From: a virus
Lineage: Duplodnaviria; Caudoviricetes
DNA length: 64,000 nt
Direction: 5' to 3' (one strand)
Virus record (IMG/VR): IMGVR_UViG_3300022752_005266
Coordinates: 2,011 to 66,010 of that record
Under the pieces are notes generated by a model. It saw only the letters and a list, made by a program, of their open reading frames with translations. It made no database searches and was not told the DNA's origin. How positions within the stretch are numbered: the first letter of the stretch is position 1; each line of letters begins with the position of its first letter. The position numbers and the translations under genes are program-made. Of the stretch, positions 1 to 64,000 are shown piece by piece.

Positions 1-263
1 CAGACAACCAGCGCCGCGTCGATGGAGGGCACGGCGTCGGCGGCGGCCTTCGCGGCCTGCTCCTGCTCATAGCGAATCGCCGTCTGGGCGATGCCGGCCA
101 CGAAACCCTTTCCGATCTCGGTCACCACGTCCTGCTTCGAGGGCACGTCGGCGTCCGGCTTCGTCAGGAGGGCGGTGTACGCGGAAACGATGCGCGCCGC
201 GTCCGCATCCGCGAGGGTGAAAGAAACGGCAGCGCCGTCGAGCGAGAACGAGATGTCGGCCAC
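1..263 (-). CDS. small virion-module protein (~87 aa; stop codon falls at the window edge)
   Basis: Not in the ORF track. AGGAGG RBS, then GTG at 263 (MADISFSLDGAAVSF...), open to the edge; lies directly downstream of the fibre-like gene. Confidence 0.65.
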   Translation of the reverse strand, partial: MADISFSLDGAAVSFTLADADAARIVSAYTALLTKPDADVPSKQDVVTEIGKGFVAGIAQTAIRYEQEQAAKAAADAVPSIDAALVV

Positions 264-271
264 GTTGCCTC

Positions 272-1330
272 CTAAGGTGCGATGAGGCCCAGGCTACGCA
301 TCCGAGCGAGCAGGGCGTTGAGCTGAGCGACCACGTCCCCCGTCCCCGTGCTGTCCGCGACGGCGGCCGGCTGCGTGACGGGCGTGGTTCCGAAGAAGCC
401 GAGCTTTTGCGTGGTCGCGGTCGCGATCTTCGTGCCGGTCGTCGTACCGACCGCAATGTTCTTAGCGTCCGCGAAGATAAACGACCCGCTGGAGTTGATG
501 GTCAGGCAGGTAAAGCCATCGGTCTGGAACTCCATCCCGCGCCCGATCCCCGTTCCGCCCTTCTCCGTTCCAATCGTAAACGTGCTGCCGACCCAGCCCA
601 CCTTCGCGCGTTCGTAGTTGGTCACGCCTGCGTCAGTCGTGGCGTAGATGCGGAACATCTGCGCGCTGGTGCCGTTGCGCTGCGCCAGCGTGTTGGCCGC
701 ATCACGCCGAAGCGCAAGGTCCGCCGTCGCGTTGTTGTTCGTCGCGGAGGACCACGAGAACGTCCAGTCCGACGCGAGGCGCGACTCAAGGTTCGTCGCG
801 TTGTAGTTCTGGCCAATGATGCCGTTGACCCATACCGCGAGGTTGCTCGTGTTGGTCCCGAGGCCCGTGTTGGTGGCCCCGAGAAACGAGATTCCCGGCG
901 AGTTGCCTGCGACGACCGAGCCGAGCGGGAACTGAGCCTGCGAGGAGTTGAGCGTGGCGACCGACGGGATCGTCAGGTTGCCACTCTTGGCCACCGCGAA
1001 CTTGCTCACCGATCCCACCTGGAGATCGAAGAGGTTCGACGCGGCGGCAGACGCCGTGTCCGTCACATTGAGCTTCAGCCCGGTGAACGTGACCGCGCCG
1101 GCGTTCCAGGTCTGCGCGAGGTCGAGCAGCGGCGCGGACGTGGTGACAGCGCCCGAAGAGATGACAAGCTGCTTTCCGACGGTCAGCTTCCCCGTCGTCT
1201 TGTCAAAGACGAGGCCGGCGTCGCCGCCAAACGCACCCGCATCGTTGAACTGGATCTGCGTGTTCGCGCCCGCGACGGACCCGCCAGTGGCCGGAGGAAC
1301 CGGATACGATGTCTGTCCCGACGTCGGCAT
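272..1330 (-). CDS. tail fibre/spike-like structural protein
   Basis: 352 aa, G/T/A/S-rich. Contains the 'GANTQIQFNDAGAFGGDAGLVFDKTT' motif typical of phage fibre proteins; lies in the virion operon. Confidence 0.7.
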   Translation of the reverse strand: MPTSGQTSYPVPPATGGSVAGANTQIQFNDAGAFGGDAGLVFDKTTGKLTVGKQLVISSGAVTTSAPLLDLAQTWNAGAVTFTGLKLNVTDTASAAASNLFDLQVGSVSKFAVAKSGNLTIPSVATLNSSQAQFPLGSVVAGNSPGISFLGATNTGLGTNTSNLAVWVNGIIGQNYNATNLESRLASDWTFSWSSATNNNATADLALRRDAANTLAQRNGTSAQMFRIYATTDAGVTNYERAKVGWVGSTFTIGTEKGGTGIGRGMEFQTDGFTCLTINSSGSFIFADAKNIAVGTTTGTKIATATTQKLGFFGTTPVTQPAAVADSTGTGDVVAQLNALLARMRSLGLIAP

Positions 1331-1338
1331 GGCGTCTC

Positions 1339-1755
1339 CTACCCGTTCGCGTAGACGATGAAGCGCAGCGCGTACGTGAACTGGTTGTTCGCGCCCGCGT
1401 TCGGGACGGGCATCATGTACAGCCGCCCGTTCACGTCGGCCTGCATCACGACCGGGGCGTCCGCGAGCTGCGGGTCGAAGAGATTCGCGACCAGCGTGAC
1501 CGCGCCCTGGAACTCCTGGCTGATGTCCCCGGCCGTCGTCACGCCGCTCTTCGAGAAGATGATGGGCTGAAACGAAGCCGCGCCGCCAGCGACGTGATCC
1601 ATCTTGAAGCGGACCAGTCCGACCTTCACGAAGGGACGGCCGAGGTTCAGCGTGATGACCGTCGTGTTGTCGACGGTAGCCGCAGTCGTCGCGTACTGGG
1701 TCGGCGAGTTCGCGTCAACCAGCGGTATTGCGAGTACAGGGGTATTGCTCTGCAT
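1339..1755 (-). CDS. hypothetical virion protein
   Basis: ORF in the late operon, probable start MQSNTP; beta-strand-like composition. Confidence 0.65.
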   Translation of the reverse strand: MQSNTPVLAIPLVDANSPTQYATTAATVDNTTVITLNLGRPFVKVGLVRFKMDHVAGGAASFQPIIFSKSGVTTAGDISQEFQGAVTLVANLFDPQLADAPVVMQADVNGRLYMMPVPNAGANNQFTYALRFIVYANG

Positions 1756-1819
1756 ACGGGGGCCCTCACGGCACTGCAAGAGTACCGCGCGATGATGCAG
1801 ATCGCAAGCCCGTCAGTCG

Positions 1820-2410
1820 CTAAGGCTGCCCGACGTCGAACTCCACAACGAGCTCTTCGCCCGCCGTATCCGGGTCGGTCTTGAGCGACACGGCCAGCGT
1901 GTTGCCCGCCGCCGTCGCGATGACCTCGAACTCGACGACAGCCACAATGCTCTCGCCGGGCGCGAGCGTGATGCTCGGAAGGTTCACCACGATCTGGTTG
2001 TCGGTGTAGATGGTGCCGATGCCGGCGTCCAGCGCGCGGGGCTTGCCCGAGCCCTTCGTGACGCCGCTGATCGACGTGATGTTGCCCGAGGTGTCCTTGC
2101 GTCGGATGTCGAGGTTGACGCGGCCCGTGGCGCCGGCCGGAGAGACGGCCGCCGTGATCCAACGAATGCGCCCGCGCACCTGCGAGGCCATCGTGGTGGA
2201 GTAGGCGCTGCGGAGCGTGTAGTAGTTCGAGAACTTCACGCCTGCGGCGGTCGTGTCGATCGCCGTGATCGCCGTGAGCGGAACCGAGGCGCTGCGATTG
2301 ACCGCGATGCTGCTGACCAACACGCCGTCGGTATACGCGGCCGTCTGGGTCGCGGTGGCGTTCGGGACGGCGTAGAAGCCGCCGCTGAACTGAGTCACTG
2401 AATCGGGCAT
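1820..2410 (-). CDS. hypothetical virion protein
   Basis: AGGAG RBS before the ATG at 2410; T/A/V-rich. Confidence 0.7.
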   Translation of the reverse strand: MPDSVTQFSGGFYAVPNATATQTAAYTDGVLVSSIAVNRSASVPLTAITAIDTTAAGVKFSNYYTLRSAYSTTMASQVRGRIRWITAAVSPAGATGRVNLDIRRKDTSGNITSISGVTKGSGKPRALDAGIGTIYTDNQIVVNLPSITLAPGESIVAVVEFEVIATAAGNTLAVSLKTDPDTAGEELVVEFDVGQP

Positions 2411-2479
2411 GACCGCTCCTGGCACGATACGGTATCACGAAGAACGCGCCGAGGCTACTTGCGTAGCCCCGACGCCGGG

Positions 2480-5400
2480 TTACATACCCTTCGTCTCGCG
2501 GAGCTTCGTCGGCTCCTCGTACTTCACGGTCCGCTGCGGCGACGTCATCGACACGTCAATGCCGAGTGCTGCCCTGCACACCCGCAGAATCTGACCGCGA
2601 AGATTGGTGCGCTCCATCGGCTCGCGCTCCCAGCGGAGCAGCAGTGCGTTGAGCTCGCCCAAGAGCGGCGTGTTCTCAAACGCCATCGACCACACCCCGC
2701 CTCGGACGTAGTACCGCTGGTCGCGCAGGACGCCCGCGTCAGGGTACTCCGCTTGCAGCTTGCGGATGCGCTCGATCTCCTCGGGCGGCAGCTGCTTCAG
2801 GTTCTGGCCCGTTTCATCGACGATGAACGGATCGACGTCGGCCGGCACGCGGAGGAACGTCGTGCCATACATGTCGTCGATCATCTTGCCGATGAGCGGG
2901 TGAACCACCGTCGCCGCGCGCTGCGTGATCTCGGCGGCACCGCTCACGCCGAGCGCCAGCTTCTTCGGCGGCATGGCGTCGGTGCTCATGTCCGCGAGGA
3001 GCGGCGCGAGGATCGGCGAGCGCTCCGGGTCAAAGACCGGCTCGATGACGCGCATGACCTTCACTTCGCGCGCGCCACCTTCCGTCAATGCCCCGCCCGA
3101 GAGAAGGTCGGGGGCCTGCGACGACGCGACGATGAGGGTAGCCGCCATCTGCGTGATGTGCCGCAGTCCGGTTTCAATCGACGACTCCGGCCAGAACATC
3201 TCCATGAACGAGTGGTCGTCGCCAAGAAGCGACTGATACACCTGTACGGCTTCCGTCTTCGGAAACGGTACGGCGAACCCCGCCCGCTCGCGCAGATACG
3301 ACACGCGACTGACCTTGCTCGGCTTGGCCTGCGCGTACCGCGAGAGCCGCTGAATGTCGGAGAAGAGGCCCGCCTCGCGCATCCGCAGCAGCTCAGGCGA
3401 CAACTCGTAGAGTCGTCCCTCCTCTACATCGCGGCCGCGGCCGAGAAGCAACATGCGCAGCGCGTGCTTCGCGTCGTCGGGTGGGTCGCCGTTGTACTGA
3501 TTGTAGAACTCCGTGACGATGCTGTAGTAGCTGTCCTGGAGATTCGGCGGCATCGACTCGACGTCCATCCCGAACTCGTCGCCGACGGCGCCGTAGAGCA
3601 CCTCGGTGAGAAGATCGGCGCTGCGCTCGCGCGCTCGGCGGATGCACATCATGCGGTACGCGCCCCACGGGCTGAACAGGTTGTTGAAGACCTGCACGTT
3701 CGCGTTCTTCTGGAAGGCCCAGAAGGGGAACATGATGCCGACGAGGATGCTGCGGTCTGCCTTCGTCATCGACTGGCTGTAGTCATACAGCGCGTCGATG
3801 GTCAGGCGCGCCGCCGTACGCGGGTCGTAGCCCGCTTCCATGAGCGCCACCATGGCGCCGAGGCGCTCACGTTCGCCCCAAGCCTCGGCCGTGTCGCTGA
3901 CCGTGCTCTGCCAGTCGGCAAGGAAGTTTTGAATCTTGCCGCGGAGGACGCGACCCTCGCCCGCCTTCTCCAGCGCCGCCTCTCCTTCGATCACGTTCTT
4001 CCAACGCATCATCTCGGTGTTGATGAACAGCGCACCCTCGCGCTGAATCACGTTCGACAGCTGCCGTGTGTCGAAGCTGGCGAAGACGCCTTCCTCGACC
4101 GCGAGGTTACGGATCTCGCGGAAGCTGTACACCTTGTCGCCGGCGCGGAAGCTACCGTCGATCCCTTCGAGGATCGGGTTCACTTCAATGCGGTACTTTG
4201 CTGCGCCGAAGAGCTGACCGATGCGATTGCCGAAGAGATCGCCCTTGGCTTGAAGCGCGCGCCGCGCCCGCTCCAGAACATCGCGCGGGATGCGCTGCTC
4301 ACCGCCCGGCAGCTTCCGGGCGAGCTCCAGCGCTTGCTGCCACGCGGGGAGCACCATCAGGTCCTGCGCGATGACGCGCGTGACCGAGTTCGCAGCGATG
4401 CCCCAGCCATACGTCATCCCGGACTGGATGAAGTGATCGACCGTGTTCGCCATGAAGTAGCGCTGCCGCAGGAAGAAGCTGCCGCGCGTCATGCGCGTCT
4501 TCATGTATCGGTACAGCGTGTTGAACGCGTCGCCGCCCGTCGAGGCTTCAAGGGGACGATACTTCACGCGGGCCAGCGCGTTCGCCATACGCTCGCGCGC
4601 CTGCTTCGGGATGTAGTAGTCGACGCCCAGGATTCGGTCTGCGACGAAGTCTGCGTTCAGCCCATACCGATCGATGATGCGCTGAATCTCCTCGGTGTAC
4701 TGGGCGGGCCACGCTTCGCCGGTGATCCAGCTCGTGAACGCCATCTTCGCCGGCTCGCTGATGCCCAGGTCGAGCTTGATCAGCGTGCGCTTCGCGACGT
4801 CCGCGGAGCCGTAGCCGCCGATGATAACGGCGAGCTGCCGCTTGGCCTGCTCGTTGTAGATCTCCCCTGCCTGCCCCAGGAACGTCTCGACGGCGTTCCG
4901 GGAGTCGCCCTTGAACATCTTCCAGGCGCCCTTCTCGTCGTAGCCGCGGCCCGTCTTGCCGGCGATGTACGTCAGGAGCTCCACAAGCTTGAACTCGTAC
5001 GGCGGACGCGCGACGTTTGGCGCGCCGACTGCGCTGGAGATGGCCTGCGCCAGTCCGATGCCGAGCTCGTCCTCTGCCTTGCCCGAAGCATGCAGTAGCG
5101 TCTCGATCGCCTTGCCCAGGTCGTCGCGCACCTTGGCCGCTTCCTTCGTCGCCTTCGCGAACGGGATCAGATGACCGTCTGCGTCCACGCCTTCGTACCC
5201 GATCGTGGTGAGATGTTCCGTCCACTTCGGCTGGCTCAGCACGTCGGCGAGACGGCTGAGCGCGTACTGCTGTTCTTCGGGCAGGCTCTCCAGCGTACGC
5301 CGCAGCATGGTGCGGAACGACTCCATGAAGTCGTGTCCGCCCGACGTGATCGGCCGGCCGCCGAGCCGGGTGACGCGCGGGTCTCCCGACAGGAATCGGT

Positions 5401-8400
5401 ACAGTGCGTCGGACTTCCCGGACTCCAGCGCGTCGTTCACCAGCGTCACCGTGTCGCCGATGGCGTTCTCGATGACGCGCTCGCTCGTGTCGAGCGCCTT
5501 GCGCATCTCAGGCGGCATAAGGCGCACGCCCTTTTCGCGCGCAACGTCGCCGCCGAAGAAGGCCGCCGCCACCGAGCGCAGCCCGGTGCGCAGGTACGCC
5601 GGCATCCCCGTCTCGTCGCCCTGCTTCGCGAGCACGCTCCGAAGCGACTCGACCGCCGTATCCTCTTCGATCAGACCGGTCTGCTCCAGCCGCTTCCCCG
5701 CGAGGTTCAGCTTCAACCCGCGCTTCCGCGCCGCCGTCGTCATGCGCGACTTATCGAGCTCGGCCTGGGCCTCCGCCAGATCAGACGCCGTCCAGTCCTG
5801 CTTCCCAAGCACCTTGACCGGGAAGCTGATGTACGGCTTGTCGTCCGCCACCTTCTTCGCCGCCGCGGTGTCGAACTGCTTCATCAGGTCTTCGACCGAC
5901 GTGCGCGGAATACCCTTGCGCTGAGCCTCTTCCGACAACTTGCGGAGGAACCCGATGTCCTCTTTTGGTCCGCCAAGAAGCTCTCGCCGCATCACTTGCT
6001 TCAGCGACGGGAACGACTGCTCCTCCGTCTCCTGGAGCAGACGGTCGAAGACGGCCTTGACCTCGGGAGCCACCGGCTTCCCGATGACCGGGTCGGTCAC
6101 GCCCTTGTAGATGTCGACCAGCACGCGCTTCAGATGCGCGAAGACCTCGGCAAGCGTCGGCGTCGGCGCCACGCCTTCCATGACGTACTGCTCGAACGCC
6201 TTGGCGAACAGCTCCTCGGCGCGTTCGACGTCGGCAGCGCTTCCGACAAACTCGCCGAACTCGTGCGTGACATTCACGCCGGACCGCCGGATCCAGGTCG
6301 TGATGTTCTCCATGTCCTTCACGTCGAGCGCGTTGCGACGAACGATGTGCGCGGCCTCGTGGAGCACCGTCGAGGCGTCCGCGCCGTCGAAGAGCGCGAT
6401 GACGGCACGCCCGTCTTCCGCCCAGCGAACCGTACCCTTGATCTGGCCGGTCGGCCCCACCTGTCGGAGAATGTTCGGGTCTTCGGTTTGACGAGCCGCA
6501 GCTTCCGGGATACCGGAGGGCTGTGGGGGCTCCACGGACAGGTACTTTCCGCGGGCGCCGAGCGTCTCCTTCGAGACGAAAGTGCCGTTGCCGGCGAGCA
6601 CTTCGTCGAGGCCGCGGATGATCGGTGCGTCAGACTTGAGCCCGAAGACGCTCTTCACCTTCTGAACGAACTCGACGAGCCACTGCTTCGCCTTGGCCGT
6701 GAGTCCCTTGTTGAAGGCGGCGAAACGGCCCGCGACGATCTCGCTGGCGTGAACGGCCCAGAACTCCGACGGGTTCAAGAACTGGTAGTACTGGATCGGG
6801 AGCTTGCCCGAGGCGAACGCCTCGGCCACGTCCTTGTAATCGACGCCCGTGAGCATCTTCTCCAGGAACGGCCGCTGCTCGGGCGTCGCGGTCTTCAGCG
6901 TCGCCGTGAGCTGCTTCCGCCATTCCTTGCGGATGGCGTCCTGCATCGCCTCGGGCAGCATCCGCTCGGTGTGGTGCAGGATCTCGTGCGTCGCCGTCAG
7001 CTCGTCGCCCTTGTCCTTGATGAGCACGACGAGCTGCGAGGCGCGCTCGTAGAAGCCCGCCGTCATGCTGTCTTCGCCGCCCTTGCGGACGGAGATCGCG
7101 AGCTCATCCGCGAGACGCGGGTTCTGCTGGAGGAACCAGTCCGCGAGCTCCACCCCGGCGTCGTCGAGCCGGCCGTCGGCGCGCGCCGCGAGAAGACGCG
7201 AACGCACCCAGTCCGTGCCCCGCTTCGGTCCCTGCGTCGCGCGGGCGCGTCGGATCTGTGCTTGATCGTCCAGGTCGTCGGTGATCGCCGCGACGAGCTT
7301 GAAGTACTCCTGCTCGGTGATCTTGCCGGCTTGTAGACCTTCGCCCGCCCGACGGAGTCGCTTCTGCGCGCTGACCCGGAACGTCTTGGGGATGTCCTCG
7401 TACTCGTGTCCAGTGTCGACGCCCATGATTCGCGCGATCATGACGTCGGCAATCCGCGACCGGCGCGCCCGGTCCATGTCGACCCGGAACGCTTCGCTCT
7501 TCACGCTGATGCTGCGAGAAACCTCCGGCGCCTCGGCCTTCGGCGCCTCGGCCTTCGGGGCCGGCGCAGGCGCCTCGGCCCGCGGCCCCAGGGGCAGCGG
7601 CTGCTGCTTCCCCGCCTCTTCGGCGAGGCGCTTCTCCGCCACGTTCCGAGCCGCCTGATACTCCAGCTCTGCTGCTTCGTCCGCGACCTCCGCCGCGCGG
7701 AGCTCCTCGGTCGCCTTGGTCAGGGCCTGCGCCGCCTTCTTCTTAGCGGCGGGTGTCTTCGCTGCGTCGACCGCAGCCTGCGCGTCTTCCTGCTTCCCTC
7801 GCGCAATCTTGAGCTTGTTCTCGGCCACCTTGCGCGGCTTCTGGGCCTTCTTGACCTCGGGCGACTTGTCGATGTCCGCGTCCGCCACACGAACCGCCGG
7901 CGCTTCGGTCGCAGCCTCGACCGCAACTTCGATCGGTGCCTTGCTCGCAGGAGGCGTCGAAGGCTCCATCTTGGAGAGAATGTTCGCCTTCGCGCGTTCG
8001 ATCGTGTCATCGCCGGTGATGTCGGCGCGACGCCAGTTCACGTCCGTGGGCCGCTTCTCGTTGTGCTTCGCCACAGCGACGCGAGATTCCGCCTTCGCGT
8101 AAACCTCCGCTTCGTCGGGAGTCATTCCCCGGCGAAGCCCCCGAAGAAACGCGTCCTTGACGTAGCTCTTGAGCCATGCGTCAAACCCGGCCGCACCCAC
8201 CGGCACACGACCGAACGGCGCGGTCATCTTGTCCGCCCGTGCCGCCTCTTTCTGGGCTTCCGCGTCCAAACCAGTCATCGCTGCGAAGAGGCGCTTTTTC
8301 TGCTCACTCTCCAGCGTGTCATACCACGGGATCGGCTTTGCCGCTTCGACTGGCGCTTCGACAGCCGCCGTGATAGGGGTAGGGGTAGGCGGTTCTGCAA

Positions 8401-11400
8401 TAGCAGGAGTCGGAGGCTTCGGGGCTTCTGCGCGAGCAAAGGCGGCTTGCCGGCGTTCAAACGCCGCAGCGGCTTCTTCGCTGTTCTCGCCGAACTTTCG
8501 GATCGCCTCCATCCAAGCAACGTCGGCGCGAAGGATGTCGGACATCGCGTCTGCGGGCGTCAGCGTGACCGGCGCCTCGACGAAGGCCGCCTTCGCGGCG
8601 TCGAGTCGCCGGCTGAGCGCGTCCATCTGCCGGTCGATGGCGTTCGCCTCGTCCAGGTCGTCGGTTTCGAGGGCGATGTCTCGCTCACTGCGAAGACGCT
8701 CCATCTCCGCCTCAAGCTTCGCGACGTCGGGCGTCGGAGCAACGGTCGGCGCGGGAGCCTTCGGCGGCTCGGGCGTCGGGATGGCGGCCGGCACCTTCGG
8801 GGCCTCGACGACCGCCTCGGCGGCCGGCGCGGCCTCGACCGCGGCGCGCTCCGCCTTCACCTCGGCGTGAACCTGCCTGACGTCCTTCGGGTCAAGCTTG
8901 AATCCGCCGAAGAGCGGCTTGATCTTCACGCCGGGGTTGGCGCGCAGGTACTCGCGCAGCTGCGCCTTCCGGCCCTCGACCGTGTCCGCCAGGACGGGGA
9001 GCACGCCGGGGGCCGGAGCAGTCGCCTTCGGCGGAGCCGCGGCCGTCGGAGCGGCCGCCGGGGTCGGCGGAGTCACGGCTGCGGGCGGAACCGCCGGAGG
9101 CGTCGCGGGCGCCGCCGGCTTGATCTCAGGAGCCTTGCGGATGGCCGGCTCGCCCTTGGCGACGCGAGCCTCCATCAGCTTCTCGGCTTCGGCGATGCCC
9201 TGCTCGAACGCAGCGCGCGTCGAGGTAGGCGGAAGGCTACGCGACCGCACCGGCGCGTCGCCGACACGGACGATGACGCGGAGCGGTCCGCCCTTCGTCG
9301 GCTCGTCCACGATGACGCGGGCGTCTCCGATGATGATGCCCTTTGCGACACCCGCGCCGTCGGCCGTTTCCTGGGAGAACTGCACGAGCGGCGTCGGCCG
9401 CGCCAGCGCTTCGTCAAAGAGCCTCCGCGCGTCCGCGGCCGATGCGATGTCCACCAGCGGCGTACCCACCGGGATCGGCGGCCGCATGCTGGCGAGACGC
9501 GCAGCGGCGCTCGATGCAGCCCTCGGCGTTACCGACGTCGCGGCGGCCGCAGCGGCAGGAACCGCGGCCGCAGGAGCCGCGGGGGCGGCCGGAGGAATCG
9601 GCACGCCACCGGCGCGCGCCAAGTCCTCAAGCGTGCCTCGCTCGACCCCGATGTCCCGGTAGACGTCGAACAGGTCACGCTTCTGGCGCGCCGCGACCCC
9701 CTTCGCCATGGCTTCGACGCCAGTCGCCGCCTGCACCAGATCTTCGAACTTCGCGTTCGGCAGAACCTGCCGCAGCTTGTAGAGGAACAGCGAGCCACCC
9801 GGGGAGAGGCGCACCGGCGCGCCGTCCGGCCCTCGTGCCACGACGTCGTCGAAGATGGCGACGGGCTGGACGTTGATCTTCGCTTGGTCCGCGATCTCGT
9901 CGCGGAGCAGCGCCGCAGCCAGCCCACGCGCCTCGTTGTTCTGCTCAACCGCGCGCAGCGCCCGGTCGAAGAGCGCCATGTCAGCAATCCGAATCTCGTC
10001 GATCGTCTTGCCCTTGACTCCGCTGAGCTTGCGCGCCAGCTGCGAGGGCAGCCGACTCTCGCCGGGCGTGTGCAGCGCCTGCCGCAGCGGCGCGTAGTAT
10101 TCCGTGCCGTACTTCGGGCTCGCCTTCAGGTCGGCCTGGAGCGCAGCCCGAAACGCCTTCTCGTCGGTGAGCGCCAACGGCGCGCGCTTCGCCACGATGT
10201 CGGCGAGCTCATTCACCTCGTCGGCGGAAATCGTCGGGAACTTGAACTCCTTGTCCTTCGCGAGGCGCGCCCTCGCGCGGTTCAGCACGTCGCGCGTAGC
10301 GCCACGGGCGTAGAACTCGGCGTACGCGTCGGTCGACTTCGGCGCGTTGGCGAGGTAGCTCGCCTTGGCCTCGGAGATGCGCTCCAGCTGACGCCGCGTG
10401 TTGTAGAGCTCCGAGTACGCGGTCATCGGAATGTCGCGCTTCTTGAGCTTCGCGCTGAGGATGTCCTTGCGCAACGAGGGGTGCAGCCACGTCCGCGATT
10501 CGGCCTCGCGCGCCACCTGCTGCGAGAAGTCGCCGGGCCCGCCACCGATCAGCGCAGCGAGGTCCTCGTTGTAGATGTCGCTCTCGGGGTCGTGCATCTT
10601 GATCGCACGCGCCGCCTCGGCGTCGAACCGGTCGAGGCTGTCTGCTGCGACGGGGAGCAGATTTCGGAGCTCCGCCTCGGCCTCAATCGCCTTCTCGTAC
10701 TGTCCTGCCTTGCGAGCCTCCGCGGCCACGCGCAGCAGCTCGGTCGCCTTCGGCGCAGCGACTTTGAACTTCGCCGTCCTCGCGGCGGCGCGGATGCCCT
10801 TGTACGCGACGTCTCCCGCAGCCAGCACATCCGGGAACGCCACCGAGGCCACGAACCCCGCGGCGACGACGGGCGCGCGGACGAACGCCGAGGAGCCCTC
10901 CGTCTCCTCCAGCGCGTAGTCCAGGAAGTTTGCGCCGGTCTGGACGCCCTGTGCCGCCGTTCCGCCTTCAAGCTTGCCGACGATGGCCGCCTGGGGAACG
11001 TCAATCGCGCGGAAGAGTACGCCGAGCGGCGACTCCTGGCGGAACACCGCCTGATTCTTGTTGTTGAACCCGATGAGCTCGATGTTCGGCTTCAGCGCGC
11101 CGAAGAAGCCGGGAGGCACACGCCCTTCCGTGACCTCGACATCCTGCATCGTGACCGCGGGCGTCCACTGCCCGACGGTCTTGTACGCCATAATCTCGTT
11201 GACGGCCTGCCGACGAATCTTCGCCATGCGCTCCGTCGCATCGGGTTGCGACACCGAGATGTTCGCGCGGCGCGCGAGCTCCTCTGTACGCTGCTGAATG
11301 TAGCGCTGCGTCGCACCCGTCTCGGACCGACGCCCGTAGAGGTCGTACAACTGGACGGCGTTCTTGTCCTTCTTCAGCCCCTGCACGAGCAGCGCGGCCA

Positions 11401-12205
11401 CGGTGTAGCCGTGCTCGCCCGGCTTCGAGACTTCAGGGAGCTCCGTGCTGGTCCCCGCGGCGAGGTAGCCTCGCGCGCCCAGGGCACCCGCGGCGGCGGC
11501 GCCGGCAGCCGCGCCCGCCGGCCCGCCCGCGAGCCCGCCCATCACGGCGCCAAGAGTCGCGCCGCCGGCAGCCCCGGACACGCCCTTGTCGGCGCCCGAC
11601 TGCACGATTTCAATCGTGTCGCTGGCGATGCCCTGCTGGGCCTTCTCGGCCGCGTCAACGATCTTCTTGAACGCCGCCGCGCGCTCGTTGACCGGCATGA
11701 AACCGAGCACGCCGCGCTCGCGGTTCGCCTGCGCGACCTCGTCGTAGCTGCGGCCCTTGCGCCGCGCCTCGTAGAGACTCTCCAGGTTGACGCCCTGCGC
11801 CTCGGCAACCTTGTTGATCTGCTCGAAGGGCAGCCCGGTGCGGAGCTTATACGCCGCAACCGCGCGGTTGAACGTCGGGCCCGTCGCGACATCAAAGAAC
11901 TGGCGGTAGTCGACGATGCGCTTCAGGTCAGGGGGCAGCTCAAACTTTTCAAGAGGAGGCGCCTTGACAGGCTCCGCGGCTTTGGTTACCGTAGGGCCAG
12001 GGGGCCGTGCGGTCTTCTTCTGCTTCGGAGCGGCAGGAGTCGTGGCGGCCGGAGCAGGTGCGGCGGGGGCCGGAGAAGGCGCGACCGGCGCGGGGGCCGC
12101 AGCGGCGGCTTCGGCCTGCTTCTTCTCGGCGGTCTGCTTCAGCTCACGCTCAAGGAAGAACTTCTGAGCGGCGAGTTGCTGGGCGGCATCGGGCTTCCCG
12201 GCCAT
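2480..12205 (-). CDS. giant polyvalent/internal virion protein (~3,240 aa) with two zincin-like metallopeptidase motifs
   Basis: AGGAGA RBS before MAGKPDA. Motifs THEILHH...SEFWA and VLHEAAH...EELFAKAFEQY; Pro/Ala linkers; C-terminal 'LYDYS...MFPFWAFQK' region resembling large ejected phage proteins. Confidence 0.8.
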   Translation of the reverse strand: MAGKPDAAQQLAAQKFFLERELKQTAEKKQAEAAAAAPAPVAPSPAPAAPAPAATTPAAPKQKKTARPPGPTVTKAAEPVKAPPLEKFELPPDLKRIVDYRQFFDVATGPTFNRAVAAYKLRTGLPFEQINKVAEAQGVNLESLYEARRKGRSYDEVAQANRERGVLGFMPVNERAAAFKKIVDAAEKAQQGIASDTIEIVQSGADKGVSGAAGGATLGAVMGGLAGGPAGAAAGAAAAGALGARGYLAAGTSTELPEVSKPGEHGYTVAALLVQGLKKDKNAVQLYDLYGRRSETGATQRYIQQRTEELARRANISVSQPDATERMAKIRRQAVNEIMAYKTVGQWTPAVTMQDVEVTEGRVPPGFFGALKPNIELIGFNNKNQAVFRQESPLGVLFRAIDVPQAAIVGKLEGGTAAQGVQTGANFLDYALEETEGSSAFVRAPVVAAGFVASVAFPDVLAAGDVAYKGIRAAARTAKFKVAAPKATELLRVAAEARKAGQYEKAIEAEAELRNLLPVAADSLDRFDAEAARAIKMHDPESDIYNEDLAALIGGGPGDFSQQVAREAESRTWLHPSLRKDILSAKLKKRDIPMTAYSELYNTRRQLERISEAKASYLANAPKSTDAYAEFYARGATRDVLNRARARLAKDKEFKFPTISADEVNELADIVAKRAPLALTDEKAFRAALQADLKASPKYGTEYYAPLRQALHTPGESRLPSQLARKLSGVKGKTIDEIRIADMALFDRALRAVEQNNEARGLAAALLRDEIADQAKINVQPVAIFDDVVARGPDGAPVRLSPGGSLFLYKLRQVLPNAKFEDLVQAATGVEAMAKGVAARQKRDLFDVYRDIGVERGTLEDLARAGGVPIPPAAPAAPAAAVPAAAAAATSVTPRAASSAAARLASMRPPIPVGTPLVDIASAADARRLFDEALARPTPLVQFSQETADGAGVAKGIIIGDARVIVDEPTKGGPLRVIVRVGDAPVRSRSLPPTSTRAAFEQGIAEAEKLMEARVAKGEPAIRKAPEIKPAAPATPPAVPPAAVTPPTPAAAPTAAAPPKATAPAPGVLPVLADTVEGRKAQLREYLRANPGVKIKPLFGGFKLDPKDVRQVHAEVKAERAAVEAAPAAEAVVEAPKVPAAIPTPEPPKAPAPTVAPTPDVAKLEAEMERLRSERDIALETDDLDEANAIDRQMDALSRRLDAAKAAFVEAPVTLTPADAMSDILRADVAWMEAIRKFGENSEEAAAAFERRQAAFARAEAPKPPTPAIAEPPTPTPITAAVEAPVEAAKPIPWYDTLESEQKKRLFAAMTGLDAEAQKEAARADKMTAPFGRVPVGAAGFDAWLKSYVKDAFLRGLRRGMTPDEAEVYAKAESRVAVAKHNEKRPTDVNWRRADITGDDTIERAKANILSKMEPSTPPASKAPIEVAVEAATEAPAVRVADADIDKSPEVKKAQKPRKVAENKLKIARGKQEDAQAAVDAAKTPAAKKKAAQALTKATEELRAAEVADEAAELEYQAARNVAEKRLAEEAGKQQPLPLGPRAEAPAPAPKAEAPKAEAPEVSRSISVKSEAFRVDMDRARRSRIADVMIARIMGVDTGHEYEDIPKTFRVSAQKRLRRAGEGLQAGKITEQEYFKLVAAITDDLDDQAQIRRARATQGPKRGTDWVRSRLLAARADGRLDDAGVELADWFLQQNPRLADELAISVRKGGEDSMTAGFYERASQLVVLIKDKGDELTATHEILHHTERMLPEAMQDAIRKEWRKQLTATLKTATPEQRPFLEKMLTGVDYKDVAEAFASGKLPIQYYQFLNPSEFWAVHASEIVAGRFAAFNKGLTAKAKQWLVEFVQKVKSVFGLKSDAPIIRGLDEVLAGNGTFVSKETLGARGKYLSVEPPQPSGIPEAAARQTEDPNILRQVGPTGQIKGTVRWAEDGRAVIALFDGADASTVLHEAAHIVRRNALDVKDMENITTWIRRSGVNVTHEFGEFVGSAADVERAEELFAKAFEQYVMEGVAPTPTLAEVFAHLKRVLVDIYKGVTDPVIGKPVAPEVKAVFDRLLQETEEQSFPSLKQVMRRELLGGPKEDIGFLRKLSEEAQRKGIPRTSVEDLMKQFDTAAAKKVADDKPYISFPVKVLGKQDWTASDLAEAQAELDKSRMTTAARKRGLKLNLAGKRLEQTGLIEEDTAVESLRSVLAKQGDETGMPAYLRTGLRSVAAAFFGGDVAREKGVRLMPPEMRKALDTSERVIENAIGDTVTLVNDALESGKSDALYRFLSGDPRVTRLGGRPITSGGHDFMESFRTMLRRTLESLPEEQQYALSRLADVLSQPKWTEHLTTIGYEGVDADGHLIPFAKATKEAAKVRDDLGKAIETLLHASGKAEDELGIGLAQAISSAVGAPNVARPPYEFKLVELLTYIAGKTGRGYDEKGAWKMFKGDSRNAVETFLGQAGEIYNEQAKRQLAVIIGGYGSADVAKRTLIKLDLGISEPAKMAFTSWITGEAWPAQYTEEIQRIIDRYGLNADFVADRILGVDYYIPKQARERMANALARVKYRPLEASTGGDAFNTLYRYMKTRMTRGSFFLRQRYFMANTVDHFIQSGMTYGWGIAANSVTRVIAQDLMVLPAWQQALELARKLPGGEQRIPRDVLERARRALQAKGDLFGNRIGQLFGAAKYRIEVNPILEGIDGSFRAGDKVYSFREIRNLAVEEGVFASFDTRQLSNVIQREGALFINTEMMRWKNVIEGEAALEKAGEGRVLRGKIQNFLADWQSTVSDTAEAWGERERLGAMVALMEAGYDPRTAARLTIDALYDYSQSMTKADRSILVGIMFPFWAFQKNANVQVFNNLFSPWGAYRMMCIRRARERSADLLTEVLYGAVGDEFGMDVESMPPNLQDSYYSIVTEFYNQYNGDPPDDAKHALRMLLLGRGRDVEEGRLYELSPELLRMREAGLFSDIQRLSRYAQAKPSKVSRVSYLRERAGFAVPFPKTEAVQVYQSLLGDDHSFMEMFWPESSIETGLRHITQMAATLIVASSQAPDLLSGGALTEGGAREVKVMRVIEPVFDPERSPILAPLLADMSTDAMPPKKLALGVSGAAEITQRAATVVHPLIGKMIDDMYGTTFLRVPADVDPFIVDETGQNLKQLPPEEIERIRKLQAEYPDAGVLRDQRYYVRGGVWSMAFENTPLLGELNALLLRWEREPMERTNLRGQILRVCRAALGIDVSMTSPQRTVKYEEPTKLRETKGM

Positions 12206-12304
12206 CGTGTCTCCTGGGGTCGGGGCAGCCAGAACGCGGCTGCGCCCGCACCGCATCGTAGCATGTTGACGAAGCGGTTGCAGGCGCGAGGATGTAGGAA
12301 CTGA

Positions 12305-13051
12305 TTACTTCGGCGCGAACTTGTCCATCAGCTGTTCGTTGGTGCCGACGTACCCGTACTCGCGCATCTGCGCGGCAAGGTTCAGCACGTCTTGGAGCCG
12401 ACGTTGCTGGTCTTCTGCCAACTTTTTGTAGTCTATCGGCGCGACTGCGCCGCTTTGAATCTTTGCTTCAAGATTTGCCTTCCCCTTGTCGTACGCGGAG
12501 ATCGCTGCGGTGAAGAGCCGTCCTGCACCAATCGCTTGGTTCGCGAGCTCTTGCATCGGCTTGCGCTCCCACTCTACCGTTCGCGGTGCGATCGTCGGGC
12601 TAACCGCCCGATCGGGGCGCGAAGAAAGTGTGCCGCCGCCCGGAGTCGGTCGCTCCCCCGCGTGTACGGTGAGCGGCTGCATCGACGGGCGACGCGTCTC
12701 TCCGGGTGCGGTCGACATCTGCACTTCGCCGATCTGGCCCGCGCGTTGGAGGTCGCGGATGCGGCCCACTGCCTCCAGCGCTTCCTTCCGCTGTTGCGCT
12801 TCTTCCATCCACGCATCGCCGCTGGCCGCCAGCATTTCCGGCGAGGCTTTCTGCTGGCGTCCCGGCGACCGGCGCTGTGCGACTGCGGCGCCCGTGGCAG
12901 CGCCAGTTGCAGCGGCGGTCGCGACCGCGGGCTTGACCGCGGATGGGGTTGCGACAGCCCCTACCGGTGCGGCGACGGCGGCAGGAAGCGCGGCGGGAGG
13001 TGGCGTCACGGCTCCGACGGCCTCGGCAAGAAGTTTCGTACGAGGGGGCAT
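12305..13051 (-). CDS. hypothetical protein (possible internal virion protein)
   Basis: 248-aa ORF translationally coupled to the upstream gene; Ala-rich and helical. Confidence 0.65.
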   Translation of the reverse strand: MPPRTKLLAEAVGAVTPPPAALPAAVAAPVGAVATPSAVKPAVATAAATGAATGAAVAQRRSPGRQQKASPEMLAASGDAWMEEAQQRKEALEAVGRIRDLQRAGQIGEVQMSTAPGETRRPSMQPLTVHAGERPTPGGGTLSSRPDRAVSPTIAPRTVEWERKPMQELANQAIGAGRLFTAAISAYDKGKANLEAKIQSGAVAPIDYKKLAEDQQRRLQDVLNLAAQMREYGYVGTNEQLMDKFAPK

Positions 13052-15900
13052 CAGGACCTCCCGAGCTGGCGGTACGTGGTGAGCTTTCCCTTCTCCGTCG
13101 GCGCGATCGGTACAAACGGCAGTGTGGGCTCTGGCCTCACTCCCGACTCACGAGCGGCCTTGTCGGCTTCTTCTTTCGCGCGGCGCTTCCGCTCCGCCTC
13201 GGCCGCGGCCTCGGCAGCTATGCGCACTTGCGCTTCCGCCGGAGACTCGACGTACGGAGTCACCATCTTTTTCGGGCCTTCTACCAGTTCGGCGGCTCGC
13301 CGCTCTGCGATGGACGTGCGGCCGGCCGAGGTCTGCGCCTGCTCCGGAACGCCCTCACCTACGCCTTCGAGGCTGGGTGACGGGATCTGCTTGTACGACG
13401 CGGTCTTCGCGGCGGCTTCCTTGGCGGACACAGGCTTCGGCTTCGGTGCGGCGGCGTTCTCGGGGAGCTCGCTTCCTACTCGCTCCTTGCGCCTTTCCTT
13501 CTCGGCGCCCACAGCGGGGGCTCCGCCAAAGCGCCTCGCCTCTTCGCGCTTTGCCTTGAGCTTCTCGAAGAGCGGCTTTCGCTCCTGCCCGGCCTGCTGG
13601 AACGTCCGCGTCTCGGTGCCCAGAACTCCCGTCTCGATGGCTGGCGTCGGCAGCGTCGGCTGCGCGACACGAACATCGCCTTCCATCGTCGACGGCACGT
13701 ACGTCACGGGCGGTGCAGTCGGAGCAGGGGCTGTCGACGCGGGGCTCGTCGAGGTAGCCGCCGTCGTCGGCGCGGGCGCCGCGGGGGCCTTCGGCGCAGG
13801 CGCCGCAGGAGCCACGGGAGCCGTCGCCGCGGCCGGCGCCGTCGTCGCAGCCGGCGCCGTAGTTGCAGGCGCCGTCGCGGCTTCCTCGGCCTCGGTTTGA
13901 AGCTTGGTGGCTTCCATCGTGCCCGGTGCCGAGCCCACATCAAGGCGCCCCAGTGCTTCCCCTCGCGCCCATGCCTGGGGCGACTTCGCGGCGGCCACGT
14001 CCAGCGCAGTGACCGGAACGTCGGGCGGAGGCGGGACGGGCTTGTCGACTCCCGGAATCTTCGAGACGGCGTCGGGCGACAGCGCCTCCTTCACCAGCCG
14101 CTCGTCGCGCGCCTCGGCGCGCGCTGCCGTGGCTTCCCGCCCCAGCTGCCCGGGCAACGCCCGCGCGCCCATGGCGATGAGGTCCGGCTTCCCCTCTTCC
14201 CGGATTTCTACCTTGGCGCCGCGCGTGACGACGAACTGCCCGTTGTTCAGGCTGATGGCGCCCGTGCCGTAGCGCATCTCCGTGCCGGCGTGCATCTTGT
14301 CCCGGAAGCCCGTGACCTGGACCTCGCCAAGGTTCTTGATCTGATCGGCAGCGACCGTCCGCACCGGAGAGTTCTTGACGATGGCCGCGGCCTCTTCGGG
14401 GCTGGCCTCACCGTAGACCCCGCCCGTGGCGGCGAGATCGGCGCCCGTGAAGTAGCGCTTCACCGTACCATCGTCGTTGTACACGGCCGCGAGGCCGAGG
14501 TCCTGCGCGTTTGCGGGAACGTCTGCCCTCTCCCATCCCGACGCCGTGTACTTGAACGTCTCCCCTTCCGGCGTCTTGACGTACTGGTCATCACCTGCCG
14601 CGAGGAAGCGGTACCCGGACGGGGTCGTGCCTGCTTCGGCGAGCCGCTTCTTGTAGTCTTCCGGAGAGAGGACCGTCTTCCCGTCCGTGTCGATGGCGTA
14701 CTGGCCGTTCGCGAGCTTGTACTCCGTGAGGATGCGCTCCCGGAGCGCCGGGTCCGTCGCCGTGACCGTCACCAACTGACCCGAGCCGCGACCCGCGAGG
14801 AACGGCCCCTGGCGGTTCGGATGCTTCAGCTGAAAGGCGAAGCGGGCCAGCGCCCGGATGTCGTCCTTGCCGGCCGTGTAGTAGACTTTCCCGTTCTCAT
14901 CGACACGGGCCATGCCCAGGTTGTCGAACCCGTTGTCCTTCGCCCACGCTTGAAAGTCGGGGTTCGCGATGACGCGGCCGACCTTGCCGTGCGCGCCTTC
15001 CTGCCCCGGCGTGACCGCGAGCCGATGCGCGTCTTCGGCGCGCTTCAGCAGTCCCTGGTACTGCGAGTCCATCGCGCGCAGGTCTTCCAGCCGCTGGCTG
15101 AGCTGCTCGGGCGTCTCGGTCGCCATCGACTTGATCACTTCCTGCGCCTCGGCAGACGCCTTCTGCGCCTCTTCGAGCAGCGTCGGATCTACGTTCGCGC
15201 TGGCGGAGATCTTGTCTCGCGCGACAATCAGCGCATCGTTGGCCTTCTTCAACATCTTGACGGTGTTCGTGATCTCGACGTCCTTCTGCTGCGCCTCCTG
15301 CACGAACGAACGAATGCGATTCTTCAACTCGGTCGTGCCGCCGGCGCGCTCGGCCACGGCATTCGCATCGACGTCGCTTAGGTTCTTGCCGCCCATCGTC
15401 AGGCTCACGAGCTGCGCCGCGAGCGGGACTGACTCCGGCTCGTTGCCTACCGCGCGGGCGCCCTTGTTCGTCAGCGTGCGGAACAGCGTCTCCCACGCGC
15501 CCGAAACGTCGTTACGATCGAGCGCCGCGCGCGCATCGGTGAAGTACTCTTCACGAAACTTCGACCGCTGCCCGGCGATGCGGGTCATGTTGTCGTTGAT
15601 GTTGTTGATGCGGTCCGTCATGAGCTTCGCGGTCGTGCGGCTGTCTTTGCCCTGCGTCTCCGCCAGCTTCGCGTGGTAGCTCTGCGCCTGCGCGACCTGC
15701 TTCAGCATGGCGCTGATCATCGCCGTGTCGCGCTTCAGCTGTTCGAGGTTCTTGGACTTCGCGTAGTCCGCCGCCGCCTTGTCGAACAGATACGCGACCT
15801 TCATCTGGTCGGCGTCCGTCGTCGGGAGCTTGTCGTTCCAGATGCCGAACGCCTGCTGATACGCGTCGTAGAAGCTACCGTATCCAGAAGTATCTGCCAT
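13051..15900 (-). CDS. putative internal/ejection protein
   Basis: 949 aa with AGGAGA RBS; coiled-coil N-terminus and Pro/Ala-rich C-terminus; lies between the pilot-like and giant genes. Confidence 0.7.
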   Translation of the reverse strand: MADTSGYGSFYDAYQQAFGIWNDKLPTTDADQMKVAYLFDKAAADYAKSKNLEQLKRDTAMISAMLKQVAQAQSYHAKLAETQGKDSRTTAKLMTDRINNINDNMTRIAGQRSKFREEYFTDARAALDRNDVSGAWETLFRTLTNKGARAVGNEPESVPLAAQLVSLTMGGKNLSDVDANAVAERAGGTTELKNRIRSFVQEAQQKDVEITNTVKMLKKANDALIVARDKISASANVDPTLLEEAQKASAEAQEVIKSMATETPEQLSQRLEDLRAMDSQYQGLLKRAEDAHRLAVTPGQEGAHGKVGRVIANPDFQAWAKDNGFDNLGMARVDENGKVYYTAGKDDIRALARFAFQLKHPNRQGPFLAGRGSGQLVTVTATDPALRERILTEYKLANGQYAIDTDGKTVLSPEDYKKRLAEAGTTPSGYRFLAAGDDQYVKTPEGETFKYTASGWERADVPANAQDLGLAAVYNDDGTVKRYFTGADLAATGGVYGEASPEEAAAIVKNSPVRTVAADQIKNLGEVQVTGFRDKMHAGTEMRYGTGAISLNNGQFVVTRGAKVEIREEGKPDLIAMGARALPGQLGREATAARAEARDERLVKEALSPDAVSKIPGVDKPVPPPPDVPVTALDVAAAKSPQAWARGEALGRLDVGSAPGTMEATKLQTEAEEAATAPATTAPAATTAPAAATAPVAPAAPAPKAPAAPAPTTAATSTSPASTAPAPTAPPVTYVPSTMEGDVRVAQPTLPTPAIETGVLGTETRTFQQAGQERKPLFEKLKAKREEARRFGGAPAVGAEKERRKERVGSELPENAAAPKPKPVSAKEAAAKTASYKQIPSPSLEGVGEGVPEQAQTSAGRTSIAERRAAELVEGPKKMVTPYVESPAEAQVRIAAEAAAEAERKRRAKEEADKAARESGVRPEPTLPFVPIAPTEKGKLTTYRQLGRS

Positions 15901-15912
15901 GGTATCTCCTAC

Positions 15913-16533
15913 TTAGGGCTGCTGAACAAGGGTACCCGGCGCGACCGTCATGCCCGCCTGCCGCATGTATTCTTCCTGGCCGATCTGGCCGAGCTGGTAC
16001 GCGCGAAGCGCCTTCTCAAGCGGAAGGTCCTTCGCCGCCGCGAGCGTCGTGCCCACCACACCCTGCGCGATCTGCGCGCCCGTCTGACGCGCCTCGGCTC
16101 GCTTGTTCTCCACGCGGCGCATGATGTCGGCGAAGCGCTGCTGTGCCTTCTGCTGCGACAGCTCATCAACCTTGCCGGCGTACTGAGCCATCGCTTCTTG
16201 CTGGCCGGCCGTCGTCTGCCCAAGCGCCTTCTGCTGAGCGCCGGAGCGACCGAAGCCGCCCTGGGCCGCGGCGGAGCGCCGAAGGTCGGCCTCCGCCCCC
16301 GCCGTCTGCGCCTGAAGCGAACGCTGCGCCCCCGCGAGCATGGTGCGCTTCTCGGCCTCGCTGAGGCCGAGTTGCCCGCGCTCCATCGCGGAGATGTCCT
16401 TCTTGAGCTGCTTCCGGTACGCGCGCGCCGCCGGGTCAACCGCGGACGCGATGGCCTGACCGGCCGCGCCGACAAGGCCCATGCCCGCGCCCGTTCCGAG
16501 CCCCGTCAATGTGGCGGCGATGCCTGGAAGCAT
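15913..16533 (-). CDS. putative DNA ejection/pilot protein
   Basis: Gly/Ala-rich hydrophobic N-terminus followed by Q/A-rich helices ('QGGFGRSGAQQ'), as in podovirus ejection proteins. Confidence 0.6.
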   Translation of the reverse strand: MLPGIAATLTGLGTGAGMGLVGAAGQAIASAVDPAARAYRKQLKKDISAMERGQLGLSEAEKRTMLAGAQRSLQAQTAGAEADLRRSAAAQGGFGRSGAQQKALGQTTAGQQEAMAQYAGKVDELSQQKAQQRFADIMRRVENKRAEARQTGAQIAQGVVGTTLAAAKDLPLEKALRAYQLGQIGQEEYMRQAGMTVAPGTLVQQP

Positions 16534-16583
16534 TCTTCACCTCGACCGCGAGTATATCGCATGGCGCGCACGCGGTCGACGGG

Positions 16584-17357
16584 TTACCTGAACATCACGC
16601 AGCGTACGCTTCGGGTTCCGAGTGTGACGCGTTGGTGCAGCGTTCCTGCTACTTCATCGGTGGGCCCGTACGTCGGCGAGATCCAGTTTCCCGGCATGAT
16701 TACGTCGAGCGACAACTTCGTGTCCTGATCGACCGGGGGTTGAATATAGACCTTCACGGCGACGTCGTGGAAGCCCTTCGACACGTTCTTCTGGAGATGC
16801 GTGAAGTCGTACCAGTTCGCAGAAACCGCCTCGGCGTTTGCCGTTTCAGAAATCGTCGAACTGACGCGCGCGGACACGGGAGGCTGTCTCCGCATCGCCG
16901 GAAACTCGGTCCCGTCCACGTAAACTCGAAACACGACGTCTGGCGTGTACGCCGCTCCCCCTGCGGTTTCTTTCGCCGTGACCGCGGGTCGAAACGCCGC
17001 GAGGAAGAAGCTCCACTCCCAGACGAGCGCGTCTACATCAAACGGGATGTAGGCGCGGTGGCAGAGGCCCCCGATCGCCACGTAGTTACCGTCTACATCG
17101 AGCAGCGTCCCGAACCCGTTGCTATAGATGTCCATCGGGGTCGTCAAACTGTCCTGCCGCGCACGCACGGCTTCCTCCGCCATGACGTGGTCGGCGCGCA
17201 CCTGGAACGCTGCGTCCAGGTTCACCTGCTGGAGCCCGCCGTTCGGCTCGGACAGAATGCCCTTGCCGGCGACCGTCGAGTAGATGTTCGCGTTGTGGCC
17301 CGTGACATTGAGTGTCGTACCGTCCGGGTACGTCGTTGACGGTGTGATCGTTGCCAT
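16584..17357 (-). CDS. putative tail-associated protein
   Basis: 257 aa, coupled to the upstream gene; beta-rich 'VYVDGT...GFHDVAVKV'. Confidence 0.6.
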   Translation of the reverse strand: MATITPSTTYPDGTTLNVTGHNANIYSTVAGKGILSEPNGGLQQVNLDAAFQVRADHVMAEEAVRARQDSLTTPMDIYSNGFGTLLDVDGNYVAIGGLCHRAYIPFDVDALVWEWSFFLAAFRPAVTAKETAGGAAYTPDVVFRVYVDGTEFPAMRRQPPVSARVSSTISETANAEAVSANWYDFTHLQKNVSKGFHDVAVKVYIQPPVDQDTKLSLDVIMPGNWISPTYGPTDEVAGTLHQRVTLGTRSVRCVMFR

Positions 17358-19045
17358 CAGTTCCTCATCCCGAGCAGGACCATACTACCGCGATTGATGA
17401 CGAACTCGTTCTGCTGCGTGCCGGGGTCAAGATCTGGATACGAGGTCGTCCCATTTTCTACCGCGTTCATTACGGCGCCAAACACACCGATGTCGATGTT
17501 GGCGATCGGCACGTTGAACTGAAGCTCCGCGAGCAGCTGAACTTCGGCGAACTCGTACGGGGCACGATCTACAATCCACGCGAATGAGTTGACCATCGCG
17601 GTTGATTCTTGAAGAGGTACCCACCCCGCGTCGCCGGACCCTGTCAGTCGCCACATCAGGCGAAACACGGCGAACCCGCCGCAATAATCTGAGCTGGCGC
17701 TGAGCGAGTAGTCAAACGCGCCGAACGACGCGGCCCCAGACGACATGGTGTACTCGCCACCGTAGATGTTCACGACTTCGACATTCGCCGTCACCAGAAT
17801 CCGCACCGGTTCCGCGACGCTGATGTTTTCGATGATGAGCTCGGTCGAGGGGCTGCCTCCGATCAAAGCCCAGCCGACTGCGGGAGCGCCGCTGTAATGC
17901 GTCGAGGCGATCGAGCTGCTCGTGAACCCTGGGTAGACGTTGTTGAACTTCTCCGGCGTCGGGAACACGGCGCGCACCGTGTCTCGAAGGCGCAACGCTT
18001 TCGGAAGGTGGTAGTGCATCAACGCACCGCGTGCGAGGTTGCCCTCTTGTACGTCGTTGTACGCGACGATGAGCGGTTGGATTCGCTGCACGTACATCGT
18101 CGAGTTCGCGACAGGCTCTTCTTCTTCGAACCCAGGCGTCGTCACGTCGGCCCCGGTCACGCTGGAGACAGGGAAGCTCTTCAGCTCCGTGACGATGACT
18201 TGCCGGCTGAAGATGTAAACGTTGTCTTCTTCCGTGTAGATCGGCGATACGTCTTCCAGCTGCCGCGGAACGCGGCGTACGACAATCTCGACCGTGTGGT
18301 CGCCCGGTTGTACGGGCACGCACGCGCTGATGCGCACCGGCCCCGTAGCCGGACCGATGGCGCAGATCTGCCGCCCCTTGATGTCTTGCGGTCCCGGCAG
18401 CACTGTGTTTACCGTCGGGTCGTCGGGGTCAGACAGCCGCTGCTGCGTCGGCTTGAACGGAAACGATGCGGTGTACGGTACGTTGTCGATCCCAGTGATT
18501 GTGTCGGCGAGCACCGTACCGTCTACTCGAAGAGCGAAGTGCAGATTCACGGGTTGCGTGTCGGCGCCATTCGCGTGCTGTGCGCCCCAGATAGGCGTCG
18601 TCGTATACAGCTGCTGGTAGAACCCGTACCAGAGGAACTGCGCGAACGCATGAACCCAGAGCACGGAGACGCCGGTGCTGAGATTGACGATGGCGGCCGT
18701 TCCGTCGAACTCGGTGATTGCCTGCCACTCAAACGTATTCTGGACGAGGTATGCGTCTTCATTCAGAGTACCCGACGCCGGAATCGTCTCGTCCGGCGAG
18801 CCTGTCCATGGCTCCACGCTCGTCGCCGGGTGCGTGTCGCCGAACGGCACTGCGACGCGGTAGACAAACGTCTCCGTCACGGCTGCCGGGTCCACCGCCA
18901 CGGTCGAGGCAATCGCGTCGTCGAAGTTGTGGGCGTTGAGCCGACCGCTGATGCGGTCCGCGGCGGGCGCGAAGTCTTCCGTCAGCGGCACCGGGTCAAG
19001 AACGCTGGCCGTGCGGAGTACGCGCTTCGGGAAGAGATAGCTCAT
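17357..19045 (-). CDS. putative tail-associated protein
   Basis: 562 aa; 'LRVDGT...GDHTVEIVVR' resembles the neighbouring protein. Confidence 0.6.
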   Translation of the reverse strand: MSYLFPKRVLRTASVLDPVPLTEDFAPAADRISGRLNAHNFDDAIASTVAVDPAAVTETFVYRVAVPFGDTHPATSVEPWTGSPDETIPASGTLNEDAYLVQNTFEWQAITEFDGTAAIVNLSTGVSVLWVHAFAQFLWYGFYQQLYTTTPIWGAQHANGADTQPVNLHFALRVDGTVLADTITGIDNVPYTASFPFKPTQQRLSDPDDPTVNTVLPGPQDIKGRQICAIGPATGPVRISACVPVQPGDHTVEIVVRRVPRQLEDVSPIYTEEDNVYIFSRQVIVTELKSFPVSSVTGADVTTPGFEEEEPVANSTMYVQRIQPLIVAYNDVQEGNLARGALMHYHLPKALRLRDTVRAVFPTPEKFNNVYPGFTSSSIASTHYSGAPAVGWALIGGSPSTELIIENISVAEPVRILVTANVEVVNIYGGEYTMSSGAASFGAFDYSLSASSDYCGGFAVFRLMWRLTGSGDAGWVPLQESTAMVNSFAWIVDRAPYEFAEVQLLAELQFNVPIANIDIGVFGAVMNAVENGTTSYPDLDPGTQQNEFVINRGSMVLLGMRN

Positions 19046-21132
19046 CGGTCAGCTCGCAGCGGCACGCGGCCGCGGACGTTGCCGAGACTGGCGGCGCTCT
19101 GGTCGAACGCGAAGGCTGCCAGCTCGACGTGGTTGGGGTAATCCACCTGGATCTCGAAGGCCCAGCTGTTGGCGTTCTCCAGACCGACCGGCACCATGCG
19201 CCAGAAGAGACGTGGCCGATGCGTCTTCGCCTCGCCAAGAATCGCATCGCCCGCGATGTCCGTTACGATTCGGCTACCGTCGTCAACGCCGATCGCGAGA
19301 ACGTCGGTCATCTCGATGACCGGGTCCCAGGAGCCGTTCCGGTAGAACCGGATCGTAAACGTCGTGTTGCTACCGTCGACCATGCCGAGGTACAGCGACC
19401 GCACATGCACCGGCGACATGCCCGTCGCGTCGGCGTAGATCCAGCTCGACCGATAGAACGCCGACCGAGCCGGCGGCTCGAACGCCAACGACTCGTGGTC
19501 GGCGACGAACACATTCTTGTGAATGACAGTAACTGGCCCTTCTTCACCTGCTTCTGTCGTCGTATAGGTACCCGCGAAGAGCACGTACTGCCGGTAGTCG
19601 TCGGTCTGGCAGATGTCCTCGATCGTCATGTCGAGCTCGACGCGCCGCCAGTTCGTGCCGTCGTACGCGAGCATGCGGGTGTTGCGATGCTTCCCGGCCA
19701 GCGGCACCGCGCAGCGATACTCTTGGCTACGCGGCTCGACGACAGCAACGGCCTTGCGGTACCGGGACGGATTCAGGTCCGTCCGCATCATCGAGTGAAT
19801 CGGAACACTGACCTTCGTGATGCGACGGTTCACGTCCATCGTGTAGAACCCGTCGCGCGCCAGCCAGATGAGCTGCCCGCTCGCCAATGCCTTGATGCTT
19901 CGAGGGGCCGCGCAGCCGACGCCTTGCGCCACCGGAGCGGCGACCTCGAAGTTGCTGATGTCGTACACCGCGTTCTCGGTGAACGCGAACAAGTAGCCCG
20001 CGTGCGAGGCCACCGCCGTGACCTCGGCACCGCCGGTGTCGGGGTAGATGTACTCGTCGGCCGGCAGCGTGCCCGGGAAGCCCGGAGAGCTCCGCCGAAC
20101 GATGCCCGGGTCGGCCGGCGTGTTCGCGATGATGAGGCAGCCCTGGTGCGCGCACATCGTGCGGAACGTCGGCATCGCGACTGTCGGCTCCAGCGGCCGA
20201 CCCAGGTCGGCGTCAGAGCGACGGTCGCCGAAGACGGAAAGATCGCGGCCCGGCAGCCGCACCAGAAACCGGTGAATCGTGCTCGCGCGCCGCGTATCCG
20301 GAGTGCGATACACATGCGTTGCCACGGTGTGGTCCGGGCCGATCCCCGTAAGCCGAAGAAGAAACTGCCGCGTCAGATCATCGATCGTCGCGCCGGTCTG
20401 GTCGTCTCCGTCGTTGATCACGATCGGATCCGCCTGAATCGTACGAATCGACACAACCATCGACGTCGGAGACGGCGCCGACAGGTTGCCGTAGATGTCT
20501 TCGTACTGAACGACGTAGGACCACGCGCCGTCGAGAATCGCGCCCGACGTACCATTGAGCACGTCGCCCGGCGTACCGATGTCACCTCGCCACGAGTAGC
20601 CCGCCGCGTTCGGGTAGAAGTGCTGCTTGTCGAGGTACTGAGCAGGCCCGTACACCGAAGGCGCGCTCGGAGTCTGCGAGAACCCGAGCGGATGAACCGC
20701 GCCGTGGGCGTCGATGACGAGCGGAATGTCGATGCCGTTCGTCCAGATGATCTTGTCGTTCAAGACGAGGAACTGGTCGGGGTAGGTCGGGCGCGTATCC
20801 GACGTCAACCCGCTGTAGATCTCCTCCCAGTTCCTCGCCCAGCCCGCGTGCCGGTAGAGCTTCGTCCCCGACCGGACGAGCAGCACGTCCGCCGTACCAC
20901 CCATCAGCGACGCGTGGAAGATGCCGTGCATCTCCCCGAAGACCGAAGCGGGGTCGAATGGGCCCCGCTTCGGCTCATAGATGGTGGGCCCCTCCACCGT
21001 CGCCAACGTGTTGTCCAGCGACGCCTCGAAGTTGACGATCTTCTGTGCCAGCTGACCCGGCGCATAGTTCGTCTGCATCTCCCCCGGAGGGATGATGAAC
21101 TGCTTCATCTGCTGGTTATCGGGGCCCGCCAT
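19042..21132 (-). CDS. tail tubular/nozzle (head-stabilisation) protein
   Basis: 696 aa with propeller-like repeats ('GVGCAAPRSI', 'LIWLARDGFY'); size and position match podovirus nozzle proteins. Confidence 0.65.
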   Translation of the reverse strand: MAGPDNQQMKQFIIPPGEMQTNYAPGQLAQKIVNFEASLDNTLATVEGPTIYEPKRGPFDPASVFGEMHGIFHASLMGGTADVLLVRSGTKLYRHAGWARNWEEIYSGLTSDTRPTYPDQFLVLNDKIIWTNGIDIPLVIDAHGAVHPLGFSQTPSAPSVYGPAQYLDKQHFYPNAAGYSWRGDIGTPGDVLNGTSGAILDGAWSYVVQYEDIYGNLSAPSPTSMVVSIRTIQADPIVINDGDDQTGATIDDLTRQFLLRLTGIGPDHTVATHVYRTPDTRRASTIHRFLVRLPGRDLSVFGDRRSDADLGRPLEPTVAMPTFRTMCAHQGCLIIANTPADPGIVRRSSPGFPGTLPADEYIYPDTGGAEVTAVASHAGYLFAFTENAVYDISNFEVAAPVAQGVGCAAPRSIKALASGQLIWLARDGFYTMDVNRRITKVSVPIHSMMRTDLNPSRYRKAVAVVEPRSQEYRCAVPLAGKHRNTRMLAYDGTNWRRVELDMTIEDICQTDDYRQYVLFAGTYTTTEAGEEGPVTVIHKNVFVADHESLAFEPPARSAFYRSSWIYADATGMSPVHVRSLYLGMVDGSNTTFTIRFYRNGSWDPVIEMTDVLAIGVDDGSRIVTDIAGDAILGEAKTHRPRLFWRMVPVGLENANSWAFEIQVDYPNHVELAAFAFDQSAASLGNVRGRVPLRADR

Positions 21133-21135
21133 GCG

Positions 21136-21588
21136 CTACACCTGGGGAGTGGGCAACGTAACCGTCGGCAGCTTCGTCGCGGCGCGCTTCCGGGTCATCG
21201 CGTTGGTGATGTCGGCAGCGTCGGCGACAAGGAACTCGTCCTTGTGCTCGGGCGCCTTGGCAGCGGCAGCGGCAGCCGCCTTCGCCGCCGCGGCGGCGCG
21301 CTCCTCTTCGAGCTTGGCCTTCTCCTCGGGGGAATACCAGTTCGCGTTCACCTCATCGAAGATGTAGGTGGCGGGGCGCCAGTCGTGGATGTTGCGGTGC
21401 TCGCGGTCGCAGCCGACGAACTCGATGCCGTTCTTGGTCATGAGCGTCGCCTGCCAGAGCGCCGTGCCGCCGGGCCGGGTGCTGTACTGGATCGACAGCA
21501 CCATCGACTCCTCTTCAGAGCCGTTGAGGTTGCGTCGAACGAAGATGTCGCCGAGCTGCGGGCGGGGGAACGCGGTGGTCAGTGCCAT
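21136..21588 (-). CDS. hypothetical protein
   Basis: GAGGAG RBS before the ATG at 21588 (MALTTAF). Confidence 0.6.
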   Translation of the reverse strand: MALTTAFPRPQLGDIFVRRNLNGSEEESMVLSIQYSTRPGGTALWQATLMTKNGIEFVGCDREHRNIHDWRPATYIFDEVNANWYSPEEKAKLEEERAAAAAKAAAAAAAKAPEHKDEFLVADAADITNAMTRKRAATKLPTVTLPTPQV

Positions 21589-21629
21589 GATAGACTCCTC
21601 GGGTTGCCATGTAGGTATAACACGAGAAG

Positions 21630-23120
21630 TCAGATCGTGTTGCGGTAGCGCCCGTAGCGGAAGCGGATCTGGTAGCCGGTGATGGAGACAGGCTCGACGA
21701 CCCCGCCCGGATTCGCGTAGCGCTTCCGGAAGTGTCGACAGAGCTCGTTGTAGCGAGCCGCGTGCTGATTCGCACCGGTCTGGTCCGCGCCGTCCATCAA
21801 GCACATGTAGTGCAGGCAGAGCTCGATGTACGCCAGCACGGCGTCCCGCTGAATCGGAACGGTGTCCTGGTCATCCTTGAGCGCCTTCGGCAGCCGCTGC
21901 ACGCGCAGGTCCAGCTCGTAGCGCTGGTCCTGGTGCGGATAGACCTTGTAGGCGAAGTAGCCCGTGCTGTGCTTCAGCTCGCGCTGGTAGTCGGGGATGG
22001 TCGAGCCATCCCAGATGTACGTGCCGGCCGTCGGCTCGACTTCATCGAGAAGGTAGTACTTCCCGTTCGTCTCGACACGATCGAACCCGGCGCCGTAGGG
22101 GGTCGCCGTACGCACCGCGGTCCGCGCCACGTAGATACGCAGCCGCATGCCGCTGCGGCTGTAACGCAGCGTCGAGGGCTCGCCGAAGTCCATCATGGCG
22201 TCGATGTTCGTGCCCGTGATGAGGATGGCGCGGCCCGGGTCAGCGGCGTGGTTGATCGAGGCGCTGATCGGCGACGGTGCGCTCTCCCAGAGCGGATCGC
22301 GAATCCCGCCCGGCGCCGACTGCCACTCCAGGTCGCGACGCCCCCACACGTAGGTGTAGACGAACGTGAACGTGCCTTCCCATTCCGGGCCGAGCCAGGG
22401 GTAGTCTTTCTCGTCGAGCTCGACCGTCGGCGCCGTCGTCGGGGCCGGAATCTGGAACTGGCGGCTGCGCCACATGCGGAACGGGCGGCCCATGTCGTTG
22501 CCGCGGAAGTCCGTCATGTCCTGCCGATACGCACCGCCGGTGTCGATCGCCCAGATCTGCTGCCGCGTTTCGTCAAAGATTCTTGCCGGTTCCAGCACAC
22601 GAGTTACGTCGTCAGTGACGAAGAACTCTGGCTGGTGCATCCGGAACTCGAAGATGGTTCCTGCGGGGGACACGACGTCCCATGGCCGGTCGATGCTGAC
22701 GTAGTACTCCAGCACGCCGCCGGTGAGCTGGGACCAGAACTCGCGCGACTGGCGCCGGTGAAGCTGGCCAGTGGCGTCTACGATCTCGAAGTGCATCAGC
22801 CCGTCGTAGGTACCCGTGATGTCGGGGAGCCACAGCGCACCCGTCGTGAGGGGCAGGCCGTTCTCGGTGACGAACTTGAACACCTTGGGGTCGGGCATCG
22901 GAGCCAGTCGCGCCTTGACGTCGGCGTCCGTGCCCACGATGTCCTTGTAGAGGACGACGTGTTCGTCGTCGGGGACAACAGCTTCGGGGACGTCGCCCGA
23001 GATGCGGTCCAGCGCAGCATTCATCGCCTGCCGGACGCGCGTATCGAGCGACGACCCCGTGCTGTCCCAGGCCCGAAAGTCAAAGAGGCGAGCACGGAGT
23101 GCACCGAGAGATGTATCCAT
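21630..23120 (-). CDS. putative head-tail adaptor / tail tubular protein A-like
   Basis: 496 aa, AGGAGG RBS. N-terminal 'LGALRARL...AMNAALDRI' and C-terminal 'LKDDQDTVPI' patterns fit adaptor proteins; follows the capsid genes. Confidence 0.55.
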   Translation of the reverse strand: MDTSLGALRARLFDFRAWDSTGSSLDTRVRQAMNAALDRISGDVPEAVVPDDEHVVLYKDIVGTDADVKARLAPMPDPKVFKFVTENGLPLTTGALWLPDITGTYDGLMHFEIVDATGQLHRRQSREFWSQLTGGVLEYYVSIDRPWDVVSPAGTIFEFRMHQPEFFVTDDVTRVLEPARIFDETRQQIWAIDTGGAYRQDMTDFRGNDMGRPFRMWRSRQFQIPAPTTAPTVELDEKDYPWLGPEWEGTFTFVYTYVWGRRDLEWQSAPGGIRDPLWESAPSPISASINHAADPGRAILITGTNIDAMMDFGEPSTLRYSRSGMRLRIYVARTAVRTATPYGAGFDRVETNGKYYLLDEVEPTAGTYIWDGSTIPDYQRELKHSTGYFAYKVYPHQDQRYELDLRVQRLPKALKDDQDTVPIQRDAVLAYIELCLHYMCLMDGADQTGANQHAARYNELCRHFRKRYANPGGVVEPVSITGYQIRFRYGRYRNTI

Positions 23121-23156
23121 GCTCGCCTCCTATCCGTTCAGACCGAGGTTGCTACG

Positions 23157-23696
23157 TTATCGGACGTTCACGTAGCAGGTCGCGAGCGCCGCGGCGGCCG
23201 CGGACGTGTGGGCGTAGCCGATGGTCGTGTCGAACTTCTGCGCCGCGCCGAGCACCGAGTTGTCCATCGCGGCGCCGGCCGTGACGGTGTCCACCACGAT
23301 GGAGACGTCCTGCGTGATGGCGCCGGCACCGGCAAGAACCGAGCCGATGCCCTTCTTCAGAACCCAGCCGTAGGGACCGGAGGTGACCACACCCGAGGAG
23401 GTGGTGGTCGTGGTGCCGGGGATGACGTGCTGCGCGAAGCCGACGACCTTCACCGAGGGGGTAGCCGCGGCGACCGTCTTGATCGTGGTGCCGAGCGAGG
23501 TGGTGGCGAGCTTGGCGCCGAGCACCTGACCGGCGACGTAGTCCGCGCCGGTGCTGTTGTACACGAACACCCACACCTGATCGCCGACACCCGACTGAGC
23601 GCCGAGCACGAGGCGCTCGGTGCCGAGGGGGTAGACAGCGGAGCCGTAGGTAACGGTGATGTCATCACCAAAGACCTGATTGTTCGCGAAAGACAT
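23157..23696 (-). CDS. capsid cement/decoration protein
   Basis: 179 aa directly after the MCP; AAGGAGA RBS; strong codon bias; 'YPLGT...WVFVY...YGWV'. Confidence 0.6.
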   Translation of the reverse strand: MSFANNQVFGDDITVTYGSAVYPLGTERLVLGAQSGVGDQVWVFVYNSTGADYVAGQVLGAKLATTSLGTTIKTVAAATPSVKVVGFAQHVIPGTTTTTSSGVVTSGPYGWVLKKGIGSVLAGAGAITQDVSIVVDTVTAGAAMDNSVLGAAQKFDTTIGYAHTSAAAAALATCYVNVR

Positions 23697-23738
23697 GGGA
23701 GAATCTCCTTATCTGTGGAAGTTGAGTACCGACTACCC

Positions 23739-24791
23739 TTAGAGGGCGCCGCCGGAGACGCAGCCCTGGGCCGGGGTCTTCGTGCAGATGAGGTTGCCCT
23801 GCATCGAGAAGATCGCGGTCACGACGTCCTGGTCACCGACGCGCTCGGTGAACGGGGTGATGGACGGGGCCTCCATGAGGGGCATCTCAAGGAAGTCGGT
23901 GTTGAGGATGTAGGTGGCGCCGGTGGTGGCCGGAGCCGCGAGCATATCGGCCCGGTTGAGGTCGATGGAGCTGTACACCTTCGCCACGCCGAGGTCGAGG
24001 CCGAGCATGTTGCTCTTCTCGGTCTTGTCCTCAACCAGCGTCACGCGGACGAGGGAGAGGCGGGAGTCCTCGAAGTTGGTGTAGGTGTCGTCGTCCATGA
24101 CCACGAGGTCGGGGCCCTTGCCCATGCCGCCCGCGTAGTGCGCGCACTGACGGTAGGTCTTCCGGAGGGTCGGCAGACCGTCGGTGGCCCAGGCAGTGAT
24201 GCCGTTGTACTGGTTGAAGTGCGAGTAGCTGGTGCTCTTCGCCACGTCCTGGGTGACCTGGGTCTGAGAGGTGGTCGCCTGGAACTCCAGGAGGCCGTTG
24301 GTCACGCCCGTGCCGGAGCCGGAGGTGAAGTTACCGTTCAGGCTCAGGAAGCCGGCGAGGTCAGCGGTCTGGAACACGAGGCTACGGGAGGAGCCGGTGA
24401 GGAGGAACTTGTTCAGGTCCGCCTTGGCGCCTTCGAGGGTGGTCTGGGGGTACTCCTCGATGAGCCGGATCACAGCGAGCTTGCCGCTGTTGAAGAGGAG
24501 CTCCTTCTTGGGGATGTTGATCGCCGCGACGATGCGGTGCGGCTCCACGCGGTACCGCTTGGTCTGCTGACGGCGGGTCATGTTGAGGAGCTCGTCGCCG
24601 ACGAACACGCCAACGCCGCGGGCGGGGGCGCCACCGGCGAAGGAGCGCTCGATGATCGAGCCGCCCTCAGAGGGCATACGCGCCTTGCTCATGAGCGCGT
24701 CGAGGAGCTCGTTGGAGCGGATGAAGGAGTTGATGAGGGGGCCGCGGAGGTCCGCGAACGTGGTGTTCAGGATTTCGGTAGAGATCGCCAT
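23739..24791 (-). CDS. major capsid protein
   Basis: 350 aa with strong codon bias; 'KELLFNSGKLAVIRLIE', 'PDLVVMDDDTY' and 'GNLICT' match a widespread HK97-fold MCP family; has its own promoter. Confidence 0.8.
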   Translation of the reverse strand: MAISTEILNTTFADLRGPLINSFIRSNELLDALMSKARMPSEGGSIIERSFAGGAPARGVGVFVGDELLNMTRRQQTKRYRVEPHRIVAAINIPKKELLFNSGKLAVIRLIEEYPQTTLEGAKADLNKFLLTGSSRSLVFQTADLAGFLSLNGNFTSGSGTGVTNGLLEFQATTSQTQVTQDVAKSTSYSHFNQYNGITAWATDGLPTLRKTYRQCAHYAGGMGKGPDLVVMDDDTYTNFEDSRLSLVRVTLVEDKTEKSNMLGLDLGVAKVYSSIDLNRADMLAAPATTGATYILNTDFLEMPLMEAPSITPFTERVGDQDVVTAIFSMQGNLICTKTPAQGCVSGGAL

Positions 24792-24943
24792 TGGAAACTC
24801 CATAGCCGGCAAGGCAGACGCGCAAGCGACTCCGACCGGCCGGGTCGAAGGAACAGTTGAAGTTCTGGGAGCTGCGCCTGCCCGCTCACTGTGGCTACGG
24901 ACCCTGACGGGCTACCCGAACCGACACCGAGGGGTGCATGACA

Positions 24944-24972
24944 AGAATACCGCTATGGGTATTCTCGTGCAA
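24944..24972 (-). promoter_or_regulatory. sigma70-type capsid promoter overlapped by a palindrome
   Basis: TTGCAC-17-TATTCT on the minus strand; inverted repeat AGAATACC-N6-GGTATTCT at 24944-24965. Confidence 0.65.
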
Positions 24973-25027
24973 GGGGTTGCAGAAGATTTATTTCACGTTA
25001 GGGGAACGGGGTGAGCGGGTCTGCTTG

Positions 25028-25453
25028 CTAACGGTCCGCGCCTTCGTGCAAGCCGTGGCGTGCGAACTGCTCTCCCTTCTGCGACGCCTCGCGCTTCTTT
25101 CGGGTCGCCGCTGCGAGCTTCGCCATGCCGCTGGAGGACGAGCGGAGCTTCTCGATGGCGCGCTTCGGTGCGTAGACCTCGCCGGTGGCCTTCGGCCCCT
25201 GCACGCTGGGCTTGCCGGATGGCGTCGTCCACTTCTGCTTCGTCCAGCGCTTGAGACTCTTCTGCGCGCTGGAGGGGCTGGACTTGTACTTGCCGCCGGC
25301 CTTCTTGTATTCCTGGGCGACCATCTGCGCCTTGCGGGCAGACCACTGGCCGGGCTTGCCGCCTTTGCCGCCCGCAAGGACGCGCTTCTTGATGCGCTCG
25401 CGGAGCTCGGGGTTGCTGTAGACCTGCTTCAGCGCACCACGACGATCCATCAC
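25028..25453 (-). CDS. DUF5872-like basic protein
   Basis: 'GGKPGQWSARKAQ...YKKAGG.Y...QKSLKRWTKQKW' signature. Confidence 0.75.
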   Translation of the reverse strand: MMDRRGALKQVYSNPELRERIKKRVLAGGKGGKPGQWSARKAQMVAQEYKKAGGKYKSSPSSAQKSLKRWTKQKWTTPSGKPSVQGPKATGEVYAPKRAIEKLRSSSSGMAKLAAATRKKREASQKGEQFARHGLHEGADR

Positions 25454-25836
25454 TTCCCTCGCTTGTCGGCCGCCTCCATCTGGCGGACCACCTTGTTCGC
25501 CCAGGCACGACCCGCGGCACCGCCCCAGAGGAGGCCCGCGACGTAGCCCTTGTCTTCCTTCGGGCTCTTGCCGGCGTCGAGCTGATAGTCGCTGGCGTGG
25601 CGGTCGAAGTACGCCTTCATCCGCTTCACGGTCGACGGGCTCATCGTCGCACCGGCCTTCAGGTCAGACGCGCGCTGCACGCCAGAGCCGATGCCCTGCG
25701 CTGAGGCCTGCTTCACGTCGAGGCCCGCTTTCTGGGACTTCGACTGCTGACGGCGCAGGAGCAGCCCGCGCGCCGCTGCGGCAGACACGGAGCTGGGCGG
25801 CTTGAACGAAATGTGGCCATACTTTCCCTCAGCCAC
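25450..25836 (-). CDS. conserved phage hypothetical protein
   Basis: 'TVKRMKAYFDRH...LLWGGAAGRAWA' motif recurrent in phage head regions. Confidence 0.7.
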   Translation of the reverse strand: MAEGKYGHISFKPPSSVSAAAARGLLLRRQQSKSQKAGLDVKQASAQGIGSGVQRASDLKAGATMSPSTVKRMKAYFDRHASDYQLDAGKSPKEDKGYVAGLLWGGAAGRAWANKVVRQMEAADKRGK

Positions 25837-25957
25837 GAGCGGCCTTCTTCATGCGATTGAGCACGAGCTGCTTGATCATCTCGCGGCGCGCGCCGGAGGG
25901 TTCCTTCGCCGCCTTCAGATCGGGGCGCGTCGTGTTCTGAACGTCGGTGCCAATCAT
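25829..25957 (-). CDS. small basic protein (42 aa)
   Basis: MIGTDVQN...KKAARG fills the gap, with overlapping start/stop codons on both sides. Confidence 0.45.
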   Translation of the reverse strand: MIGTDVQNTTRPDLKAAKEPSGARREMIKQLVLNRMKKAARG

Positions 25958-26313
25958 CGCTGCCCCTTGTTCTGCATGACGAGACTTCGCAAAGCGTCTC
26001 GCCGATTCGGCGAGCTCAGCAACGAAGACTGGTCCAGCAGCGAAGGCGTAGAAGTTGAAGACGAGGCGGGCGCTCCTGTGCTCTGCGGCGAAAAGACTGC
26101 CGGCGCGATAGCGCGTGGCGCAGACGACGAGCCCCGAGACGTAGGTAGCGTCGTCGGTCGACCCGCGGCTGCCTGCTTCGCGAGGTAGGCGGTCATCGCC
26201 GCCTTATTTCGCTGCTCAGAAGCCAGCATATTCTGATACGACTTGTCGAACTTCGCCTCCTCGGCTGACGTGTCGCTCAAGCCAAAAGGGTCGTTCTTCG
26301 GATCGATCGGCAT
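25954..26313 (-). CDS. hypothetical protein
   Basis: Probable start MPIDPKND directly after the upstream stop. Confidence 0.55.
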   Translation of the reverse strand: MPIDPKNDPFGLSDTSAEEAKFDKSYQNMLASEQRNKAAMTAYLAKQAAAGRPTTLPTSRGSSSAPRAIAPAVFSPQSTGAPASSSTSTPSLLDQSSLLSSPNRRDALRSLVMQNKGQR

Positions 26314-26315
26314 GG

Positions 26316-26534
26316 CTACTTCTTCATCTCGCCGAGGGTGCGGGCGAGCACGACCTGCTTCAGCAGCGTGCGCTTTGCCGAAGAGAGCTTCTTGTCTCCC
26401 TCCGCTTCCTTCTTGAGCTGGGCTTCCTTGGCAGCGAGCTTCTCCTTCGGGATCGTCTCGCCTTCCTTCACGCCCATCTTCTCGCGAAGAGCGCCGGGCT
26501 TCTTGATCGCGCCCTGAATCCACTTCTCGGCCAT
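26316..26534 (-). CDS. small Lys-rich phage protein
   Basis: GGAGG RBS; 'KWIQGAIKKPGALR...LARTL' is a recurrent phage motif. Confidence 0.7.
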   Translation of the reverse strand: MAEKWIQGAIKKPGALREKMGVKEGETIPKEKLAAKEAQLKKEAEGDKKLSSAKRTLLKQVVLARTLGEMKK

Positions 26535-26584
26535 GTCGCCCTCCGCCCCATACCGTGTTAGCATAGCTGCAGGAGCAGTCTACC

Positions 26585-28237
26585 GTGAGTGCGCCGTCAA
26601 GTCTACCAGGAGGCGCGAAGATCGCGCAGGTACCGGGCCTTCACATGGGCAAGGTGCAGGCGCTCTTCAGTACGCCGTGGGCGTTCGTCTCGATGTGCCA
26701 GATCGTCCGTGAAGACGAGAGCATCGGCTACCTCGAACCGACGAACATCCAGATGAAGTTCTTGCAGGCCTGCGCGGACCATCGCTGGGTGCTCTGCGAC
26801 AAGTTCCGGCAGGCCAAGATCACCACGCCGTCCGTCATGTTGCTCCTGCGGGACTGCATGTACTTGGAAGGCGTGAAGGGTGTCCTCATCGCCGAGCGCC
26901 AAGATACGGCAGAAGACATCTTCGAGCGCATCCTCTTCGCCTACAAGCACCTGCCGGAGGACGTGAAGGTGCCGGTCGAGTCGGGCCGCAAGCCGGGCAC
27001 GACCCAGATTCACTTCATCCACGGTGGCGGCATCAAGGTGCTGACGGCAGGCGGGCGTTCCCCCGCCGTCGGCCGCTCCATCGACCGTCTGCTCATCACC
27101 GAGTTCGGTGAGGCGCAGTGGCAGCGGAAGGCGGCCGCCAACATCTTCCCCGCGGTGAACAAGCGCCAGAACGCGCGCGTCATCTTGGAGTCGACGCCGG
27201 GTTCGGCGGGTAGCCACCACGAGACGATGTGGCACAACGCGCTGGAGGGCAAGGGCCGCTTTCACCCCGTGTTCCTGGAGTGGTGGCTCGACCCGAGCTG
27301 TCGTTCCGACCCGGCCGGGTTGAAGCCCACCGACGTCGAGATCGAGTACATGAAGCGCCATCCTGGGATGGACCTTCACAACCTCGCGTTCCGTCGGCTG
27401 TCGCTCCAGACCGAGATGGGCAACGACGAGCGACTCTTCACATCGAAGTACCCGAGCGACCCGTACGACGGCTGGCTCGGAAGCGGCTCGCCGGTCATGC
27501 CGATCGATGTGCTGAAGACGTCGCTGCTCACGGCAATCGTGCCGCCGGAGCCGATGCCGAAGGGCGCGAGCCTGCTGGAGAAGCCGATCAAGGGTCGGCC
27601 CTACCTCGTCTGCGCCGACCCGGCGGGCTTCGGCAGCGTCGGCGACAACAGCGCCGTGACGGTGTGGGACACCATCGACCGCCGCGAGGTCGCGGTCTGG
27701 GAAGGCCGCGAGGACCCAGGTCGGTTCTCGGAGCGGCTGCTCAACCTCCAGCGGTATTACAACCAAGCCCTGCTGGCGGTCGAGTCGAACGCCGCGGCGT
27801 GTATCGCCATGCTGAAGGACAAGGGCGCGCGCAACCTGCTCTGGACGGACCGCAACCATCCGGGCTGGTACGCGACCGAGAAGCGCGTTCAGGAAGGCGA
27901 GGCGCGCCTCGTTCGCATGCTGCGGGACGAAGAACTGACCATCCGGTCGAAACCGCTTCTCCATCAGCTCATCAACTACGACGGCGACCGCACGAAACGC
28001 TCCGCGAACAAGGACGGGACGACGCACCACTTTGACTTGGCGCGCACCGCCGTCATGGCCGCGGACATCTTGAGCCGTCGTCGATTCACCTCGGACGAGG
28101 CGCCGATGCAGCAAACGCAGGATTTCCCGTCTTCGGACGGGCCCCGCGTTACGATTGCTGACCTCGACCGCTTCAAGCACAATGAGCGCGCAGCGGCGCG
28201 GAATCCTTTCAAGCCGATCGCTCGGGAGTGGACATGA
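26585..28237 (+). CDS. terL: terminase large subunit
   Basis: ATPase motifs 'KFRQAKITT', 'LLITE' and 'ILESTP'; RNase H-like nuclease 'CADPAG...GDNS', 'VESN', 'HFDLARTAVMA'. Confidence 0.9.
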   Translation: MSAPSSLPGGAKIAQVPGLHMGKVQALFSTPWAFVSMCQIVREDESIGYLEPTNIQMKFLQACADHRWVLCDKFRQAKITTPSVMLLLRDCMYLEGVKGVLIAERQDTAEDIFERILFAYKHLPEDVKVPVESGRKPGTTQIHFIHGGGIKVLTAGGRSPAVGRSIDRLLITEFGEAQWQRKAAANIFPAVNKRQNARVILESTPGSAGSHHETMWHNALEGKGRFHPVFLEWWLDPSCRSDPAGLKPTDVEIEYMKRHPGMDLHNLAFRRLSLQTEMGNDERLFTSKYPSDPYDGWLGSGSPVMPIDVLKTSLLTAIVPPEPMPKGASLLEKPIKGRPYLVCADPAGFGSVGDNSAVTVWDTIDRREVAVWEGREDPGRFSERLLNLQRYYNQALLAVESNAAACIAMLKDKGARNLLWTDRNHPGWYATEKRVQEGEARLVRMLRDEELTIRSKPLLHQLINYDGDRTKRSANKDGTTHHFDLARTAVMAADILSRRRFTSDEAPMQQTQDFPSSDGPRVTIADLDRFKHNERAAARNPFKPIAREWT

Positions 28238-29979
28238 ATCTCGGACAGCTGATTGACCGTCACCGCCGCTACTACGAGCGCGTCGAGAAGAAGAACTTCG
28301 ACAAGGCCCGCCGGTACTACCGCGGCGAGTTCTACGTCTCGCGAAACGACGTGAACCTTGCGGACGGCTCCATCCCGTCGTTCCTCTGCTCGAAAAACAT
28401 GATCTACGCCATCGCCGACACGGCGATCAGCGCGCTGCTCGGGCCGAACCCGAAGGTCGCCGCGAACCCGCGCAACCAGCAGAGCCAGGGCGCCATTCCG
28501 CTCGTCAACGGCCTCCTGGAGTACACGTTCGACGCGAACAAGATGCGGCGTCGTGCCGCTACGGCGCTCATCGACGCAGTGCTCTGCAAGCGCGGCGTGT
28601 TCAAGACGGGCTGGAACGTGGCGGCCGACCAGCCGCTCGTTCGCGTCCTGGAGCCCGGTGCGGTCTTCTTCGACCAGACGGTGCGCGATCCGGACGACAT
28701 CCGCTACTGGCTCGAAGCTGCGGTCATCCCCTACACCGAGTTCAAGCGGCGCGTGCAGAGCGGCGCGTACCGGTCATCGAAACTGGAGGACGTGACTCCG
28801 GACCGGTATCCGAAGTGGATCACCGACAACTACAAGAACACCGAAGGCGCCCAGCTCCGCGATGCGTTCGAGTGGGTCACGGTGTGGGAGTACTACGACC
28901 GTGAGTCGAACAAGGTCACGCACTACGTGAAGCAGGCCGATGCGGTCGTGTTCGAGCAGGAGCTCGACTATGTGCCGTACTCGATGTTCTCGCTGAACCA
29001 GTCAGCGGTCGATTGCATGGGCCTCTCCGAGGTCCAGCTCGTCCTGAATCAGCAGGAGACGATCAACGACCTGCTCACGCACATGAAGCAGATCGTTTAC
29101 CTCATGATTCCTCGCATTCTTTTCAACAGCGAGTTGATCACCGAGGAAGATCTGAATAAGGCTGTAGAAGCAGCCGCGGGGTCGTTCGTCCCGGTCAGCC
29201 CGACGAACGCCGAGGGCCTTCGCACGCTCTCGACGCTGTTCTACGAGATGCCGCTGCCGCAGGTGCCGGTGGGCGTCGAGAACTTCATCGCCCGGCAGGA
29301 GAGCGACGCGGCGTTCATCTCGGCGCTTGCCGAGGCGGCGCGCGGGCAGGTGGCCGGGGCCCGGACCGCGACGGAGATGGCGATCATCGACGCGCAGATG
29401 CGAACCCGTCTCGCGACGCGCGAGGGGCACATCAACGGCGCGCTCGAAGACGTGGCGGAGAAGTGCTTCTACCTGTCGAAGAAGTACATGAAGGAGCCGA
29501 AGCTCGTCCAGGTGTCGGGCCATGAGGGATGGAGCGAGGTGTCGCTTGCCGACATCCGGGACGTCGACGTGAACTTCTCGATGGTGTCGTACAACCCCAT
29601 CCGCCAGAACCCGTCGGTGCTCTCCGAGACGCTGCTCAAGCTGTTCCCGATCCTGGCCCAGGACCAGAACATCAACAAGCGCGCGCTCCTGGAGGAGCTC
29701 GTCACCGGCGTCGGGCTGTCGACGCGCCTCCTCGTTCCGAAGGAAGAGGTCGAGGCGCAGGAGCAGGCGGCCCAGCAGATGATGATGGCCCAGATGATGG
29801 GCGCCGCGGGTGGTGGTCTGCCGGGCGCGGGCGGTCCTCCGCCGGGTGCCGAGGGTGGCATGCCCCCCGGCGCGCCGCCGGCCGAAGTTCCCTCCGTGGG
29901 CGCCACCGAGGCGGCAACGCAGAACGTGCCGTCTGACGTCATGGCGGCCATGGGCCCCACCCCCGTCCCTGTTGCGTAG
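28234..29979 (+). CDS. portal protein
   Basis: ATGA overlap with terL; 'GVFKTGW', 'VTVWEYYD', 'ARTATE' and a Q/M/P-rich tail, typical of podovirus portals. Confidence 0.85.
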   Translation: MNLGQLIDRHRRYYERVEKKNFDKARRYYRGEFYVSRNDVNLADGSIPSFLCSKNMIYAIADTAISALLGPNPKVAANPRNQQSQGAIPLVNGLLEYTFDANKMRRRAATALIDAVLCKRGVFKTGWNVAADQPLVRVLEPGAVFFDQTVRDPDDIRYWLEAAVIPYTEFKRRVQSGAYRSSKLEDVTPDRYPKWITDNYKNTEGAQLRDAFEWVTVWEYYDRESNKVTHYVKQADAVVFEQELDYVPYSMFSLNQSAVDCMGLSEVQLVLNQQETINDLLTHMKQIVYLMIPRILFNSELITEEDLNKAVEAAAGSFVPVSPTNAEGLRTLSTLFYEMPLPQVPVGVENFIARQESDAAFISALAEAARGQVAGARTATEMAIIDAQMRTRLATREGHINGALEDVAEKCFYLSKKYMKEPKLVQVSGHEGWSEVSLADIRDVDVNFSMVSYNPIRQNPSVLSETLLKLFPILAQDQNINKRALLEELVTGVGLSTRLLVPKEEVEAQEQAAQQMMMAQMMGAAGGGLPGAGGPPPGAEGGMPPGAPPAEVPSVGATEAATQNVPSDVMAAMGPTPVPVA

Positions 29980-29987
29980 GAAAGACC

Positions 29988-30437
29988 ATGCCGATTCACG
30001 ACATCCGCTGCCTTGAGTGCGACCACATCGAGTCCGACGTCTTCGTTGTCGTCGGTCAGCTGCCGCCCTGCGATCTTTGCGGCTACCCGACGAAGATCGA
30101 CTGGAGCCATGGCAAGGGCCCGGCGGTCCGCGGCCAGGGTTACGGCTCCTTCACGCCGATCGACATGGGCGTGCTCGGCAAGGCGGAGACGAAGGAAGAC
30201 TACGACCGCGCCGTGTCGGTCATCCAGCAGCGCTTCCCCGGCCACCGCATCGAGCTGGAGAGCGAGTCGAAGTCGAAGAAGCAGGAGCGCATCGACGCGA
30301 TTCGCCAGCGCTCCTACGAGGTGAAGAAGCAGCGGGGTCTGACCGAGAACGAACTCCGCCAGCGCTCCAACGAGGCGGTCGCCGAGAAGGAAGGCAAGGC
30401 GACGAAGATCATGTCGAAGCCCGCGGTGTCGGCATGA
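29988..30437 (+). CDS. FmdB-like zinc-ribbon protein
   Basis: 'MPIHDIRCLECDH...CDLCG'. Confidence 0.7.
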   Translation: MPIHDIRCLECDHIESDVFVVVGQLPPCDLCGYPTKIDWSHGKGPAVRGQGYGSFTPIDMGVLGKAETKEDYDRAVSVIQQRFPGHRIELESESKSKKQERIDAIRQRSYEVKKQRGLTENELRQRSNEAVAEKEGKATKIMSKPAVSA

Positions 30438-30670
30438 GGGTCGACGTCGAGACGGCCCGTCGCCGCGCCGAAGGTCGGCACCGCCAGATTCGCATCGTCG
30501 GCGCGTTCGGTACGCAAGACATGTCGGTGCTGGAGGACCGGATGACCGGTGAACGGCGCCGCGTGCCGAACAAGTGGCTGCTCCTCGCGCAGTCCCCAGC
30601 CGTGGCGTTCGAGATGGCGCCGGCCGGTCCTGGTTTCGAGGACGAAGCGCCTGCCCCTGATGAAGAGTAG
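30434..30670 (+). CDS. hypothetical protein
   Basis: ATGA overlap with the previous gene; MRVDVETARR... Confidence 0.55.
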   Translation: MRVDVETARRRAEGRHRQIRIVGAFGTQDMSVLEDRMTGERRRVPNKWLLLAQSPAVAFEMAPAGPGFEDEAPAPDEE

Positions 30671-30732
30671 CGAACCGGGTCGCGACTCTTTCTCTACCTT
30701 CCCGGTTTCATCAAACCACGTTAGGAGATACC

Positions 30733-31227
30733 ATGGCCGAGATGACTGACATGAAGATGCCGCCGGGCGGCATCGTGCCCCGCCGCGACGTCAAGCCGCT
30801 TGCTGATCAGATCGATGCGATTCTGAGCGGTGCGCCGGGCGCCGAGGGTGTGGGTACGCCGGTCGAGGGCGCGCCGAAGGAGCCGGAAGGCGGGCCCCGT
30901 GCCTCGATGACCGCCGGTGAGGCGGAGCGCGAGATCGAGGAGTCGCCGACCGACGTGAGCATCATCGCCGAGACGCTCGGCGTGTCGATGGAGAAGGCGC
31001 AGGCCCTCTACGACGCCGCGATGATGATGCCGAAGTTCGAGGGCAAGAGCCCCGCCGAGGTGGCTGACATGCTGGAGAAGGACATGAACCTTCGCATGCA
31101 GCTGGAGAAGAACATGGGCGCCAGCGAGGATTCGATGGCCCGGAAGGCGATGGCGGCGGAGGGCATGAAGGCTCCCGCGGCTGCGCCTCCCCCGATGGAG
31201 CCGACGCCCGCTGGGGCCAAGAAGTAG
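30733..31227 (+). CDS. hypothetical acidic Met-rich protein
   Basis: AGGAGA RBS; 164 aa. Confidence 0.7.
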   Translation: MAEMTDMKMPPGGIVPRRDVKPLADQIDAILSGAPGAEGVGTPVEGAPKEPEGGPRASMTAGEAEREIEESPTDVSIIAETLGVSMEKAQALYDAAMMMPKFEGKSPAEVADMLEKDMNLRMQLEKNMGASEDSMARKAMAAEGMKAPAAAPPPMEPTPAGAKK

Positions 31228-31239
31228 CCAGGAGGTAGG

Positions 31240-32118
31240 ATGTTCGAGCCCGCGAATGAAGAAGAAGCTGAAACCACGGAAACCGAAGAGTCCATCGAGT
31301 CGATGGACGCCGGCCCGGTCGAGGAAGCACCTGCGGTCTTCGACTGGAATGGAGAGCTGGACGCCCTTTCGAAGGCGGACTGGTTCGGGCGCGTCGGCGA
31401 CGAGGGACTGCGGAACACTCTCGTTCGCGGGTTCGAGTCCAAGTACCGGAACTTCGAACGCGGCTTCACCAAGGCGTTCCAGGACACGGCTGCCCGACGC
31501 AAGGAGATCGAGCGTCGGGAAGCCAAGCTCCGCGAAGACGAGATGCGCATCCAGCGCTGGATGACCGGCGACGCCGATCCGATGGCGGAGAAGCAGCGCG
31601 AGATCGACCAGCTCAAGGCGGCGCACGACGCCGCCCTGGAGACGCTGCGCAACGAGTACGAGCAGGCGCAGCGCCGAGCCGCAGACGAGTGGACCGGCAA
31701 GTACGGCTCGGCCGAGCGGGAGCGCGACGAGCTCCGTCAGCGGCTGGAGTCGTTCGAGTACGAGGCCAAGCAGGCCGAGGAGCGCCAGATTGAGCAGGCC
31801 GTCACCGAGGTGGAGGACTGGCTCAAGAGCGAGGCGGCGGATGTCTACGACAACGACGACGCCTTCTACGCCTTCACGGTGCTTTGCACCGGCGGCCTCG
31901 ACCCCGAGGACGCCGTCACGATGGTCCGCGCCAAGTTCGGACCGCCGCCGCCTCCGGAGCCGGAGCCCGTGCCCGAGGCGATGAACCTGATGAACCTCGG
32001 CCCGAGCCGTGGCACCGGCACGACGCAGATGGAGAACCGCTCCTACAAGGAGATCATGGACTCCATGCGCCGCGCTGCCCAGGCCGACGAGTCGCAGTTC
32101 TACAATCCTCGCCGTTGA
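31240..32118 (+). CDS. capsid scaffolding protein
   Basis: Acidic N-terminus, coiled coil, and 'FERGFTKAFQDTAARRKE' resembling the scaffold YTxKxQxxAxxRK motif. Confidence 0.7.
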   Translation: MFEPANEEEAETTETEESIESMDAGPVEEAPAVFDWNGELDALSKADWFGRVGDEGLRNTLVRGFESKYRNFERGFTKAFQDTAARRKEIERREAKLREDEMRIQRWMTGDADPMAEKQREIDQLKAAHDAALETLRNEYEQAQRRAADEWTGKYGSAERERDELRQRLESFEYEAKQAEERQIEQAVTEVEDWLKSEAADVYDNDDAFYAFTVLCTGGLDPEDAVTMVRAKFGPPPPPEPEPVPEAMNLMNLGPSRGTGTTQMENRSYKEIMDSMRRAAQADESQFYNPRR

Positions 32119-32143
32119 CAGGCCGGCGTCTCTACGGTACAAT
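32115..32143 (+). promoter_or_regulatory. near-consensus sigma70 promoter
   Basis: TTGACA-17-TACAAT. Confidence 0.8.
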
Positions 32144-32149
32144 CCGTTC

Positions 32150-32226
32150 GGGCCAGATGCGGGTTTCTGGTCCGGGGTTGGTGTAGGGTTTAACAGCCGG
32201 GAGGGGCGACTCTCCCGGCTGTTTCA
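32150..32226 (+). ncRNA. candidate small RNA
   Basis: Lies between a consensus promoter and a strong hairpin, has a 5' hairpin and a G/U-rich linker, and contains no credible ORF. Confidence 0.55.
32193..32226. terminator. hairpin, probably a bidirectional terminator
   Basis: AACAGCCGGGAG...CTCCCGGCTGTT between convergent transcription units. Confidence 0.7.
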
Positions 32227-32229
32227 CTT

Positions 32230-32388
32230 CTACTTGCCGCCGATCTTGACCTTGACCTTGACGACCGGCTTCTTCTCCAGCTTGGAGGGGTCGACCTTGC
32301 CGCGCTTGTCGGGGATGCCGTTCATCTCCTTCTGCGCGTCGATCGTGTCCTTCTTCAGGCGGCTGAGGATGTCGTAGTAGTCCATCAT
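32230..32388 (-). CDS. small Lys-rich protein (52 aa)
   Basis: AAGGAG RBS; MMDYYDILSRLKK...KIGGK. Confidence 0.55.
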   Translation of the reverse strand: MMDYYDILSRLKKDTIDAQKEMNGIPDKRGKVDPSKLEKKPVVKVKVKIGGK

Positions 32389-32391
32389 GGC

Positions 32392-33024
32392 TCACTCCTT
32401 CGAGGGGATGCTCTGCCGGAGCTTCTCGGTGGGGTTCACCGTTTCGAAGAAGCGCGCGGTGTTCTCCCCGCGATTAAGCTTCTCCTGCATGATGCTCATC
32501 AGGGCCGCGTACTCCCGGGCCTTTGGCCCGAACGGAGACGGCTGCTGGCTGTGGCCACGAAGATTCGTCTCGCCGCTGTGGTACGCGACACCCAGAACCG
32601 GGTAATCCTCGCCGAACTTCTTCTTCATGTCGCGAAGGTACTCGGCCGCGCCGCGGATGGAGTCCTCGACGCTGTCCGGATTGATCTTGTAGGCCTTCTG
32701 AACAAGCGACCTGACCTGCGCGATGCCCTTTGCGCCCTTGTCGGACGACACATACTCGCCCGGCGTCGTGTTTCCGCGCTGCTCGACGGCGATGACCGCC
32801 ATCAGCAGCTTCGGGTCGATGCCCGCCATGTCCGCGTACTTGCGGATGAACCCCTCGTTCGGCTTGACGTGCAACTCCATCGCGCGGTCGAGGTTGGCTT
32901 CTTCGCCCTTCACCGTGTCGTCCTGGCGGAAGTCCTGCACTTCGCGCATGACGCGGTCGGCGGCCATCGCCTGACGCTTCGCGGCGGAGATCGGCGGCTC
33001 TTCGGTAGTCTTCTTGTCGGCCAT
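32392..33024 (-). CDS. lytic transglycosylase (SLT domain)
   Basis: 'IDPKLLMAVIAVE', 'SDKGAKGIAQV', 'SIRGAAEYL' and 'AYHSG' SLT motifs. Confidence 0.85.
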   Translation of the reverse strand: MADKKTTEEPPISAAKRQAMAADRVMREVQDFRQDDTVKGEEANLDRAMELHVKPNEGFIRKYADMAGIDPKLLMAVIAVEQRGNTTPGEYVSSDKGAKGIAQVRSLVQKAYKINPDSVEDSIRGAAEYLRDMKKKFGEDYPVLGVAYHSGETNLRGHSQQPSPFGPKAREYAALMSIMQEKLNRGENTARFFETVNPTEKLRQSIPSKE

Positions 33025-33025
33025 G

Positions 33026-33460
33026 TCAGTACTTCATCGGCTTGGACTTGAGGAACGCTGGGACGGGCTTCTTCGCTTTCGGGGCGTCGAGCTTCATGAG
33101 CGGCTCTTCTTCGGTCGGCTCCTCGGCGTGCCCCGACTCGGGGTTGAACTTGAGGTAGTCATGCACCGAGTCGAGGTAGCTGTCGCAGACGGTGATCTTC
33201 TGCTTCACCCACTCCGGAAGCTCGCAGCCCTCGCTCATGTCGTGGATGGACTGCGCCTTGGACGCGATGGATCGCAGGTTGCCCTGCACCATGGTGACGC
33301 CCTCGTCTTCGTCCTCAGCGTCGTAGCTACCGGCCTCGCCGCCGTTGTCGAACATGCCGCCCTTCGGCATCTCGGCGTCCATCGGACCCATCGCCATGCC
33401 CTCGGACTCGCCCATCGGGTCGAAGAACCCGCTGGGGCCCGCGGCCTTCTTCTTCGCCAT
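33026..33460 (-). CDS. acidic hypothetical phage protein
   Basis: 'LPEWVKQKITVCDSYLDSVHDYL' is a recurrent phage motif; probable start MAKKK. Confidence 0.6.
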   Translation of the reverse strand: MAKKKAAGPSGFFDPMGESEGMAMGPMDAEMPKGGMFDNGGEAGSYDAEDEDEGVTMVQGNLRSIASKAQSIHDMSEGCELPEWVKQKITVCDSYLDSVHDYLKFNPESGHAEEPTEEEPLMKLDAPKAKKPVPAFLKSKPMKY

Positions 33461-33567
33461 GATCAAAATCGTCGCGGGTCCGTGCATGAAAGCCTCGATT
33501 CTGGTGTATGCTACCATCGCCATGAAGTGTCTGCAATCACGCGGCACTGGAATCTTGGAGGTTGGTC

Positions 33568-34104
33568 ATGGCTGCATATGGTTGGATCACTCGTAAGTTC
33601 ATTCGTTACGGCGAAGTCATCACGGAGCACCTCGCTACTTCGTCCGTCACCTCGGCGAAGCTCGCCTCGGGTGCGGTCGGTGCGACCGCCATCGCCAGCG
33701 GCTCGATCGCGGGCGCGAAGATCGCGAACGTGGCGACCGCCACGGGCGCCGGTACTCCGACGGCGGTGACGCCGGGTGTCCCGGTTGTCGTGGCGCTCAA
33801 CATCACGGACGCGGGGTCCTCCGCGGTTTTCGACTTCACCATGCCGTTCAAGTGCAAGGTGATCGACGCGTACATCATTCAGGTGGGCGCGGGTAACGCC
33901 GGTAACGCGGTCGTCATCAAGAACGCCGCAGGGACCGCCATCTCCAGCAGCATGAACAACGCTGCGGACAAGGCCCTCACGCGCACCACGAGCATCGACA
34001 CGGCGAACAGCACCATCGCTGCCGCTGCGGTGCTGAAGGTGGACGTGACGCGTGTTGCCGGCGCCAACGTGAACGTGTACGTCACGGTCATTCCGATCGC
34101 CTAA
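33568..34104 (+). CDS. putative virion/decoration protein
   Basis: GGAGG RBS; 'SSVTSAKLASGAV...GSIAGAKIA' repeats; has its own promoter and terminator. Confidence 0.65.
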   Translation: MAAYGWITRKFIRYGEVITEHLATSSVTSAKLASGAVGATAIASGSIAGAKIANVATATGAGTPTAVTPGVPVVVALNITDAGSSAVFDFTMPFKCKVIDAYIIQVGAGNAGNAVVIKNAAGTAISSSMNNAADKALTRTTSIDTANSTIAAAAVLKVDVTRVAGANVNVYVTVIPIA

Positions 34105-34118
34105 ACGGCGATGCGGTG

Positions 34119-34160
34119 AGGCCTGCCGGGGTTTCGTGCCTCGGCAGGCCTTCTTTCCTT
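34119..34160 (+). terminator. intrinsic terminator
   Basis: AGGCCTGCCG...CGGCAGGCCT followed by TCTTTCCTT. Confidence 0.7.
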
Positions 34161-35064
34161 AGCTGTTGGCCCACTTCGTCGGGACGACGTGCCCCGGACC
34201 CCACGGCGTGGTCTGGACGGCGATGCGACGGCCGCTCTTGTCGGCCCCTGGGAAGGCCGCGAGGTCCTGAAGACGCTTCTCGGGGCACCAATAGAAGTAA
34301 ATCGGGGTGCCATCGACCATTCCCCAGTACCGGAACCAGCCATTTTGGCTGTAATAGTCGTGCAGAACCGCCTCCGGGACCGGGATCTTGTCGCTCGGGC
34401 TGCATTTCGTCCAGCCTTCGGGCGTTTCGTACACGTCGGCGTCCGGATCGGGCGTCGGAATGACGTCTTCGGGGCCCGGATCGGCCGATTTCGCCGCGAT
34501 TTCGGGCTTTCCGGCGCCGTTTTTGGTCGAATGCGCCCGCTGAAGCGCGTCCAGACCCCGGATCAAGGCCATCCGACCCACCGTTTCCGCCGAAACTTCG
34601 ACGCCCAGCTCCTTGACATGCGGGAGCGCCTTGATAGTAGGAATAAGCGCCTCGATCTGTGCCTGAATATCTGGTTCGAGCGTGAGCACGAGCATGCTCT
34701 TGGCGGCCGGCCCGCTCTTTGTGACGGTCCAACCGCGCACATCGGCCAGTTTCGCCGGCTCGGGCGGCGCGATGGGCAGGTTCCAGCGCGACGTTTCGTC
34801 CAGTTCGACGCGCGACGATGCCTTCTCGGGCAAAGAATGGGTGGCCTGCGCGTCAGCGCGGGCCGCCCATTCTTTGAGCTGGCTCATGCCGGTGGGCCCG
34901 ACGCCCGGAATCGCGGAACCCCGCGCACTCGTGGTTGCAGAGGGGGGTGCGTCAGCGCCCCCCTCTCCGGCCAGGAGCGCGTGGATGTCGGTGTCGGTCG
35001 TGATTCCCGCGTTCAGCAGGGAGTTGCGGAGTCGTAAGGGCAAGGGCAGATCGCGGACGTGCAT
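34159..35064 (-). CDS. protein with an N-terminal RNA polymerase alpha-CTD-like (HhH) domain
   Basis: 'VRDLPLPLRLRNSLLNAGITT...IPGVGPTGMSQLKE' matches the alpha-CTD pattern; GGAGG RBS. Confidence 0.6.
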   Translation of the reverse strand: MHVRDLPLPLRLRNSLLNAGITTDTDIHALLAGEGGADAPPSATTSARGSAIPGVGPTGMSQLKEWAARADAQATHSLPEKASSRVELDETSRWNLPIAPPEPAKLADVRGWTVTKSGPAAKSMLVLTLEPDIQAQIEALIPTIKALPHVKELGVEVSAETVGRMALIRGLDALQRAHSTKNGAGKPEIAAKSADPGPEDVIPTPDPDADVYETPEGWTKCSPSDKIPVPEAVLHDYYSQNGWFRYWGMVDGTPIYFYWCPEKRLQDLAAFPGADKSGRRIAVQTTPWGPGHVVPTKWANS

Positions 35065-35615
35065 GGGACCTCCGCGGCGACCATAACGCGGTGGTATGGT
35101 GATTGGCGAGAATCGTGGCGATATTTCTGGGAAAGTGGCGTGGGTCCCTCAACCGTAGCGGTATGGGTGGGGGGATTTTTGCGTGCGTCAGAAAGAGCGC
35201 TCCCAGAATGGGGTCCCCATTGTGTTTCCGGCGGGTGTGGTGCCTTGCCTCGATGTTGTTGTTGATTCGGCGTTGTCTCTTCGACAACGCTGTCTGCCCC
35301 GCGAGGCTCCGGCGGTCGGGGCAGCCGAGGGCGGCTGCCGCGGTGGGGTGGGCGGGCGGACGGCGGCGGGCGGTCCGTCCCAGCGCGGCGCCGCGGCGGA
35401 GGAGCGCTCGGCGCGGCGGGCCGTCGTGGTCCGTCGTGCCCGCCAACCGGCGGGGAGGAGCGGCGGCTCACCGGGCGACCGTCACGGCCCGCCGGTTCCC
35501 CCGCGACTCCCGCCGCGGCTGCGCCGCAGCGCTCCCCGCGGGGTCAGGGTAGACGCCGCGGCGGCGGAGCGGCGGCGCGCCCCGTGCCCTTGACGGCGGA
35601 TCGCGCGTAGCCGCA

Positions 35616-35690
35616 CTGGGAAGCGCTACAGGACACGTCAACCACGGGGGTATACCTACCCCTTGCCTACCCCGTCCGCGTGCCTTCCAG
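35616..35690. repeat. 75-bp element, copy A
   Basis: CTGGGAAGCG...TATACCTACCCC...TGCCTTCCAG; aligns without gaps to 39190-39264. Confidence 0.6.
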
Positions 35691-35760
35691 CGTGTTTTGC
35701 AGGTTCAAGGCCGATTCTTCGAGGCGCCGATCTCGAGGTGGGGGCGCCGCGGCGTGGAGC

Positions 35761-35789
35761 TTGACGGGTCGACCGCCCCGGTATAGCTT
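35761..35789 (+). promoter_or_regulatory. early sigma70 promoter
   Basis: TTGACG-17-TAGCTT; near copy at 37815. Confidence 0.7.
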
Positions 35790-35846
35790 GACGGTGCGGG
35801 GTCCGATCCCCCGCTGTTCCCTCACTCAAGCAACGGAGTCTCCACC

Positions 35847-36197
35847 ATGGCCACCGCTTCCTTTCATCCCCTCTCGTTCGCCGATGACACCCTGTGGGAC
35901 GCCGCGGAGAAGCTCGCCGAGCGTGCGGACGCGGCCGATCGCGCCGCGCGGCGCTGCGAGGACCGCGCGCGGTCGATCGCGGGCGCCGATCCGCGCGGAA
36001 CGGACGACGCGGCCGAATGGCTCGCCGCGGCCCGGGAGCACACGCGCGCCGCGGCCCTGTACCTCGACGCCGCGGCCCTGTTCCGCGAGAACGGCCACCC
36101 GTGCCTCGGTGGGAACCACGCCGCATGCGCGGAGGAGTCGCTCCGCGACGCGGCCCGCGCCGCCGGGGTCCACGCGTCACTGACAACCACGCGGTAG
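35847..36197 (+). CDS. early hypothetical protein
   Basis: GGAGTC RBS; 116 aa. Confidence 0.65.
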   Translation: MATASFHPLSFADDTLWDAAEKLAERADAADRAARRCEDRARSIAGADPRGTDDAAEWLAAAREHTRAAALYLDAAALFRENGHPCLGGNHAACAEESLRDAARAAGVHASLTTTR

Positions 36198-36300
36198 CCG
36201 CCCCGCATCCCCCCGCGAGGGGGGATGCCGCTCCGAGCCCCGTACCGCGGGGCTCCGACCGGCATCCCGCCGGAACCCAAGCAACGGAGTCTCAATCATG
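36198..36300 (+). repeat. ~102-bp structured intergenic repeat, copy 1
   Basis: Identical to 36741-36842 apart from one extra C; runs from a stop codon to the next ATG. Confidence 0.95.
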
Positions 36301-36510
36301 CCTGCTGCCACCCCCACCACGATCATCGCGTGGGATCCTGAATGGGAGGAGTACACCGTCAAGCGCGGCCGCGCGTCGCACCATACCGACGCGTACGACG
36401 ACGCGGTGCAAACCGCGGCCGTCATGGCCAACGGCGGCGCGATCGTCGACCGCGTGCCGAAGGCGCGCCGGCGCCTCCCGGCATGGCTCGCGGTCGGAGG
36501 TGCGAAGTGA
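36298..36510 (+). CDS. early hypothetical protein
   Basis: RBS and ATG supplied by the repeat; 70 aa. Confidence 0.65.
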   Translation: MPAATPTTIIAWDPEWEEYTVKRGRASHHTDAYDDAVQTAAVMANGGAIVDRVPKARRRLPAWLAVGGAK

Positions 36511-36740
36511 CCGCGGTCGACCCGTCGCACGTCGACGCGTGTCTCAACTACGCCCGCCGCGCGGAGCGGGATGCGCGCAACTACGATCGGCGCGCCGCGC
36601 ACTTCGCGGCGATCGACCCCGACGCCTACGCCGACCTGATCGCGTGGCGCCGCGACGGCGCCCGGTATCACCGCCGGTGGGCGGGCTTTTGGCGCCGGTG
36701 GGCGCGCACCGGGCGCCAACCCCGCCTACCGGTCGAGTAA
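36507..36740 (+). CDS. early hypothetical protein
   Basis: GGAGG RBS, GTGA overlap; MTAVDPSHV... Confidence 0.6.
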   Translation: MTAVDPSHVDACLNYARRAERDARNYDRRAAHFAAIDPDAYADLIAWRRDGARYHRRWAGFWRRWARTGRQPRLPVE

Positions 36741-36842
36741 CCGCCCGCATCCCCCCGCGAGGGGGGATGCCGCTCCGAGCCCCGTACCGCGGGGCTCCGA
36801 CCGGCATCCCGCCGGAACCCAAGCAACGGAGTCTCAATCATG
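36741..36842 (+). repeat. ~102-bp structured intergenic repeat, copy 2
   Basis: Direct repeat of 36198-36300. Confidence 0.95.
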
Positions 36843-37175
36843 CGTTCCCCTGACAACCGCCGCCGCGAGATCGCGCGGTTCCCGATCCCCGGCACCGACG
36901 TGGTGACCGTCGTGACCGTGTCCTACCCCTCGATCAACGGACTGCGCCGCGTCTACTCGGTAAGCGCGCAGCCTACGACGTTCGAGTCGTGGGATCACGG
37001 CACGATCGCCCGCTACGTCCCGTCGGAAGGCTACCGGACGGTGATCGGAGAGGCGCCGCGCTACTCGGCGCGCACGCTCGACACCTACGCGGCGGACCCG
37101 GAAGTGCTCGCGATCGGGCGGCGCATGCACGCGCGGATCCTCGCGGACCGCGGGATCGTCGGAGGTGCGGAGTGA
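36840..37175 (+). CDS. early hypothetical protein
   Basis: RBS and ATG supplied by the repeat; 111 aa. Confidence 0.65.
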   Translation: MRSPDNRRREIARFPIPGTDVVTVVTVSYPSINGLRRVYSVSAQPTTFESWDHGTIARYVPSEGYRTVIGEAPRYSARTLDTYAADPEVLAIGRRMHARILADRGIVGGAE

Positions 37176-37444
37176 CCGCGCGCCCGGTGCGGATCGACAC
37201 CGACGCGCGGAGCGGGAAGCGCTCCGCCGTAGCGGCCGCGTGGCGCCGGATCGAAGCGCTCCGCGTCCGCGGCTACACCGTCGACGCGGACGGGCGGTGG
37301 ACCTACGTTGCGATCGACGACTGGATCGGCGCGCGCAACGGCTACCCGTGGCGCCGTCAACCGGTTGACGGCCCGGTCGATCACGCGCGTGAGATGGCGC
37401 TATGCCGGTACGTCGCGATCGGCGGACACTTTCCGCCCGTGTAG
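37172..37444 (+). CDS. early hypothetical protein
   Basis: GGAGG RBS, GTGA overlap; MTARPVRID... Confidence 0.6.
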   Translation: MTARPVRIDTDARSGKRSAVAAAWRRIEALRVRGYTVDADGRWTYVAIDDWIGARNGYPWRRQPVDGPVDHAREMALCRYVAIGGHFPPV

Positions 37445-37559
37445 CGCTCCGCCCCGCTCCGCCCGCCTTGACGGCCCGCCCGGTAACCCCGCGGCGGGCC
37501 GTTCGCGTTGGGGCGCCGCGGCCCCGTAGCGCGCGCCGGCGGGGCCGCGCGCAGCGCGC

Positions 37560-37801
37560 TCCGTGTCCGGCGGTCCGGCGGCGCCTCCCTTGTGTCCGGG
37601 GTCCGGGGAAGGGGTACGGGTCCGGCGGGCCGGCGGCGCGTCCGGTGTCCGGCCGGCGGGGCCTCCCTGCGTCACGCGTCCGGCGGACCGGCGGACCGGG
37701 CGACCGGCGGACCGGCGGACCGGACCGGGCGACCGGCGGACCGGCGGACCGGACCGGCGGACCGGACCGGCGCCGCCCGGGCGAACCGGGCCGGCGGACC
37801 G
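37560..37801. repeat. degenerate GTCCGG / GGACCGGC short tandem repeats
   Basis: More than 20 CCGG-centred units in non-coding DNA. Confidence 0.8.
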
Positions 37802-37814
37802 ATCGCGAGCGCGC

Positions 37815-37843
37815 TTGACGGTCGAACCGCGCCGGTATAGCTT
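37815..37843 (+). promoter_or_regulatory. early sigma70 promoter
   Basis: TTGACG-17-TAGCTT. Confidence 0.7.
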
Positions 37844-37882
37844 GACCATGCCGGTATCCTTTCCCGGCGCAACGGAGTCTGA

Positions 37883-38698
37883 ATGTCCCTCTCGATCGCG
37901 GCCCTTCCTTCGGGCTATGTCCTCTACCGCGGCCCCTCTCGCTTCACCGGTGAGCCGATCGTCATCGTCGCGACCGGTATCAAGCGCAAGTCTGGCAACG
38001 TAAAGACGGGCTATCTGGTCCAGACGTGGATCCTTCCGATCGGCGCGGACGGCGCCGCTATCCTCCCGCACGTCGCGGTCCGGACCGGCGCCGCGCGTTG
38101 CGTATGCGGGCGCTGCCCGCTCCTCGGGAACGGCTGCTATGTGCGGCTCGACACCGCGCCGCGTGCCGTTGCGGACGCGTTCAACCGCGGCCGGTACCCG
38201 GACGCGTCGCCCGAAACGGTCGGCGCGATCGTCGCGGCGCACGTGCGCGCCGGCCGGATCGACGGCTTCCGGATCGGATCGTGGGGTGACGGCGCCGCGG
38301 CGCCGGCGGATACCTGGGCTCCGATCGTGTCCGCGGTCCGCGCCGCGGGTGGGGTGACGCCCGGCTACACGCATGCATGGACGGAGCGCTACGCTACGCG
38401 GCCGGAAGCGGTCGCGAGCGCGGACGCCTACGGCTTCCTCATGGCAAGCGCGCACGGCCCCGCGGATCGGCTCCGGGCGCGCGCCGCCGGCTTCCGGGCG
38501 TTTACGCTCCTCGCGAAGGAAGAGCGTGTTCCCGGCGCGTTCCTGTGCCCCGCGACCGAGGAAACGGACTACCGTAAGACGTGCGGCGCGTGCGGCGCGT
38601 GCGACGGAAAGCGCGGCGCCGACGACCGGCGCGCCGACCCGGTGATCGTCGTGCACGGTGCCGCTTCGAAGCGTGCCGCCGCTACCCTGACCGCCTAA
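37883..38698 (+). CDS. Cys-rich phage protein, GP88-like (possible Fe-S, degenerate radical-SAM-like)
   Basis: 'NVKTG', 'CGRCP...CY', 'RIGSWGD', 'GYTH', 'CPA', 'CGACGAC', 'HG'. Confidence 0.6.
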   Translation: MSLSIAALPSGYVLYRGPSRFTGEPIVIVATGIKRKSGNVKTGYLVQTWILPIGADGAAILPHVAVRTGAARCVCGRCPLLGNGCYVRLDTAPRAVADAFNRGRYPDASPETVGAIVAAHVRAGRIDGFRIGSWGDGAAAPADTWAPIVSAVRAAGGVTPGYTHAWTERYATRPEAVASADAYGFLMASAHGPADRLRARAAGFRAFTLLAKEERVPGAFLCPATEETDYRKTCGACGACDGKRGADDRRADPVIVVHGAASKRAAATLTA

Positions 38699-38723
38699 CT
38701 GACTAAACCACGGAGGTATTCCT

Positions 38724-39038
38724 ATGTCCCCTTTCCAGAAGACCACGATCGAGATCGTCACCGTCGACGGCCGCGAACCCGTCCCCGGCTACACCGTCCG
38801 CGCCTGCCCGGCGATCGCCGTCACCCGGCGCGCGGCGAACCACCCGTGGACCCTCACCCACGTCCCGACCGGCCGGACGATGTCCCGCACGTTCCCGAAG
38901 CTCGGCGACGCCAAGCGGACCGCGGCCGCCGTCGCGGAGCTCCTTGCCGGGGTCGACCTGACGACCGACGACCCGGCGGAGGTGGCCGGCCGGATCATGG
39001 CCGTTCCCGGGGCCCGGGCCGCGCTTTTCTACCGGTAG
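38724..39038 (+). CDS. early hypothetical protein
   Basis: GGAGG RBS; 'WTLTHVPTG' motif. Confidence 0.65.
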   Translation: MSPFQKTTIEIVTVDGREPVPGYTVRACPAIAVTRRAANHPWTLTHVPTGRTMSRTFPKLGDAKRTAAAVAELLAGVDLTTDDPAEVAGRIMAVPGARAALFYR

Positions 39039-39047
39039 GCCGGAACC

Positions 39048-39085
39048 CCGTATCGTTACGGAGCCTACGCTCCGTAACGATACGG
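39048..39085. repeat. perfect 17-bp inverted repeat
   Basis: CCGTATCGTTACGGAGC-CTAC-GCTCCGTAACGATACGG. Confidence 0.9.
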
Positions 39086-39189
39086 ACCGGCGCGCGCACC
39101 GTCGCCTTCCGTTCTTTCTGACCTGTCAACGCTCCGACGCGCCTCCGGCCCGCTTTCCCGCGGTCCGGGGGCGTTCGCGTTTAGGCGCG

Positions 39190-39264
39190 CTGGGAAGCGA
39201 TATGAGCCGTCCGGCCGGCGACCCTATGCCTACCCCCTACCGGCCCCCCTGCCTTGCCTTACAG
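39190..39264. repeat. 75-bp element, copy B
   Basis: CTGGGAAGCG...TATGCCTACCCC...TGCCTTACAG. Confidence 0.6.
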
Positions 39265-40096
39265 CGCGTCCGGCGGGCCTTCCTGCGCGTCCGGCGGGCG
39301 CCTACCCCGGCGTCCGGCGGCCCGGCGTCCGGCTATCCGGGCCGGCGGGTTGCCCTTCCGGGCGCGCCTCCGGCGGAAGTCCGGTTCGAACGCCGACTTT
39401 CCGGGATGCCGGCGGGCCGGCGGTCGAACCGGCGCCACGAAGCCGCGGACCGCCTCCCGGCGGGCGTCCGGCTTTCCCGGCGTTCGACCGGCGAAAGTTG
39501 CGATCGGCATACTGAACATCTGTGGTGTCAAATATTGAGCATTTCGCGAAAAACCCAGGTTAAACGCCGGTTATTCCTGACCCCGGGGAGGGTACCTTCT
39601 CGACCGTAACGCAAACGGCTAACGATCTTCAGCACATACAGACCCCGGTAGTACTCCGATCTACTTTGTCGTTCCCCTACCACGATCCTCTCCTCGCTCT
39701 GATCCCGTGGGGCCTATTCGCGTTTTTCGCGTCAAGTAGACCCCCCTGCGGACAGGTGTAACGCTCTGACCCCCTCTACAATGCCGACGGGGACGGCATC
39801 GTAGCGTTACGTCCCTTGTAACGCCGATTATTCCGCAGCCCTTCGGCGGATTATCGGCGTTCGTTCGTTCGGGATTCAGCGGTTCGGCGATTGTCCCCGT
39901 GTAACGTCAACAATCGCCGAGCCGTCGGGGTGGTCGGCGATAACGCAGGCTCGAGGCGGACAATCTCGAGGTTGACGGGTGGCCGAACGGAAAGATGCAG
40001 AATCTTACCGCTAAGGGTTGACGGGTGGCGGGGCGCCGCGGTAGTACTCTCTCACCGGCAGCCAGTGAGGCGGCCGGCTTCACCCACGGAGTCAAC

Positions 40097-40441
40097 GTGA
40101 CCCCCTGCCCCTTCTCTCTCGACGACCTCGACCACGAGGCCACGACCTTCCCCGGCTACGTCGACCGCGGCGACGACCTGAGCCGCCTGCTCGCCCGGCT
40201 CCACGACGCGTGGCGCAACGGCGACGACAACGCCGCGGTGACCGCCTCGGCGCTGCTGGCCTACGCTCGGGCGCTCCGCCTCGAAGCGGTGGCGCTCGAC
40301 GAGGCGCGGCGCGAGCAGGACCGCATCCGCGAGGCCTACGGCGCGGCGCGCTGGACGTGCCACAACTACGTGTACATGCCCGGCCTCACCGACGCCGAAC
40401 GCGACGAGGCGGCGCAGCTGTTCAACGACGAGGTGGAGTGA
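40097..40441 (+). CDS. hypothetical protein
   Basis: GGAGTC RBS before the GTG at 40097. Confidence 0.6.
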   Translation: MTPCPFSLDDLDHEATTFPGYVDRGDDLSRLLARLHDAWRNGDDNAAVTASALLAYARALRLEAVALDEARREQDRIREAYGAARWTCHNYVYMPGLTDAERDEAAQLFNDEVE

Positions 40442-40587
40442 TGCGCGCCCGCCTCGCCGTGGCGGCCGGTATCGCCGCCGGTCTTCTCGCGGCCGTCGTG
40501 GCCCACCTCGGCGGCGTGTTCGCCGCCGACCTCGTGGGCTGGGCGGTCGGCTTCTCCACCTTCTTCTCCCTGCGGGGTGTCAAGTGA
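40441..40587 (+). CDS. small membrane protein
   Basis: 48 aa, hydrophobic (MRARLAVAAGIAAG...); translationally coupled. Confidence 0.5.
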   Translation: MRARLAVAAGIAAGLLAAVVAHLGGVFAADLVGWAVGFSTFFSLRGVK

Positions 40588-40910
40588 CCGATCTGGACCT
40601 GCTCGGCGCCGAGCTTGCGGCGCTGCTGAACGACGACGGCAACGGGGGCGACCTCGGCTACGCCGAGCACCTCGGCGACGGGGTGCTCGACTCCGGGTGG
40701 AGTCGGCGCCGGCTCGATACGAAGCTGCGCGGCGAAGTGCGCATCCTGATCGAGGTGGACGGCGACACGCCGACGGCGGTCGTGGCCACGCTCTGGTACG
40801 ACGAGGCGGGCGAGCCCGTCGAGGACGAGTGCCACGCCGAGGGGCTCGCCCTCGGCGACGTGGCCGGCATCCGCGCGGCGGTCGACGCCGCCCTCGGGGG
40901 TGCGCGATGA
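40584..40910 (+). CDS. acidic hypothetical protein
   Basis: 108 aa, coupled. Confidence 0.6.
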   Translation: MTDLDLLGAELAALLNDDGNGGDLGYAEHLGDGVLDSGWSRRRLDTKLRGEVRILIEVDGDTPTAVVATLWYDEAGEPVEDECHAEGLALGDVAGIRAAVDAALGGAR

Positions 40911-41221
40911 CCCGGCGGCAGTGGTCGTGCGGCTACACCGCCGCCGGGATGCGCGTCCACCTCGACCTCCGCCGGGACGGCGACGCGGGCACGTTCACCC
41001 TGTGGTGCCGGGACGGCGACGAGGCCTACCGCGCCGGCTGCTGGGACTTCACCGATCAGCACGAGGAACTCGGCGCCGCGTTCGACGCGCAGGTGGCGAT
41101 CGAGGTGCTGCTCCGGGGCGGCGAGGTGGACGAGCCGCCGCGCTGGTTCCCCGCCGCCGTGCTCGGCCTGCACGCGCTGGCCGACCCGATCCGCGACGAG
41201 CCCGGTGCCCTCGGCGCGTAG
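40907..41221 (+). CDS. hypothetical protein
   Basis: ATGA overlap; MTRRQWSCG... Confidence 0.6.
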   Translation: MTRRQWSCGYTAAGMRVHLDLRRDGDAGTFTLWCRDGDEAYRAGCWDFTDQHEELGAAFDAQVAIEVLLRGGEVDEPPRWFPAAVLGLHALADPIRDEPGALGA

Positions 41222-41359
41222 CGCGCTGCTCTCCCGGCGGGACGGTCCTACCCCGTCTCGCCGGCTGCCGATAATCTTTCTTGACGCCGTCCTACCGGGG
41301 CGGTAAGTGTTTCTCACCGGCTGCCCGTGAGCCGGCCAACCCCGCACTCTGGAGTCAGC

Positions 41360-41614
41360 ATGCTCCCCAGCTGGATCGTCAACCCTGTCGACGCCGAAAC
41401 GGCGATCGAGATCACCCTCCTCGTCAGCCCTATGATCGACTTCTCGCAGGTGGAGGACAGCCGCGACGTGTCGGCCTACATCGGCGCGATGGTCGGGGCG
41501 TTCCAGTCGAAGCACCGCGACGCCGACTGGAACTGCGAGGACTACCTCTCCGCGATCGAAAGCTTCGTCGCCGCCTACATCGCCGCCGACCCCGTCCACT
41601 TCATCCGCGCCTAA
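41360..41614 (+). CDS. acidic hypothetical protein
   Basis: GGAGTC RBS before the ATG at 41360. Confidence 0.6.
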   Translation: MLPSWIVNPVDAETAIEITLLVSPMIDFSQVEDSRDVSAYIGAMVGAFQSKHRDADWNCEDYLSAIESFVAAYIAADPVHFIRA

Positions 41615-41643
41615 GCGCATCACCCCCACCCTCTGGAGTCAAC

Positions 41644-43077
41644 ATGAACGCCGACCTCAACACCAACGCCGCCCCCCTCGCCCGCTGGACCCGCCCCGAC
41701 GGCTCGACCGTCGAGGGCCCCGCGCAGGACCTCATGCGCGACTACGCCGCGGCCGGCTTCGCCGGGCGCCTCGTGGCGGTCGACGCCGCGCCGGCCCCGG
41801 TCGCCGCTCCCGCGCCGGCCCTGCGCCCCGGTGTCGACGTCGACCCCGAGGCCGAGCGCCGGATCAAGGCGGCCGAGGCCTTCCTCTCCGCGCGCGGCTT
41901 CGCCCCGCCGCCGCCGTGGTTCGCGGCCGGCACGGAGATGCTCCCCGAGGGGCGCGCCACGTTCCGCGGGCTCGCCCGCCGGCACGAGGAGCAGCCCGCC
42001 TTCCGGGACGCGGCGGGCGCCGTCATCAGCCAGATCAAGGCCGAGCGCCGGAGCGACGTCCAGCTGGGCGACGCGCGTGCGCTGCGCCTGCTGCCCGACG
42101 GCACGCTCACCCGGGGCAAGGCGCCGATCGCGCTGGAGCCGCTCGCGCTCAAGGGCCTGATCTCGCGCTTCCCCAAGGCCTTCCCCGGCGCGTGGTCGTT
42201 CCTCTCCCTGCTCGACCCGGCGGCCCGGGCCGAGGCCGTCAACGCGCAGCTGTCCCGGCTGGGCGAGTGGTACGACGACGACGGCCGCAACCTCCGGCTG
42301 CGCCTGCGCAACCTCGACGGGCGGTGGCAGGCGTTCGCGGCGGTGTCCCCGAGCTACATGCCCATGGACGCCGACAAGGTGCTGGGCGCCTACGTCGAGA
42401 CGCTCGACGGGCTCGGCCTGCCCGACCCGCGCGGCGTCGTGGCGTACAACGGTGAGACGACCGACGTCACGATCCGCGCGACGTGGCACGCCCCCCAGAG
42501 CTTCCGCCCGAGCGTCGGCGACGTGTTCGAGTCCGGGATCGTCGGCCGCTCGAACGACGCGGGCGGCGGCGCCCACACCGGCGGGAACACGTTCGTCCGC
42601 GTGCGCTGCATCAACTGCACGACGCTCGACTTCGGCGATGACGCGTTCCGCCGCGTGCACAAGGGCAGCCGCACGCAGGACCTCACCGCGGTCGGCCTGC
42701 GCCGCATCCAGCAGGACGTCGCCGGCCTCGTGAACCAGAGCGGCGAGGCCGCGCGGTACTTCCTCGACTCGTGGGGCGTGCTCCGCGAGACGTCGATCCG
42801 CGACGTGTCGATCGGCGGCAAGAAGCACGCCGACCCGAAAGACGCGCTCCGCGCCCTCGTGAAGAGCGGCGAGCTCGACGCCGACGTGGCGCGCGACACC
42901 ATGGTCGAGGCGCTTCTCCGCGGGTACGACGCCGAGCCCGGCGACACCCTGGCCGACGTGTTCAACGCGGTGACGCGCGCCGCGCACGAGGGGCTCCTCG
43001 ACGAGATCCAGCGCTGGCGCGTCGAGCGCGCCGCCGGGGCCCTGCTCCCCGTGCTGGTCCAGCGCGCCGAGGCGTAG
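41644..43077 (+). CDS. DUF932-like protein
   Basis: GGAGTC RBS; 'AVSPSY', 'SNDAGGG', 'RVRCINC', 'RRVHKG', 'DVFNAVT'. Confidence 0.65.
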   Translation: MNADLNTNAAPLARWTRPDGSTVEGPAQDLMRDYAAAGFAGRLVAVDAAPAPVAAPAPALRPGVDVDPEAERRIKAAEAFLSARGFAPPPPWFAAGTEMLPEGRATFRGLARRHEEQPAFRDAAGAVISQIKAERRSDVQLGDARALRLLPDGTLTRGKAPIALEPLALKGLISRFPKAFPGAWSFLSLLDPAARAEAVNAQLSRLGEWYDDDGRNLRLRLRNLDGRWQAFAAVSPSYMPMDADKVLGAYVETLDGLGLPDPRGVVAYNGETTDVTIRATWHAPQSFRPSVGDVFESGIVGRSNDAGGGAHTGGNTFVRVRCINCTTLDFGDDAFRRVHKGSRTQDLTAVGLRRIQQDVAGLVNQSGEAARYFLDSWGVLRETSIRDVSIGGKKHADPKDALRALVKSGELDADVARDTMVEALLRGYDAEPGDTLADVFNAVTRAAHEGLLDEIQRWRVERAAGALLPVLVQRAEA

Positions 43078-43183
43078 GCCGCTGCGCGGGGAGGCCTCGC
43101 CCTCCCCGCCCTGCGCGCCTGCCGGGGTCCGACCCCCCGGCGCCGAGGCGCGCAGAATAGCCGGCCTCCGCGGGCTTTCTCCG

Positions 43184-43213
43184 TTGACTCGCCAGTCGAC
43201 GGCCGGCTATTCT
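43184..43213 (+). promoter_or_regulatory. sigma70-like promoter
   Basis: TTGACT-18-TATTCT upstream of 43273. Confidence 0.45.
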
Positions 43214-43272
43214 CCGCACCTCGACATACCGCTCCGGTATCGCTATACTCCCCCGACCCCGAGGACCTCACC

Positions 43273-43617
43273 ATGAACGACCGCGCTTTCGGCGCCGCCC
43301 TCGACGCCTACCATGACCGCCTCTTCTCGCGCGCCTACGACGGCGACGACCCCGAGCGCCTCCTCGCCGACGAGGCGGCCGCCGTCCTGGCGGGCGCCGG
43401 CTACGCCGTCGAGGACGTCCGCGATGACGGCTTCCTCGTCCGCGTGGGCGACCACGTCGTCTGCGTTTCCGAGGACGAGGATCACCCGCGCCGCTGGGAG
43501 GTGTCCACGTCCACCCGGCTGTACGCGCAGCGCCTCGGCCGCATCAGCCGCCACCTCGACGGTGACGTGCTCGGCGACTTCCGGCGCGCCACCCGCTCTC
43601 TGACCAGCAGCCAGTAA
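43273..43617 (+). CDS. hypothetical protein
   Basis: GAGGA RBS; 114 aa. Confidence 0.6.
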   Translation: MNDRAFGAALDAYHDRLFSRAYDGDDPERLLADEAAAVLAGAGYAVEDVRDDGFLVRVGDHVVCVSEDEDHPRRWEVSTSTRLYAQRLGRISRHLDGDVLGDFRRATRSLTSSQ

Positions 43618-43631
43618 GAAGGAGTCTCCCG

Positions 43632-44012
43632 ATGCTTCCCCTCCCCTCCCCGCAGCACCGCATCCTCTCCGCCATCGTGGGCGTGGCGCACGAGCTCCAC
43701 CTCGACGCCACGCTCGACTCCGACGGTAGCCGACTCGGCGGTACGATCTACTTCTACCCGGCGGGCCTGTTCGACGCCGTGGCCTCGCTCGCGTACGAGG
43801 TGTGCGCCGACGGCGCCCTGCAGCTGAACCTGTACGACGACGACGGCCGCAGCGTCGACGTTCTGGGCGACGACACGCGCACCGGCCGCACCTACGTCGA
43901 GATCACCCCCGAGAACGGGCAGCAGGCCGTCGAGGCGGTCTGCAGCCGGCTCGCCGAGATCGTCGGCGTGGACCCGCATATCTACGCAGGCCCCCTTCGC
44001 CCCCGAACCTAA
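43632..44012 (+). CDS. hypothetical protein
   Basis: AAGGAG RBS; 126 aa. Confidence 0.65.
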   Translation: MLPLPSPQHRILSAIVGVAHELHLDATLDSDGSRLGGTIYFYPAGLFDAVASLAYEVCADGALQLNLYDDDGRSVDVLGDDTRTGRTYVEITPENGQQAVEAVCSRLAEIVGVDPHIYAGPLRPRT

Positions 44013-44027
44013 CGAGGAGTTACGACA

Positions 44028-44291
44028 ATGTCCAGCACCGTATCGAAGTATCGACCCCCCATCCGCACGCGCTCCGGCACCCGGATCGAACGCGCGTGGG
44101 CGTACATCCGCGTGGCGCAGACGACCGAGAACGCGAACGACTTCCTGGGCGCGCTCGCCGGCGCGATCGAGTCGTCCGACGGCCTGTTCTTCTCCGACCG
44201 GCGCATGGTCCTCGACCGCGTGTTCGAGATCCAGCGCGAGCGCGGGCCGCGCCTCGTGCCTGAGCAGCTGGCCGGAGCGTTCGAAGAATGA
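44028..44291 (+). CDS. hypothetical protein
   Basis: GAGGAG RBS; 87 aa. Confidence 0.6.
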   Translation: MSSTVSKYRPPIRTRSGTRIERAWAYIRVAQTTENANDFLGALAGAIESSDGLFFSDRRMVLDRVFEIQRERGPRLVPEQLAGAFEE

Positions 44292-44407
44292 GCGCCGCCG
44301 TCTGCCTCGGAGCCTGCATTGTCCTGCTCGGCGGGGCATATGCGATCGTCCTCTTCTACGCGTTCACTTCCCCGAAAGCCTCACACGGATGGGATGACAA
44401 TGACTAA
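44288..44407 (+). CDS. small membrane peptide (39 aa)
   Basis: ATGA overlap; MSAAVCLGACIVLLGGAYAIVLFYAF... Confidence 0.4.
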   Translation: MSAAVCLGACIVLLGGAYAIVLFYAFTSPKASHGWDDND

Positions 44408-44852
44408 GACCCGCCAGCCTGCCGCCCTCACGCTCACCGTCACCGACTCACACGCGGCGGTCACGCTCGCCGCACCGGGGGCGCCCGGCGTCTCCGTCTC
44501 CCGCACCGGCGAGGACGAGCGCACCGCCATCGCCGCCTCGCTCCGCGGCCTCGCGGACACGCTCGAAGCCAACCGGCGCGAGGAGCGCCGAGCCGGCGAG
44601 ACGACCTGGGTACGCATGTCCATCCTCGTGGACGTTGAGGTGTCGGTTGCCGAGGCCGCCCGGATGCGCGTCTGCGAGGAGCGCGTCAACCGTGGCAGCG
44701 TCGACGTCGGCGCCATCGCGGCCGCCGAGGAGTCGCTCCGGATCGCGACGGGCTGGATGGCCACGGCGCTCCACGACAACGACGCGCGCCGCTGGATCGC
44801 GTTCGACTGGTCGCCGGTGGACGAGTGCTTCGACGCGATGGAGGACCAGTGA
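44394..44852 (+). CDS. hypothetical protein
   Basis: Probable start MTMTKTRQ. Confidence 0.55.
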   Translation: MTMTKTRQPAALTLTVTDSHAAVTLAAPGAPGVSVSRTGEDERTAIAASLRGLADTLEANRREERRAGETTWVRMSILVDVEVSVAEAARMRVCEERVNRGSVDVGAIAAAEESLRIATGWMATALHDNDARRWIAFDWSPVDECFDAMEDQ

Positions 44853-45277
44853 GCACGACGTTCTGGTGCCCGGACGCGCCGACGATGCGCGTGCCCTGCC
44901 CCTACTGCGAAGCAGAGGGGAAGCGCTGCGACAGCTACTGCCGCGGCTACGATGAGATGAGCCTCGCCCCCGAGGTGAACCTCTCCAGCGGACACGCCGC
45001 GCTCCAGTTGGCCGTGCTCGGCGTCGAGCACGAGGGCGAGCCCTACGGCAAGCTGACCGGCAGCCAGCTATCCGATCTGCTCCAGCGGGCGATGTTCGTC
45101 CTCGCCACGGGCAAGCTGGCCGAACTGGTCGAGGCGCCGAGCGAGAGCACCGGCCCGCTCGGTTGCCGGGTGGTCAGCCTCGGCCTTTCCTGCGAGCGGT
45201 TGACGAGCACGATGGAGCGGCTCGTCGACCTGTTCGACTACGCCGCCCGCAACCGGCTCGCCGTCCACTACGGTTAG
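44849..45277 (+). CDS. zinc-finger-containing hypothetical protein
   Basis: GGAGGA RBS, GTGA overlap; 'CPYC...CDSYCRG'. Confidence 0.6.
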   Translation: MSTTFWCPDAPTMRVPCPYCEAEGKRCDSYCRGYDEMSLAPEVNLSSGHAALQLAVLGVEHEGEPYGKLTGSQLSDLLQRAMFVLATGKLAELVEAPSESTGPLGCRVVSLGLSCERLTSTMERLVDLFDYAARNRLAVHYG

Positions 45278-45846
45278 CCGGAGGAGCGCCCCGCCGCGAC
45301 GATACGCGCGAGGCGCTCGTCGAAGTCCACGTCGACACGGATGGCCGTCTCCTGCACAGAGGCGGCCTTCGTCGCGACCTCCACGAGGCCGCACCGATCG
45401 AGGATCAGCTCGGCCGCCTTGAGCCGATCCTTGGGAGTGGTGGCCTCGTCCTGCATCAGGACCACGAGCGTGCCGATGGCCTCGTTCGCGGCGTCTTCGA
45501 GCTCCTGGCCGAGCGTGCGCCGGCGAAGCTCGCGGCCCCGCTCGATCGCTCCCTTGATGGCCGGCTCCTCCGCCCAGCCCCACACGATGTGCGGGCGCAG
45601 GCGGAGCTTCCGGCTCACCTCGCGCACCGTGTAGCCGGCGCTCAGCAGCTGGACGGCGACGGCCCGGCACTCCGGGTCGTTCGCGAACGCCGTCTGCTGG
45701 GCGAGCATCTCCACGACCTCGGCCTCGGCCGCGGCCTCGACGCGAACTGCGCGGGCCGGCGCAGCCGGCGGGGAGAACGAAGGCGCGATGGTCCCGAGTC
45801 CGGGGGGAGTAGGGACGACGACGCGAGGGGTTTCGGATTCCGCCAT
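45274..45846 (-). CDS. HTH protein, terminase small subunit-like
   Basis: HTH 'GYTVREVSRKLRL...VWGW' and C-terminal 'KDRLKAAELILDRCG'. Confidence 0.55.
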   Translation of the reverse strand: MAESETPRVVVPTPPGLGTIAPSFSPPAAPARAVRVEAAAEAEVVEMLAQQTAFANDPECRAVAVQLLSAGYTVREVSRKLRLRPHIVWGWAEEPAIKGAIERGRELRRRTLGQELEDAANEAIGTLVVLMQDEATTPKDRLKAAELILDRCGLVEVATKAASVQETAIRVDVDFDERLARIVAAGRSSG

Positions 45847-45877
45847 GGAAGCCTCCGCCCCCATCATAACCGGAGCG

Positions 45878-46369
45878 TCAAGGCTTGCGGGCGCGAGCGT
45901 TCCGGCGGGCGACCCGGCTCACCGTCCGGTGGGCGTGGAGCGCGCAGAAGGTACCGCGCGCACCGGGCACCACGAACGCGCCTTCGTTCCGGCACTGGAG
46001 CTTGGTCGTCGGCTCGATGAAGTAGCCGCACGGGTACTTCTTCCCGTCCTTCGAGACGCGGCGGCTGACCGTCTCGGGCAGCACGTCCACGTACCAGGGC
46101 GGCCGCTCGTTCGTGCGGTCCACGAGGCGCGACTCCATCATCTGGATCATCCGGCGGGCGCCTTCGCCCTCGTGCTCGCGGAGCACCTCGATGGCCGCCT
46201 CGACGTGGCGCACCGTGACCGGCCGCCCGAGCAGCACGAGTCCGGCGAGCACGGCGAGCGCGTCGCCCTCCCGGCGTTGCCAGAAGAGCGCGAGCTCGCC
46301 GAGCCGCTTGCCGATGCGGACCTCGTAGTGCGCCGGGAGCTTAGGCTTCGAGGACATCGTCGAGGACAT
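45878..46369 (-). CDS. hypothetical protein with a C-terminal Cys/His finger
   Basis: 163 aa; 'CGY...C...FCALH'. Confidence 0.55.
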   Translation of the reverse strand: MSSTMSSKPKLPAHYEVRIGKRLGELALFWQRREGDALAVLAGLVLLGRPVTVRHVEAAIEVLREHEGEGARRMIQMMESRLVDRTNERPPWYVDVLPETVSRRVSKDGKKYPCGYFIEPTTKLQCRNEGAFVVPGARGTFCALHAHRTVSRVARRNARARKP

Positions 46370-48482
46370 GATTATCCACCGCCATGCGGGAGATCTGGTA
46401 CACGCGGATCGGCGCCCCGTTGATCCGGGCCACCGTCGTCCGGGTCCGGCTCACCTTGCCCTCGGCGGCACCGGTGCGCTCCGTTGCCACGATCCAGCCA
46501 CGCTCCGTCCAGCGGTCCACGATCTCGTCGATCTGGAACCCTTGCGCTTCCAGCACCTCGCGCAGCGTCGAGGGCAGGATGGCGATGAACCGCCAGTCGT
46601 CGCTGTTCTCCCAGGCGCCGGCCCAGCCCTTGCTCGGGATAGCCGGGCTGCCGCTGTGCAACGTCTCGTGCCGTCCCCAGAAGCGGCTCTGGTTCGCCGA
46701 GCACCACGACACCGTCTCGATGAACGCAGCGTGCGGACGGTCGCGCTCGACCTCCAGTCGGTGCAGCGCGTCGACCGCGAACGCCATCGGGTCCTCGTCC
46801 GGCAGCGGCACGCCGAGGTGGTGGATGATGGTCGACACGACATGCAGCGTGGCGAGGTTGCCACTGTGACGGCGGGACACGGCCGTCTTCGCGAAGCCGG
46901 CGTACTGGTCCTTCGTCTCCTTCCAGATGCGGCGAAGCTCGCCGTGCTGGTCCTGCATCCCGATCAGGTACTCCAAGATCTTCCGGCCGAGGTGGCCGTG
47001 GTTGTGGAGGATGCCGGTCGTGACCTCTTCCGCCGCTGGTCCACCGACCGCCATGTCCGAGCCCATCGGCTTCCCCATCAGCGACAGGACGCGCGCACGG
47101 GTGCCGCCGTCCTGCGAGAAGGACGTGGCCGCGGCCTCACCGGAGGTGAGCATCACCGTGCGCCACGACGCCGTCTGGCGCGTTCCGTCCGGGGCGCCGC
47201 GGCCTCGGCCCTGCCCGTTCGCGAAGTCGTAGATGACGTCGCGCACGACACGGGAGTCCTTCGCCCGCTTCGTCTCGTCGAGAATCACCGGCAGGTTGCA
47301 GAGGAACCCGCAGAGCCGCTCGATGAAGACCTTCGTGCTGTCCCACGAGTACATCGCCGTCGGCGTGTTGTCGGAGGGCCGCCCCCACACCGAGGCCGCA
47401 ACGCGCAGCGCCGTGGTCTTCCCGCTCGACGTCTCGCCGTTGAAGTCGACGACGAACGACGGCGCGTTGAACACCTCCAGGAACGGCGCCGCTGCGCTGG
47501 CGTAGAGCGCGAGCCACATCGGCGTGAACGGCCGCATGGCCTCCATCGCTTCGAGCCATTCCTCCCACGTTCCGGAGGTGCGCCAGCCCTCGCGGACGCT
47601 CTCCAGCCCGAGCGGCGGGGTGAGCTCCACACCTTCGTCCGAGGTGGACATGGTGTAGAAGATCTCCGGCAGGAGGAATCCCTTCACCCCGTTCTGGTCA
47701 ATCCAGCCCATCCGGCTGGCCGACTGCGCCGCCGTGAGGCGGTGCATGTTCTCCGCCTCGAACTCGGCGAGCCAGTCGATCAGCGCGCCGGCAGAGTTGG
47801 ACGTGACCGGCACCTCGATGTCGGCGAGGCCGATGAGCTTCTGGCTGGAGAGGCAGACGCCGCGGTCCACCGCGCGCATCGTCCATCCGGCGGGGGTCCG
47901 CCACATGAGCAGCCGCTTCGCCGTGCCGGTGAGCACGTCGTGCGTCCGGCCGATGAAGAAGATCGGCGCGGTCGCCACGCGCGTCGTCGAGCTGGACCCA
48001 TCCGCCAGGACGTTCAGCTTGAACACACCCGTCGGGTCGACGAGGTAGCCGCGCGGAACCCGCAGCGAGTCGAGGTGTCCCGGCTCGATGAGCGCAGGCG
48101 GCGGCGCACCTGCCCCCAGCGCCGTGCCGAGGGAGATGAGCGAGTTGTCCTGCACCACCCCGATAACCCGGTCCAGCGACGCACGCCGCCGCTCGATGAC
48201 GAGCCGCTTCAGCGCCGAGCGCAGCGCCTTCGCGCGCGTGACCTGCCCCGGCAACATCTCGATGACGGCGAGCATGCTGGAGACGGACGCCTCGTCCGCG
48301 AGCCACGCATCGGCGATGTTCGACAGCGCGTCCGCGCGTTGGATGGCGGCCCACGCCGCGAGGTGGTTGGCCTTCTCGGTCGACGAGAGCTGGTTCTGCA
48401 ACACCCGCAGCAGGTCCAGCCCCTGCGATACGGTATCCGGCTTATCGACTTCTTCTGCTGTCTCGTCGAGAGGTTCATTCAT
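46341..48482 (-). CDS. DUF927-domain replication helicase/ATPase
   Basis: Walker A 'GETSSGKTT', 'PVILDE', 'NGQGRGRG', 'WRTVMLTSGE', 'NHGHLG'. Confidence 0.85.
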   Translation of the reverse strand: MNEPLDETAEEVDKPDTVSQGLDLLRVLQNQLSSTEKANHLAAWAAIQRADALSNIADAWLADEASVSSMLAVIEMLPGQVTRAKALRSALKRLVIERRRASLDRVIGVVQDNSLISLGTALGAGAPPPALIEPGHLDSLRVPRGYLVDPTGVFKLNVLADGSSSTTRVATAPIFFIGRTHDVLTGTAKRLLMWRTPAGWTMRAVDRGVCLSSQKLIGLADIEVPVTSNSAGALIDWLAEFEAENMHRLTAAQSASRMGWIDQNGVKGFLLPEIFYTMSTSDEGVELTPPLGLESVREGWRTSGTWEEWLEAMEAMRPFTPMWLALYASAAAPFLEVFNAPSFVVDFNGETSSGKTTALRVAASVWGRPSDNTPTAMYSWDSTKVFIERLCGFLCNLPVILDETKRAKDSRVVRDVIYDFANGQGRGRGAPDGTRQTASWRTVMLTSGEAAATSFSQDGGTRARVLSLMGKPMGSDMAVGGPAAEEVTTGILHNHGHLGRKILEYLIGMQDQHGELRRIWKETKDQYAGFAKTAVSRRHSGNLATLHVVSTIIHHLGVPLPDEDPMAFAVDALHRLEVERDRPHAAFIETVSWCSANQSRFWGRHETLHSGSPAIPSKGWAGAWENSDDWRFIAILPSTLREVLEAQGFQIDEIVDRWTERGWIVATERTGAAEGKVSRTRTTVARINGAPIRVYQISRMAVDNHVLDDVLEA

Positions 48483-49230
48483 GGCGGCGGGCTCGGGGGT
48501 AGAGGTTGCCTCGGGGCGCGACGAAGCCCTCGTCCCGGAGTCGGACGATGGCGGTATTGATCGTCGAGCGATTGTAGCGGAGCTTCGGTTCCAACGAACG
48601 TAGCGTTTCGCAGGGAGCCCCGGAAGACCACGCATCCACCACGGCGCACAGCACCTGATGGTGAGACTTCCAGGAGTTCCGGACGAGGTCCGCCTCGACG
48701 AGGCCGCGGCCCGTTGGCACGATGCCGTTCGCCAAGACACCACGGCGCCGGAGCTCCGCTGTATACAGCCTTACATCTCGCTCAGAAAGTTTGAGCGCAT
48801 CCGCCACGTCGAGGATAGTGGACGCCTGTCCCCGGCCTGCGCGGCGGCGGACGAAGAAGGAGATACGGAACAGGGTCGCCCCGTCGAACGCGCGAGACTC
48901 GCCACCCTGCGGCGGCTCCGGAGTGACGCGAGGGTAGGGCACCTCGGCGCGCTCGCAGTACCGCACCAGCCGCATGTAGAGCCGGCGGGTCGACGTCGGG
49001 CCCGGCGCCTCGCCGAGCGCCTCGGCGATCTCCGGGAACTCCATGCCGGCCTTCCGCATCTCGTAGAGGCGGGGGCCGACGGTGTCGGCAGCGGCGCGCA
49101 GCCGCTTGTTGATGTTGCTCGCCGAGCAGCCCAGCGCTGCGGCGACCTGCTTCTGCGTCTGACCGGCAGCCAGCAAGGCGCGCACGTTGGCGATCTCGGC
49201 CTCCGTCCACGAATACCCGCGGCTTTTCAT
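48475..49230 (-). CDS. multi-HTH DNA-binding protein
   Basis: Several HTH-like segments ('TQKQVAAALGCSASNI', 'FPEIAEALG', 'ILDVADALKLSERDV', 'NRSTINTAIVRL'). Confidence 0.7.
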   Translation of the reverse strand: MKSRGYSWTEAEIANVRALLAAGQTQKQVAAALGCSASNINKRLRAAADTVGPRLYEMRKAGMEFPEIAEALGEAPGPTSTRRLYMRLVRYCERAEVPYPRVTPEPPQGGESRAFDGATLFRISFFVRRRAGRGQASTILDVADALKLSERDVRLYTAELRRRGVLANGIVPTGRGLVEADLVRNSWKSHHQVLCAVVDAWSSGAPCETLRSLEPKLRYNRSTINTAIVRLRDEGFVAPRGNLYPRARRHE

Positions 49231-49508
49231 TCTTCCTCCAGGTGCGAACGCACTTCGTTGATGGCGCGGATGTTGAGGCGGATGAACGCGCGCAGCGCCA
49301 CGAGTGCCGCGGCTCGGCGTTCCCGGTGGGCGTCCTTGAGCGCGCGCTCGATCATCGCCGCGGTCATCTCGGGGAACGCTGCGGCGTCCCCGTTGTCGAG
49401 CCAATCGAAGTACTCGGTGTCTTCGAGCGCGGTGAAGAGGATCTCCACGAGGCTCTCGACTTGATCTTCGTTGAACTGGCAGTCGTCCAGCGTCCAGGGC
49501 TTCTCCAT
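49227..49508 (-). CDS. hypothetical protein
   Basis: AGGAG RBS; MEKPWTLDD... Confidence 0.6.
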   Translation of the reverse strand: MEKPWTLDDCQFNEDQVESLVEILFTALEDTEYFDWLDNGDAAAFPEMTAAMIERALKDAHRERRAAALVALRAFIRLNIRAINEVRSHLEEE

Positions 49509-49510
49509 GA

Positions 49511-51325
49511 CTACTCCTGCGCGGCTACGCCGTTGGCGATGATCTGCGACGCGCTCTCGCGCGTCATCTGGGCGATGGCGGCGTCGGTGTACCCGAGCGC
49601 CTTGAGCATCGCGCCCATCGTCGGGCTGGGCACGAACACCTTGAACGTGGGCTTGGCCGCCTCGACGATGCTGGGCTCGACCTCGACCGGCTCGGCGTCG
49701 GTCGCCCCGAGCTCGATGACCGTCCAGCCGGCGGGCACCTTCTTCGGCTTCGTCGGCGTGCCGATGACGACCTGCCCCTCGAACTTGCCCCAGGCCGACA
49801 GGACGTGGGTGAGGGTGTTCGCATCCCAGCCGCGGTCCTCCGGCATCACGAGCACCGGCTGGTGCGCGTGCGCCGCTTGGCTGATCGCCATGGCGATGGC
49901 GCACGTCACCGTCGCCCACTCCGCACCGGAGAGCGCGGCCCGGAGCTTCTTGCCCGTCAGCAGGCCGAGGCGGAACACCTCCTTCTCGTTCTCGGTGAAC
50001 TGCATCCCGAAGGTCCAGTTGGTCGGGAGGTAGGCCTGCACCCGCGCGACGAACGCCGCGGCCACTCGCTTGAGAAGCTCGGCGACGATGTCCTCCAGCG
50101 ACCCCTTCATGTCCTTGTAGGTCGTGCTCTCCCGCGCCATCTCGGCCGCGGTGTCGCGCGCCTTCTTCAGGCTTGCCCACCGGTCGGCGAGGTTCCGGAG
50201 CCGGAGGTACTCCTCCTGCGCCGCCTGCGCCTGCGCTTCGAGCGCCTCGGCATCAATCTCCAGCATCTCCTTCAGCGTCTCCAGCTCGACCAGCGCTTCG
50301 TTCAGCTGCGTGTGCAGCGTGACGAGGTCGACGCTCGGCGTCACGGGAGGGGCCACCATCGCGGCGGCCTGCTGCTGGTAGAACGCACCGCACATCTCGA
50401 TGTGCGCCTTGCCCACCGGGCTGGAGCAGAGCGGGCAGCTGTCGACGCCACGCTCGACGGCGAAGCTCGCCGCGTACGCCATCGACTCGTAGAACTTCCG
50501 CTCGAACGTGTTCGGCTGCGGCGCAGGCGCAACGGCCGGCGCGTTGACCTTCTCCCCCAGGCTCCGTACTTTCAACAGCAGCGCCTCCTCGCGGCGCCGC
50601 GCATCCTGTACGGCGGACAGCCGGTTGCCGAGCAGGGTCATCTGCCACTTGGCGCCGTTGATGTCTTCCTCGGTGGGGCAGGCGTCGAGGTCGTCCGTCA
50701 GCGAGGTGAGCAGCGACTCGGCGCCGGCCGCCTCCTTCGAGGCCTCCCGCTGCCGCTTGCCGACGTACTCCAGCGTCGCGAGCAGCGCGTCGACCGGGGC
50801 CATCTTGCGGCCCACGGCGGCGCTGATGTCCTCGAACTTGCTCCGGTAGACGCCGGGCACCATCTCCAGCACGTCGCCCATCGTGACGTCGGTGGCGGCC
50901 CAGGCGAGGAACGCCTTGCGCGCCGTGGCCGGGCTGCCTTCGAGCACGTCCCGCACCTGCTGCAACGGCAGCATCGCCGGCGCGCCGGTGTCGTGCGCGG
51001 GCCGCCCGCCGTCCTTCGCGGTGAAGACGTAGTCGTCGCCGGTCGAGGTGCGTGCGTGGATGCTCAGCCGCTCCGCGCTGACCATGCTCATGAGCAGGCC
51101 GCTGTCCTTCACGCCGGTGCGCCCGACGAGATCGTCGGCGCTGCCGACCAGCGCGAGCTGAAGGCTCTGCTGGATGGCGCTCTTGCCCGAGCCGTTCGGC
51201 CCGACGATCAGCGTCTTCGGTCCGAGCTCGACGTTCTTCGGCTTTCCGTCGGGCGTCTTGAGGTTCGTGGTGATGCGTTCGACGTAGGGGTACGTCGCGG
51301 CGGCGGCAGTCTTCTTGGGGGGCAT
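49511..51325 (-). CDS. SbcC/Rad50-like ABC ATPase
   Basis: Walker A 'GPNGSGKS', coiled coil with CPLC hook, signature 'LSGAE', Walker B-like 'VLVMPED'. Confidence 0.8.
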   Translation of the reverse strand: MPPKKTAAAATYPYVERITTNLKTPDGKPKNVELGPKTLIVGPNGSGKSAIQQSLQLALVGSADDLVGRTGVKDSGLLMSMVSAERLSIHARTSTGDDYVFTAKDGGRPAHDTGAPAMLPLQQVRDVLEGSPATARKAFLAWAATDVTMGDVLEMVPGVYRSKFEDISAAVGRKMAPVDALLATLEYVGKRQREASKEAAGAESLLTSLTDDLDACPTEEDINGAKWQMTLLGNRLSAVQDARRREEALLLKVRSLGEKVNAPAVAPAPQPNTFERKFYESMAYAASFAVERGVDSCPLCSSPVGKAHIEMCGAFYQQQAAAMVAPPVTPSVDLVTLHTQLNEALVELETLKEMLEIDAEALEAQAQAAQEEYLRLRNLADRWASLKKARDTAAEMARESTTYKDMKGSLEDIVAELLKRVAAAFVARVQAYLPTNWTFGMQFTENEKEVFRLGLLTGKKLRAALSGAEWATVTCAIAMAISQAAHAHQPVLVMPEDRGWDANTLTHVLSAWGKFEGQVVIGTPTKPKKVPAGWTVIELGATDAEPVEVEPSIVEAAKPTFKVFVPSPTMGAMLKALGYTDAAIAQMTRESASQIIANGVAAQE

Positions 51326-51394
51326 CGGGTTCTCCGTGGCGGCGAGCACAGTCTCGACCGCACATCCCCCTCTTAGTGTACTTGTACCGGAACG

Positions 51395-51799
51395 TCAAGT
51401 GTGGAACACTAACATTCCGGTGTCTTGCCACCCGTCACTGCCGGTGTCGATTACATCGACGATGGCGCGCACCTCGTTCGTCTCGGGGTCCCATGCGACG
51501 GCAGGCTTCTGCGCGTTGATGAACCCGCGGATCAGCGCCTGCGTCGCCGAACCCACGGCCGGCAGGTCGAAGTGCGCCACGGGCACGACGATGACGGAGA
51601 ACAGCGGCGCGCCGTCCCAGGACTCGGCGAACGGCACATCACGCACCCAGTGGTTCCAGCCACCGAGCGCCCGGCTGCGCTTCAAGTAGTCGTCTCGTCC
51701 GGCGACGACGGTGGCCTGCCACACCGTCGAGACGTGCTCGACCCAGCTGTCGATGACGTCGTCCGGCACCGCCTTGGCGTGCGCGAGGAAGATGCTCAT
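51395..51799 (-). CDS. hypothetical protein, possible TIR/NDT-like fold
   Basis: GGAGG RBS; 'MSIFLAHA' and 'VGSAT...QKPAVAW'. Confidence 0.55.
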   Translation of the reverse strand: MSIFLAHAKAVPDDVIDSWVEHVSTVWQATVVAGRDDYLKRSRALGGWNHWVRDVPFAESWDGAPLFSVIVVPVAHFDLPAVGSATQALIRGFINAQKPAVAWDPETNEVRAIVDVIDTGSDGWQDTGMLVFHT

Positions 51800-51801
51800 G
51801 G

Positions 51802-52020
51802 CTACCTCCCCAGGATGGCGGCTGTGCCGCGAAACGGCGCCGAGAACGGCGTCGGTGGAAGGCGCACGGGGTTGTCGCACGTATCGCAGACACGCACGGA
51901 TCCCCATGGGATCGTCGTCAACGACGTAACCTCCTCGTAGAGTGGCGTCTCGCAGATCGTGCATTCAATGTCGAGCGACCGCGTCTTCACGCGCACCGCA
52001 CGGGGAACTCCGGGCCTCAT
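51802..52020 (-). CDS. small zinc-ribbon protein
   Basis: 'CTIC...CDTC'; ATGA overlap. Confidence 0.55.
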   Translation of the reverse strand: MRPGVPRAVRVKTRSLDIECTICETPLYEEVTSLTTIPWGSVRVCDTCDNPVRLPPTPFSAPFRGTAAILGR

Positions 52021-52565
52021 GCTTTCTCCCAGTAGACTGTCGACCCACGTCGATAGTGCTGCAAGTTTTCTCGAGCTTCTTCCGTCGTAAAGTGCGCGTC
52101 TCGAAACGTCAGGTAGTTGTTCGGCACCAGCGCGAACTGACCAGCATCCAGCAGCACGAGGTTCAACGGCTTGTGCTCTTGCGGGTAACGAGAGAACCCG
52201 TCTGCCCAGTCCACGACAAGACCCGTGTGTCTGCCCGCGGCCTCGATGGGCTCGTGTACCGCGCACGACAGCCCGTGTAGGTAGCGTGAGGACCAGACCA
52301 CCGTGTCGGCGCCCATCGCCCCCCACGGCATGAGCTGCTCGGCCGAGAAGCGGAAGTCCGACGTGAACGACAGGGCGTGCAGCGGAAGACCGCTCCAGTT
52401 CGCGCCGGATTCCAGCAACACATGGCACAGCAGCACCTGGGATTCGCGCGCGTAGACACCGTGCCAGATGCCGGGCGTCACTCCGACCGGCATGGTCGGG
52501 CCGAGAAAGCGATTGTCCACGTTCACGTAGATGTGATGCGGCAAGTTCGCATGAGGGCTGCTCAT
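52017..52565 (-). CDS. conserved phage hypothetical protein
   Basis: 'NLP...YV...CHVLLESGA.W..LPLHAL'; 182 aa. Confidence 0.65.
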   Translation of the reverse strand: MSSPHANLPHHIYVNVDNRFLGPTMPVGVTPGIWHGVYARESQVLLCHVLLESGANWSGLPLHALSFTSDFRFSAEQLMPWGAMGADTVVWSSRYLHGLSCAVHEPIEAAGRHTGLVVDWADGFSRYPQEHKPLNLVLLDAGQFALVPNNYLTFRDAHFTTEEARENLQHYRRGSTVYWEKA

Positions 52566-52762
52566 TTCCGATCTCGAACAGCGCGGCGCATCTGCTTGTT
52601 CTCCTCGCGTACCGTCTCAAGGTAGGCAAGACCCTCGCGCAGAAGCGTTTGCACTTCGTCCTCCGACGCTTCCGATCGGTTCTTCACGCGCCACGCCAGA
52701 CGGCGCATGACGCGCTGCGCCTTGTCGATGGCGGGACACGTCCACCCAGGAACCTCGGTCAT
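52562..52762 (-). CDS. hypothetical protein
   Basis: 'PGWTCPAID...LETVREEN'; coupled. Confidence 0.6.
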   Translation of the reverse strand: MTEVPGWTCPAIDKAQRVMRRLAWRVKNRSEASEDEVQTLLREGLAYLETVREENKQMRRAVRDRK

Positions 52763-53019
52763 GGCTCCCCCTCGCGGCGGTGCTCGCCTCGTTCGATGCA
52801 GTCCGCCGCGTCCAGCAGCGCGGCGCTCTCACGTTGCTGCCCACACAGTCGGCAGTCCTGCGCTGCGTCGAGCAGCCACGCCACCACGGCGGCGCGCTCC
52901 CCGCGCAGGCGCTTGTTCTCGGCGCGCAGCCGCGCAATCTTGGCGTGCAGCTCGGTGTTCTCGCGCTCAGCATCGCGCCAAGCAGACAGCCGTGCTTCTG
53001 CGAGTTCCGCATCGGTCAT
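52759..53019 (-). CDS. hypothetical protein
   Basis: AGGAGG RBS; MTDAELAE... Confidence 0.55.
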   Translation of the reverse strand: MTDAELAEARLSAWRDAERENTELHAKIARLRAENKRLRGERAAVVAWLLDAAQDCRLCGQQRESAALLDAADCIERGEHRREGEP

Positions 53020-53285
53020 CGCTCCTCCTGCTGCCGGATGCGGCGTTCGATTTCGAAGTCGAGGTACTCGCGCGCCTTTTCCAAGTCCCCGAGCAGCGTG
53101 TTCTTGTCCTTCTTCCCCGCGCGACAGATGTACTTCACCACGTTGCCGAGGTTGAAGTTCAAGTCCCACGCTTCGATCACCTTGATCGCCTCGTAGGGGT
53201 TCTCCGCACCGCCGTAGTGCGCGGGGTGATGGGTCGCTTCACGGGCGGCGAGGCCGGCGAGGCCGTCGTGTTCGTGGTGACTCAT
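53016..53285 (-). CDS. DUF3310 (SaV-like) protein
   Basis: 'HPAHY...EAIKVIE...FNLGNVVKYICRAGKK...DLEKAREYL'. Confidence 0.85.
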   Translation of the reverse strand: MSHHEHDGLAGLAAREATHHPAHYGGAENPYEAIKVIEAWDLNFNLGNVVKYICRAGKKDKNTLLGDLEKAREYLDFEIERRIRQQEER

Positions 53286-53392
53286 GGCCAGTTCAGGACG
53301 CGCCGAGCCAGCGCGCAGATGAGCTCGATCAGGAAGTTCATGGGGGCCTCGGAGTGACGCTGAATAATCTGTATCAGCGCCTTACCGCAGCG

Positions 53393-56230
53393 TCAAGCTT
53401 CCTTGAGGTTCCTTCCGACGCTCGCCTCAGCGGTCAGCGGGACTTCCCAGCCAGGAACGCGCACGGTCATGCACTCCTCGACCTGCTTCCGGTACGCCTC
53501 CAGCTCGGCCGGTAGGGCCTCGCCCTTCTTCGGCTTCCAGCTCGCCAGTCCCGGCGGCGCCTCGATCTCGATGGCGATGGAGTCGTGGCACTGGTGGATG
53601 AGGCCCGTCCGCTTGCCGAGGTTCCACGGGAACGCATGAATGAGCGTCTGCTCGGCGAGCCGCATGATGCTCGTCTCGGCGGCGAGGATGGGGAAGTTGA
53701 CCACCTCGTTCTTCTTGCCGTCGGAGAGGCCACCCGAGCGGCGACCGAGCACCGGCTCCTCCATGAAGCCCTGATGCCGATACACCGACAGCATTGTCTC
53801 CCAGGCCGTCATCCACTCCGGCTCGTTCTTGAGCCACGTCTCGTGGAAGTGACGCACCTCCTTCGAGGTCATGTGCAGGTACGGCATCTCGCCGTTGTCC
53901 GACTCGGTCGACGTGAGCACCTGCCAGACCGTCAGCGGGTCTGCCCAGTAGATTGAGGCGTAGCGGAACGTCTTCATGACGTCGCGCATCGCCTTCGCCA
54001 TGCCGCCGTTCGGCTTCTTGTAGAGGCTGAAGCCGTCCGTCCCCCAGCCGTCGGCGCTCTTGAACTTGTCGCCGAACACCTGATACGCGAGCGTGTTGTG
54101 CGGGTCCTTCCCCTCGCTGAAGCATTCGAGCAGGAGCGGGATGCGCCAGTAGTTCGCCGTGATGCGAAGGTGCGCTTGGTCGAGGTCGGCGCCGACGAGC
54201 AGGTGCCCCGGCTCCGCGGCGAAGAGCGTCTTGAGCTTGCCCTGCCCCTTGCGGCTGCCGATGTTCTGGAGGTTCGGGCCGGACGATGACAGCCGGCCCG
54301 GCGCTGTGACGTGAGCGTTCCAGGTGGAGCGCACCCGCCCGTCCGCATGCCAGATGACGCCCTTCTTCGGGTCGTGCGCGGCGAGGTTCAACGGGAGCAG
54401 CACGGTGCCCAGGATCTTGTTCTTCTCGCGCCGGTACAGGCGAAGCTCGCGGATGAACGCTTCCTGATCGGGGGATAGCCGGCCGCCTGCGAGGTGGCCG
54501 CGCAGCACCTTGTCGCCGGTGCCGGGCATCCCGGACATCGTGTAGAAGTCGCGCGCCTCCATGTTCGGCGGGATGCCGAGCTTCCACTCTTCGTAGAGCA
54601 GGTCGCGGATCTGATCGGCGCTGCCGGGCGCGATGCCCGCCGTCTCGCCGTCGCCCTCGTCGTTCGCGCCCGCGCTCTTAAGGTCGAGCTTTCCGACGCC
54701 CGCCGCTACGGCGAGCTCCGACAGCCGCTTCTCTCGCTTCACGACCGAGGCCCGCGTCTCCATCTCCATCTGGAAGCGCGCCTCCTGGTCGACGTAGACG
54801 CCAATCTTGTGGAGGTTGACGCACATGTCCTGCGTCGCGTGGTCGACCTCGTGCAGGTCCCAGCGACGGCTTTCCCAGCCCACCGGGCGCAGCGCCTCGG
54901 GCAGGTCCCGGAACGCACCGGCTATCTCCGCCGCGTCCATCAGCGGCACCACGATGCGCGCGTTGACCGCCGAGTCGGTGCAGTTGTACGCGAGCCGGTC
55001 CCAGTCGTCGACGTTGCCGAAGGCGAGGCTCTCGCCCTTCTCCGTCGTCTCCCAGCGGTCGACGTCGGTGAGCACCGAGCCCACGACCTTCAGCCCCTTC
55101 GGAAGCTCCGGCGCCCGGAACCGCGCTGCGAAGAGCGTGTCGATGATCGGCATCGGTGTGACGCCGAGCCACTGCTCGACGACCTGCCGGTCGTAGTACC
55201 CGGCGTTGTGCCCGACCTTCACCTTCGACGTGTCGAGGAAGAAGTGGCGCAGGATGTCGAGGATGCGCGCCTCGTCGGCGGCGTCGTAGTACCGCGTGAA
55301 CCCGTCGCCGCTCAGGATGTTGAGCCCCATCACCTCGCAGCGCGTCGCTTCCTCTTGGCCGGGCCGCAGCGCGCGCCCCGCGGCGTTGAGGTCCGGGTGC
55401 GCGATGGCGATGGAGCGCACCGCGCACACCAGCGACTCGATGCCGTCCGTCTCCAAGTCGTAGGCCCAGAAGGGCGCGGGCCGCGCCAGGAACGCTTCCA
55501 GCTCGTCCGGCGTCGGGTTGAAGGTACGGACCGGCTCGGTCCATCGAAGCGCCCCAGAGAACCAGCGGAGGGCCTTCCCGAGGTCCGCATGTAGGACGTG
55601 GCGCCAACCCGGCGAGCGCTGCACGAAGCTCGGATGCAGGATGGGGAACACCTTGCGCACCGCGCCGTCGGGGATCGCCTCGCCCGCGAGCGGCGTCTCC
55701 AGCAGCGCGCCATAGCTCTCGTTCACCCAGACCGGCCCGCCCCGCAGCGAGAAGATGGACTGTGCCTTGCCGGTGAGCGAGTTGGCCGCGACTCGGCCCA
55801 TCGCAACGATGTTCTCGTAGCGGTCGGCTTCAGCCAGTAGACGGGGCCTACAGCATGTGATAGGGTCCGGGATGCCGGGCAGGCCCTGCGCGAGAAGGCG
55901 CCGGTTCTCCTTGTCGAGCGACTTGTTGAGCTTCTCCCAGGCGTTCTGCTGCGTGCCGGCCGAGCATGCGACGACGTGCGTGAGGTCGATGTCGGTGCGC
56001 TTGAAGCCGACGGCGAGGAGCGCGTTGTTCCACTCGGCGCCGGACCGACCGGAGAGGGGCCGCCCGTTGTTGGCGTCCTCGACGTGCGGCATCTCGGCGA
56101 CGGCGAGGATGGTCGCGCCGGCGTGCTTCTCCGGCGGGACGGGCTGCCAGTGACCGTCGCGATACTCGCCCTTCGGGCCGAGGGGACACTCGTTGCAGCG
56201 GGCGCCGCAGGTGCGGGGATCGTAGCTCAT
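53393..56230 (-). CDS. polA: family A DNA polymerase with N-terminal UDG family-4-like domain and 3'-5' exonuclease
   Basis: UDG-like 'CNECPL...AEMP...GRPLSGRSG...HPS'; exonuclease 'DLET', 'HNAGYYD', 'YNCTD'; polymerase 'GRLSSSGPNLQNI' plus motifs A, B and C. Confidence 0.9.
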   Translation of the reverse strand: MSYDPRTCGARCNECPLGPKGEYRDGHWQPVPPEKHAGATILAVAEMPHVEDANNGRPLSGRSGAEWNNALLAVGFKRTDIDLTHVVACSAGTQQNAWEKLNKSLDKENRRLLAQGLPGIPDPITCCRPRLLAEADRYENIVAMGRVAANSLTGKAQSIFSLRGGPVWVNESYGALLETPLAGEAIPDGAVRKVFPILHPSFVQRSPGWRHVLHADLGKALRWFSGALRWTEPVRTFNPTPDELEAFLARPAPFWAYDLETDGIESLVCAVRSIAIAHPDLNAAGRALRPGQEEATRCEVMGLNILSGDGFTRYYDAADEARILDILRHFFLDTSKVKVGHNAGYYDRQVVEQWLGVTPMPIIDTLFAARFRAPELPKGLKVVGSVLTDVDRWETTEKGESLAFGNVDDWDRLAYNCTDSAVNARIVVPLMDAAEIAGAFRDLPEALRPVGWESRRWDLHEVDHATQDMCVNLHKIGVYVDQEARFQMEMETRASVVKREKRLSELAVAAGVGKLDLKSAGANDEGDGETAGIAPGSADQIRDLLYEEWKLGIPPNMEARDFYTMSGMPGTGDKVLRGHLAGGRLSPDQEAFIRELRLYRREKNKILGTVLLPLNLAAHDPKKGVIWHADGRVRSTWNAHVTAPGRLSSSGPNLQNIGSRKGQGKLKTLFAAEPGHLLVGADLDQAHLRITANYWRIPLLLECFSEGKDPHNTLAYQVFGDKFKSADGWGTDGFSLYKKPNGGMAKAMRDVMKTFRYASIYWADPLTVWQVLTSTESDNGEMPYLHMTSKEVRHFHETWLKNEPEWMTAWETMLSVYRHQGFMEEPVLGRRSGGLSDGKKNEVVNFPILAAETSIMRLAEQTLIHAFPWNLGKRTGLIHQCHDSIAIEIEAPPGLASWKPKKGEALPAELEAYRKQVEECMTVRVPGWEVPLTAEASVGRNLKEA

Positions 56231-56269
56231 ACTCCGGGCGTAACTTGACGCCGTGGTATGCGCCAGCCG

Positions 56270-56899
56270 TCAGCGGCGGAAGTCGGCGTCCTCGTCCTTG
56301 TCTTCGTCACGATCGACCGTGCTGTTCAACCGAGCCGCCAGCGCGCGCATCTTCTCCGGGTTGGCAGTCAGGTCGCGCATCTCCTTCGCCAGCGCCGTGT
56401 CCTGCGTCTCGTTGGCGTAGTCGCGGAGCGCGTCTTGTGCGGCGTTGATGCCGACGTCGTAACTGATGTTGCGGGCCGCCGGCCCGTACGCCTTCGCCGT
56501 CTGAAGCGCGCGGCCCGCGCTGGACTTCGACAGCAGGATCTGCGGCGGCGGCTGATTCAGTCGCTGCGACGTGGCGGCTTCCAGTAGCCCCAGCGCGACC
56601 TTGGCCGCGCCCTCCTTCGTGCGCCCCTGCCGGGCGTCGGTGAGGCCCTCGGCGACGTACATCCCCGCGCTCAACGCACCCGCGCCGAGAGCCGCCGTGC
56701 CGGCGATCGGCGCACCCGCGACAGACGCGACACCGAGCCCGATCGCCCCGAGCCCCGCGTAGTCGCCGACGGACCGGAGGAGCTTTTGCGTCTCCGCCTC
56801 GATCGTCGGGGGCAGTTTCAGGCTGGGGCTCGCCGCTGCGTTGTCCTGCAGCGCGCGCCGCATCCCGTCCTTTCGCTCGAAGTAGTCGTCGGTCGGCAT
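56270..56899 (-). CDS. hypothetical protein with a Gly/Ala-rich hydrophobic segment
   Basis: 209 aa; extended -10 immediately upstream. Confidence 0.6.
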   Translation of the reverse strand: MPTDDYFERKDGMRRALQDNAAASPSLKLPPTIEAETQKLLRSVGDYAGLGAIGLGVASVAGAPIAGTAALGAGALSAGMYVAEGLTDARQGRTKEGAAKVALGLLEAATSQRLNQPPPQILLSKSSAGRALQTAKAYGPAARNISYDVGINAAQDALRDYANETQDTALAKEMRDLTANPEKMRALAARLNSTVDRDEDKDEDADFRR

Positions 56900-56911
56900 C
56901 GTCCGACTATA

Positions 56912-57337
56912 TCACTTCGCTGGATAGAACACGACGACGGCGCTCGGGAACGGCGCGCTGTTGGTCGCGGTCCCGAACCTCAAGCGGCCGCGGATGAACG
57001 TGACCTTGCCCTTTGCCGCGTAGTCGTGCCACCACGCGGTATCGGTACGCGCCGGGACGAGGCAGACCACCGTGGCGCCCTTGAGGCTCTCCTCGTACGC
57101 CTTCTGCATCCAGCGCCCGATCTCACGGCCGTAGGGCGGATTCATCCAGCACCGGTTCGGAGCCCATTCCTGGAAGAGTCCGTTGTCCTGCTCGCTGAAG
57201 TAGCGCCAGCACTTCGCGTTCTGCGCATCCGCGCACACGTCCAGCTCGAACCGGAAGTGTGCGTCCCACTCGTCGAAGAACGCCTGCGGCGTCGCCCACT
57301 GGTCGGTCGCCGACGAGAACATGACATCGGTGTTCAT
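56912..57337 (-). CDS. phage DNA N6-adenine methyltransferase (Dam family)
   Basis: 'DQWATPQ', 'FELDVCA', 'WMNPPY', 'LVPARTDTAWW', 'GRLRF', 'APFPS'. Confidence 0.9.
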   Translation of the reverse strand: MNTDVMFSSATDQWATPQAFFDEWDAHFRFELDVCADAQNAKCWRYFSEQDNGLFQEWAPNRCWMNPPYGREIGRWMQKAYEESLKGATVVCLVPARTDTAWWHDYAAKGKVTFIRGRLRFGTATNSAPFPSAVVVFYPAK

Positions 57338-57398
57338 GACGCTCCCGTATCTCTACCGGGGCGTCATGGCAACTCTACCGCAGCGTCATGCCAAGCGC

Positions 57399-57566
57399 CT
57401 ACTTCTTGGCAGCGGCGTCGGATTCCCGCGCCTTGTGCTTGAGGCTCTGAAGGTACTTGTAGTAGTCGCCCTTCTCCTCGACACCGGGCGGCGGGCCCTT
57501 CTTGTGGTCGAGCGGCGCAGGCTTGATCTGCTGCGGGACAGGTGCGTTGAGAGGCTTCGCCGCCAT
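57399..57566 (-). CDS. small basic protein (55 aa)
   Basis: AGGAG RBS; MAAKPLNAPV... Confidence 0.5.
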   Translation of the reverse strand: MAAKPLNAPVPQQIKPAPLDHKKGPPPGVEEKGDYYKYLQSLKHKARESDAAAKK

Positions 57567-57574
57567 GGGAGCTC

Positions 57575-57736
57575 CTACTTCTTCTGGTTCTTCAGCGCCT
57601 TGGCGACGCCCGGCAGCTCGGGTGGAATCACCCGCGGCTGCACGCCGAAGCGGCTCAGATTCTCCATGTCCTCCTTGCGAGCAGACGCACGCATCTGCTC
57701 CAGGAGGCTGTGGTAGTTCTGCTCCGCCGTCGCCAT
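57575..57736 (-). CDS. small protein (53 aa)
   Basis: MATAEQNYHS... directly after the Dps-like gene. Confidence 0.5.
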   Translation of the reverse strand: MATAEQNYHSLLEQMRASARKEDMENLSRFGVQPRVIPPELPGVAKALKNQKK

Positions 57737-57737
57737 G

Positions 57738-58175
57738 CTACATCTTCGCCGGGCCGGCGGAGTAGCGCTGCTTCAGCAGGTAGATGTCGGTGAGGTGCTT
57801 CGTCGACAGCCCCGAGAGGAAGTTCGACAGGCCGCCCGGGTATGGACAGTCGCTGCCCTCGACCGCGGCGTTCGCCTTCTCGGCGAGGTCCATGATCATC
57901 TCGGCGATGGCGAGCGGGCTCTGGCCGCGCGCGACACTGTTGATCTTCTCGGACGCCGCAGCCCAGGCCTTGATCGGGTCGAGTTTGTCGGCCCCGTAGT
58001 GCCCGGCGATGATCTCCGCGAGGCCATCAATGTCCTCCGGCATCGCGCCGTAGAGGCGAGCGAAGAGCTCGTGGTCGCCATTGAACGGCTGGCCCTTGGC
58101 CTGCCAGTGAAGCGTCCAGTAGAGGTGGTGCGCTGCGCGAAGACCGGCCCAGAGCTCAAGGAGAACAGGAAGCAT
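57738..58175 (-). CDS. Dps/ferritin-like protein
   Basis: 'LHWQAKGQPFNGDHELFARLY...IDGLAE' ferroxidase-centre pattern. Confidence 0.75.
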   Translation of the reverse strand: MLPVLLELWAGLRAAHHLYWTLHWQAKGQPFNGDHELFARLYGAMPEDIDGLAEIIAGHYGADKLDPIKAWAAASEKINSVARGQSPLAIAEMIMDLAEKANAAVEGSDCPYPGGLSNFLSGLSTKHLTDIYLLKQRYSAGPAKM

Positions 58176-58214
58176 GACCGCCTCAGAACAGCACGAGTAT
58201 ATCAAGCATTATCC

Positions 58215-58257
58215 AAAACGTAAACGCCCCGCCAAGCCGTGAGGCCTGACGGGGCGT
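58215..58257 (-). terminator. intrinsic terminator after the SSB gene
   Basis: ACGCCCCG...CGGGGCGT stem followed by a T-rich tract on the minus strand. Confidence 0.6.
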
Positions 58258-58273
58258 CGCAGAGCTCTACGGC

Positions 58274-58891
58274 TTAGCGGGTGACGCCGACCGAGGGCGG
58301 GGGCGGAAGCCGGAGGCCGCCGGCCGGAGCCGGAGCGACCGCCTGCACCGGGGCGCCGACCACCGCCGAGGGGGCGGCGGGGATAGCGCCCGGAACCACC
58401 GGCGCGCTGGTGCGCACCGCACCGGCCGCGTCGCGCGACACGGGCTTGGTGCCGGAGGCCACCGCCTTCTCGTACTGCTCCTTCGTGAGGAACTTGTTGA
58501 TGCGGGCGTAGCTGCCCTGGACGCCCTGCTGGCCGGGGACGAACTCGACGTACGCCTTGCGGCCGCCGTTCGTCGCCGACACGAACCACGCATCGCTGAT
58601 CTCGCCGCCCTCGATCTCCTCGTTCGTGAAGCCGAAGGAGGCGAGGATGGTCTTCAGCGCCGCGATGCGGCCCTTGAAGGACTTCTCGGGGAGGCCGTCC
58701 ACCGGGAGGTGAACGAACTCAAACATCTTGAACCCGTTCGGGAACTCGACGTGGAAGCGGCGGGCATCGGCCTTGTCACCGGCCTTCTGCTCGACCTGGA
58801 GGCCGGACACCTCGTAGTAGCCGGCTTCGGGCTGGGAGGAACCGAGGGTGGACACGCCCTTGAAGTGGGCGCCATTGATGTTGAACGACAT
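58274..58891 (-). CDS. putative single-stranded DNA-binding protein
   Basis: Follows the Sak4-like ATPase; 'PEAGYYEV...YARINKF' and a Pro/Ala tail. Confidence 0.55.
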   Translation of the reverse strand: MSFNINGAHFKGVSTLGSSQPEAGYYEVSGLQVEQKAGDKADARRFHVEFPNGFKMFEFVHLPVDGLPEKSFKGRIAALKTILASFGFTNEEIEGGEISDAWFVSATNGGRKAYVEFVPGQQGVQGSYARINKFLTKEQYEKAVASGTKPVSRDAAGAVRTSAPVVPGAIPAAPSAVVGAPVQAVAPAPAGGLRLPPPPSVGVTR

Positions 58892-58911
58892 GATGAACTC
58901 CGGGGTTGTGG

Positions 58912-59919
58912 TCAGTTGAGAGGGGCAGAGACAGAGCTATTGGTCGGGGGCGGCACAGGCACACCGTTCCCCTTCTTCGGCTCTTCCTTTGGCGTCAGGT
59001 CGAAGAGGTTCCTCGCCTTCCGCTTCCGGAACGTAGCGCGGGCAATACCGTCCTGGCAAGCCCACCGAAGATGAATCTGCTGCGTTCCGTCGGAGAACCG
59101 AGGATGCTCCACAGAAATCTTCTTGATCGAGCCGGGGACGTCGCCGGACTCGACAATGAGATCGGCGAGCTCGTCGGCGACGTCGTCCTGCCATTCGAGG
59201 CCCGGCACGCGAGCGAGCGCGTAGCCGCCCGCCGACGCGCGCAGGATCTCACGCAGGTTCCCCGGCGTCTTCGCCCAGCACACACCCGTGCGGTCGCCCG
59301 TCACCCACTCGGGGTTCGTGGGATCGCAGAAGTACACGCCAGGGAACCACGGGTCGGGGTAGGTCGAGTCGACCATCGCGCGCACGTTGATGTCGCACCA
59401 GGACGGCAACGTCTCCACCTGATTGCGGCTCGGCACGTTCGGGCCGCCGGGGCAGAAGAACCCGTCGGCGTTGGTGCCGGGCATGCGCTCATGGAACGTG
59501 AACGCCAGATGGACGCCCATGTGCCGCGCCAGACCCGAGAGCATGAGGAGGTACTTGTTCAACTGCTGAAAGGCGTAGAACTTGTCCTTCTTGCCGCTCT
59601 TGCCCGCCGGTGCTTCTTCGTTCCAGACCATCATGCTGCGGTCGCAGATGTGGCTGGCGTCGTCGATCACGATGGCGCCGTACTGCTTCGCCATCCCGGT
59701 GCGGCTGACGTAGTCGAGCAGGCCGACCAGCTCGGGCAACGTCTGCGGCGGTTCGGGATGCACGGCCGGCGTGAATCCAAGTTCATTCTGCGCAACGAGG
59801 GTGATGGCACTCGGCACCCCGATGCACAGCGCAGTCGGGAAGGCCGCGAGCACATCGCTCGTCTTCTTCTTCTTCGGTTTACCGTAGACCGTCACCATGA
59901 CGGTCGGATTGTCGGACAT
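58912..59919 (-). CDS. AAA_24/Sak4-like ATPase
   Basis: 'VTVYGKPKKKKTS', 'AIVIDDAS', 'LAFTFHE', 'LPSWCD'. Confidence 0.7.
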   Translation of the reverse strand: MSDNPTVMVTVYGKPKKKKTSDVLAAFPTALCIGVPSAITLVAQNELGFTPAVHPEPPQTLPELVGLLDYVSRTGMAKQYGAIVIDDASHICDRSMMVWNEEAPAGKSGKKDKFYAFQQLNKYLLMLSGLARHMGVHLAFTFHERMPGTNADGFFCPGGPNVPSRNQVETLPSWCDINVRAMVDSTYPDPWFPGVYFCDPTNPEWVTGDRTGVCWAKTPGNLREILRASAGGYALARVPGLEWQDDVADELADLIVESGDVPGSIKKISVEHPRFSDGTQQIHLRWACQDGIARATFRKRKARNLFDLTPKEEPKKGNGVPVPPPTNSSVSAPLN

Positions 59920-59983
59920 GTGGTGGTACTCCGGTCCTGGGTCGACCTCGCCGCGCGGACCGCGACACGGCGAGGCCATTCCC

Positions 59984-60967
59984 TCACGCCCGCGGGCCGA
60001 GGGAACAAAGGTTGAGCCCGGCACAGGCTCCATACCGTCCATAGCACGAGAGCTCATTCTGCGCCTTCGGCCACTCCCACGGATTCTGCGTGAGGTCCAG
60101 CTGCGCGATCTGATGCTCGGCCCACCAGAGCCACTGCGCGAAGTGCGCGTCTCGGTGCGGCGTGGAAGGAACCTGCTCGCGCGCGACGACGCCGGGCTGG
60201 GTAGAGCTGATGAGGTTCAGGGTCAGCCCGCCAAACGCTTCGCCGTAGAGCTGGCGTCCCATGATGCGGAACGCGGCGAACCCGCCGTCGATGGCGTAGG
60301 CCGAAGCGCTGCTCTTCGCGTTCACAGACGCCTGATGTTTATGGTCCCAAATGTAGTAGCGTCCTGATCTATCCCGCGTTACGAGATCGATGCGGCGAGT
60401 GAGCGTGATGGGACGCCCGTGCTCTGCGTGGTCCGGCATGCACAGCGGTGTCACCTCGATGCTGGCACCGTCGAGGCTCCGCCACTCGCCGCCTACCTCC
60501 TCCCCGACCCACAGCCCGAACTGGTCGCGCAGCTTTCCCAGCACCGCCGTGACGGGCGCCTCCACCGCGATGACGTCGCCGGGCGACTCGGGGAACTTCG
60601 CCAGATAGGCGTGGAACACTTTCAGCATCTGCGGCAGGAGCTCGGAGCTGCCGTACTTGTCGCACCACGCCGCAGCAGCGTCCTCGGGCTCCAGGAAGAC
60701 CGAGGGGTCGGTGTAGAGGGCCTCGTCGACCACGACACCCTGCGGCTGCGCCGCGCCCCAGATGGCGTGCAGGTGCGCCTGCAACGTGTGACCGATGCTG
60801 CCCTTCGCCAGCGCCTCGATCGGCGGAGACAGGTCGGGCGCGCCGCCCTCCTCGGGCGACAGGTCGCGCAGCCGGTACAGGTACGCGAAGAGCTGGGGGC
60901 ACTTCGCGAAGTTGCCGATGCGGCTCCAGCCGCGGCTCGACTTGCCCGCATCAATGAGCATCTTCAT
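59984..60967 (-). CDS. PD-(D/E)XK Cas4/RecB-like exonuclease
   Basis: 'KCPQ', 'GSIGH', 'AVE', 'RIDLV', 'IWDHK', C-terminal 'C...YGAC...C'. Confidence 0.8.
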   Translation of the reverse strand: MKMLIDAGKSSRGWSRIGNFAKCPQLFAYLYRLRDLSPEEGGAPDLSPPIEALAKGSIGHTLQAHLHAIWGAAQPQGVVVDEALYTDPSVFLEPEDAAAAWCDKYGSSELLPQMLKVFHAYLAKFPESPGDVIAVEAPVTAVLGKLRDQFGLWVGEEVGGEWRSLDGASIEVTPLCMPDHAEHGRPITLTRRIDLVTRDRSGRYYIWDHKHQASVNAKSSASAYAIDGGFAAFRIMGRQLYGEAFGGLTLNLISSTQPGVVAREQVPSTPHRDAHFAQWLWWAEHQIAQLDLTQNPWEWPKAQNELSCYGRYGACAGLNLCSLGPRA

Positions 60968-62895
60968 TCGCCGTCATCCTCTGCGTCGAAGACAACGAGC
61001 TTCGACACGACGTCATCCACGATGGCTTCACGGTCTTCCATGCCGAGCAGCTTCTCGCCCATGCCGACAAGCTCGTCGGCGGCAAGGAACTGCTCGATGG
61101 GACCGAACTTGTCGGTCAAGATCTCGACGACCCGTTCATCGTAGGTCGAAGAGGCGACGACGACCTTCAGCAGCGTGGCCCGCCCACCATGCCGGTCGAA
61201 CCGGCCACGCCACTGAAGGAAGTCACCGGGCTTCCAGGGGAGCATCGCGAAGATGGCAAGGTCCGCCGTCTGCATACCGTCGACCGCGATTCCGAAGGCC
61301 TGCCCCGTACCGATGAGACAGCAAGGGCCTGCGCTATTCCGAAACCCGTCGATCATGTCGTTGCGCTCGGACTCGCTTACGCCGCCGTGCCCAACCCAGA
61401 CGACCGCACCATCTACGCCCTCGCCGGAGGAGACGGCCTTGCGGATCGCCTCGCCCCAGCGCTCTGCTTCCCGGCGGCGTGCAGTGAACACGATGACCTT
61501 GCCGCCACCCTTCAGCCCCTCAAGGGCCTCCGCAACGACATAGCCACGCTTTCGGCTGCACGCCTCCGCGAGACGCGCCTCGATGAGACGTTCTCGCGCC
61601 GGCACATCCTCATACTCCCCGCGGGCCTGCCGTGCAAGCTGTTTGATAGCTTGATCGAAAGTTTGTGCGTCGTCGTAGCGCTCGGCCTTGTCCTGCGCGG
61701 ACACCGGCAGGTAGACGACCTGAACGCGCGTCGGTGGCAGGCTGGAGTGGCTCTCGCTGTAGGGCACCTCGTGCGTGAAGAACGAGCACCGGGCCCGAAG
61801 CTCCTCGATGTTGCTGCTGCCCTTGTCGTCGAGGCCGCCGTAGGGGTTCGTCACGGCGTCGCAGTACCGCGAGGCGAAGTTGCGGTAGCTGTGGGCGAAC
61901 CCGCCCGGCGTGAGCAGGTCCAGCTGCGACCAGAGCCGCCGCGGGCGCCCGTCGTCCAGCGGCGTCGCCGTGAGGCCCACGCGCAGCTGGAGGCTGCTCA
62001 GACGGCTCACGTCCATGATGGCGACGGCCCATGCGTCCTTGTCGCCGGACGCCGTCTGGCGTCGGTGGAAGCCCACCGAGCCGTCGGTCTGCTGCACGGC
62101 CTTCCAGCGCTTCGACTGCCCGTGGATGTGGAGCTCGTCGAGGATGAGCACCGACGGCGCGAGGCGCTTGATGAACTCGATGTTGTCGTTGAGACTCTCG
62201 GCTCCGACCACCACGAAGCGACGCTGCATGGCGGACTCGCAGTGCGCGACGTACTGGTCCCAGGTCATGTCGCCCTTGCGACGTTCGCTGTCAGGAAGCA
62301 GCCGCCAAGGCAGAATATTCGTGTATTGTTGGGTTTGTGTCCACCAGACGTGGCGCGCCTTGGCGGGACAGATTACGAGGACGGTGCCCCGTCGTGTGAG
62401 TGAATCAATCAGAGCGCCGACGGTCTTGCCGCTGCCGCAGGGCCAGATGTTCATGACCCAGGGCCGCGTGCTGGCCCAGGCCGCGCTGCGCTTCTGGTAG
62501 GGCGTCGCCATCCGGGCGACGTGCGGCTTGAGCTCGTTGCTCGCCACCTCTGCGTCGAGGATGTTGCGGCCCACGTCTTCCATGCGCTCCAGATCGTCCG
62601 GCGCCTGCGGCCACGGATGGACGAAGTCGGCGCCGTGCGCTGCCTGCGCCGACCAGCCCTGCACGCCCCAGCCCGCGAGGAAGTGCTCGACGAGGAACGC
62701 CGCGTGGACGGGAGCGTAGATGTCGATGTGCGTCGGCTCCCCGTTGGTAGGCCACTCGTTCTTCGTGAGGCGGTACTTCTCGCGCCCGCGCACGGCCCAG
62801 GCGAGGACGCCGGGGATGTGCTGTTCGAGCGCGGTGGCGTAGGGGGCGTGCTGCGGGTCGGGCAGCTTGTAGCGGTAGTGGGGCTGGTCCCACAT
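60964..62895 (-). CDS. SNF2-like SF2 helicase
   Basis: 'CGSGKT', 'ILDELH', 'LTATP', 'LWSQLDLL', 'QWRGRFDR'. Confidence 0.85.
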   Translation of the reverse strand: MWDQPHYRYKLPDPQHAPYATALEQHIPGVLAWAVRGREKYRLTKNEWPTNGEPTHIDIYAPVHAAFLVEHFLAGWGVQGWSAQAAHGADFVHPWPQAPDDLERMEDVGRNILDAEVASNELKPHVARMATPYQKRSAAWASTRPWVMNIWPCGSGKTVGALIDSLTRRGTVLVICPAKARHVWWTQTQQYTNILPWRLLPDSERRKGDMTWDQYVAHCESAMQRRFVVVGAESLNDNIEFIKRLAPSVLILDELHIHGQSKRWKAVQQTDGSVGFHRRQTASGDKDAWAVAIMDVSRLSSLQLRVGLTATPLDDGRPRRLWSQLDLLTPGGFAHSYRNFASRYCDAVTNPYGGLDDKGSSNIEELRARCSFFTHEVPYSESHSSLPPTRVQVVYLPVSAQDKAERYDDAQTFDQAIKQLARQARGEYEDVPARERLIEARLAEACSRKRGYVVAEALEGLKGGGKVIVFTARRREAERWGEAIRKAVSSGEGVDGAVVWVGHGGVSESERNDMIDGFRNSAGPCCLIGTGQAFGIAVDGMQTADLAIFAMLPWKPGDFLQWRGRFDRHGGRATLLKVVVASSTYDERVVEILTDKFGPIEQFLAADELVGMGEKLLGMEDREAIVDDVVSKLVVFDAEDDGE

Positions 62896-62917
62896 GGGAG
62901 TCTCCGGGGGTGGGTCG

Positions 62918-62981
62918 AGCGTAGCGTGGCGTTACCGCAGCGTCAAGGAAAGTTGACGGCGTGGTTCGACGCCGTTAGCAT
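62918..62981. promoter_or_regulatory. divergent sigma70 promoters with two operator-like boxes
   Basis: Minus strand TTGACG-17-TACGCT; plus strand TTGACG-17-TAGCAT. Confidence 0.7.
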
Positions 62982-63016
62982 CTACCCGTGGCGCACCTGC
63001 GTCGCAGGAGGTCCCC

Positions 63017-63337
63017 ATGCATACGGCACCGACGTCTTCGTGCGTCATCAATCCCGAAACCGACCCGTTCATCCGTCTGATTGAGCAGCACCGAAAGGCC
63101 CGTCACTGGAGCTTCGCCGAGCTTGCTCGCCGCGGCGGCCTCACGCAGCCCGAGGTGTCTCGCGTCGTCCACGGCATCCGCATGCCGACGCTGCGGCATG
63201 TTCGCGGGTTTGCGCTCGCCTTCGCTTCGACTCCGTCCAGCACCATGAACGAGCCCACCACGCCGGCGGAGTGGATCGCTATGCTCGTCGACCTTGCGGA
63301 GGACGCACGCATGTCCGTGCGGACGAAGGATGAGTAG
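63017..63337 (+). CDS. XRE-family HTH transcriptional regulator
   Basis: 'WSFAELARRGGLTQPEVSRVVHGIRMPT'; AGGAGG RBS. Confidence 0.85.
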   Translation: MHTAPTSSCVINPETDPFIRLIEQHRKARHWSFAELARRGGLTQPEVSRVVHGIRMPTLRHVRGFALAFASTPSSTMNEPTTPAEWIAMLVDLAEDARMSVRTKDE

Positions 63338-63725
63338 GCGGCAGCGCAACGCGCGCATTGATGAGCTGGCCGACGAGTTCGACATTGAGATTCTGCGGAT
63401 GGAGCCGGCCGATGTGTACGACCCGGCTGTCATCGGATTCGCACACGACCCGTCAGATGCAGTGACGCGGCTCGTGTACGACTGCGACCGCGTCATCGCC
63501 CAGGCCGTTGCGTTCGAGGGCATGAGTTACGAGGATGCCGTCGAGTGGCACGAGTTCAACACGTTCTGCGCGTACATGGGGCCTGCCACGCCCATCTTCC
63601 TTCAGCGTTTTTTAATCGAGGACGTCGCGGACGAAGTGCGCAGTGAGCCGCGAGAGACGTCGGAGAAGCTCGCGCCGCTCGTCGCGGTCGAGTCGGACGA
63701 CACCGTTGTTGGCGTCCCGGTGTAG
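63330..63725 (+). CDS. conserved phage hypothetical protein
   Basis: 'LVYD...MSYEDAVEWHEFNT..AYMGPATPIF'. Confidence 0.7.
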   Translation: MSRRQRNARIDELADEFDIEILRMEPADVYDPAVIGFAHDPSDAVTRLVYDCDRVIAQAVAFEGMSYEDAVEWHEFNTFCAYMGPATPIFLQRFLIEDVADEVRSEPRETSEKLAPLVAVESDDTVVGVPV

Positions 63726-63800
63726 CGCTCGGTTCAACACCGAGACGATCTCGCCCGCCTCACGGGCGAGCTCCATGACTTCCATCGGCGTCAACGTCAT
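63612..63800 (-). CDS. hypothetical protein
   Basis: 62 aa at the end of a minus-strand operon; overlaps the plus-strand gene tail to tail. Confidence 0.45.
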   Translation of the reverse strand: MTLTPMEVMELAREAGEIVSVLNRALHRDANNGVVRLDRDERRELLRRLSRLTAHFVRDVLD

Positions 63801-63805
63801 GCGGG

Positions 63806-64000
63806 TTAGACGTCCTCAACCCAGATGATGGATGCGCTCACGTCACTCGCATTGACGCTGTAGGCGGTGATGGTCAGCGTGTCCCCGGTCTGCAAGAACA
63901 GGTCGAGGTCCGTCACGGATTCCGTCTCGTTGCCTGTCTTCGCCACCGAGAAGGCATACACCTGCGTGCCGTTTCCGAGCGTAAGCGCGGTGGCCGCAGA
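63806..64000 (-). CDS. partial virion-like protein (3' end)
   Basis: '...LFLQTGDTLTITAYSVNASDVSASIIWVEDV*'. Confidence 0.55.
   Translation of the reverse strand, partial: SAATALTLGNGTQVYAFSVAKTGNETESVTDLDLFLQTGDTLTITAYSVNASDVSASIIWVEDV

Follow-up and report, generated by a model that had tools for sequence, protein, structure and literature searches.

A candidate small-RNA gene with its own promoter behind the head genes of an uncultured freshwater phage clade

The locus and its features

The window, by which we mean the whole 64,000-nucleotide stretch of DNA analysed here, makes up most of a linear virus record of 66,010 bases with an estimated completeness of 94%. Its G+C content is ~65%, and the metagenome runs that contain the stretch are mostly labelled as freshwater or lake water. 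Searches of the GenBank phage collection by megablast, blastn or tblastn (the last with the 292-aa protein and the portal) found no cultured relative.

Genes were called from the G+C content of third codon positions (GC3), and are listed in Table 1 together with the parts of the element under study. Family searches gave no significant family for the 292-aa protein, the early-region ORFs were without a Pfam family, and no phage RNA polymerase was found among the large ORFs tested. ARAGORN detected no tRNA or tmRNA genes in the window. The element fills the 111-nt gap between the 292-aa gene and the 52-aa ORF that converges on it.

Table 1. Genes and predicted RNA features of the window (positions counted from its first nucleotide)
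Feature	Position	Strand	Remarks
Structural block	up to 26564	-	includes a 3258-aa ORF
Major head protein	23739-24812	-	PHROG E = 3.5e-18; inside structural block
Terminase	26585-28237	+	family match
Portal	28228-29979	+	family match
Three small genes	between portal and 292-aa gene	+	
292-aa gene	31240-32118	+	GC3 0.87; last of the terminase/portal head block
-35 hexamer TTGACA	32115-32120	+	sigma70 consensus
-10 hexamer TACAAT	32138-32143	+	spacer of 17 nt from -35
Predicted RNA 5' end	G32150	+	presumed start, 7 nt past -10
5' hairpin	GGGCCAGA 32150-32157, loop 32158-32165, TCTGGTCC 32166-32173	+	8-bp stem, 8-nt loop
Linker GGGGTTGGTGTAGGGTTT (GGGGUUGGUGUAGGGUUU as RNA)	32174-32191	+	18 nt, G/U-rich; candidate seed or protein-binding stretch
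Terminator hairpin	32192-32205 paired with 32210-32223	+	14 bp, G+C-rich; loop GCGA (GNRA)
Predicted RNA 3' end	32224-32226	+	predicted length about 75-78 nt
52-aa Lys-rich ORF	32230-32388	-	converging; last gene of a three-gene unit
SLT transglycosylase	32392-33024	-	Pfam E = 2e-10
173-aa ORF	33026-33547	-	coding-like GC3; same unit as the SLT transglycosylase

An earlier note on this DNA had picked out TTGACA-17-TACAAT as its best sigma70 match, and the promoter indeed lies where that note had placed it. It scores 11/12 against the sigma70 promoter (-35 TTGACA, -10 TATAAT, spacing 16-18 nt), and neither strand of the 64-kb window has another match of at least 11/12. When the window was dinucleotide-shuffled 100 times, such matches averaged 0.01 per shuffle, and 1% of the shuffles had any. 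The sole other match of at least 10/12, at 43221, stands ahead of a plus-strand gene. A 10-kb promoter scan returned two matches, this promoter among them, at a shuffle mean of 0.7.

The TGA stop codon of the 292-aa gene (32116-32118) falls inside the -35 hexamer, and hence the RNA region is also the 3' untranslated end of the head-gene operon. The earlier note had called the promoter an orphan. This description holds in that no plus-strand gene directly follows, the next coding-like ORFs being on the minus strand. It has to be qualified, however, because the terminator is common with the upstream operon and because two related lineages do have a Cys-rich plus-strand gene behind the element. 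None of the runs containing the stretch is a true RNA run. Three of them labelled 'RNA?' consist of contigs, one of which (205 nt) spans 32108-32312; as it includes the promoter, it says nothing about the start of transcription.

All parts of the proposed hairpin-linker-hairpin layout were recovered at their positions, and the terminator stem, claimed to be at least 12 bp long, measured 14 bp. The segment 32150-32230 folds at -45.7 kcal/mol, compared to a shuffle mean of -28.8 (z = -5.4), and none of 200 shuffles folded equally well. The linker is unpaired in both the MFE and the centroid structure of this segment. The gap up to the converging ORF holds a single hairpin of the terminator kind, with no terminator ahead of the RNA's own. 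Its tail is short (T C A C T T after the stem, with only 3 U, UUUC), and it did not come up in a terminator scan requiring 5 T in 8. The converging ORF has its stop codon 4-6 nt past the predicted RNA 3' end, so that the two do not overlap.

The predicted RNA resembles no family in Rfam 15, where its best match was RAGATH-23 (21 bits against a threshold of 92.6), and 16 related loci gave no match at the gathering score. Nor does it contain a conserved ORF: reading frames and lengths differ even between close relatives, the longest ORF being 9 aa in the window, 33 aa in L021 and 3 aa in L081. The exact 22-mer core of the 5' hairpin was absent from 185,579 species genomes (exact matches only).

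Conservation, selection and history among relatives

Relatives were sought with the 292-aa protein and then with an alignment of its homologues, which yielded 22 and then 54 viral contigs, the best 80 of 89 metagenome contigs, and one species-genome contig. This only species-genome match is a 70-kb contig (L139) binned in a Myxococcaceae MAG. The contig is probably the phage itself, and it offers a weak hint of Myxococcaceae as host. The terminator pattern had six scattered matches in bacterial genomes, without a host signal.

A high-G+C clade comprises 58 loci with 57-99% protein identity, which represent 38 distinct versions of the sequence after the stop codon. Conservation of the promoter in relatives was the test that the earlier note had named in advance, and a -35/-10 pair with a spacing of 16-17 nt was found in 35 of these 38 versions. 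The -35 hexamer reads TTGACA in 15 of them, TTGAC followed by T, G or C in 11, TTTACA in four and TCGACG in five; the -10 hexamer opens with TA in nearly all, and the spacer sequence is free to vary. In L013-L016, L021 and L028 the stop codon is a different one and the pair follows it by 3-15 nt; in the L017 type (TTTACA-16-TACGAT) the pair has shifted by 20 nt, into the end of the coding sequence. Since the pair is kept even where it is off the stop codon, coding constraint does not explain its conservation. Several lineages have a poor -10 (TACGGA, TACCGA or TACACC, corresponding to 7-8 of 12), and the three versions that lack the pair are L022 (4 loci), L032 and L088.

In distant relatives of low G+C content, mostly marine and with at most 46% identity, the stop codon is followed at once by a plain terminator hairpin, or other arrangements occur. 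This bare terminator indicates that the promoter and the 60-130 nt that come with it are a clade-specific insertion between stop codon and terminator. Three marine low-G+C loci (L038, L040, L058) carry an unrelated element of ~220 nt with four hairpins at the same place. In four further whole genomes, the element studied here is present as a single copy each.

The predicted RNAs of relatives share an order of parts, namely a 5' helix, a single-stranded stretch, and a conserved hairpin GCCGGGAGGGG-GNRA-CUCUCCCGGC. A helix of at least 5 bp begins within 9 nt of the assumed start in 26 of the 28 distinct predicted RNAs. The conserved hairpin has a T run on its plus-strand side only, and in L004, L006 and the long-hairpin subclade it is followed by a second, oppositely facing terminator, which shows that the conserved hairpin serves transcripts of the plus strand. 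The RNA occurs in three forms, which match three subclades. The first, to which the window belongs, has a short hairpin and a linker with GGUGU/UUGGU; the second has a tetraloop hairpin and the linker GUUCUCC...CUGARGG; and the third has a 5' hairpin of ~55 nt and a linker with GGUUCUCC and GUGUGGUGG. The G/U-rich linker tails GGUGU, UUGGU and GUGUGGUGG recur among relatives.

Selection on the element was gauged against the third codon positions of the adjacent gene. The RNA was clearly more conserved in six of ten moderately diverged pairs, with identities of 97.5 vs 74.2% (L021-L081), 88 vs 68% (L021-L087), 94 vs 82% (L016-L074), 94 vs 79% (L028-L031), 83 vs 64% (L029-L075) and 96.5 vs 80% (L013-L082). 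In the other four pairs the RNA body was less conserved than the gene, for instance 83 vs 92% (L016-L018), 60 vs 77% (L009-L070) and 51 vs 71% (L007-L064), because a block had been replaced. Between lineages that are otherwise close, the 5' hairpin has been exchanged as a whole, with promoter, linker end and terminator left in place. These sequence comparisons point to constraint within lineages and module replacement between them.

Covariation was found in the long-hairpin subclade. A covariance model built from four of its sequences retrieved seven other members at E <= 5e-8, and a smaller search, the source of alignment A8, retrieved all seven at E <= 1.1e-8. The alignment of 11 RNAs, which was fitted to the model and thus favours structure, has 95.7% of its cells paired and changes on both sides at 14 of 31 pairs. 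None of 500 shuffles reached this pairing, and slid controls pair at ~40%. The terminator stem shows compensatory changes at 5 of 15 pairs among relatives, and a change of CG to UA among the long-hairpin RNAs. The window RNA scores 33.5 bits against the long-hairpin model, mostly from the terminator and part of the linker. It was seen in identical copies only (L059-L061), and therefore its 5' hairpin has no covariation of its own.

MAFFT/RNAalifold applied to the three subclades recovered the terminator only, since the 5' parts are too diverged to be aligned by sequence. The energy z-scores of the RNA body minus the terminator were modest, mostly from -2 to +1, with -3.3 for the window. Within the long-hairpin subclade, sequence conservation was 0.94 in the terminator stem, 0.73 in the linker and 0.55 in the stems. 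The better conservation of the linker than of the stems suggests that the linker is the working part of the RNA.

In a tree of the 292-aa protein, all 25 element-bearing rows cluster as a single group (support 86/73), and the sister group consists of L088 and L022/L032. Two lineages within the group (L007/L067/L068 and L064) have the element ahead of a plus-strand gene of ~90 aa with a CxxCxxCC motif and a GGAG site of its own. Their hairpin is without a U tail, and accordingly the element would be a 5' leader there. In the outgroups L088 and L035, the Cys-rich gene comes directly after the 292-aa gene. It is missing from the window and from four other whole or near-whole genomes, and 23 of the 25 rows have no plus-strand gene directly behind the element. 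Two histories fit this distribution. Either the Cys-rich gene was lost several times, with the promoter-RNA module always kept, or it was regained through recombination in two nested lineages. Under both histories, the module persists without a gene behind it in those 23 rows.

Possible functions of the element

From the comparative data we conclude that the element is a candidate sRNA gene, and its relatives a new family of phage small RNAs, with a promoter of its own and a terminator common with the upstream operon. An independently transcribed, functional RNA is probable. A host RNA polymerase of the sigma70 type would start at about G32150, from the promoter overlapping the stop codon of the 292-aa gene, and the transcript would reach ~75-78 nt, ending at the hairpin with the GNRA loop where the head-gene operon ends as well. 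Such a layout would be that of a small RNA embedded in a 3'-UTR and equipped with its own promoter. One end of the RNA would be guarded by the 5' hairpin, which opens at its first base, and the other by the terminator hairpin. The G/U-rich stretch would most likely pair in trans with mRNAs, at C/A-rich stretches or ribosome-binding regions. These mRNAs would more probably be those of the host than those of the phage, and their translation or stability would be altered during infection. We put forward base-pairing in trans as a tentative suggestion, short of being probable, and regard the explanation as a whole, mechanism included, as possible to a similar degree.

Several observations count against this explanation. 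The tail of 3 U leaves both the efficiency of termination and binding by an Hfq-type protein uncertain. The linker motifs differ by subclade, and the body of the RNA is replaced abruptly. Further limits are the modest z-scores of the body and the modest support for the element clade.

The search for targets in phage genomes was also negative. RNAduplex found no outlier when the linker was compared with the whole window, and in the start regions of 62-92 called genes in each of five genomes the linker paired no better than a reversed-linker control, with no orthologous gene standing out. A perfect match of 11 nt lies in the major head gene (24074-24084, minus strand); by our own estimate ~0.4 such matches are expected, which places it within chance. 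The frequency of the motif AGGAGAACCAG was not above the reversed control.

This negative search would suit a separate RNA that binds a protein or serves as a decoy instead of pairing with mRNA. Its partner might be a host RNA-binding protein, a nuclease or a defence sensor, and the 5' hairpin would then be a swapped specificity module, in line with its wholesale replacement between lineages where promoter, linker end and terminator stay. Conserved motifs that remain unpaired inside the long hairpin (GGGUAGUG and AGAGUC...GGGUC) would also speak for it. Yet the search for exact copies of the 22-mer turned up nothing akin to CRISPR repeats or host DNA, the Rfam search matched no protein-binding RNA family, and repeated GGA or similar motifs are missing from the RNA. 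We consider this mode of action unlikely.

Another explanation might be that the element is a cis-acting leader with a conditional terminator, which once controlled the Cys-rich gene and still does so in two lineages. In the window, such a leader would gate read-through that runs antisense to the transglycosylase unit and into a plus-strand ORF at 33562-34104. The tailless hairpin ahead of the Cys-rich gene with its GGAG site, the position of that gene straight after the 292-aa gene in the outgroups, and the weak U tail of the window are all consistent with this idea. By eye, moreover, two subclades have a UCUCC in their linkers that could base-pair with a GGAGG located in the 5' arm of the terminator. 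However, the window linker has no UCUCC, the element has no plus-strand gene directly behind it in nearly all lineages, and the Cys-rich gene is missing from five genomes. The hairpin gained a T run in lineages without a following gene, and the facing second terminator in L004, L006 and the long-hairpin subclade insulates both strands. A ligand-binding fold or a match to an Rfam riboswitch was not found either. We regard control in cis as improbable.

The RNA might also be just the 3' end of the operon with its terminator, and the promoter-like site might be weakly used or act at the level of DNA, where a bound polymerase could form a barrier between the converging operons, or where the site could serve as an operator. 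By geometry the stretch is an operon 3' end, with the stop codon inside the -35 hexamer, and in distant relatives the terminator stands alone at this site. The poor -10 hexamers of several lineages, and short inverted repeats seen by eye to flank the -10 in the window, L006 and L013, would agree with such a role. What it leaves unexplained is that a correctly spaced -35/-10 pair is kept despite its shifts relative to the stop codon, that a helix opens at the first transcribed bases, and that the inserted 60-130 nt are under purifying selection with covariation. We give this explanation, too, a low probability.

In a broader and decidedly improbable reading, the site behind the head genes would be a dedicated slot for structured RNAs across the whole phage group, holding lineage-specific RNAs that act on a protein machine instead of regulating mRNAs in the ordinary way. 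The slot would be filled by the promoter-driven RNA of 75-130 nt in the freshwater clade and by the four-hairpin element of ~220 nt in the marine L038, L040 and L058. These RNAs might be decoys against host defence, or take part in head assembly or packaging, with the swapped hairpin as the part that confers specificity. A G-quadruplex or replication primer, or a role like that of the phi29 pRNA, would be further conceivable ideas. Finally, although G+C-rich genomes fold easily and the same hairpin sequence occurs as a plain intergenic hairpin in three unrelated viral and five unrelated bacterial contigs, a chance promoter match beside an ordinary terminator, with no separate function, is very unlikely on the comparative data, given how rarely such a promoter is expected per window, how widely it is conserved, and the selection and covariation described above.

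Comparison with known small RNAs

The arrangement proposed here, a candidate sRNA gene at the end of an operon, has counterparts in enterobacteria. DapZ and MicL are sRNAs embedded in 3'-UTRs, with their own promoters inside the upstream gene or at its end. The element resembles them in that the upstream coding sequence runs into its promoter, the intrinsic terminator of the mRNA is shared, and an open region lies between the 5' structure and the terminator. It differs from them in being encoded by phages of an uncultured, high-G+C freshwater clade, in its short U tail, and in the swapping of its body between lineages.

Among phage RNAs, OOP of phage lambda is made from its own host-type promoter and acts through its overlap with the 3' end of cII. 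The predicted RNA is of equal size and would likewise be a short RNA from a host-type promoter, pointing at a converging gene. OOP, listed at 77 nt, is described as cis-antisense to cII (Table 1 of PMC12197685). Unlike OOP, the predicted RNA ends 4-6 nt before the converging stop codon, and in many relatives a second terminator parts it from the converging gene.

The PreS RNA of lambda (LPR1) is described as a phage sRNA of ~88 nt whose 3' end is formed by the operon terminator tL2a (bioRxiv 10.1101/2024.10.31.621285). It is reported to be made in the lytic cycle and to act in trans on host mRNAs (bioRxiv 10.1101/2024.10.31.621285; Table 1 of PMC12197685). In these accounts the two cases are alike in that a short phage RNA ends at a phage operon terminator. 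PreS, however, is characterised as an Hfq-enriched RNA with a poly-U tail from the early left operon of a temperate coliphage (bioRxiv 10.1101/2024.10.31.621285). The element differs from this description in its short U tail and its setting, and shows no sequence or Rfam relation to PreS.

The lambda 6S RNA is described as a short transcript that ends at a terminator ahead of the late genes, which Q overrides to open the late operon (bioRxiv 10.1101/2024.10.31.621285). Compared to that description, the element similarly has a constitutive-looking promoter with a terminator close behind, which would yield a short RNA, and in two lineages a gene follows the hairpin. In contrast to 6S as described, nearly all lineages with the element (23/25) have no same-strand gene directly behind it.

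To our knowledge, environmental phages that are strictly uncultured have so far yielded few sRNAs, and nearly all phage sRNAs under study come from coliphages or from prophages of pathogens. On present evidence, the discovery is solid, though of an ordinary kind: the element represents a new sRNA family. The family offers ~28 distinct natural variants with a clear promoter, body and terminator, with measurable selection and with a modular 5' hairpin. Given a host or a metatranscriptome, these variants would be a ready comparative set for finding targets. The element also illustrates how a phage genome may gain a new transcription unit, through an insertion that separates a stop codon from the terminator already behind it.

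Variation among strains and relatives

The DNA contig X2, obtained from one freshwater run (depth about 9.5), matches both flanks of the candidate small-RNA gene and jumps from 32126 to 32240. Hence, a co-occurring strain has either a different sequence or none at all in precisely the interval from the -35 box to the converging ORF. The 22-nt terminator hairpin sequence with its GNRA loop is also found between genes, again as a hairpin, in three unrelated viral contigs (L169, L170 and L171), none of which has a homologue of the 292-aa protein encoded upstream of the RNA element. Therefore, the hairpin by itself is not diagnostic of this RNA family.

In three marine low-GC relatives (L038, L040 and L058), the slot behind the 292-aa gene homologue is occupied by an element unlike that of the window. 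This element is ~220 nt long, highly conserved and strongly structured, with four hairpins and a consensus fold of -83 kcal/mol. Compensatory changes were seen in 4 of its 59 pairs, with only three sequences compared, and it matched no Rfam family at the gathering score. In some lineages, a small gene located behind the RNA element or behind the 292-aa gene encodes a Cys-rich protein with a CxxCxxCC motif near its N terminus; this gene is absent from the window and from four other whole genomes.

A near-complete relative of the window's phage (L139; 70,027 bases) was binned within a Myxococcaceae metagenome-assembled genome; this placement may reflect erroneous binning or offer a weak clue to the host.

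Features in the window and in related contigs
Feature	Sequence	Position	Strand	Remark
Giant ORF, 3258 aa	window	2480-12256	-	structural block
180-aa ORF	window	33562-34104	+	competes with two minus-strand ORFs
Terminator, 15 bp and T run	window	34118-34152	+	clear; behind 180-aa ORF
Gene-free stretch, ~780 nt	window	35065-35847		precedes plus-strand block of small ORFs
Sigma70-like site TCGACA-17-TATACT	window	43221-43249		10/12; second-best in window
Structured element after 292-aa gene homologue	L038	3958-4190		consensus fold
Same	L040	3901-4133		consensus fold
Same	L058	3904-4136		consensus fold
Cys-rich protein gene, ~90-110 aa	L007	3903-4170
Same	L064	~1030-1320
Same	L088, L035

Other sites in the window

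The giant ORF matched nothing except a PHROG whose function is unknown (E = 5.6e-15). Positions 24074-24084 (minus strand), which lie in the gene for the major head protein, form an 11-nt perfect complement to the RNA linker (CCUACACCAAC); about 0.4 such complements are estimated to arise by chance.

Within the gene-free stretch, the motif CTTGACGG is repeated at about 35589, 35760 and 35788, and these repeats may be early promoters. The block that follows has a high GC content (0.70-0.74), and its small ORFs have no assigned family. Two ATG codons, at 35848 and 36298, share the upstream 5' leader motif AAGCAACGGAGTCTC (window 36279-36300 for the latter). The sigma70-like site lies immediately upstream of a plus-strand ORF (43273-43617).

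Extent of the transglycosylase unit

The 180-aa ORF and its two minus-strand rivals have their third codon positions in common. Compared with four related contigs (L003, L004, L006 and L007), substitutions were fewest at the second codon position of the plus-strand ORF, and this pattern favours coding on the plus rather than the minus strand. Conservation of the plus-strand ORF is limited to its first ~110 nt. If the plus-strand reading holds, the minus-strand 'transglycosylase operon' would shrink to three genes (32230-33547).

What the first reader, a model, noticed from the sequence alone, without database searches (positions are those of the whole stretch)
36198..36842. Duplicated ~102-bp switch-like leader separating early gene cassettes
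Each copy starts right after a stop codon and ends with RBS+ATG, so the pattern is [gene]-R-[2 genes]-R-[2 genes]. It contains hairpin 1 GCATCCCCCC-GCGA-GGGGGGATGC (GNRA loop) and hairpin 2 GAGCCCCG-TACCG-CGGGGCTC. The 3' arm of hairpin 1 (GGGATGCCG) can instead pair with the downstream CGGCATCCC, giving two mutually exclusive folds. The tail GCAACGGAGTCT also precedes the ATGs at 35847 and 37883. Possible roles are an RNA switch, a put-like antiterminator or processing site, or a recombination unit for shuffling anti-defence cassettes (compare T4 PeSLs and integron attC sites).
Basis: partly seen in the sequence, partly recalled or inferred. Interest (0 to 1): 0.72.

Follow-up and report, generated by a model that had tools for sequence, protein, structure and literature searches.

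The report
Structured linker between phage early genes
A roughly 100-base folded spacer that sits between small early genes of an uncultivated freshwater phage is conserved in related phages, where it separates different genes, so it looks like a reusable RNA "punctuation mark" at which gene cassettes get swapped.

Summary
The repeat is real: 36202-36301 equals 36744-36843 (100/100), each copy running from a stop codon to SD+ATG. One caveat: unitigs of the best-holding run give R1 a different last ~27 nt, leaving a 72-nt exact core.

A pattern scan and a covariance model found 11 distinct copies in the window plus 6 metagenome contigs; two more contigs hold duplicates. All lie between a stop codon and an ATG of the same promoter-proximal operon. 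Flanking genes differ: gA|R|gB vs gA|R|gF, gF|R|gB vs gF|R|g4, gB|R|gC vs gB|R|g4.

A three-hairpin fold is supported: 96% of cells paired, 9 of 26 pairs with compensatory changes, slid controls 40-54%.

There is no Rfam match, promoter or U-tract terminator.

Best reading: a promoterless intercistronic mRNA module for processing or stability plus a standard translation start. It is comparable to T7 early RNase III sites and doubles as a recombination linker like T4 PeSLs. The mechanism is inferred, not shown. It is a new variant of a known kind.

The parts
35759..35800 (+). Putative promoter box P1. TTGACG is at 35761-35766, followed by TATAGC after 15 nt or TAGCTT after 17 nt.
   Evidence: A 42-nt box is repeated at 37813-37854 (81% identity, D9) and conserved upstream of the first gene in relatives. 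It does not pass the tool's sigma-70 criteria. Promoter function is inferred.
35796..35846 (+). Operon leader: a small hairpin (35796-35814), a C/A-rich spacer, and the same SD box (GCAACGGAGTCT, 35830-35841) as in R.
   Evidence: The hairpin motif is conserved in relatives. The tail is 88% identical to the R tail (D7).
35847..36197 (+). g1, 116 aa, no known family. Absent from all relatives fetched.
   Evidence: L031 has the leader directly in front of the g2 homologue.
36198..36297 (+). R1, linker copy 1. HP1 36205-36228, HP2 36232-36258, HP3 36259-36273, C/A-rich spacer, SD GGAG 36286-36289, ATG 36298.
   Evidence: (107.1 bits, E 6e-36). The tail 36274-36297 differs in X1 unitigs.
36219..36271 (+). 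Alternative long hairpin (S2) in R1. The 3' arm of HP1 pairs with 36260-36271 and stacks under HP2: 24 positions with three 1x1 mismatches.
   Evidence: I10 and (-44.3 kcal/mol, z -5.8). It is near-isoenergetic with the three-hairpin fold. No covariation.
36298..36510 (+). g2, 70 aa (AWDPEWEEY family). In relatives it is either the first gene or coupled by an overlap junction.
36496..36510 (+). Overlap junction GGAGGTGCGAAGTGA. It holds the SD for g3, a GTG start overlapping the TGA stop, and encodes the C-terminal VGGAK.
36507..36740 (+). g3, 77 aa, GTG start.
36741..36839 (+). R2, linker copy 2. HP1 36747-36770, HP2 36774-36800, HP3 36801-36815, SD 36828-36831, ATG 36840.
   Evidence: (102.5 bits, E 2.8e-34).
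36840..37175 (+). g4, 111 aa (DNRRRE family). It is the commonest gene downstream of R: 7 of the 9 sources (window plus 8 contigs).
37172..37444 (+). g5, 90 aa, GTG start overlapping the g4 stop (junction 37161-37175).
37470..37509 (+). Terminator-like hairpin closing the operon, followed by GTTCGCGTT.
   Evidence: -33.5 kcal/mol. 37469-37504 is 97% identical in L014 and L027, where the flanks differ. It does not meet the tool's T-run criterion. Function is inferred.
37813..37882 (+). Second promoter-like box P2, a leader hairpin and the SD box (37869-37880) in front of g6 (37883-38698).
   Evidence: (D9).

Best explanation
R is a promoterless, transcribed intercistronic module of the phage's promoter-proximal ('early') operon. 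It starts 7-8 nt after the stop codon of one gene cassette. It folds into three hairpins. HP1 is a 10-12 bp G/C clamp. HP2 has a free sequence but is always a hairpin. HP3 has 5 bp with an invariant AUCCC loop. R ends in a C/A-rich single-stranded stretch carrying the operon's standard Shine-Dalgarno box and the ATG of the next cassette.

Most likely it punctuates the polycistronic mRNA. HP1 and HP2 act as a 3' barrier, or as a double-strand-nuclease (RNase III-type) site when refolded into the 24-pair hairpin. HP3 plus the tail copies the operon's own 5' leader (small hairpin + spacer + SD), so every cassette gets the same protected, autonomous translation start.

These modules and the leader tail are the only sequence shared by otherwise unrelated cassettes. 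Homologous recombination at them inserts, deletes and swaps cassettes.

Shown: the repeat, its conservation, the three-hairpin covariation, its fixed position, and the shuffled gene content. Inferred: transcription as one mRNA, processing or stabilisation, the nuclease involved, and recombination as the cause of the mosaic.
For: (1) Distribution. There are 11 distinct copies in 7 sources. Duplicates occur in 2 further contigs. All lie between a stop codon and SD+ATG, in the gene orientation. The model scores no other place in the 64-kb window better than E 0.0049.

(2) Three-hairpin fold. 96.1% of 282 cells are paired, against 40-54% when partners are slid. 9 of 26 pairs have changes on both sides. 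The covariation score is 0.297 against 0.140 in shuffles, with 0 of 500 shuffles reaching it. HP2 occurs in five unrelated sequence versions, and all fold. The fifth HP3 pair is C-G in 6 copies and G-C in 5, read from the alignment.

(3) Conservation beyond the flanks. R is kept where both flanking genes are replaced. It is 96% identical between the window and L012, against 88% for the surrounding 1.5 kb.

(4) Resemblance to the leader. The R tail and the operon leader share the SD box (D7, 17, 37). Leader and R both have the order hairpin, spacer, SD.

(5) Long hairpin. It has 24 positions with internal 1x1 mismatches. [quoted passage not shown]

(6) Mosaic boundaries fall at R. Examples are gA|R|gB (L014, L027) vs gA|R|gF (L030), gF|R|gB (L017) vs gF|R|g4 (L030), and gB|R|gC vs gB|R|g4. 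HP2 versions are not tied to either neighbour. Relative to L031, g1 plus the R core looks like an insertion flanked by the 26-nt tail repeat (D7, 39).
Against: - No RNA data: no RNA run is listed for this sequence, so transcription, ends and cleavage are unobserved.
- Host unknown: no nuclease can be named.
- G/C-rich helices: for the E. coli enzyme, G-C pairs at particular box positions act as antideterminants (PMC1540722 passages). Cleavage is therefore not a given.
- Fold balance: at equilibrium the three-hairpin fold, whose helices are each too short for RNase III, dominates in 8 of 11 copies.
- Strand: folding energy does not favour the sense strand. The reverse complement folds on average 2.6 kcal/mol better. 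A DNA-level role is not excluded by structure alone.
- Sampling: few independent lineages (two main sequence groups, 8 contigs). 10 of 11 copies were found with a pattern that fixed two of the arms.
- Promoter: the promoter boxes are inferred and fail the tool's consensus test.
Confidence: 0.5

Rival explanations
1. Translation-sensing conformational switch. A ribosome terminating at the upstream stop codon (9-11 nt before HP1) opens the base of HP1. Its 3' arm then pairs with the CGGCAUCCC segment, dissolving HP3 and forming the long hairpin. This would couple the fate or translation of the next cassette to translation of the previous one.
For: The two folds are mutually exclusive and lie within -5.3 to +3.1 kcal/mol of each other in 11 of 11 copies, despite five different HP2 sequences. 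Blocking the first 13 nt raises the probability of the alternative pairing from 0.00-0.54 to 0.50-0.99 in 11 of 11 copies. The 13-nt footprint of a ribosome at the stop is a recalled figure. The stop-to-HP1 distance is constant. Both one-sided changes in the shared arm keep pairing with both partners through G-U.
Against: None of the 11 pairs has a compensatory change. The 3' partner is invariant, which the HP3 loop or my search pattern can explain. There is no consistent read-out: predicted SD and AUG accessibility hardly changes, and changes in different directions among copies. The similarity of the 5' arm and the D segment alone produces near-equal energies.
Confidence: 0.17
2. A DNA-level element: a palindromic recombination site or small mobile repeat (attC-like, REP/MITE-like, or a promoterless PeSL). 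Its purpose would be cassette exchange, with the hairpins acting in single-stranded or cruciform DNA.
For: Cassette content differs on both sides of R in relatives, and R is itself mosaic. The 53-nt imperfect palindrome is strong. The minus strand folds at least as well. PeSLs also run from stop codon to SD+ATG and often carry polyG/polyC stems (PMC2839356, section 14).
Against: The orientation and register are fixed relative to the stop codon, SD and ATG in all 11 copies. No GTT, hence no attC R' core, occurs in any copy. No integrase or recombinase appeared among the 33 window ORFs I scanned in Pfam, which is not all ORFs. No copies were found in 185,579 species genomes (25 pattern hits, all chance). 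In relatives the two copies within a genome are only 55-70% identical, which is poor substrate for frequent exchange.
Confidence: 0.13
3. A transcription signal: a U-less terminator or attenuator after each cassette, or a put-like RNA that makes RNA polymerase terminator-resistant.
For: A strong G/C hairpin sits 7-8 nt after a stop codon, the usual place for a terminator. The 1:2 / 2:3 / 3:4 topology resembles attenuators.
Against: There is no T-run after any hairpin and 0 terminator-like sites in 35000-39500. The operon has its own different terminator-like hairpin with a G/T-rich tail at 37470-37509. HP3 (3:4) has only 5 bp. Downstream cassettes have no promoter of their own, so efficient termination would silence them. 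Two copies in one operon is not the put arrangement (recalled). No Rfam family matched at E<=1.
Confidence: 0.07
4. An operator for a sequence-specific RNA-binding protein of phage or host, acting as a translational repressor or activator. This would be analogous to what was suggested for the start-associated sequences of Cluster K mycobacteriophages. The invariant CGGCAUCCCGCC (HP3) and the SD box would be the recognition sites.
For: HP3 with its loop is invariant in 11 of 11 copies, including the one copy not found by the pattern (L017:1054-1162). The SD box is shared by 4 genes within the genome. SAS/ESAS are likewise start-linked repeats with upstream inverted repeats of unknown function (passages of PMC3203893).
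Against: The invariance is partly imposed by the search pattern. No candidate binding protein was identified, since the cassette proteins have no family. The tail differs between copies in relatives.
Confidence: 0.1

Closest known systems
RNase III processing sites between the early genes of coliphage T7 (R0.3, R0.5, R1, R1.1, R1.3)
   Same: Both are repeated hairpin elements of about 50-60 nt, lying between cistrons of a host-polymerase-transcribed early operon next to promoters. Both are irregular helices of about two turns with internal mismatches. Cleavage of the T7 sites leaves a protective 3' hairpin. The substrate features come from passages of PMC1540722. The T7 gene layout is recalled.
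   Different: No sequence or Rfam relation was found. Here there is an extra 5' arm competing for the lower stem, a separate invariant small hairpin, and very G/C-rich helices. Cleavage is untested and the host is unknown.
PeSLs (promoter-early stem-loops) of T4-type phages
   Same: Both span from the stop codon of one small early gene to the SD and ATG of the next, with a stem-loop with polyC/polyG tracts. Both are repeated between non-essential small ORFs, and gene content on either side differs between relatives (PMC2839356 abstract and section 14; PMC4122927 abstract).
   Different: PeSLs are defined by a strong sigma-70 promoter plus a terminator. R has no promoter boxes and no T-run. Mini-circles were not tested. 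R copies within one relative genome are only 55-70% identical.
Start-associated sequences with extended inverted repeats (SAS/ESAS) of Cluster K mycobacteriophages
   Same: Both combine a genome-specific conserved box at translation starts of a subset of genes with an upstream imperfect inverted repeat and variable spacer. Both have unknown function and a suspected link to translation initiation (passages of PMC3203893).
   Different: SAS/ESAS occur at a dozen or more genes spread over the genome, with 17-bp repeats of conserved sequence. R has 1-2 copies confined to one operon, three hairpins, and a middle hairpin conserved only in structure.
Integron attC sites
   Same: Both are imperfect palindromes at the 3' end of promoterless cassettes in one orientation, with variable cassette content.
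   Different: R has no R''/R' core (no GTT in any copy). No integrase was found among the ORFs scanned. R includes the SD and start of the next gene.

Membership tests
T7-type RNase III processing site | Irregular double helix of about two turns (about 20 bp or more), often with an internal loop, in an intercistronic position | tested here: met
   The long hairpin 36219-36271 has 24 positions and three 1x1 mismatches, at -44.3 kcal/mol. Equivalent hairpins are possible in 11 of 11 copies. It is the minor fold at equilibrium in 8 of 11.
T7-type RNase III processing site | Site-specific cleavage by RNase III | not testable with these tools
   No RNA run holds the sequence. The host and its enzyme are unknown.
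T7-type RNase III processing site | Absence of inhibitory G-C pairs in the proximal and distal boxes (E. coli enzyme) | not tested
   The cleavage site is unknown, so the boxes cannot be placed. The helices are almost entirely G-C, which is a concern (PMC1540722 passages).
T4-type PeSL | Sigma-70-like early promoter inside the element | tested here: not met
   0 promoter-like sites in 35000-39500. The phage's own TTGACG...TATAGC box is absent from R.
T4-type PeSL | Stem-loop acting as terminator or attenuator | tested here: inconclusive
   Stable stem-loops are present, but there is no T-run and 0 terminator-like sites. Function was not assayed.
T4-type PeSL | Insertions, deletions and replacements between relatives bounded by the elements | tested here: met
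   Three pairs of loci share the gene on one side of R and differ on the other. g1 plus the R core is absent in L031.
Integron attC | Conserved R'' (RYYYAAC) and R' (GTTRRRY) core sites and an integron integrase | tested here: not met
   GTT is absent from all 11 copies. No integrase domain appeared in the 33 window ORFs scanned in Pfam. Not every ORF was scanned.
HK022 put antiterminator RNA | Two-stem RNA just downstream of an early promoter, one per operon, acting on RNA polymerase | tested here: inconclusive
   The definition is recalled. R lies after genes, not after the promoter, with up to two copies per operon. No Rfam family matched at E<=1, but I did not verify that a put model is in Rfam. 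The action on polymerase is not testable.
Intrinsic terminator | G/C-rich hairpin followed by a U-tract | tested here: not met
   One search found 0 sites. HP1 is followed by CGCUCCGAG.
Cluster K SAS/ESAS | 13-bp box 3-8 bp upstream of starts of many genes, half of them with 17-bp inverted repeats upstream | tested here: not met
   The sequence, copy number (4 boxes, 2 with hairpins) and architecture all differ. The resemblance is functional only (PMC3203893 passages).
Any Rfam family | Covariance-model match | tested here: not met
   Window 34000-40000 at E<=1 gave three weak matches, none in R.

The most novel reading that the evidence does not exclude
R is a bistable RNA that reads out translation of the preceding cassette. 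The terminating ribosome flips it from three short hairpins into one two-turn hairpin, and only that form is cut or bound. In this way the phage sets the mRNA fate of each early cassette cassette by cassette. The same promoterless modules serve as integrase-free exchange points that let a lineage of freshwater phages reshuffle its host-takeover genes.
Probability: 0.15. Interest if true: 0.8.

Novelty: new variant of a known kind. Interest (0 to 1): 0.55.

Why it matters
Early regions of phages hold fast-changing small genes that deal with the host, and how these genes are exchanged and kept expressible after exchange is only understood for a few model phages (T7 RNase III sites, T4 PeSLs).

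This is a third solution in an unrelated, uncultivated high-G+C podovirus-like lineage. It is a promoterless, structure-conserved linker that brings its own translation start and marks the points where cassettes differ.

It gives a defined RNA motif (covariance model R1) to search metagenomes with. It also gives a concrete bistable structure whose function can be tested with simple reporters. If the switch is real, it would be a rare case of a cis-RNA in a phage operon that senses ribosome termination.

Tried and rejected
- Phage isolate databases. blastn of 35600-38100 found no match. tblastn with the portal found no match. tblastn with g6 found only distant homologues of 44% identity or less. 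No cultured relative or host could be named.
- Rfam at E<=1 gave nothing in R.
- An exact HP1 search in IMG/VR gave 0 hits. The two-arm pattern in IMG/VR found only the contig already held.
- Genome contigs gave 25 hits. All are chance matches without HP1 or an SD context. Of the 30 metagenome hits, 22 are likewise chance and were dropped before all counts.
- A g4-family profile in IMG/VR found no relative.
- N4-like hairpin promoters for a virion RNA polymerase: the 3274-aa ORF has no Pfam family, only PHROG 9880 of unknown function, and no PDB relative except a weak SlyB-like stretch. The idea was not pursued further.
- SD masking as the read-out of the switch: predicted SD accessibility changes little and inconsistently. 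The pairing partners of the SD differ between the two sequence groups. Rejected as a conserved mechanism.
- Strand assignment by folding energy was not decisive.
- Cassette protein functions: there are no Pfam hits for 9 proteins. The only PHROG hits are to unknown-function families. The ESM Atlas gave no usable hit for g4.
- An integrase or attP reading of the tRNA T-arm-like leader hairpin: no integrase turned up in the ORFs scanned.
- No RNA holder is listed for 35700-37900. Unitigs break at the repeat, so they neither span R1-R2 nor show a 542-bp deletion. Joints at 85% likeness with sides of 30 nt or less were not used as evidence by themselves.
- Literature searches for an already described equivalent returned 0 papers and 1 irrelevant paper. 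Supplementary files of papers were not consulted. Those of PMC3203893 and PMC2839356 may hold more detail on ESAS and PeSL structure.
Full report
**Where the window comes from.** The window is bases 2011-66010 of a 66-kb IMG/VR virus record. G+C is 63-74% and there are no tRNA genes.
- Recognisable genes include a P22-like portal and a family A DNA polymerase with a UDG domain.
- There is also a DUF927 primase-helicase, an SNF2-type helicase and a PD-(D/E)XK nuclease.
- A 3274-aa ORF has no known family.
- No cultured phage is close.
- Runs that hold the stretch are labelled lake or other freshwater metagenomes (only X1, X2, X3 and X9 were laid).

**The observation.** 36202-36301 and 36744-36843 are identical over 100 nt. 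Likeness begins at the stop codons and ends at ATGC (105 of 108 aligned columns).
- The complementarity giving a second fold exists (I10; 53 nt, -44.3 kcal/mol, z -5.8).
- GCAACGGAGTCT occurs only 4 times, each before an ATG (0 of 100 shuffles reach 4).
- The gene order is g1 | R1 | g2.g3 | R2 | g4.g5. g3 and g5 start at a GTG overlapping the preceding TGA within GGAGGTGCGnnGTGA.
- Upstream of g1 and of g6 lies a 42-nt box with TTGACG and TATAGC (D9). I take this as the promoters, but it fails the scan's consensus rules.
- After g5 comes a strong hairpin followed by GTTCGCGTT.

One reservation concerns the R1 tail. Unitigs of run X1 otherwise match the window without a difference. They give R1 another tail: 3 nt inserted after 36273 and 4 substitutions up to 36294, at depth 17.3 of 17.3. 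The exact repeat may therefore be 72 nt long.

**Relatives.**
- A g6 homologue (83% identity) led to an IMG/VR contig (L004). It has two diverged copies of the element between different genes.
- A pattern built from the two conserved arms hit 30 metagenome contigs. Reading the context, 8 are true homologues: L012, L014, L017, L020, L027 (= L004), L030, L031 and L034. The other 22 are chance matches.
- All 25 hits in species genomes are chance matches.
- A covariance model built from 9 copies found every copy again. It also found one copy the pattern had missed (L017:1054-1162, 100.6 bits).
- That gives 11 distinct sequences. L027 and L034 were left out of the final alignment as duplicates of L014 and L020.
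- The only other weak matches are the operon leaders, which share the tail.

**Structure.** RNAalifold and the pair counts support three hairpins.
- HP1 has 10 pairs, 2 of them with both-sided changes, and 97% of cells are paired.
- HP2 has 12 pairs, 7 of them with both-sided changes, and 94% of cells are paired. It exists in five unrelated sequence versions.
- HP3 has 4 invariant pairs. A fifth pair is C-G in 6 copies and G-C in 5, read.
- Overall, 96.1% of cells are paired, against 40-54% for slid partners. 0 of 500 shuffles reach the covariation score.
- These counts rest on few lineages, and the shuffle control is not a probability.

- It is possible in all copies (95.9% of cells).
- It shows no both-sided change. 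Its 3' side is invariant, and 10 of 11 copies were selected with that side fixed.
- Energetically the two folds are close in every copy: the best fold with S2 minus the best with S1 is -5.3 to +3.1 kcal/mol.
- At equilibrium HP1 dominates (0.94 or more) in 8 of 11 copies and is about even in 3.
- If the 13 nt from the stop codon are made unpairable, as under a terminating ribosome (a recalled footprint), the alternative reaches 0.50-0.99 in 11 of 11 copies.
- Predicted SD and AUG accessibility does not respond consistently.
- Folding energy does not single out the sense strand.

**Cassettes.** Gene families were checked by all-against-all BLASTP. The architectures are:

| Source | Architecture |
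|---|---|
| window | g1 \| R \| g2.g3 \| R \| g4.g5 |
| L012 | gX.g2.g3 \| R \| g4.g5 |
| L020 | gY.g2 \| R \| g4.g5 |
| L034 | g2'', gY.g2 \| R \| g4 |
| L031 | g2... \| R \| g4 |
| L014, L027 | gA \| R \| gB \| R \| gC.gD.gE |
| L030 | gA \| R \| gF \| R \| g4 |
| L017 | gF \| R \| gB \| R \| g4.g5' |

- The same gene meets different partners across R three times.
- HP2 versions are not tied to either neighbour, so R is itself mosaic.
- Relative to L031, where the leader directly precedes g2, the window has g1 plus the R core inserted between two copies of the 26-nt tail (D7, 39).
- In relatives the two copies within a genome are only 60/109 to 77/110 identical. The near-identity in the window is therefore exceptional. 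It points to a recent duplication or conversion, or for the tail an assembly choice.
- None of the nine cassette proteins scanned in Pfam has a match. Of the window's five scanned in PHROGs, two matched only unknown-function families and three nothing. Calling them anti-defence genes has no support.

**What it is not.**
- It has no promoter and no U-tract terminator, and no Rfam family matched.
- It has no attC core, and no integrase appeared among the ORFs scanned.
- It has no conserved reading frame: copies differ by 1-nt indels.

**Interpretation.** The fixed register (stop, 7-8 nt, HP1, HP2, HP3, C/A-rich spacer, SD, 6-8 nt, ATG) and the single orientation argue for a function in the mRNA. 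Three points shape the reading:
- The 3' part (small hairpin, spacer, SD box) mirrors the operon leader.
- The 5' part is a pair of stable hairpins right after a stop codon.
- The whole can refold into a two-turn irregular helix of the kind RNase III enzymes cut, leaving protective 3' hairpins (PMC1540722 passages).

I therefore read R as mRNA punctuation that insulates cassettes and standardises their translation starts, with cassette exchange by homologous recombination as a consequence or second function. In layout and consequence it is close to T4 PeSLs (PMC2839356 abstract and section 14; PMC4122927 abstract), minus the promoter. In likely RNA role it is close to T7 early RNase III sites (layout recalled). 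As a start-linked repeat of unknown mechanism it resembles Cluster K SAS/ESAS (PMC3203893 passages). None of the membership tests is fully met, so this is a new variant, not a member.

**Confidence.**
- That R is a real, conserved, structured element marking cassette boundaries: about 0.85.
- That its molecular role is processing or stability plus a standard start: about 0.5.
- That the bistability is used as a switch: about 0.15-0.2.

Noticed in passing
window 36496-36510 and 37161-37175; also L012, L014, L020, L027: There is a second conserved connector type. The overlap junction GGAGGTGCGnnGTGA holds an SD, a GTG start and a TGA stop, and makes unrelated proteins end in VGGA(K/E/R). It has 2 hits in the window, and 1 of 100 shuffles reach 2. 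In L012 and L020 the g2 homologue is joined to a different upstream gene through this junction instead of through R.
   Followed up: partly
window 35796-35814; L004, L012, L014, L017, L020, L030, L031: The hairpin at the start of the operon leader reads like a tRNA T-arm: GGGG + TTCGATC-type 7-nt loop + CCCC in L012 and L031 (the resemblance is recalled). The motif is present in 12 loci, all from the window itself or its relatives, and in none of the 48 other loci. No tRNA gene and no integrase were found. Its meaning is unknown.
   Followed up: partly
window 37560-37810 and about 35350-35600; L004 3600-3780 and 5640-5900: Long G+C-rich tracts of degenerate 8-nt-period repeats (CGGCGGAC/CGGACCGG type) lie just upstream of both promoter-like boxes, in the window and in the relative. 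They could be binding-site arrays or origin or terminal sequences.
   Followed up: no
window 37469-37504: The terminator-like hairpin after g5 is 97% identical in L014 and L027, although the genes before it differ.
   Followed up: partly
window 35500-38000, run X1: Unitig depth is about 17-18 over g1-R1-g2-g3, about 33 over g4-g5, and about 59 over the 72-nt R core. This suggests co-existing strains that share g4-g5 but not the upstream cassettes. Depths of contigs are rough.
   Followed up: no
L014 vs L027 (gene gB): The alanine-rich protein between the two R copies is 95 aa in L014 and 61 aa in L027. The contigs are otherwise near-identical. The difference is an internal repeat-length polymorphism (D2-D3, 40).
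   Followed up: no
window 2480-12304 (-): A 3274-aa ORF has no Pfam family. It matches only PHROG 9880, of unknown function (E 5.6e-15), and has no PDB relative. It may be a giant virion or ejection protein.
   Followed up: partly
window 53393-56269 (-): A family A DNA polymerase has an N-terminal uracil-DNA-glycosylase-superfamily domain in one 958-aa ORF.
   Followed up: no
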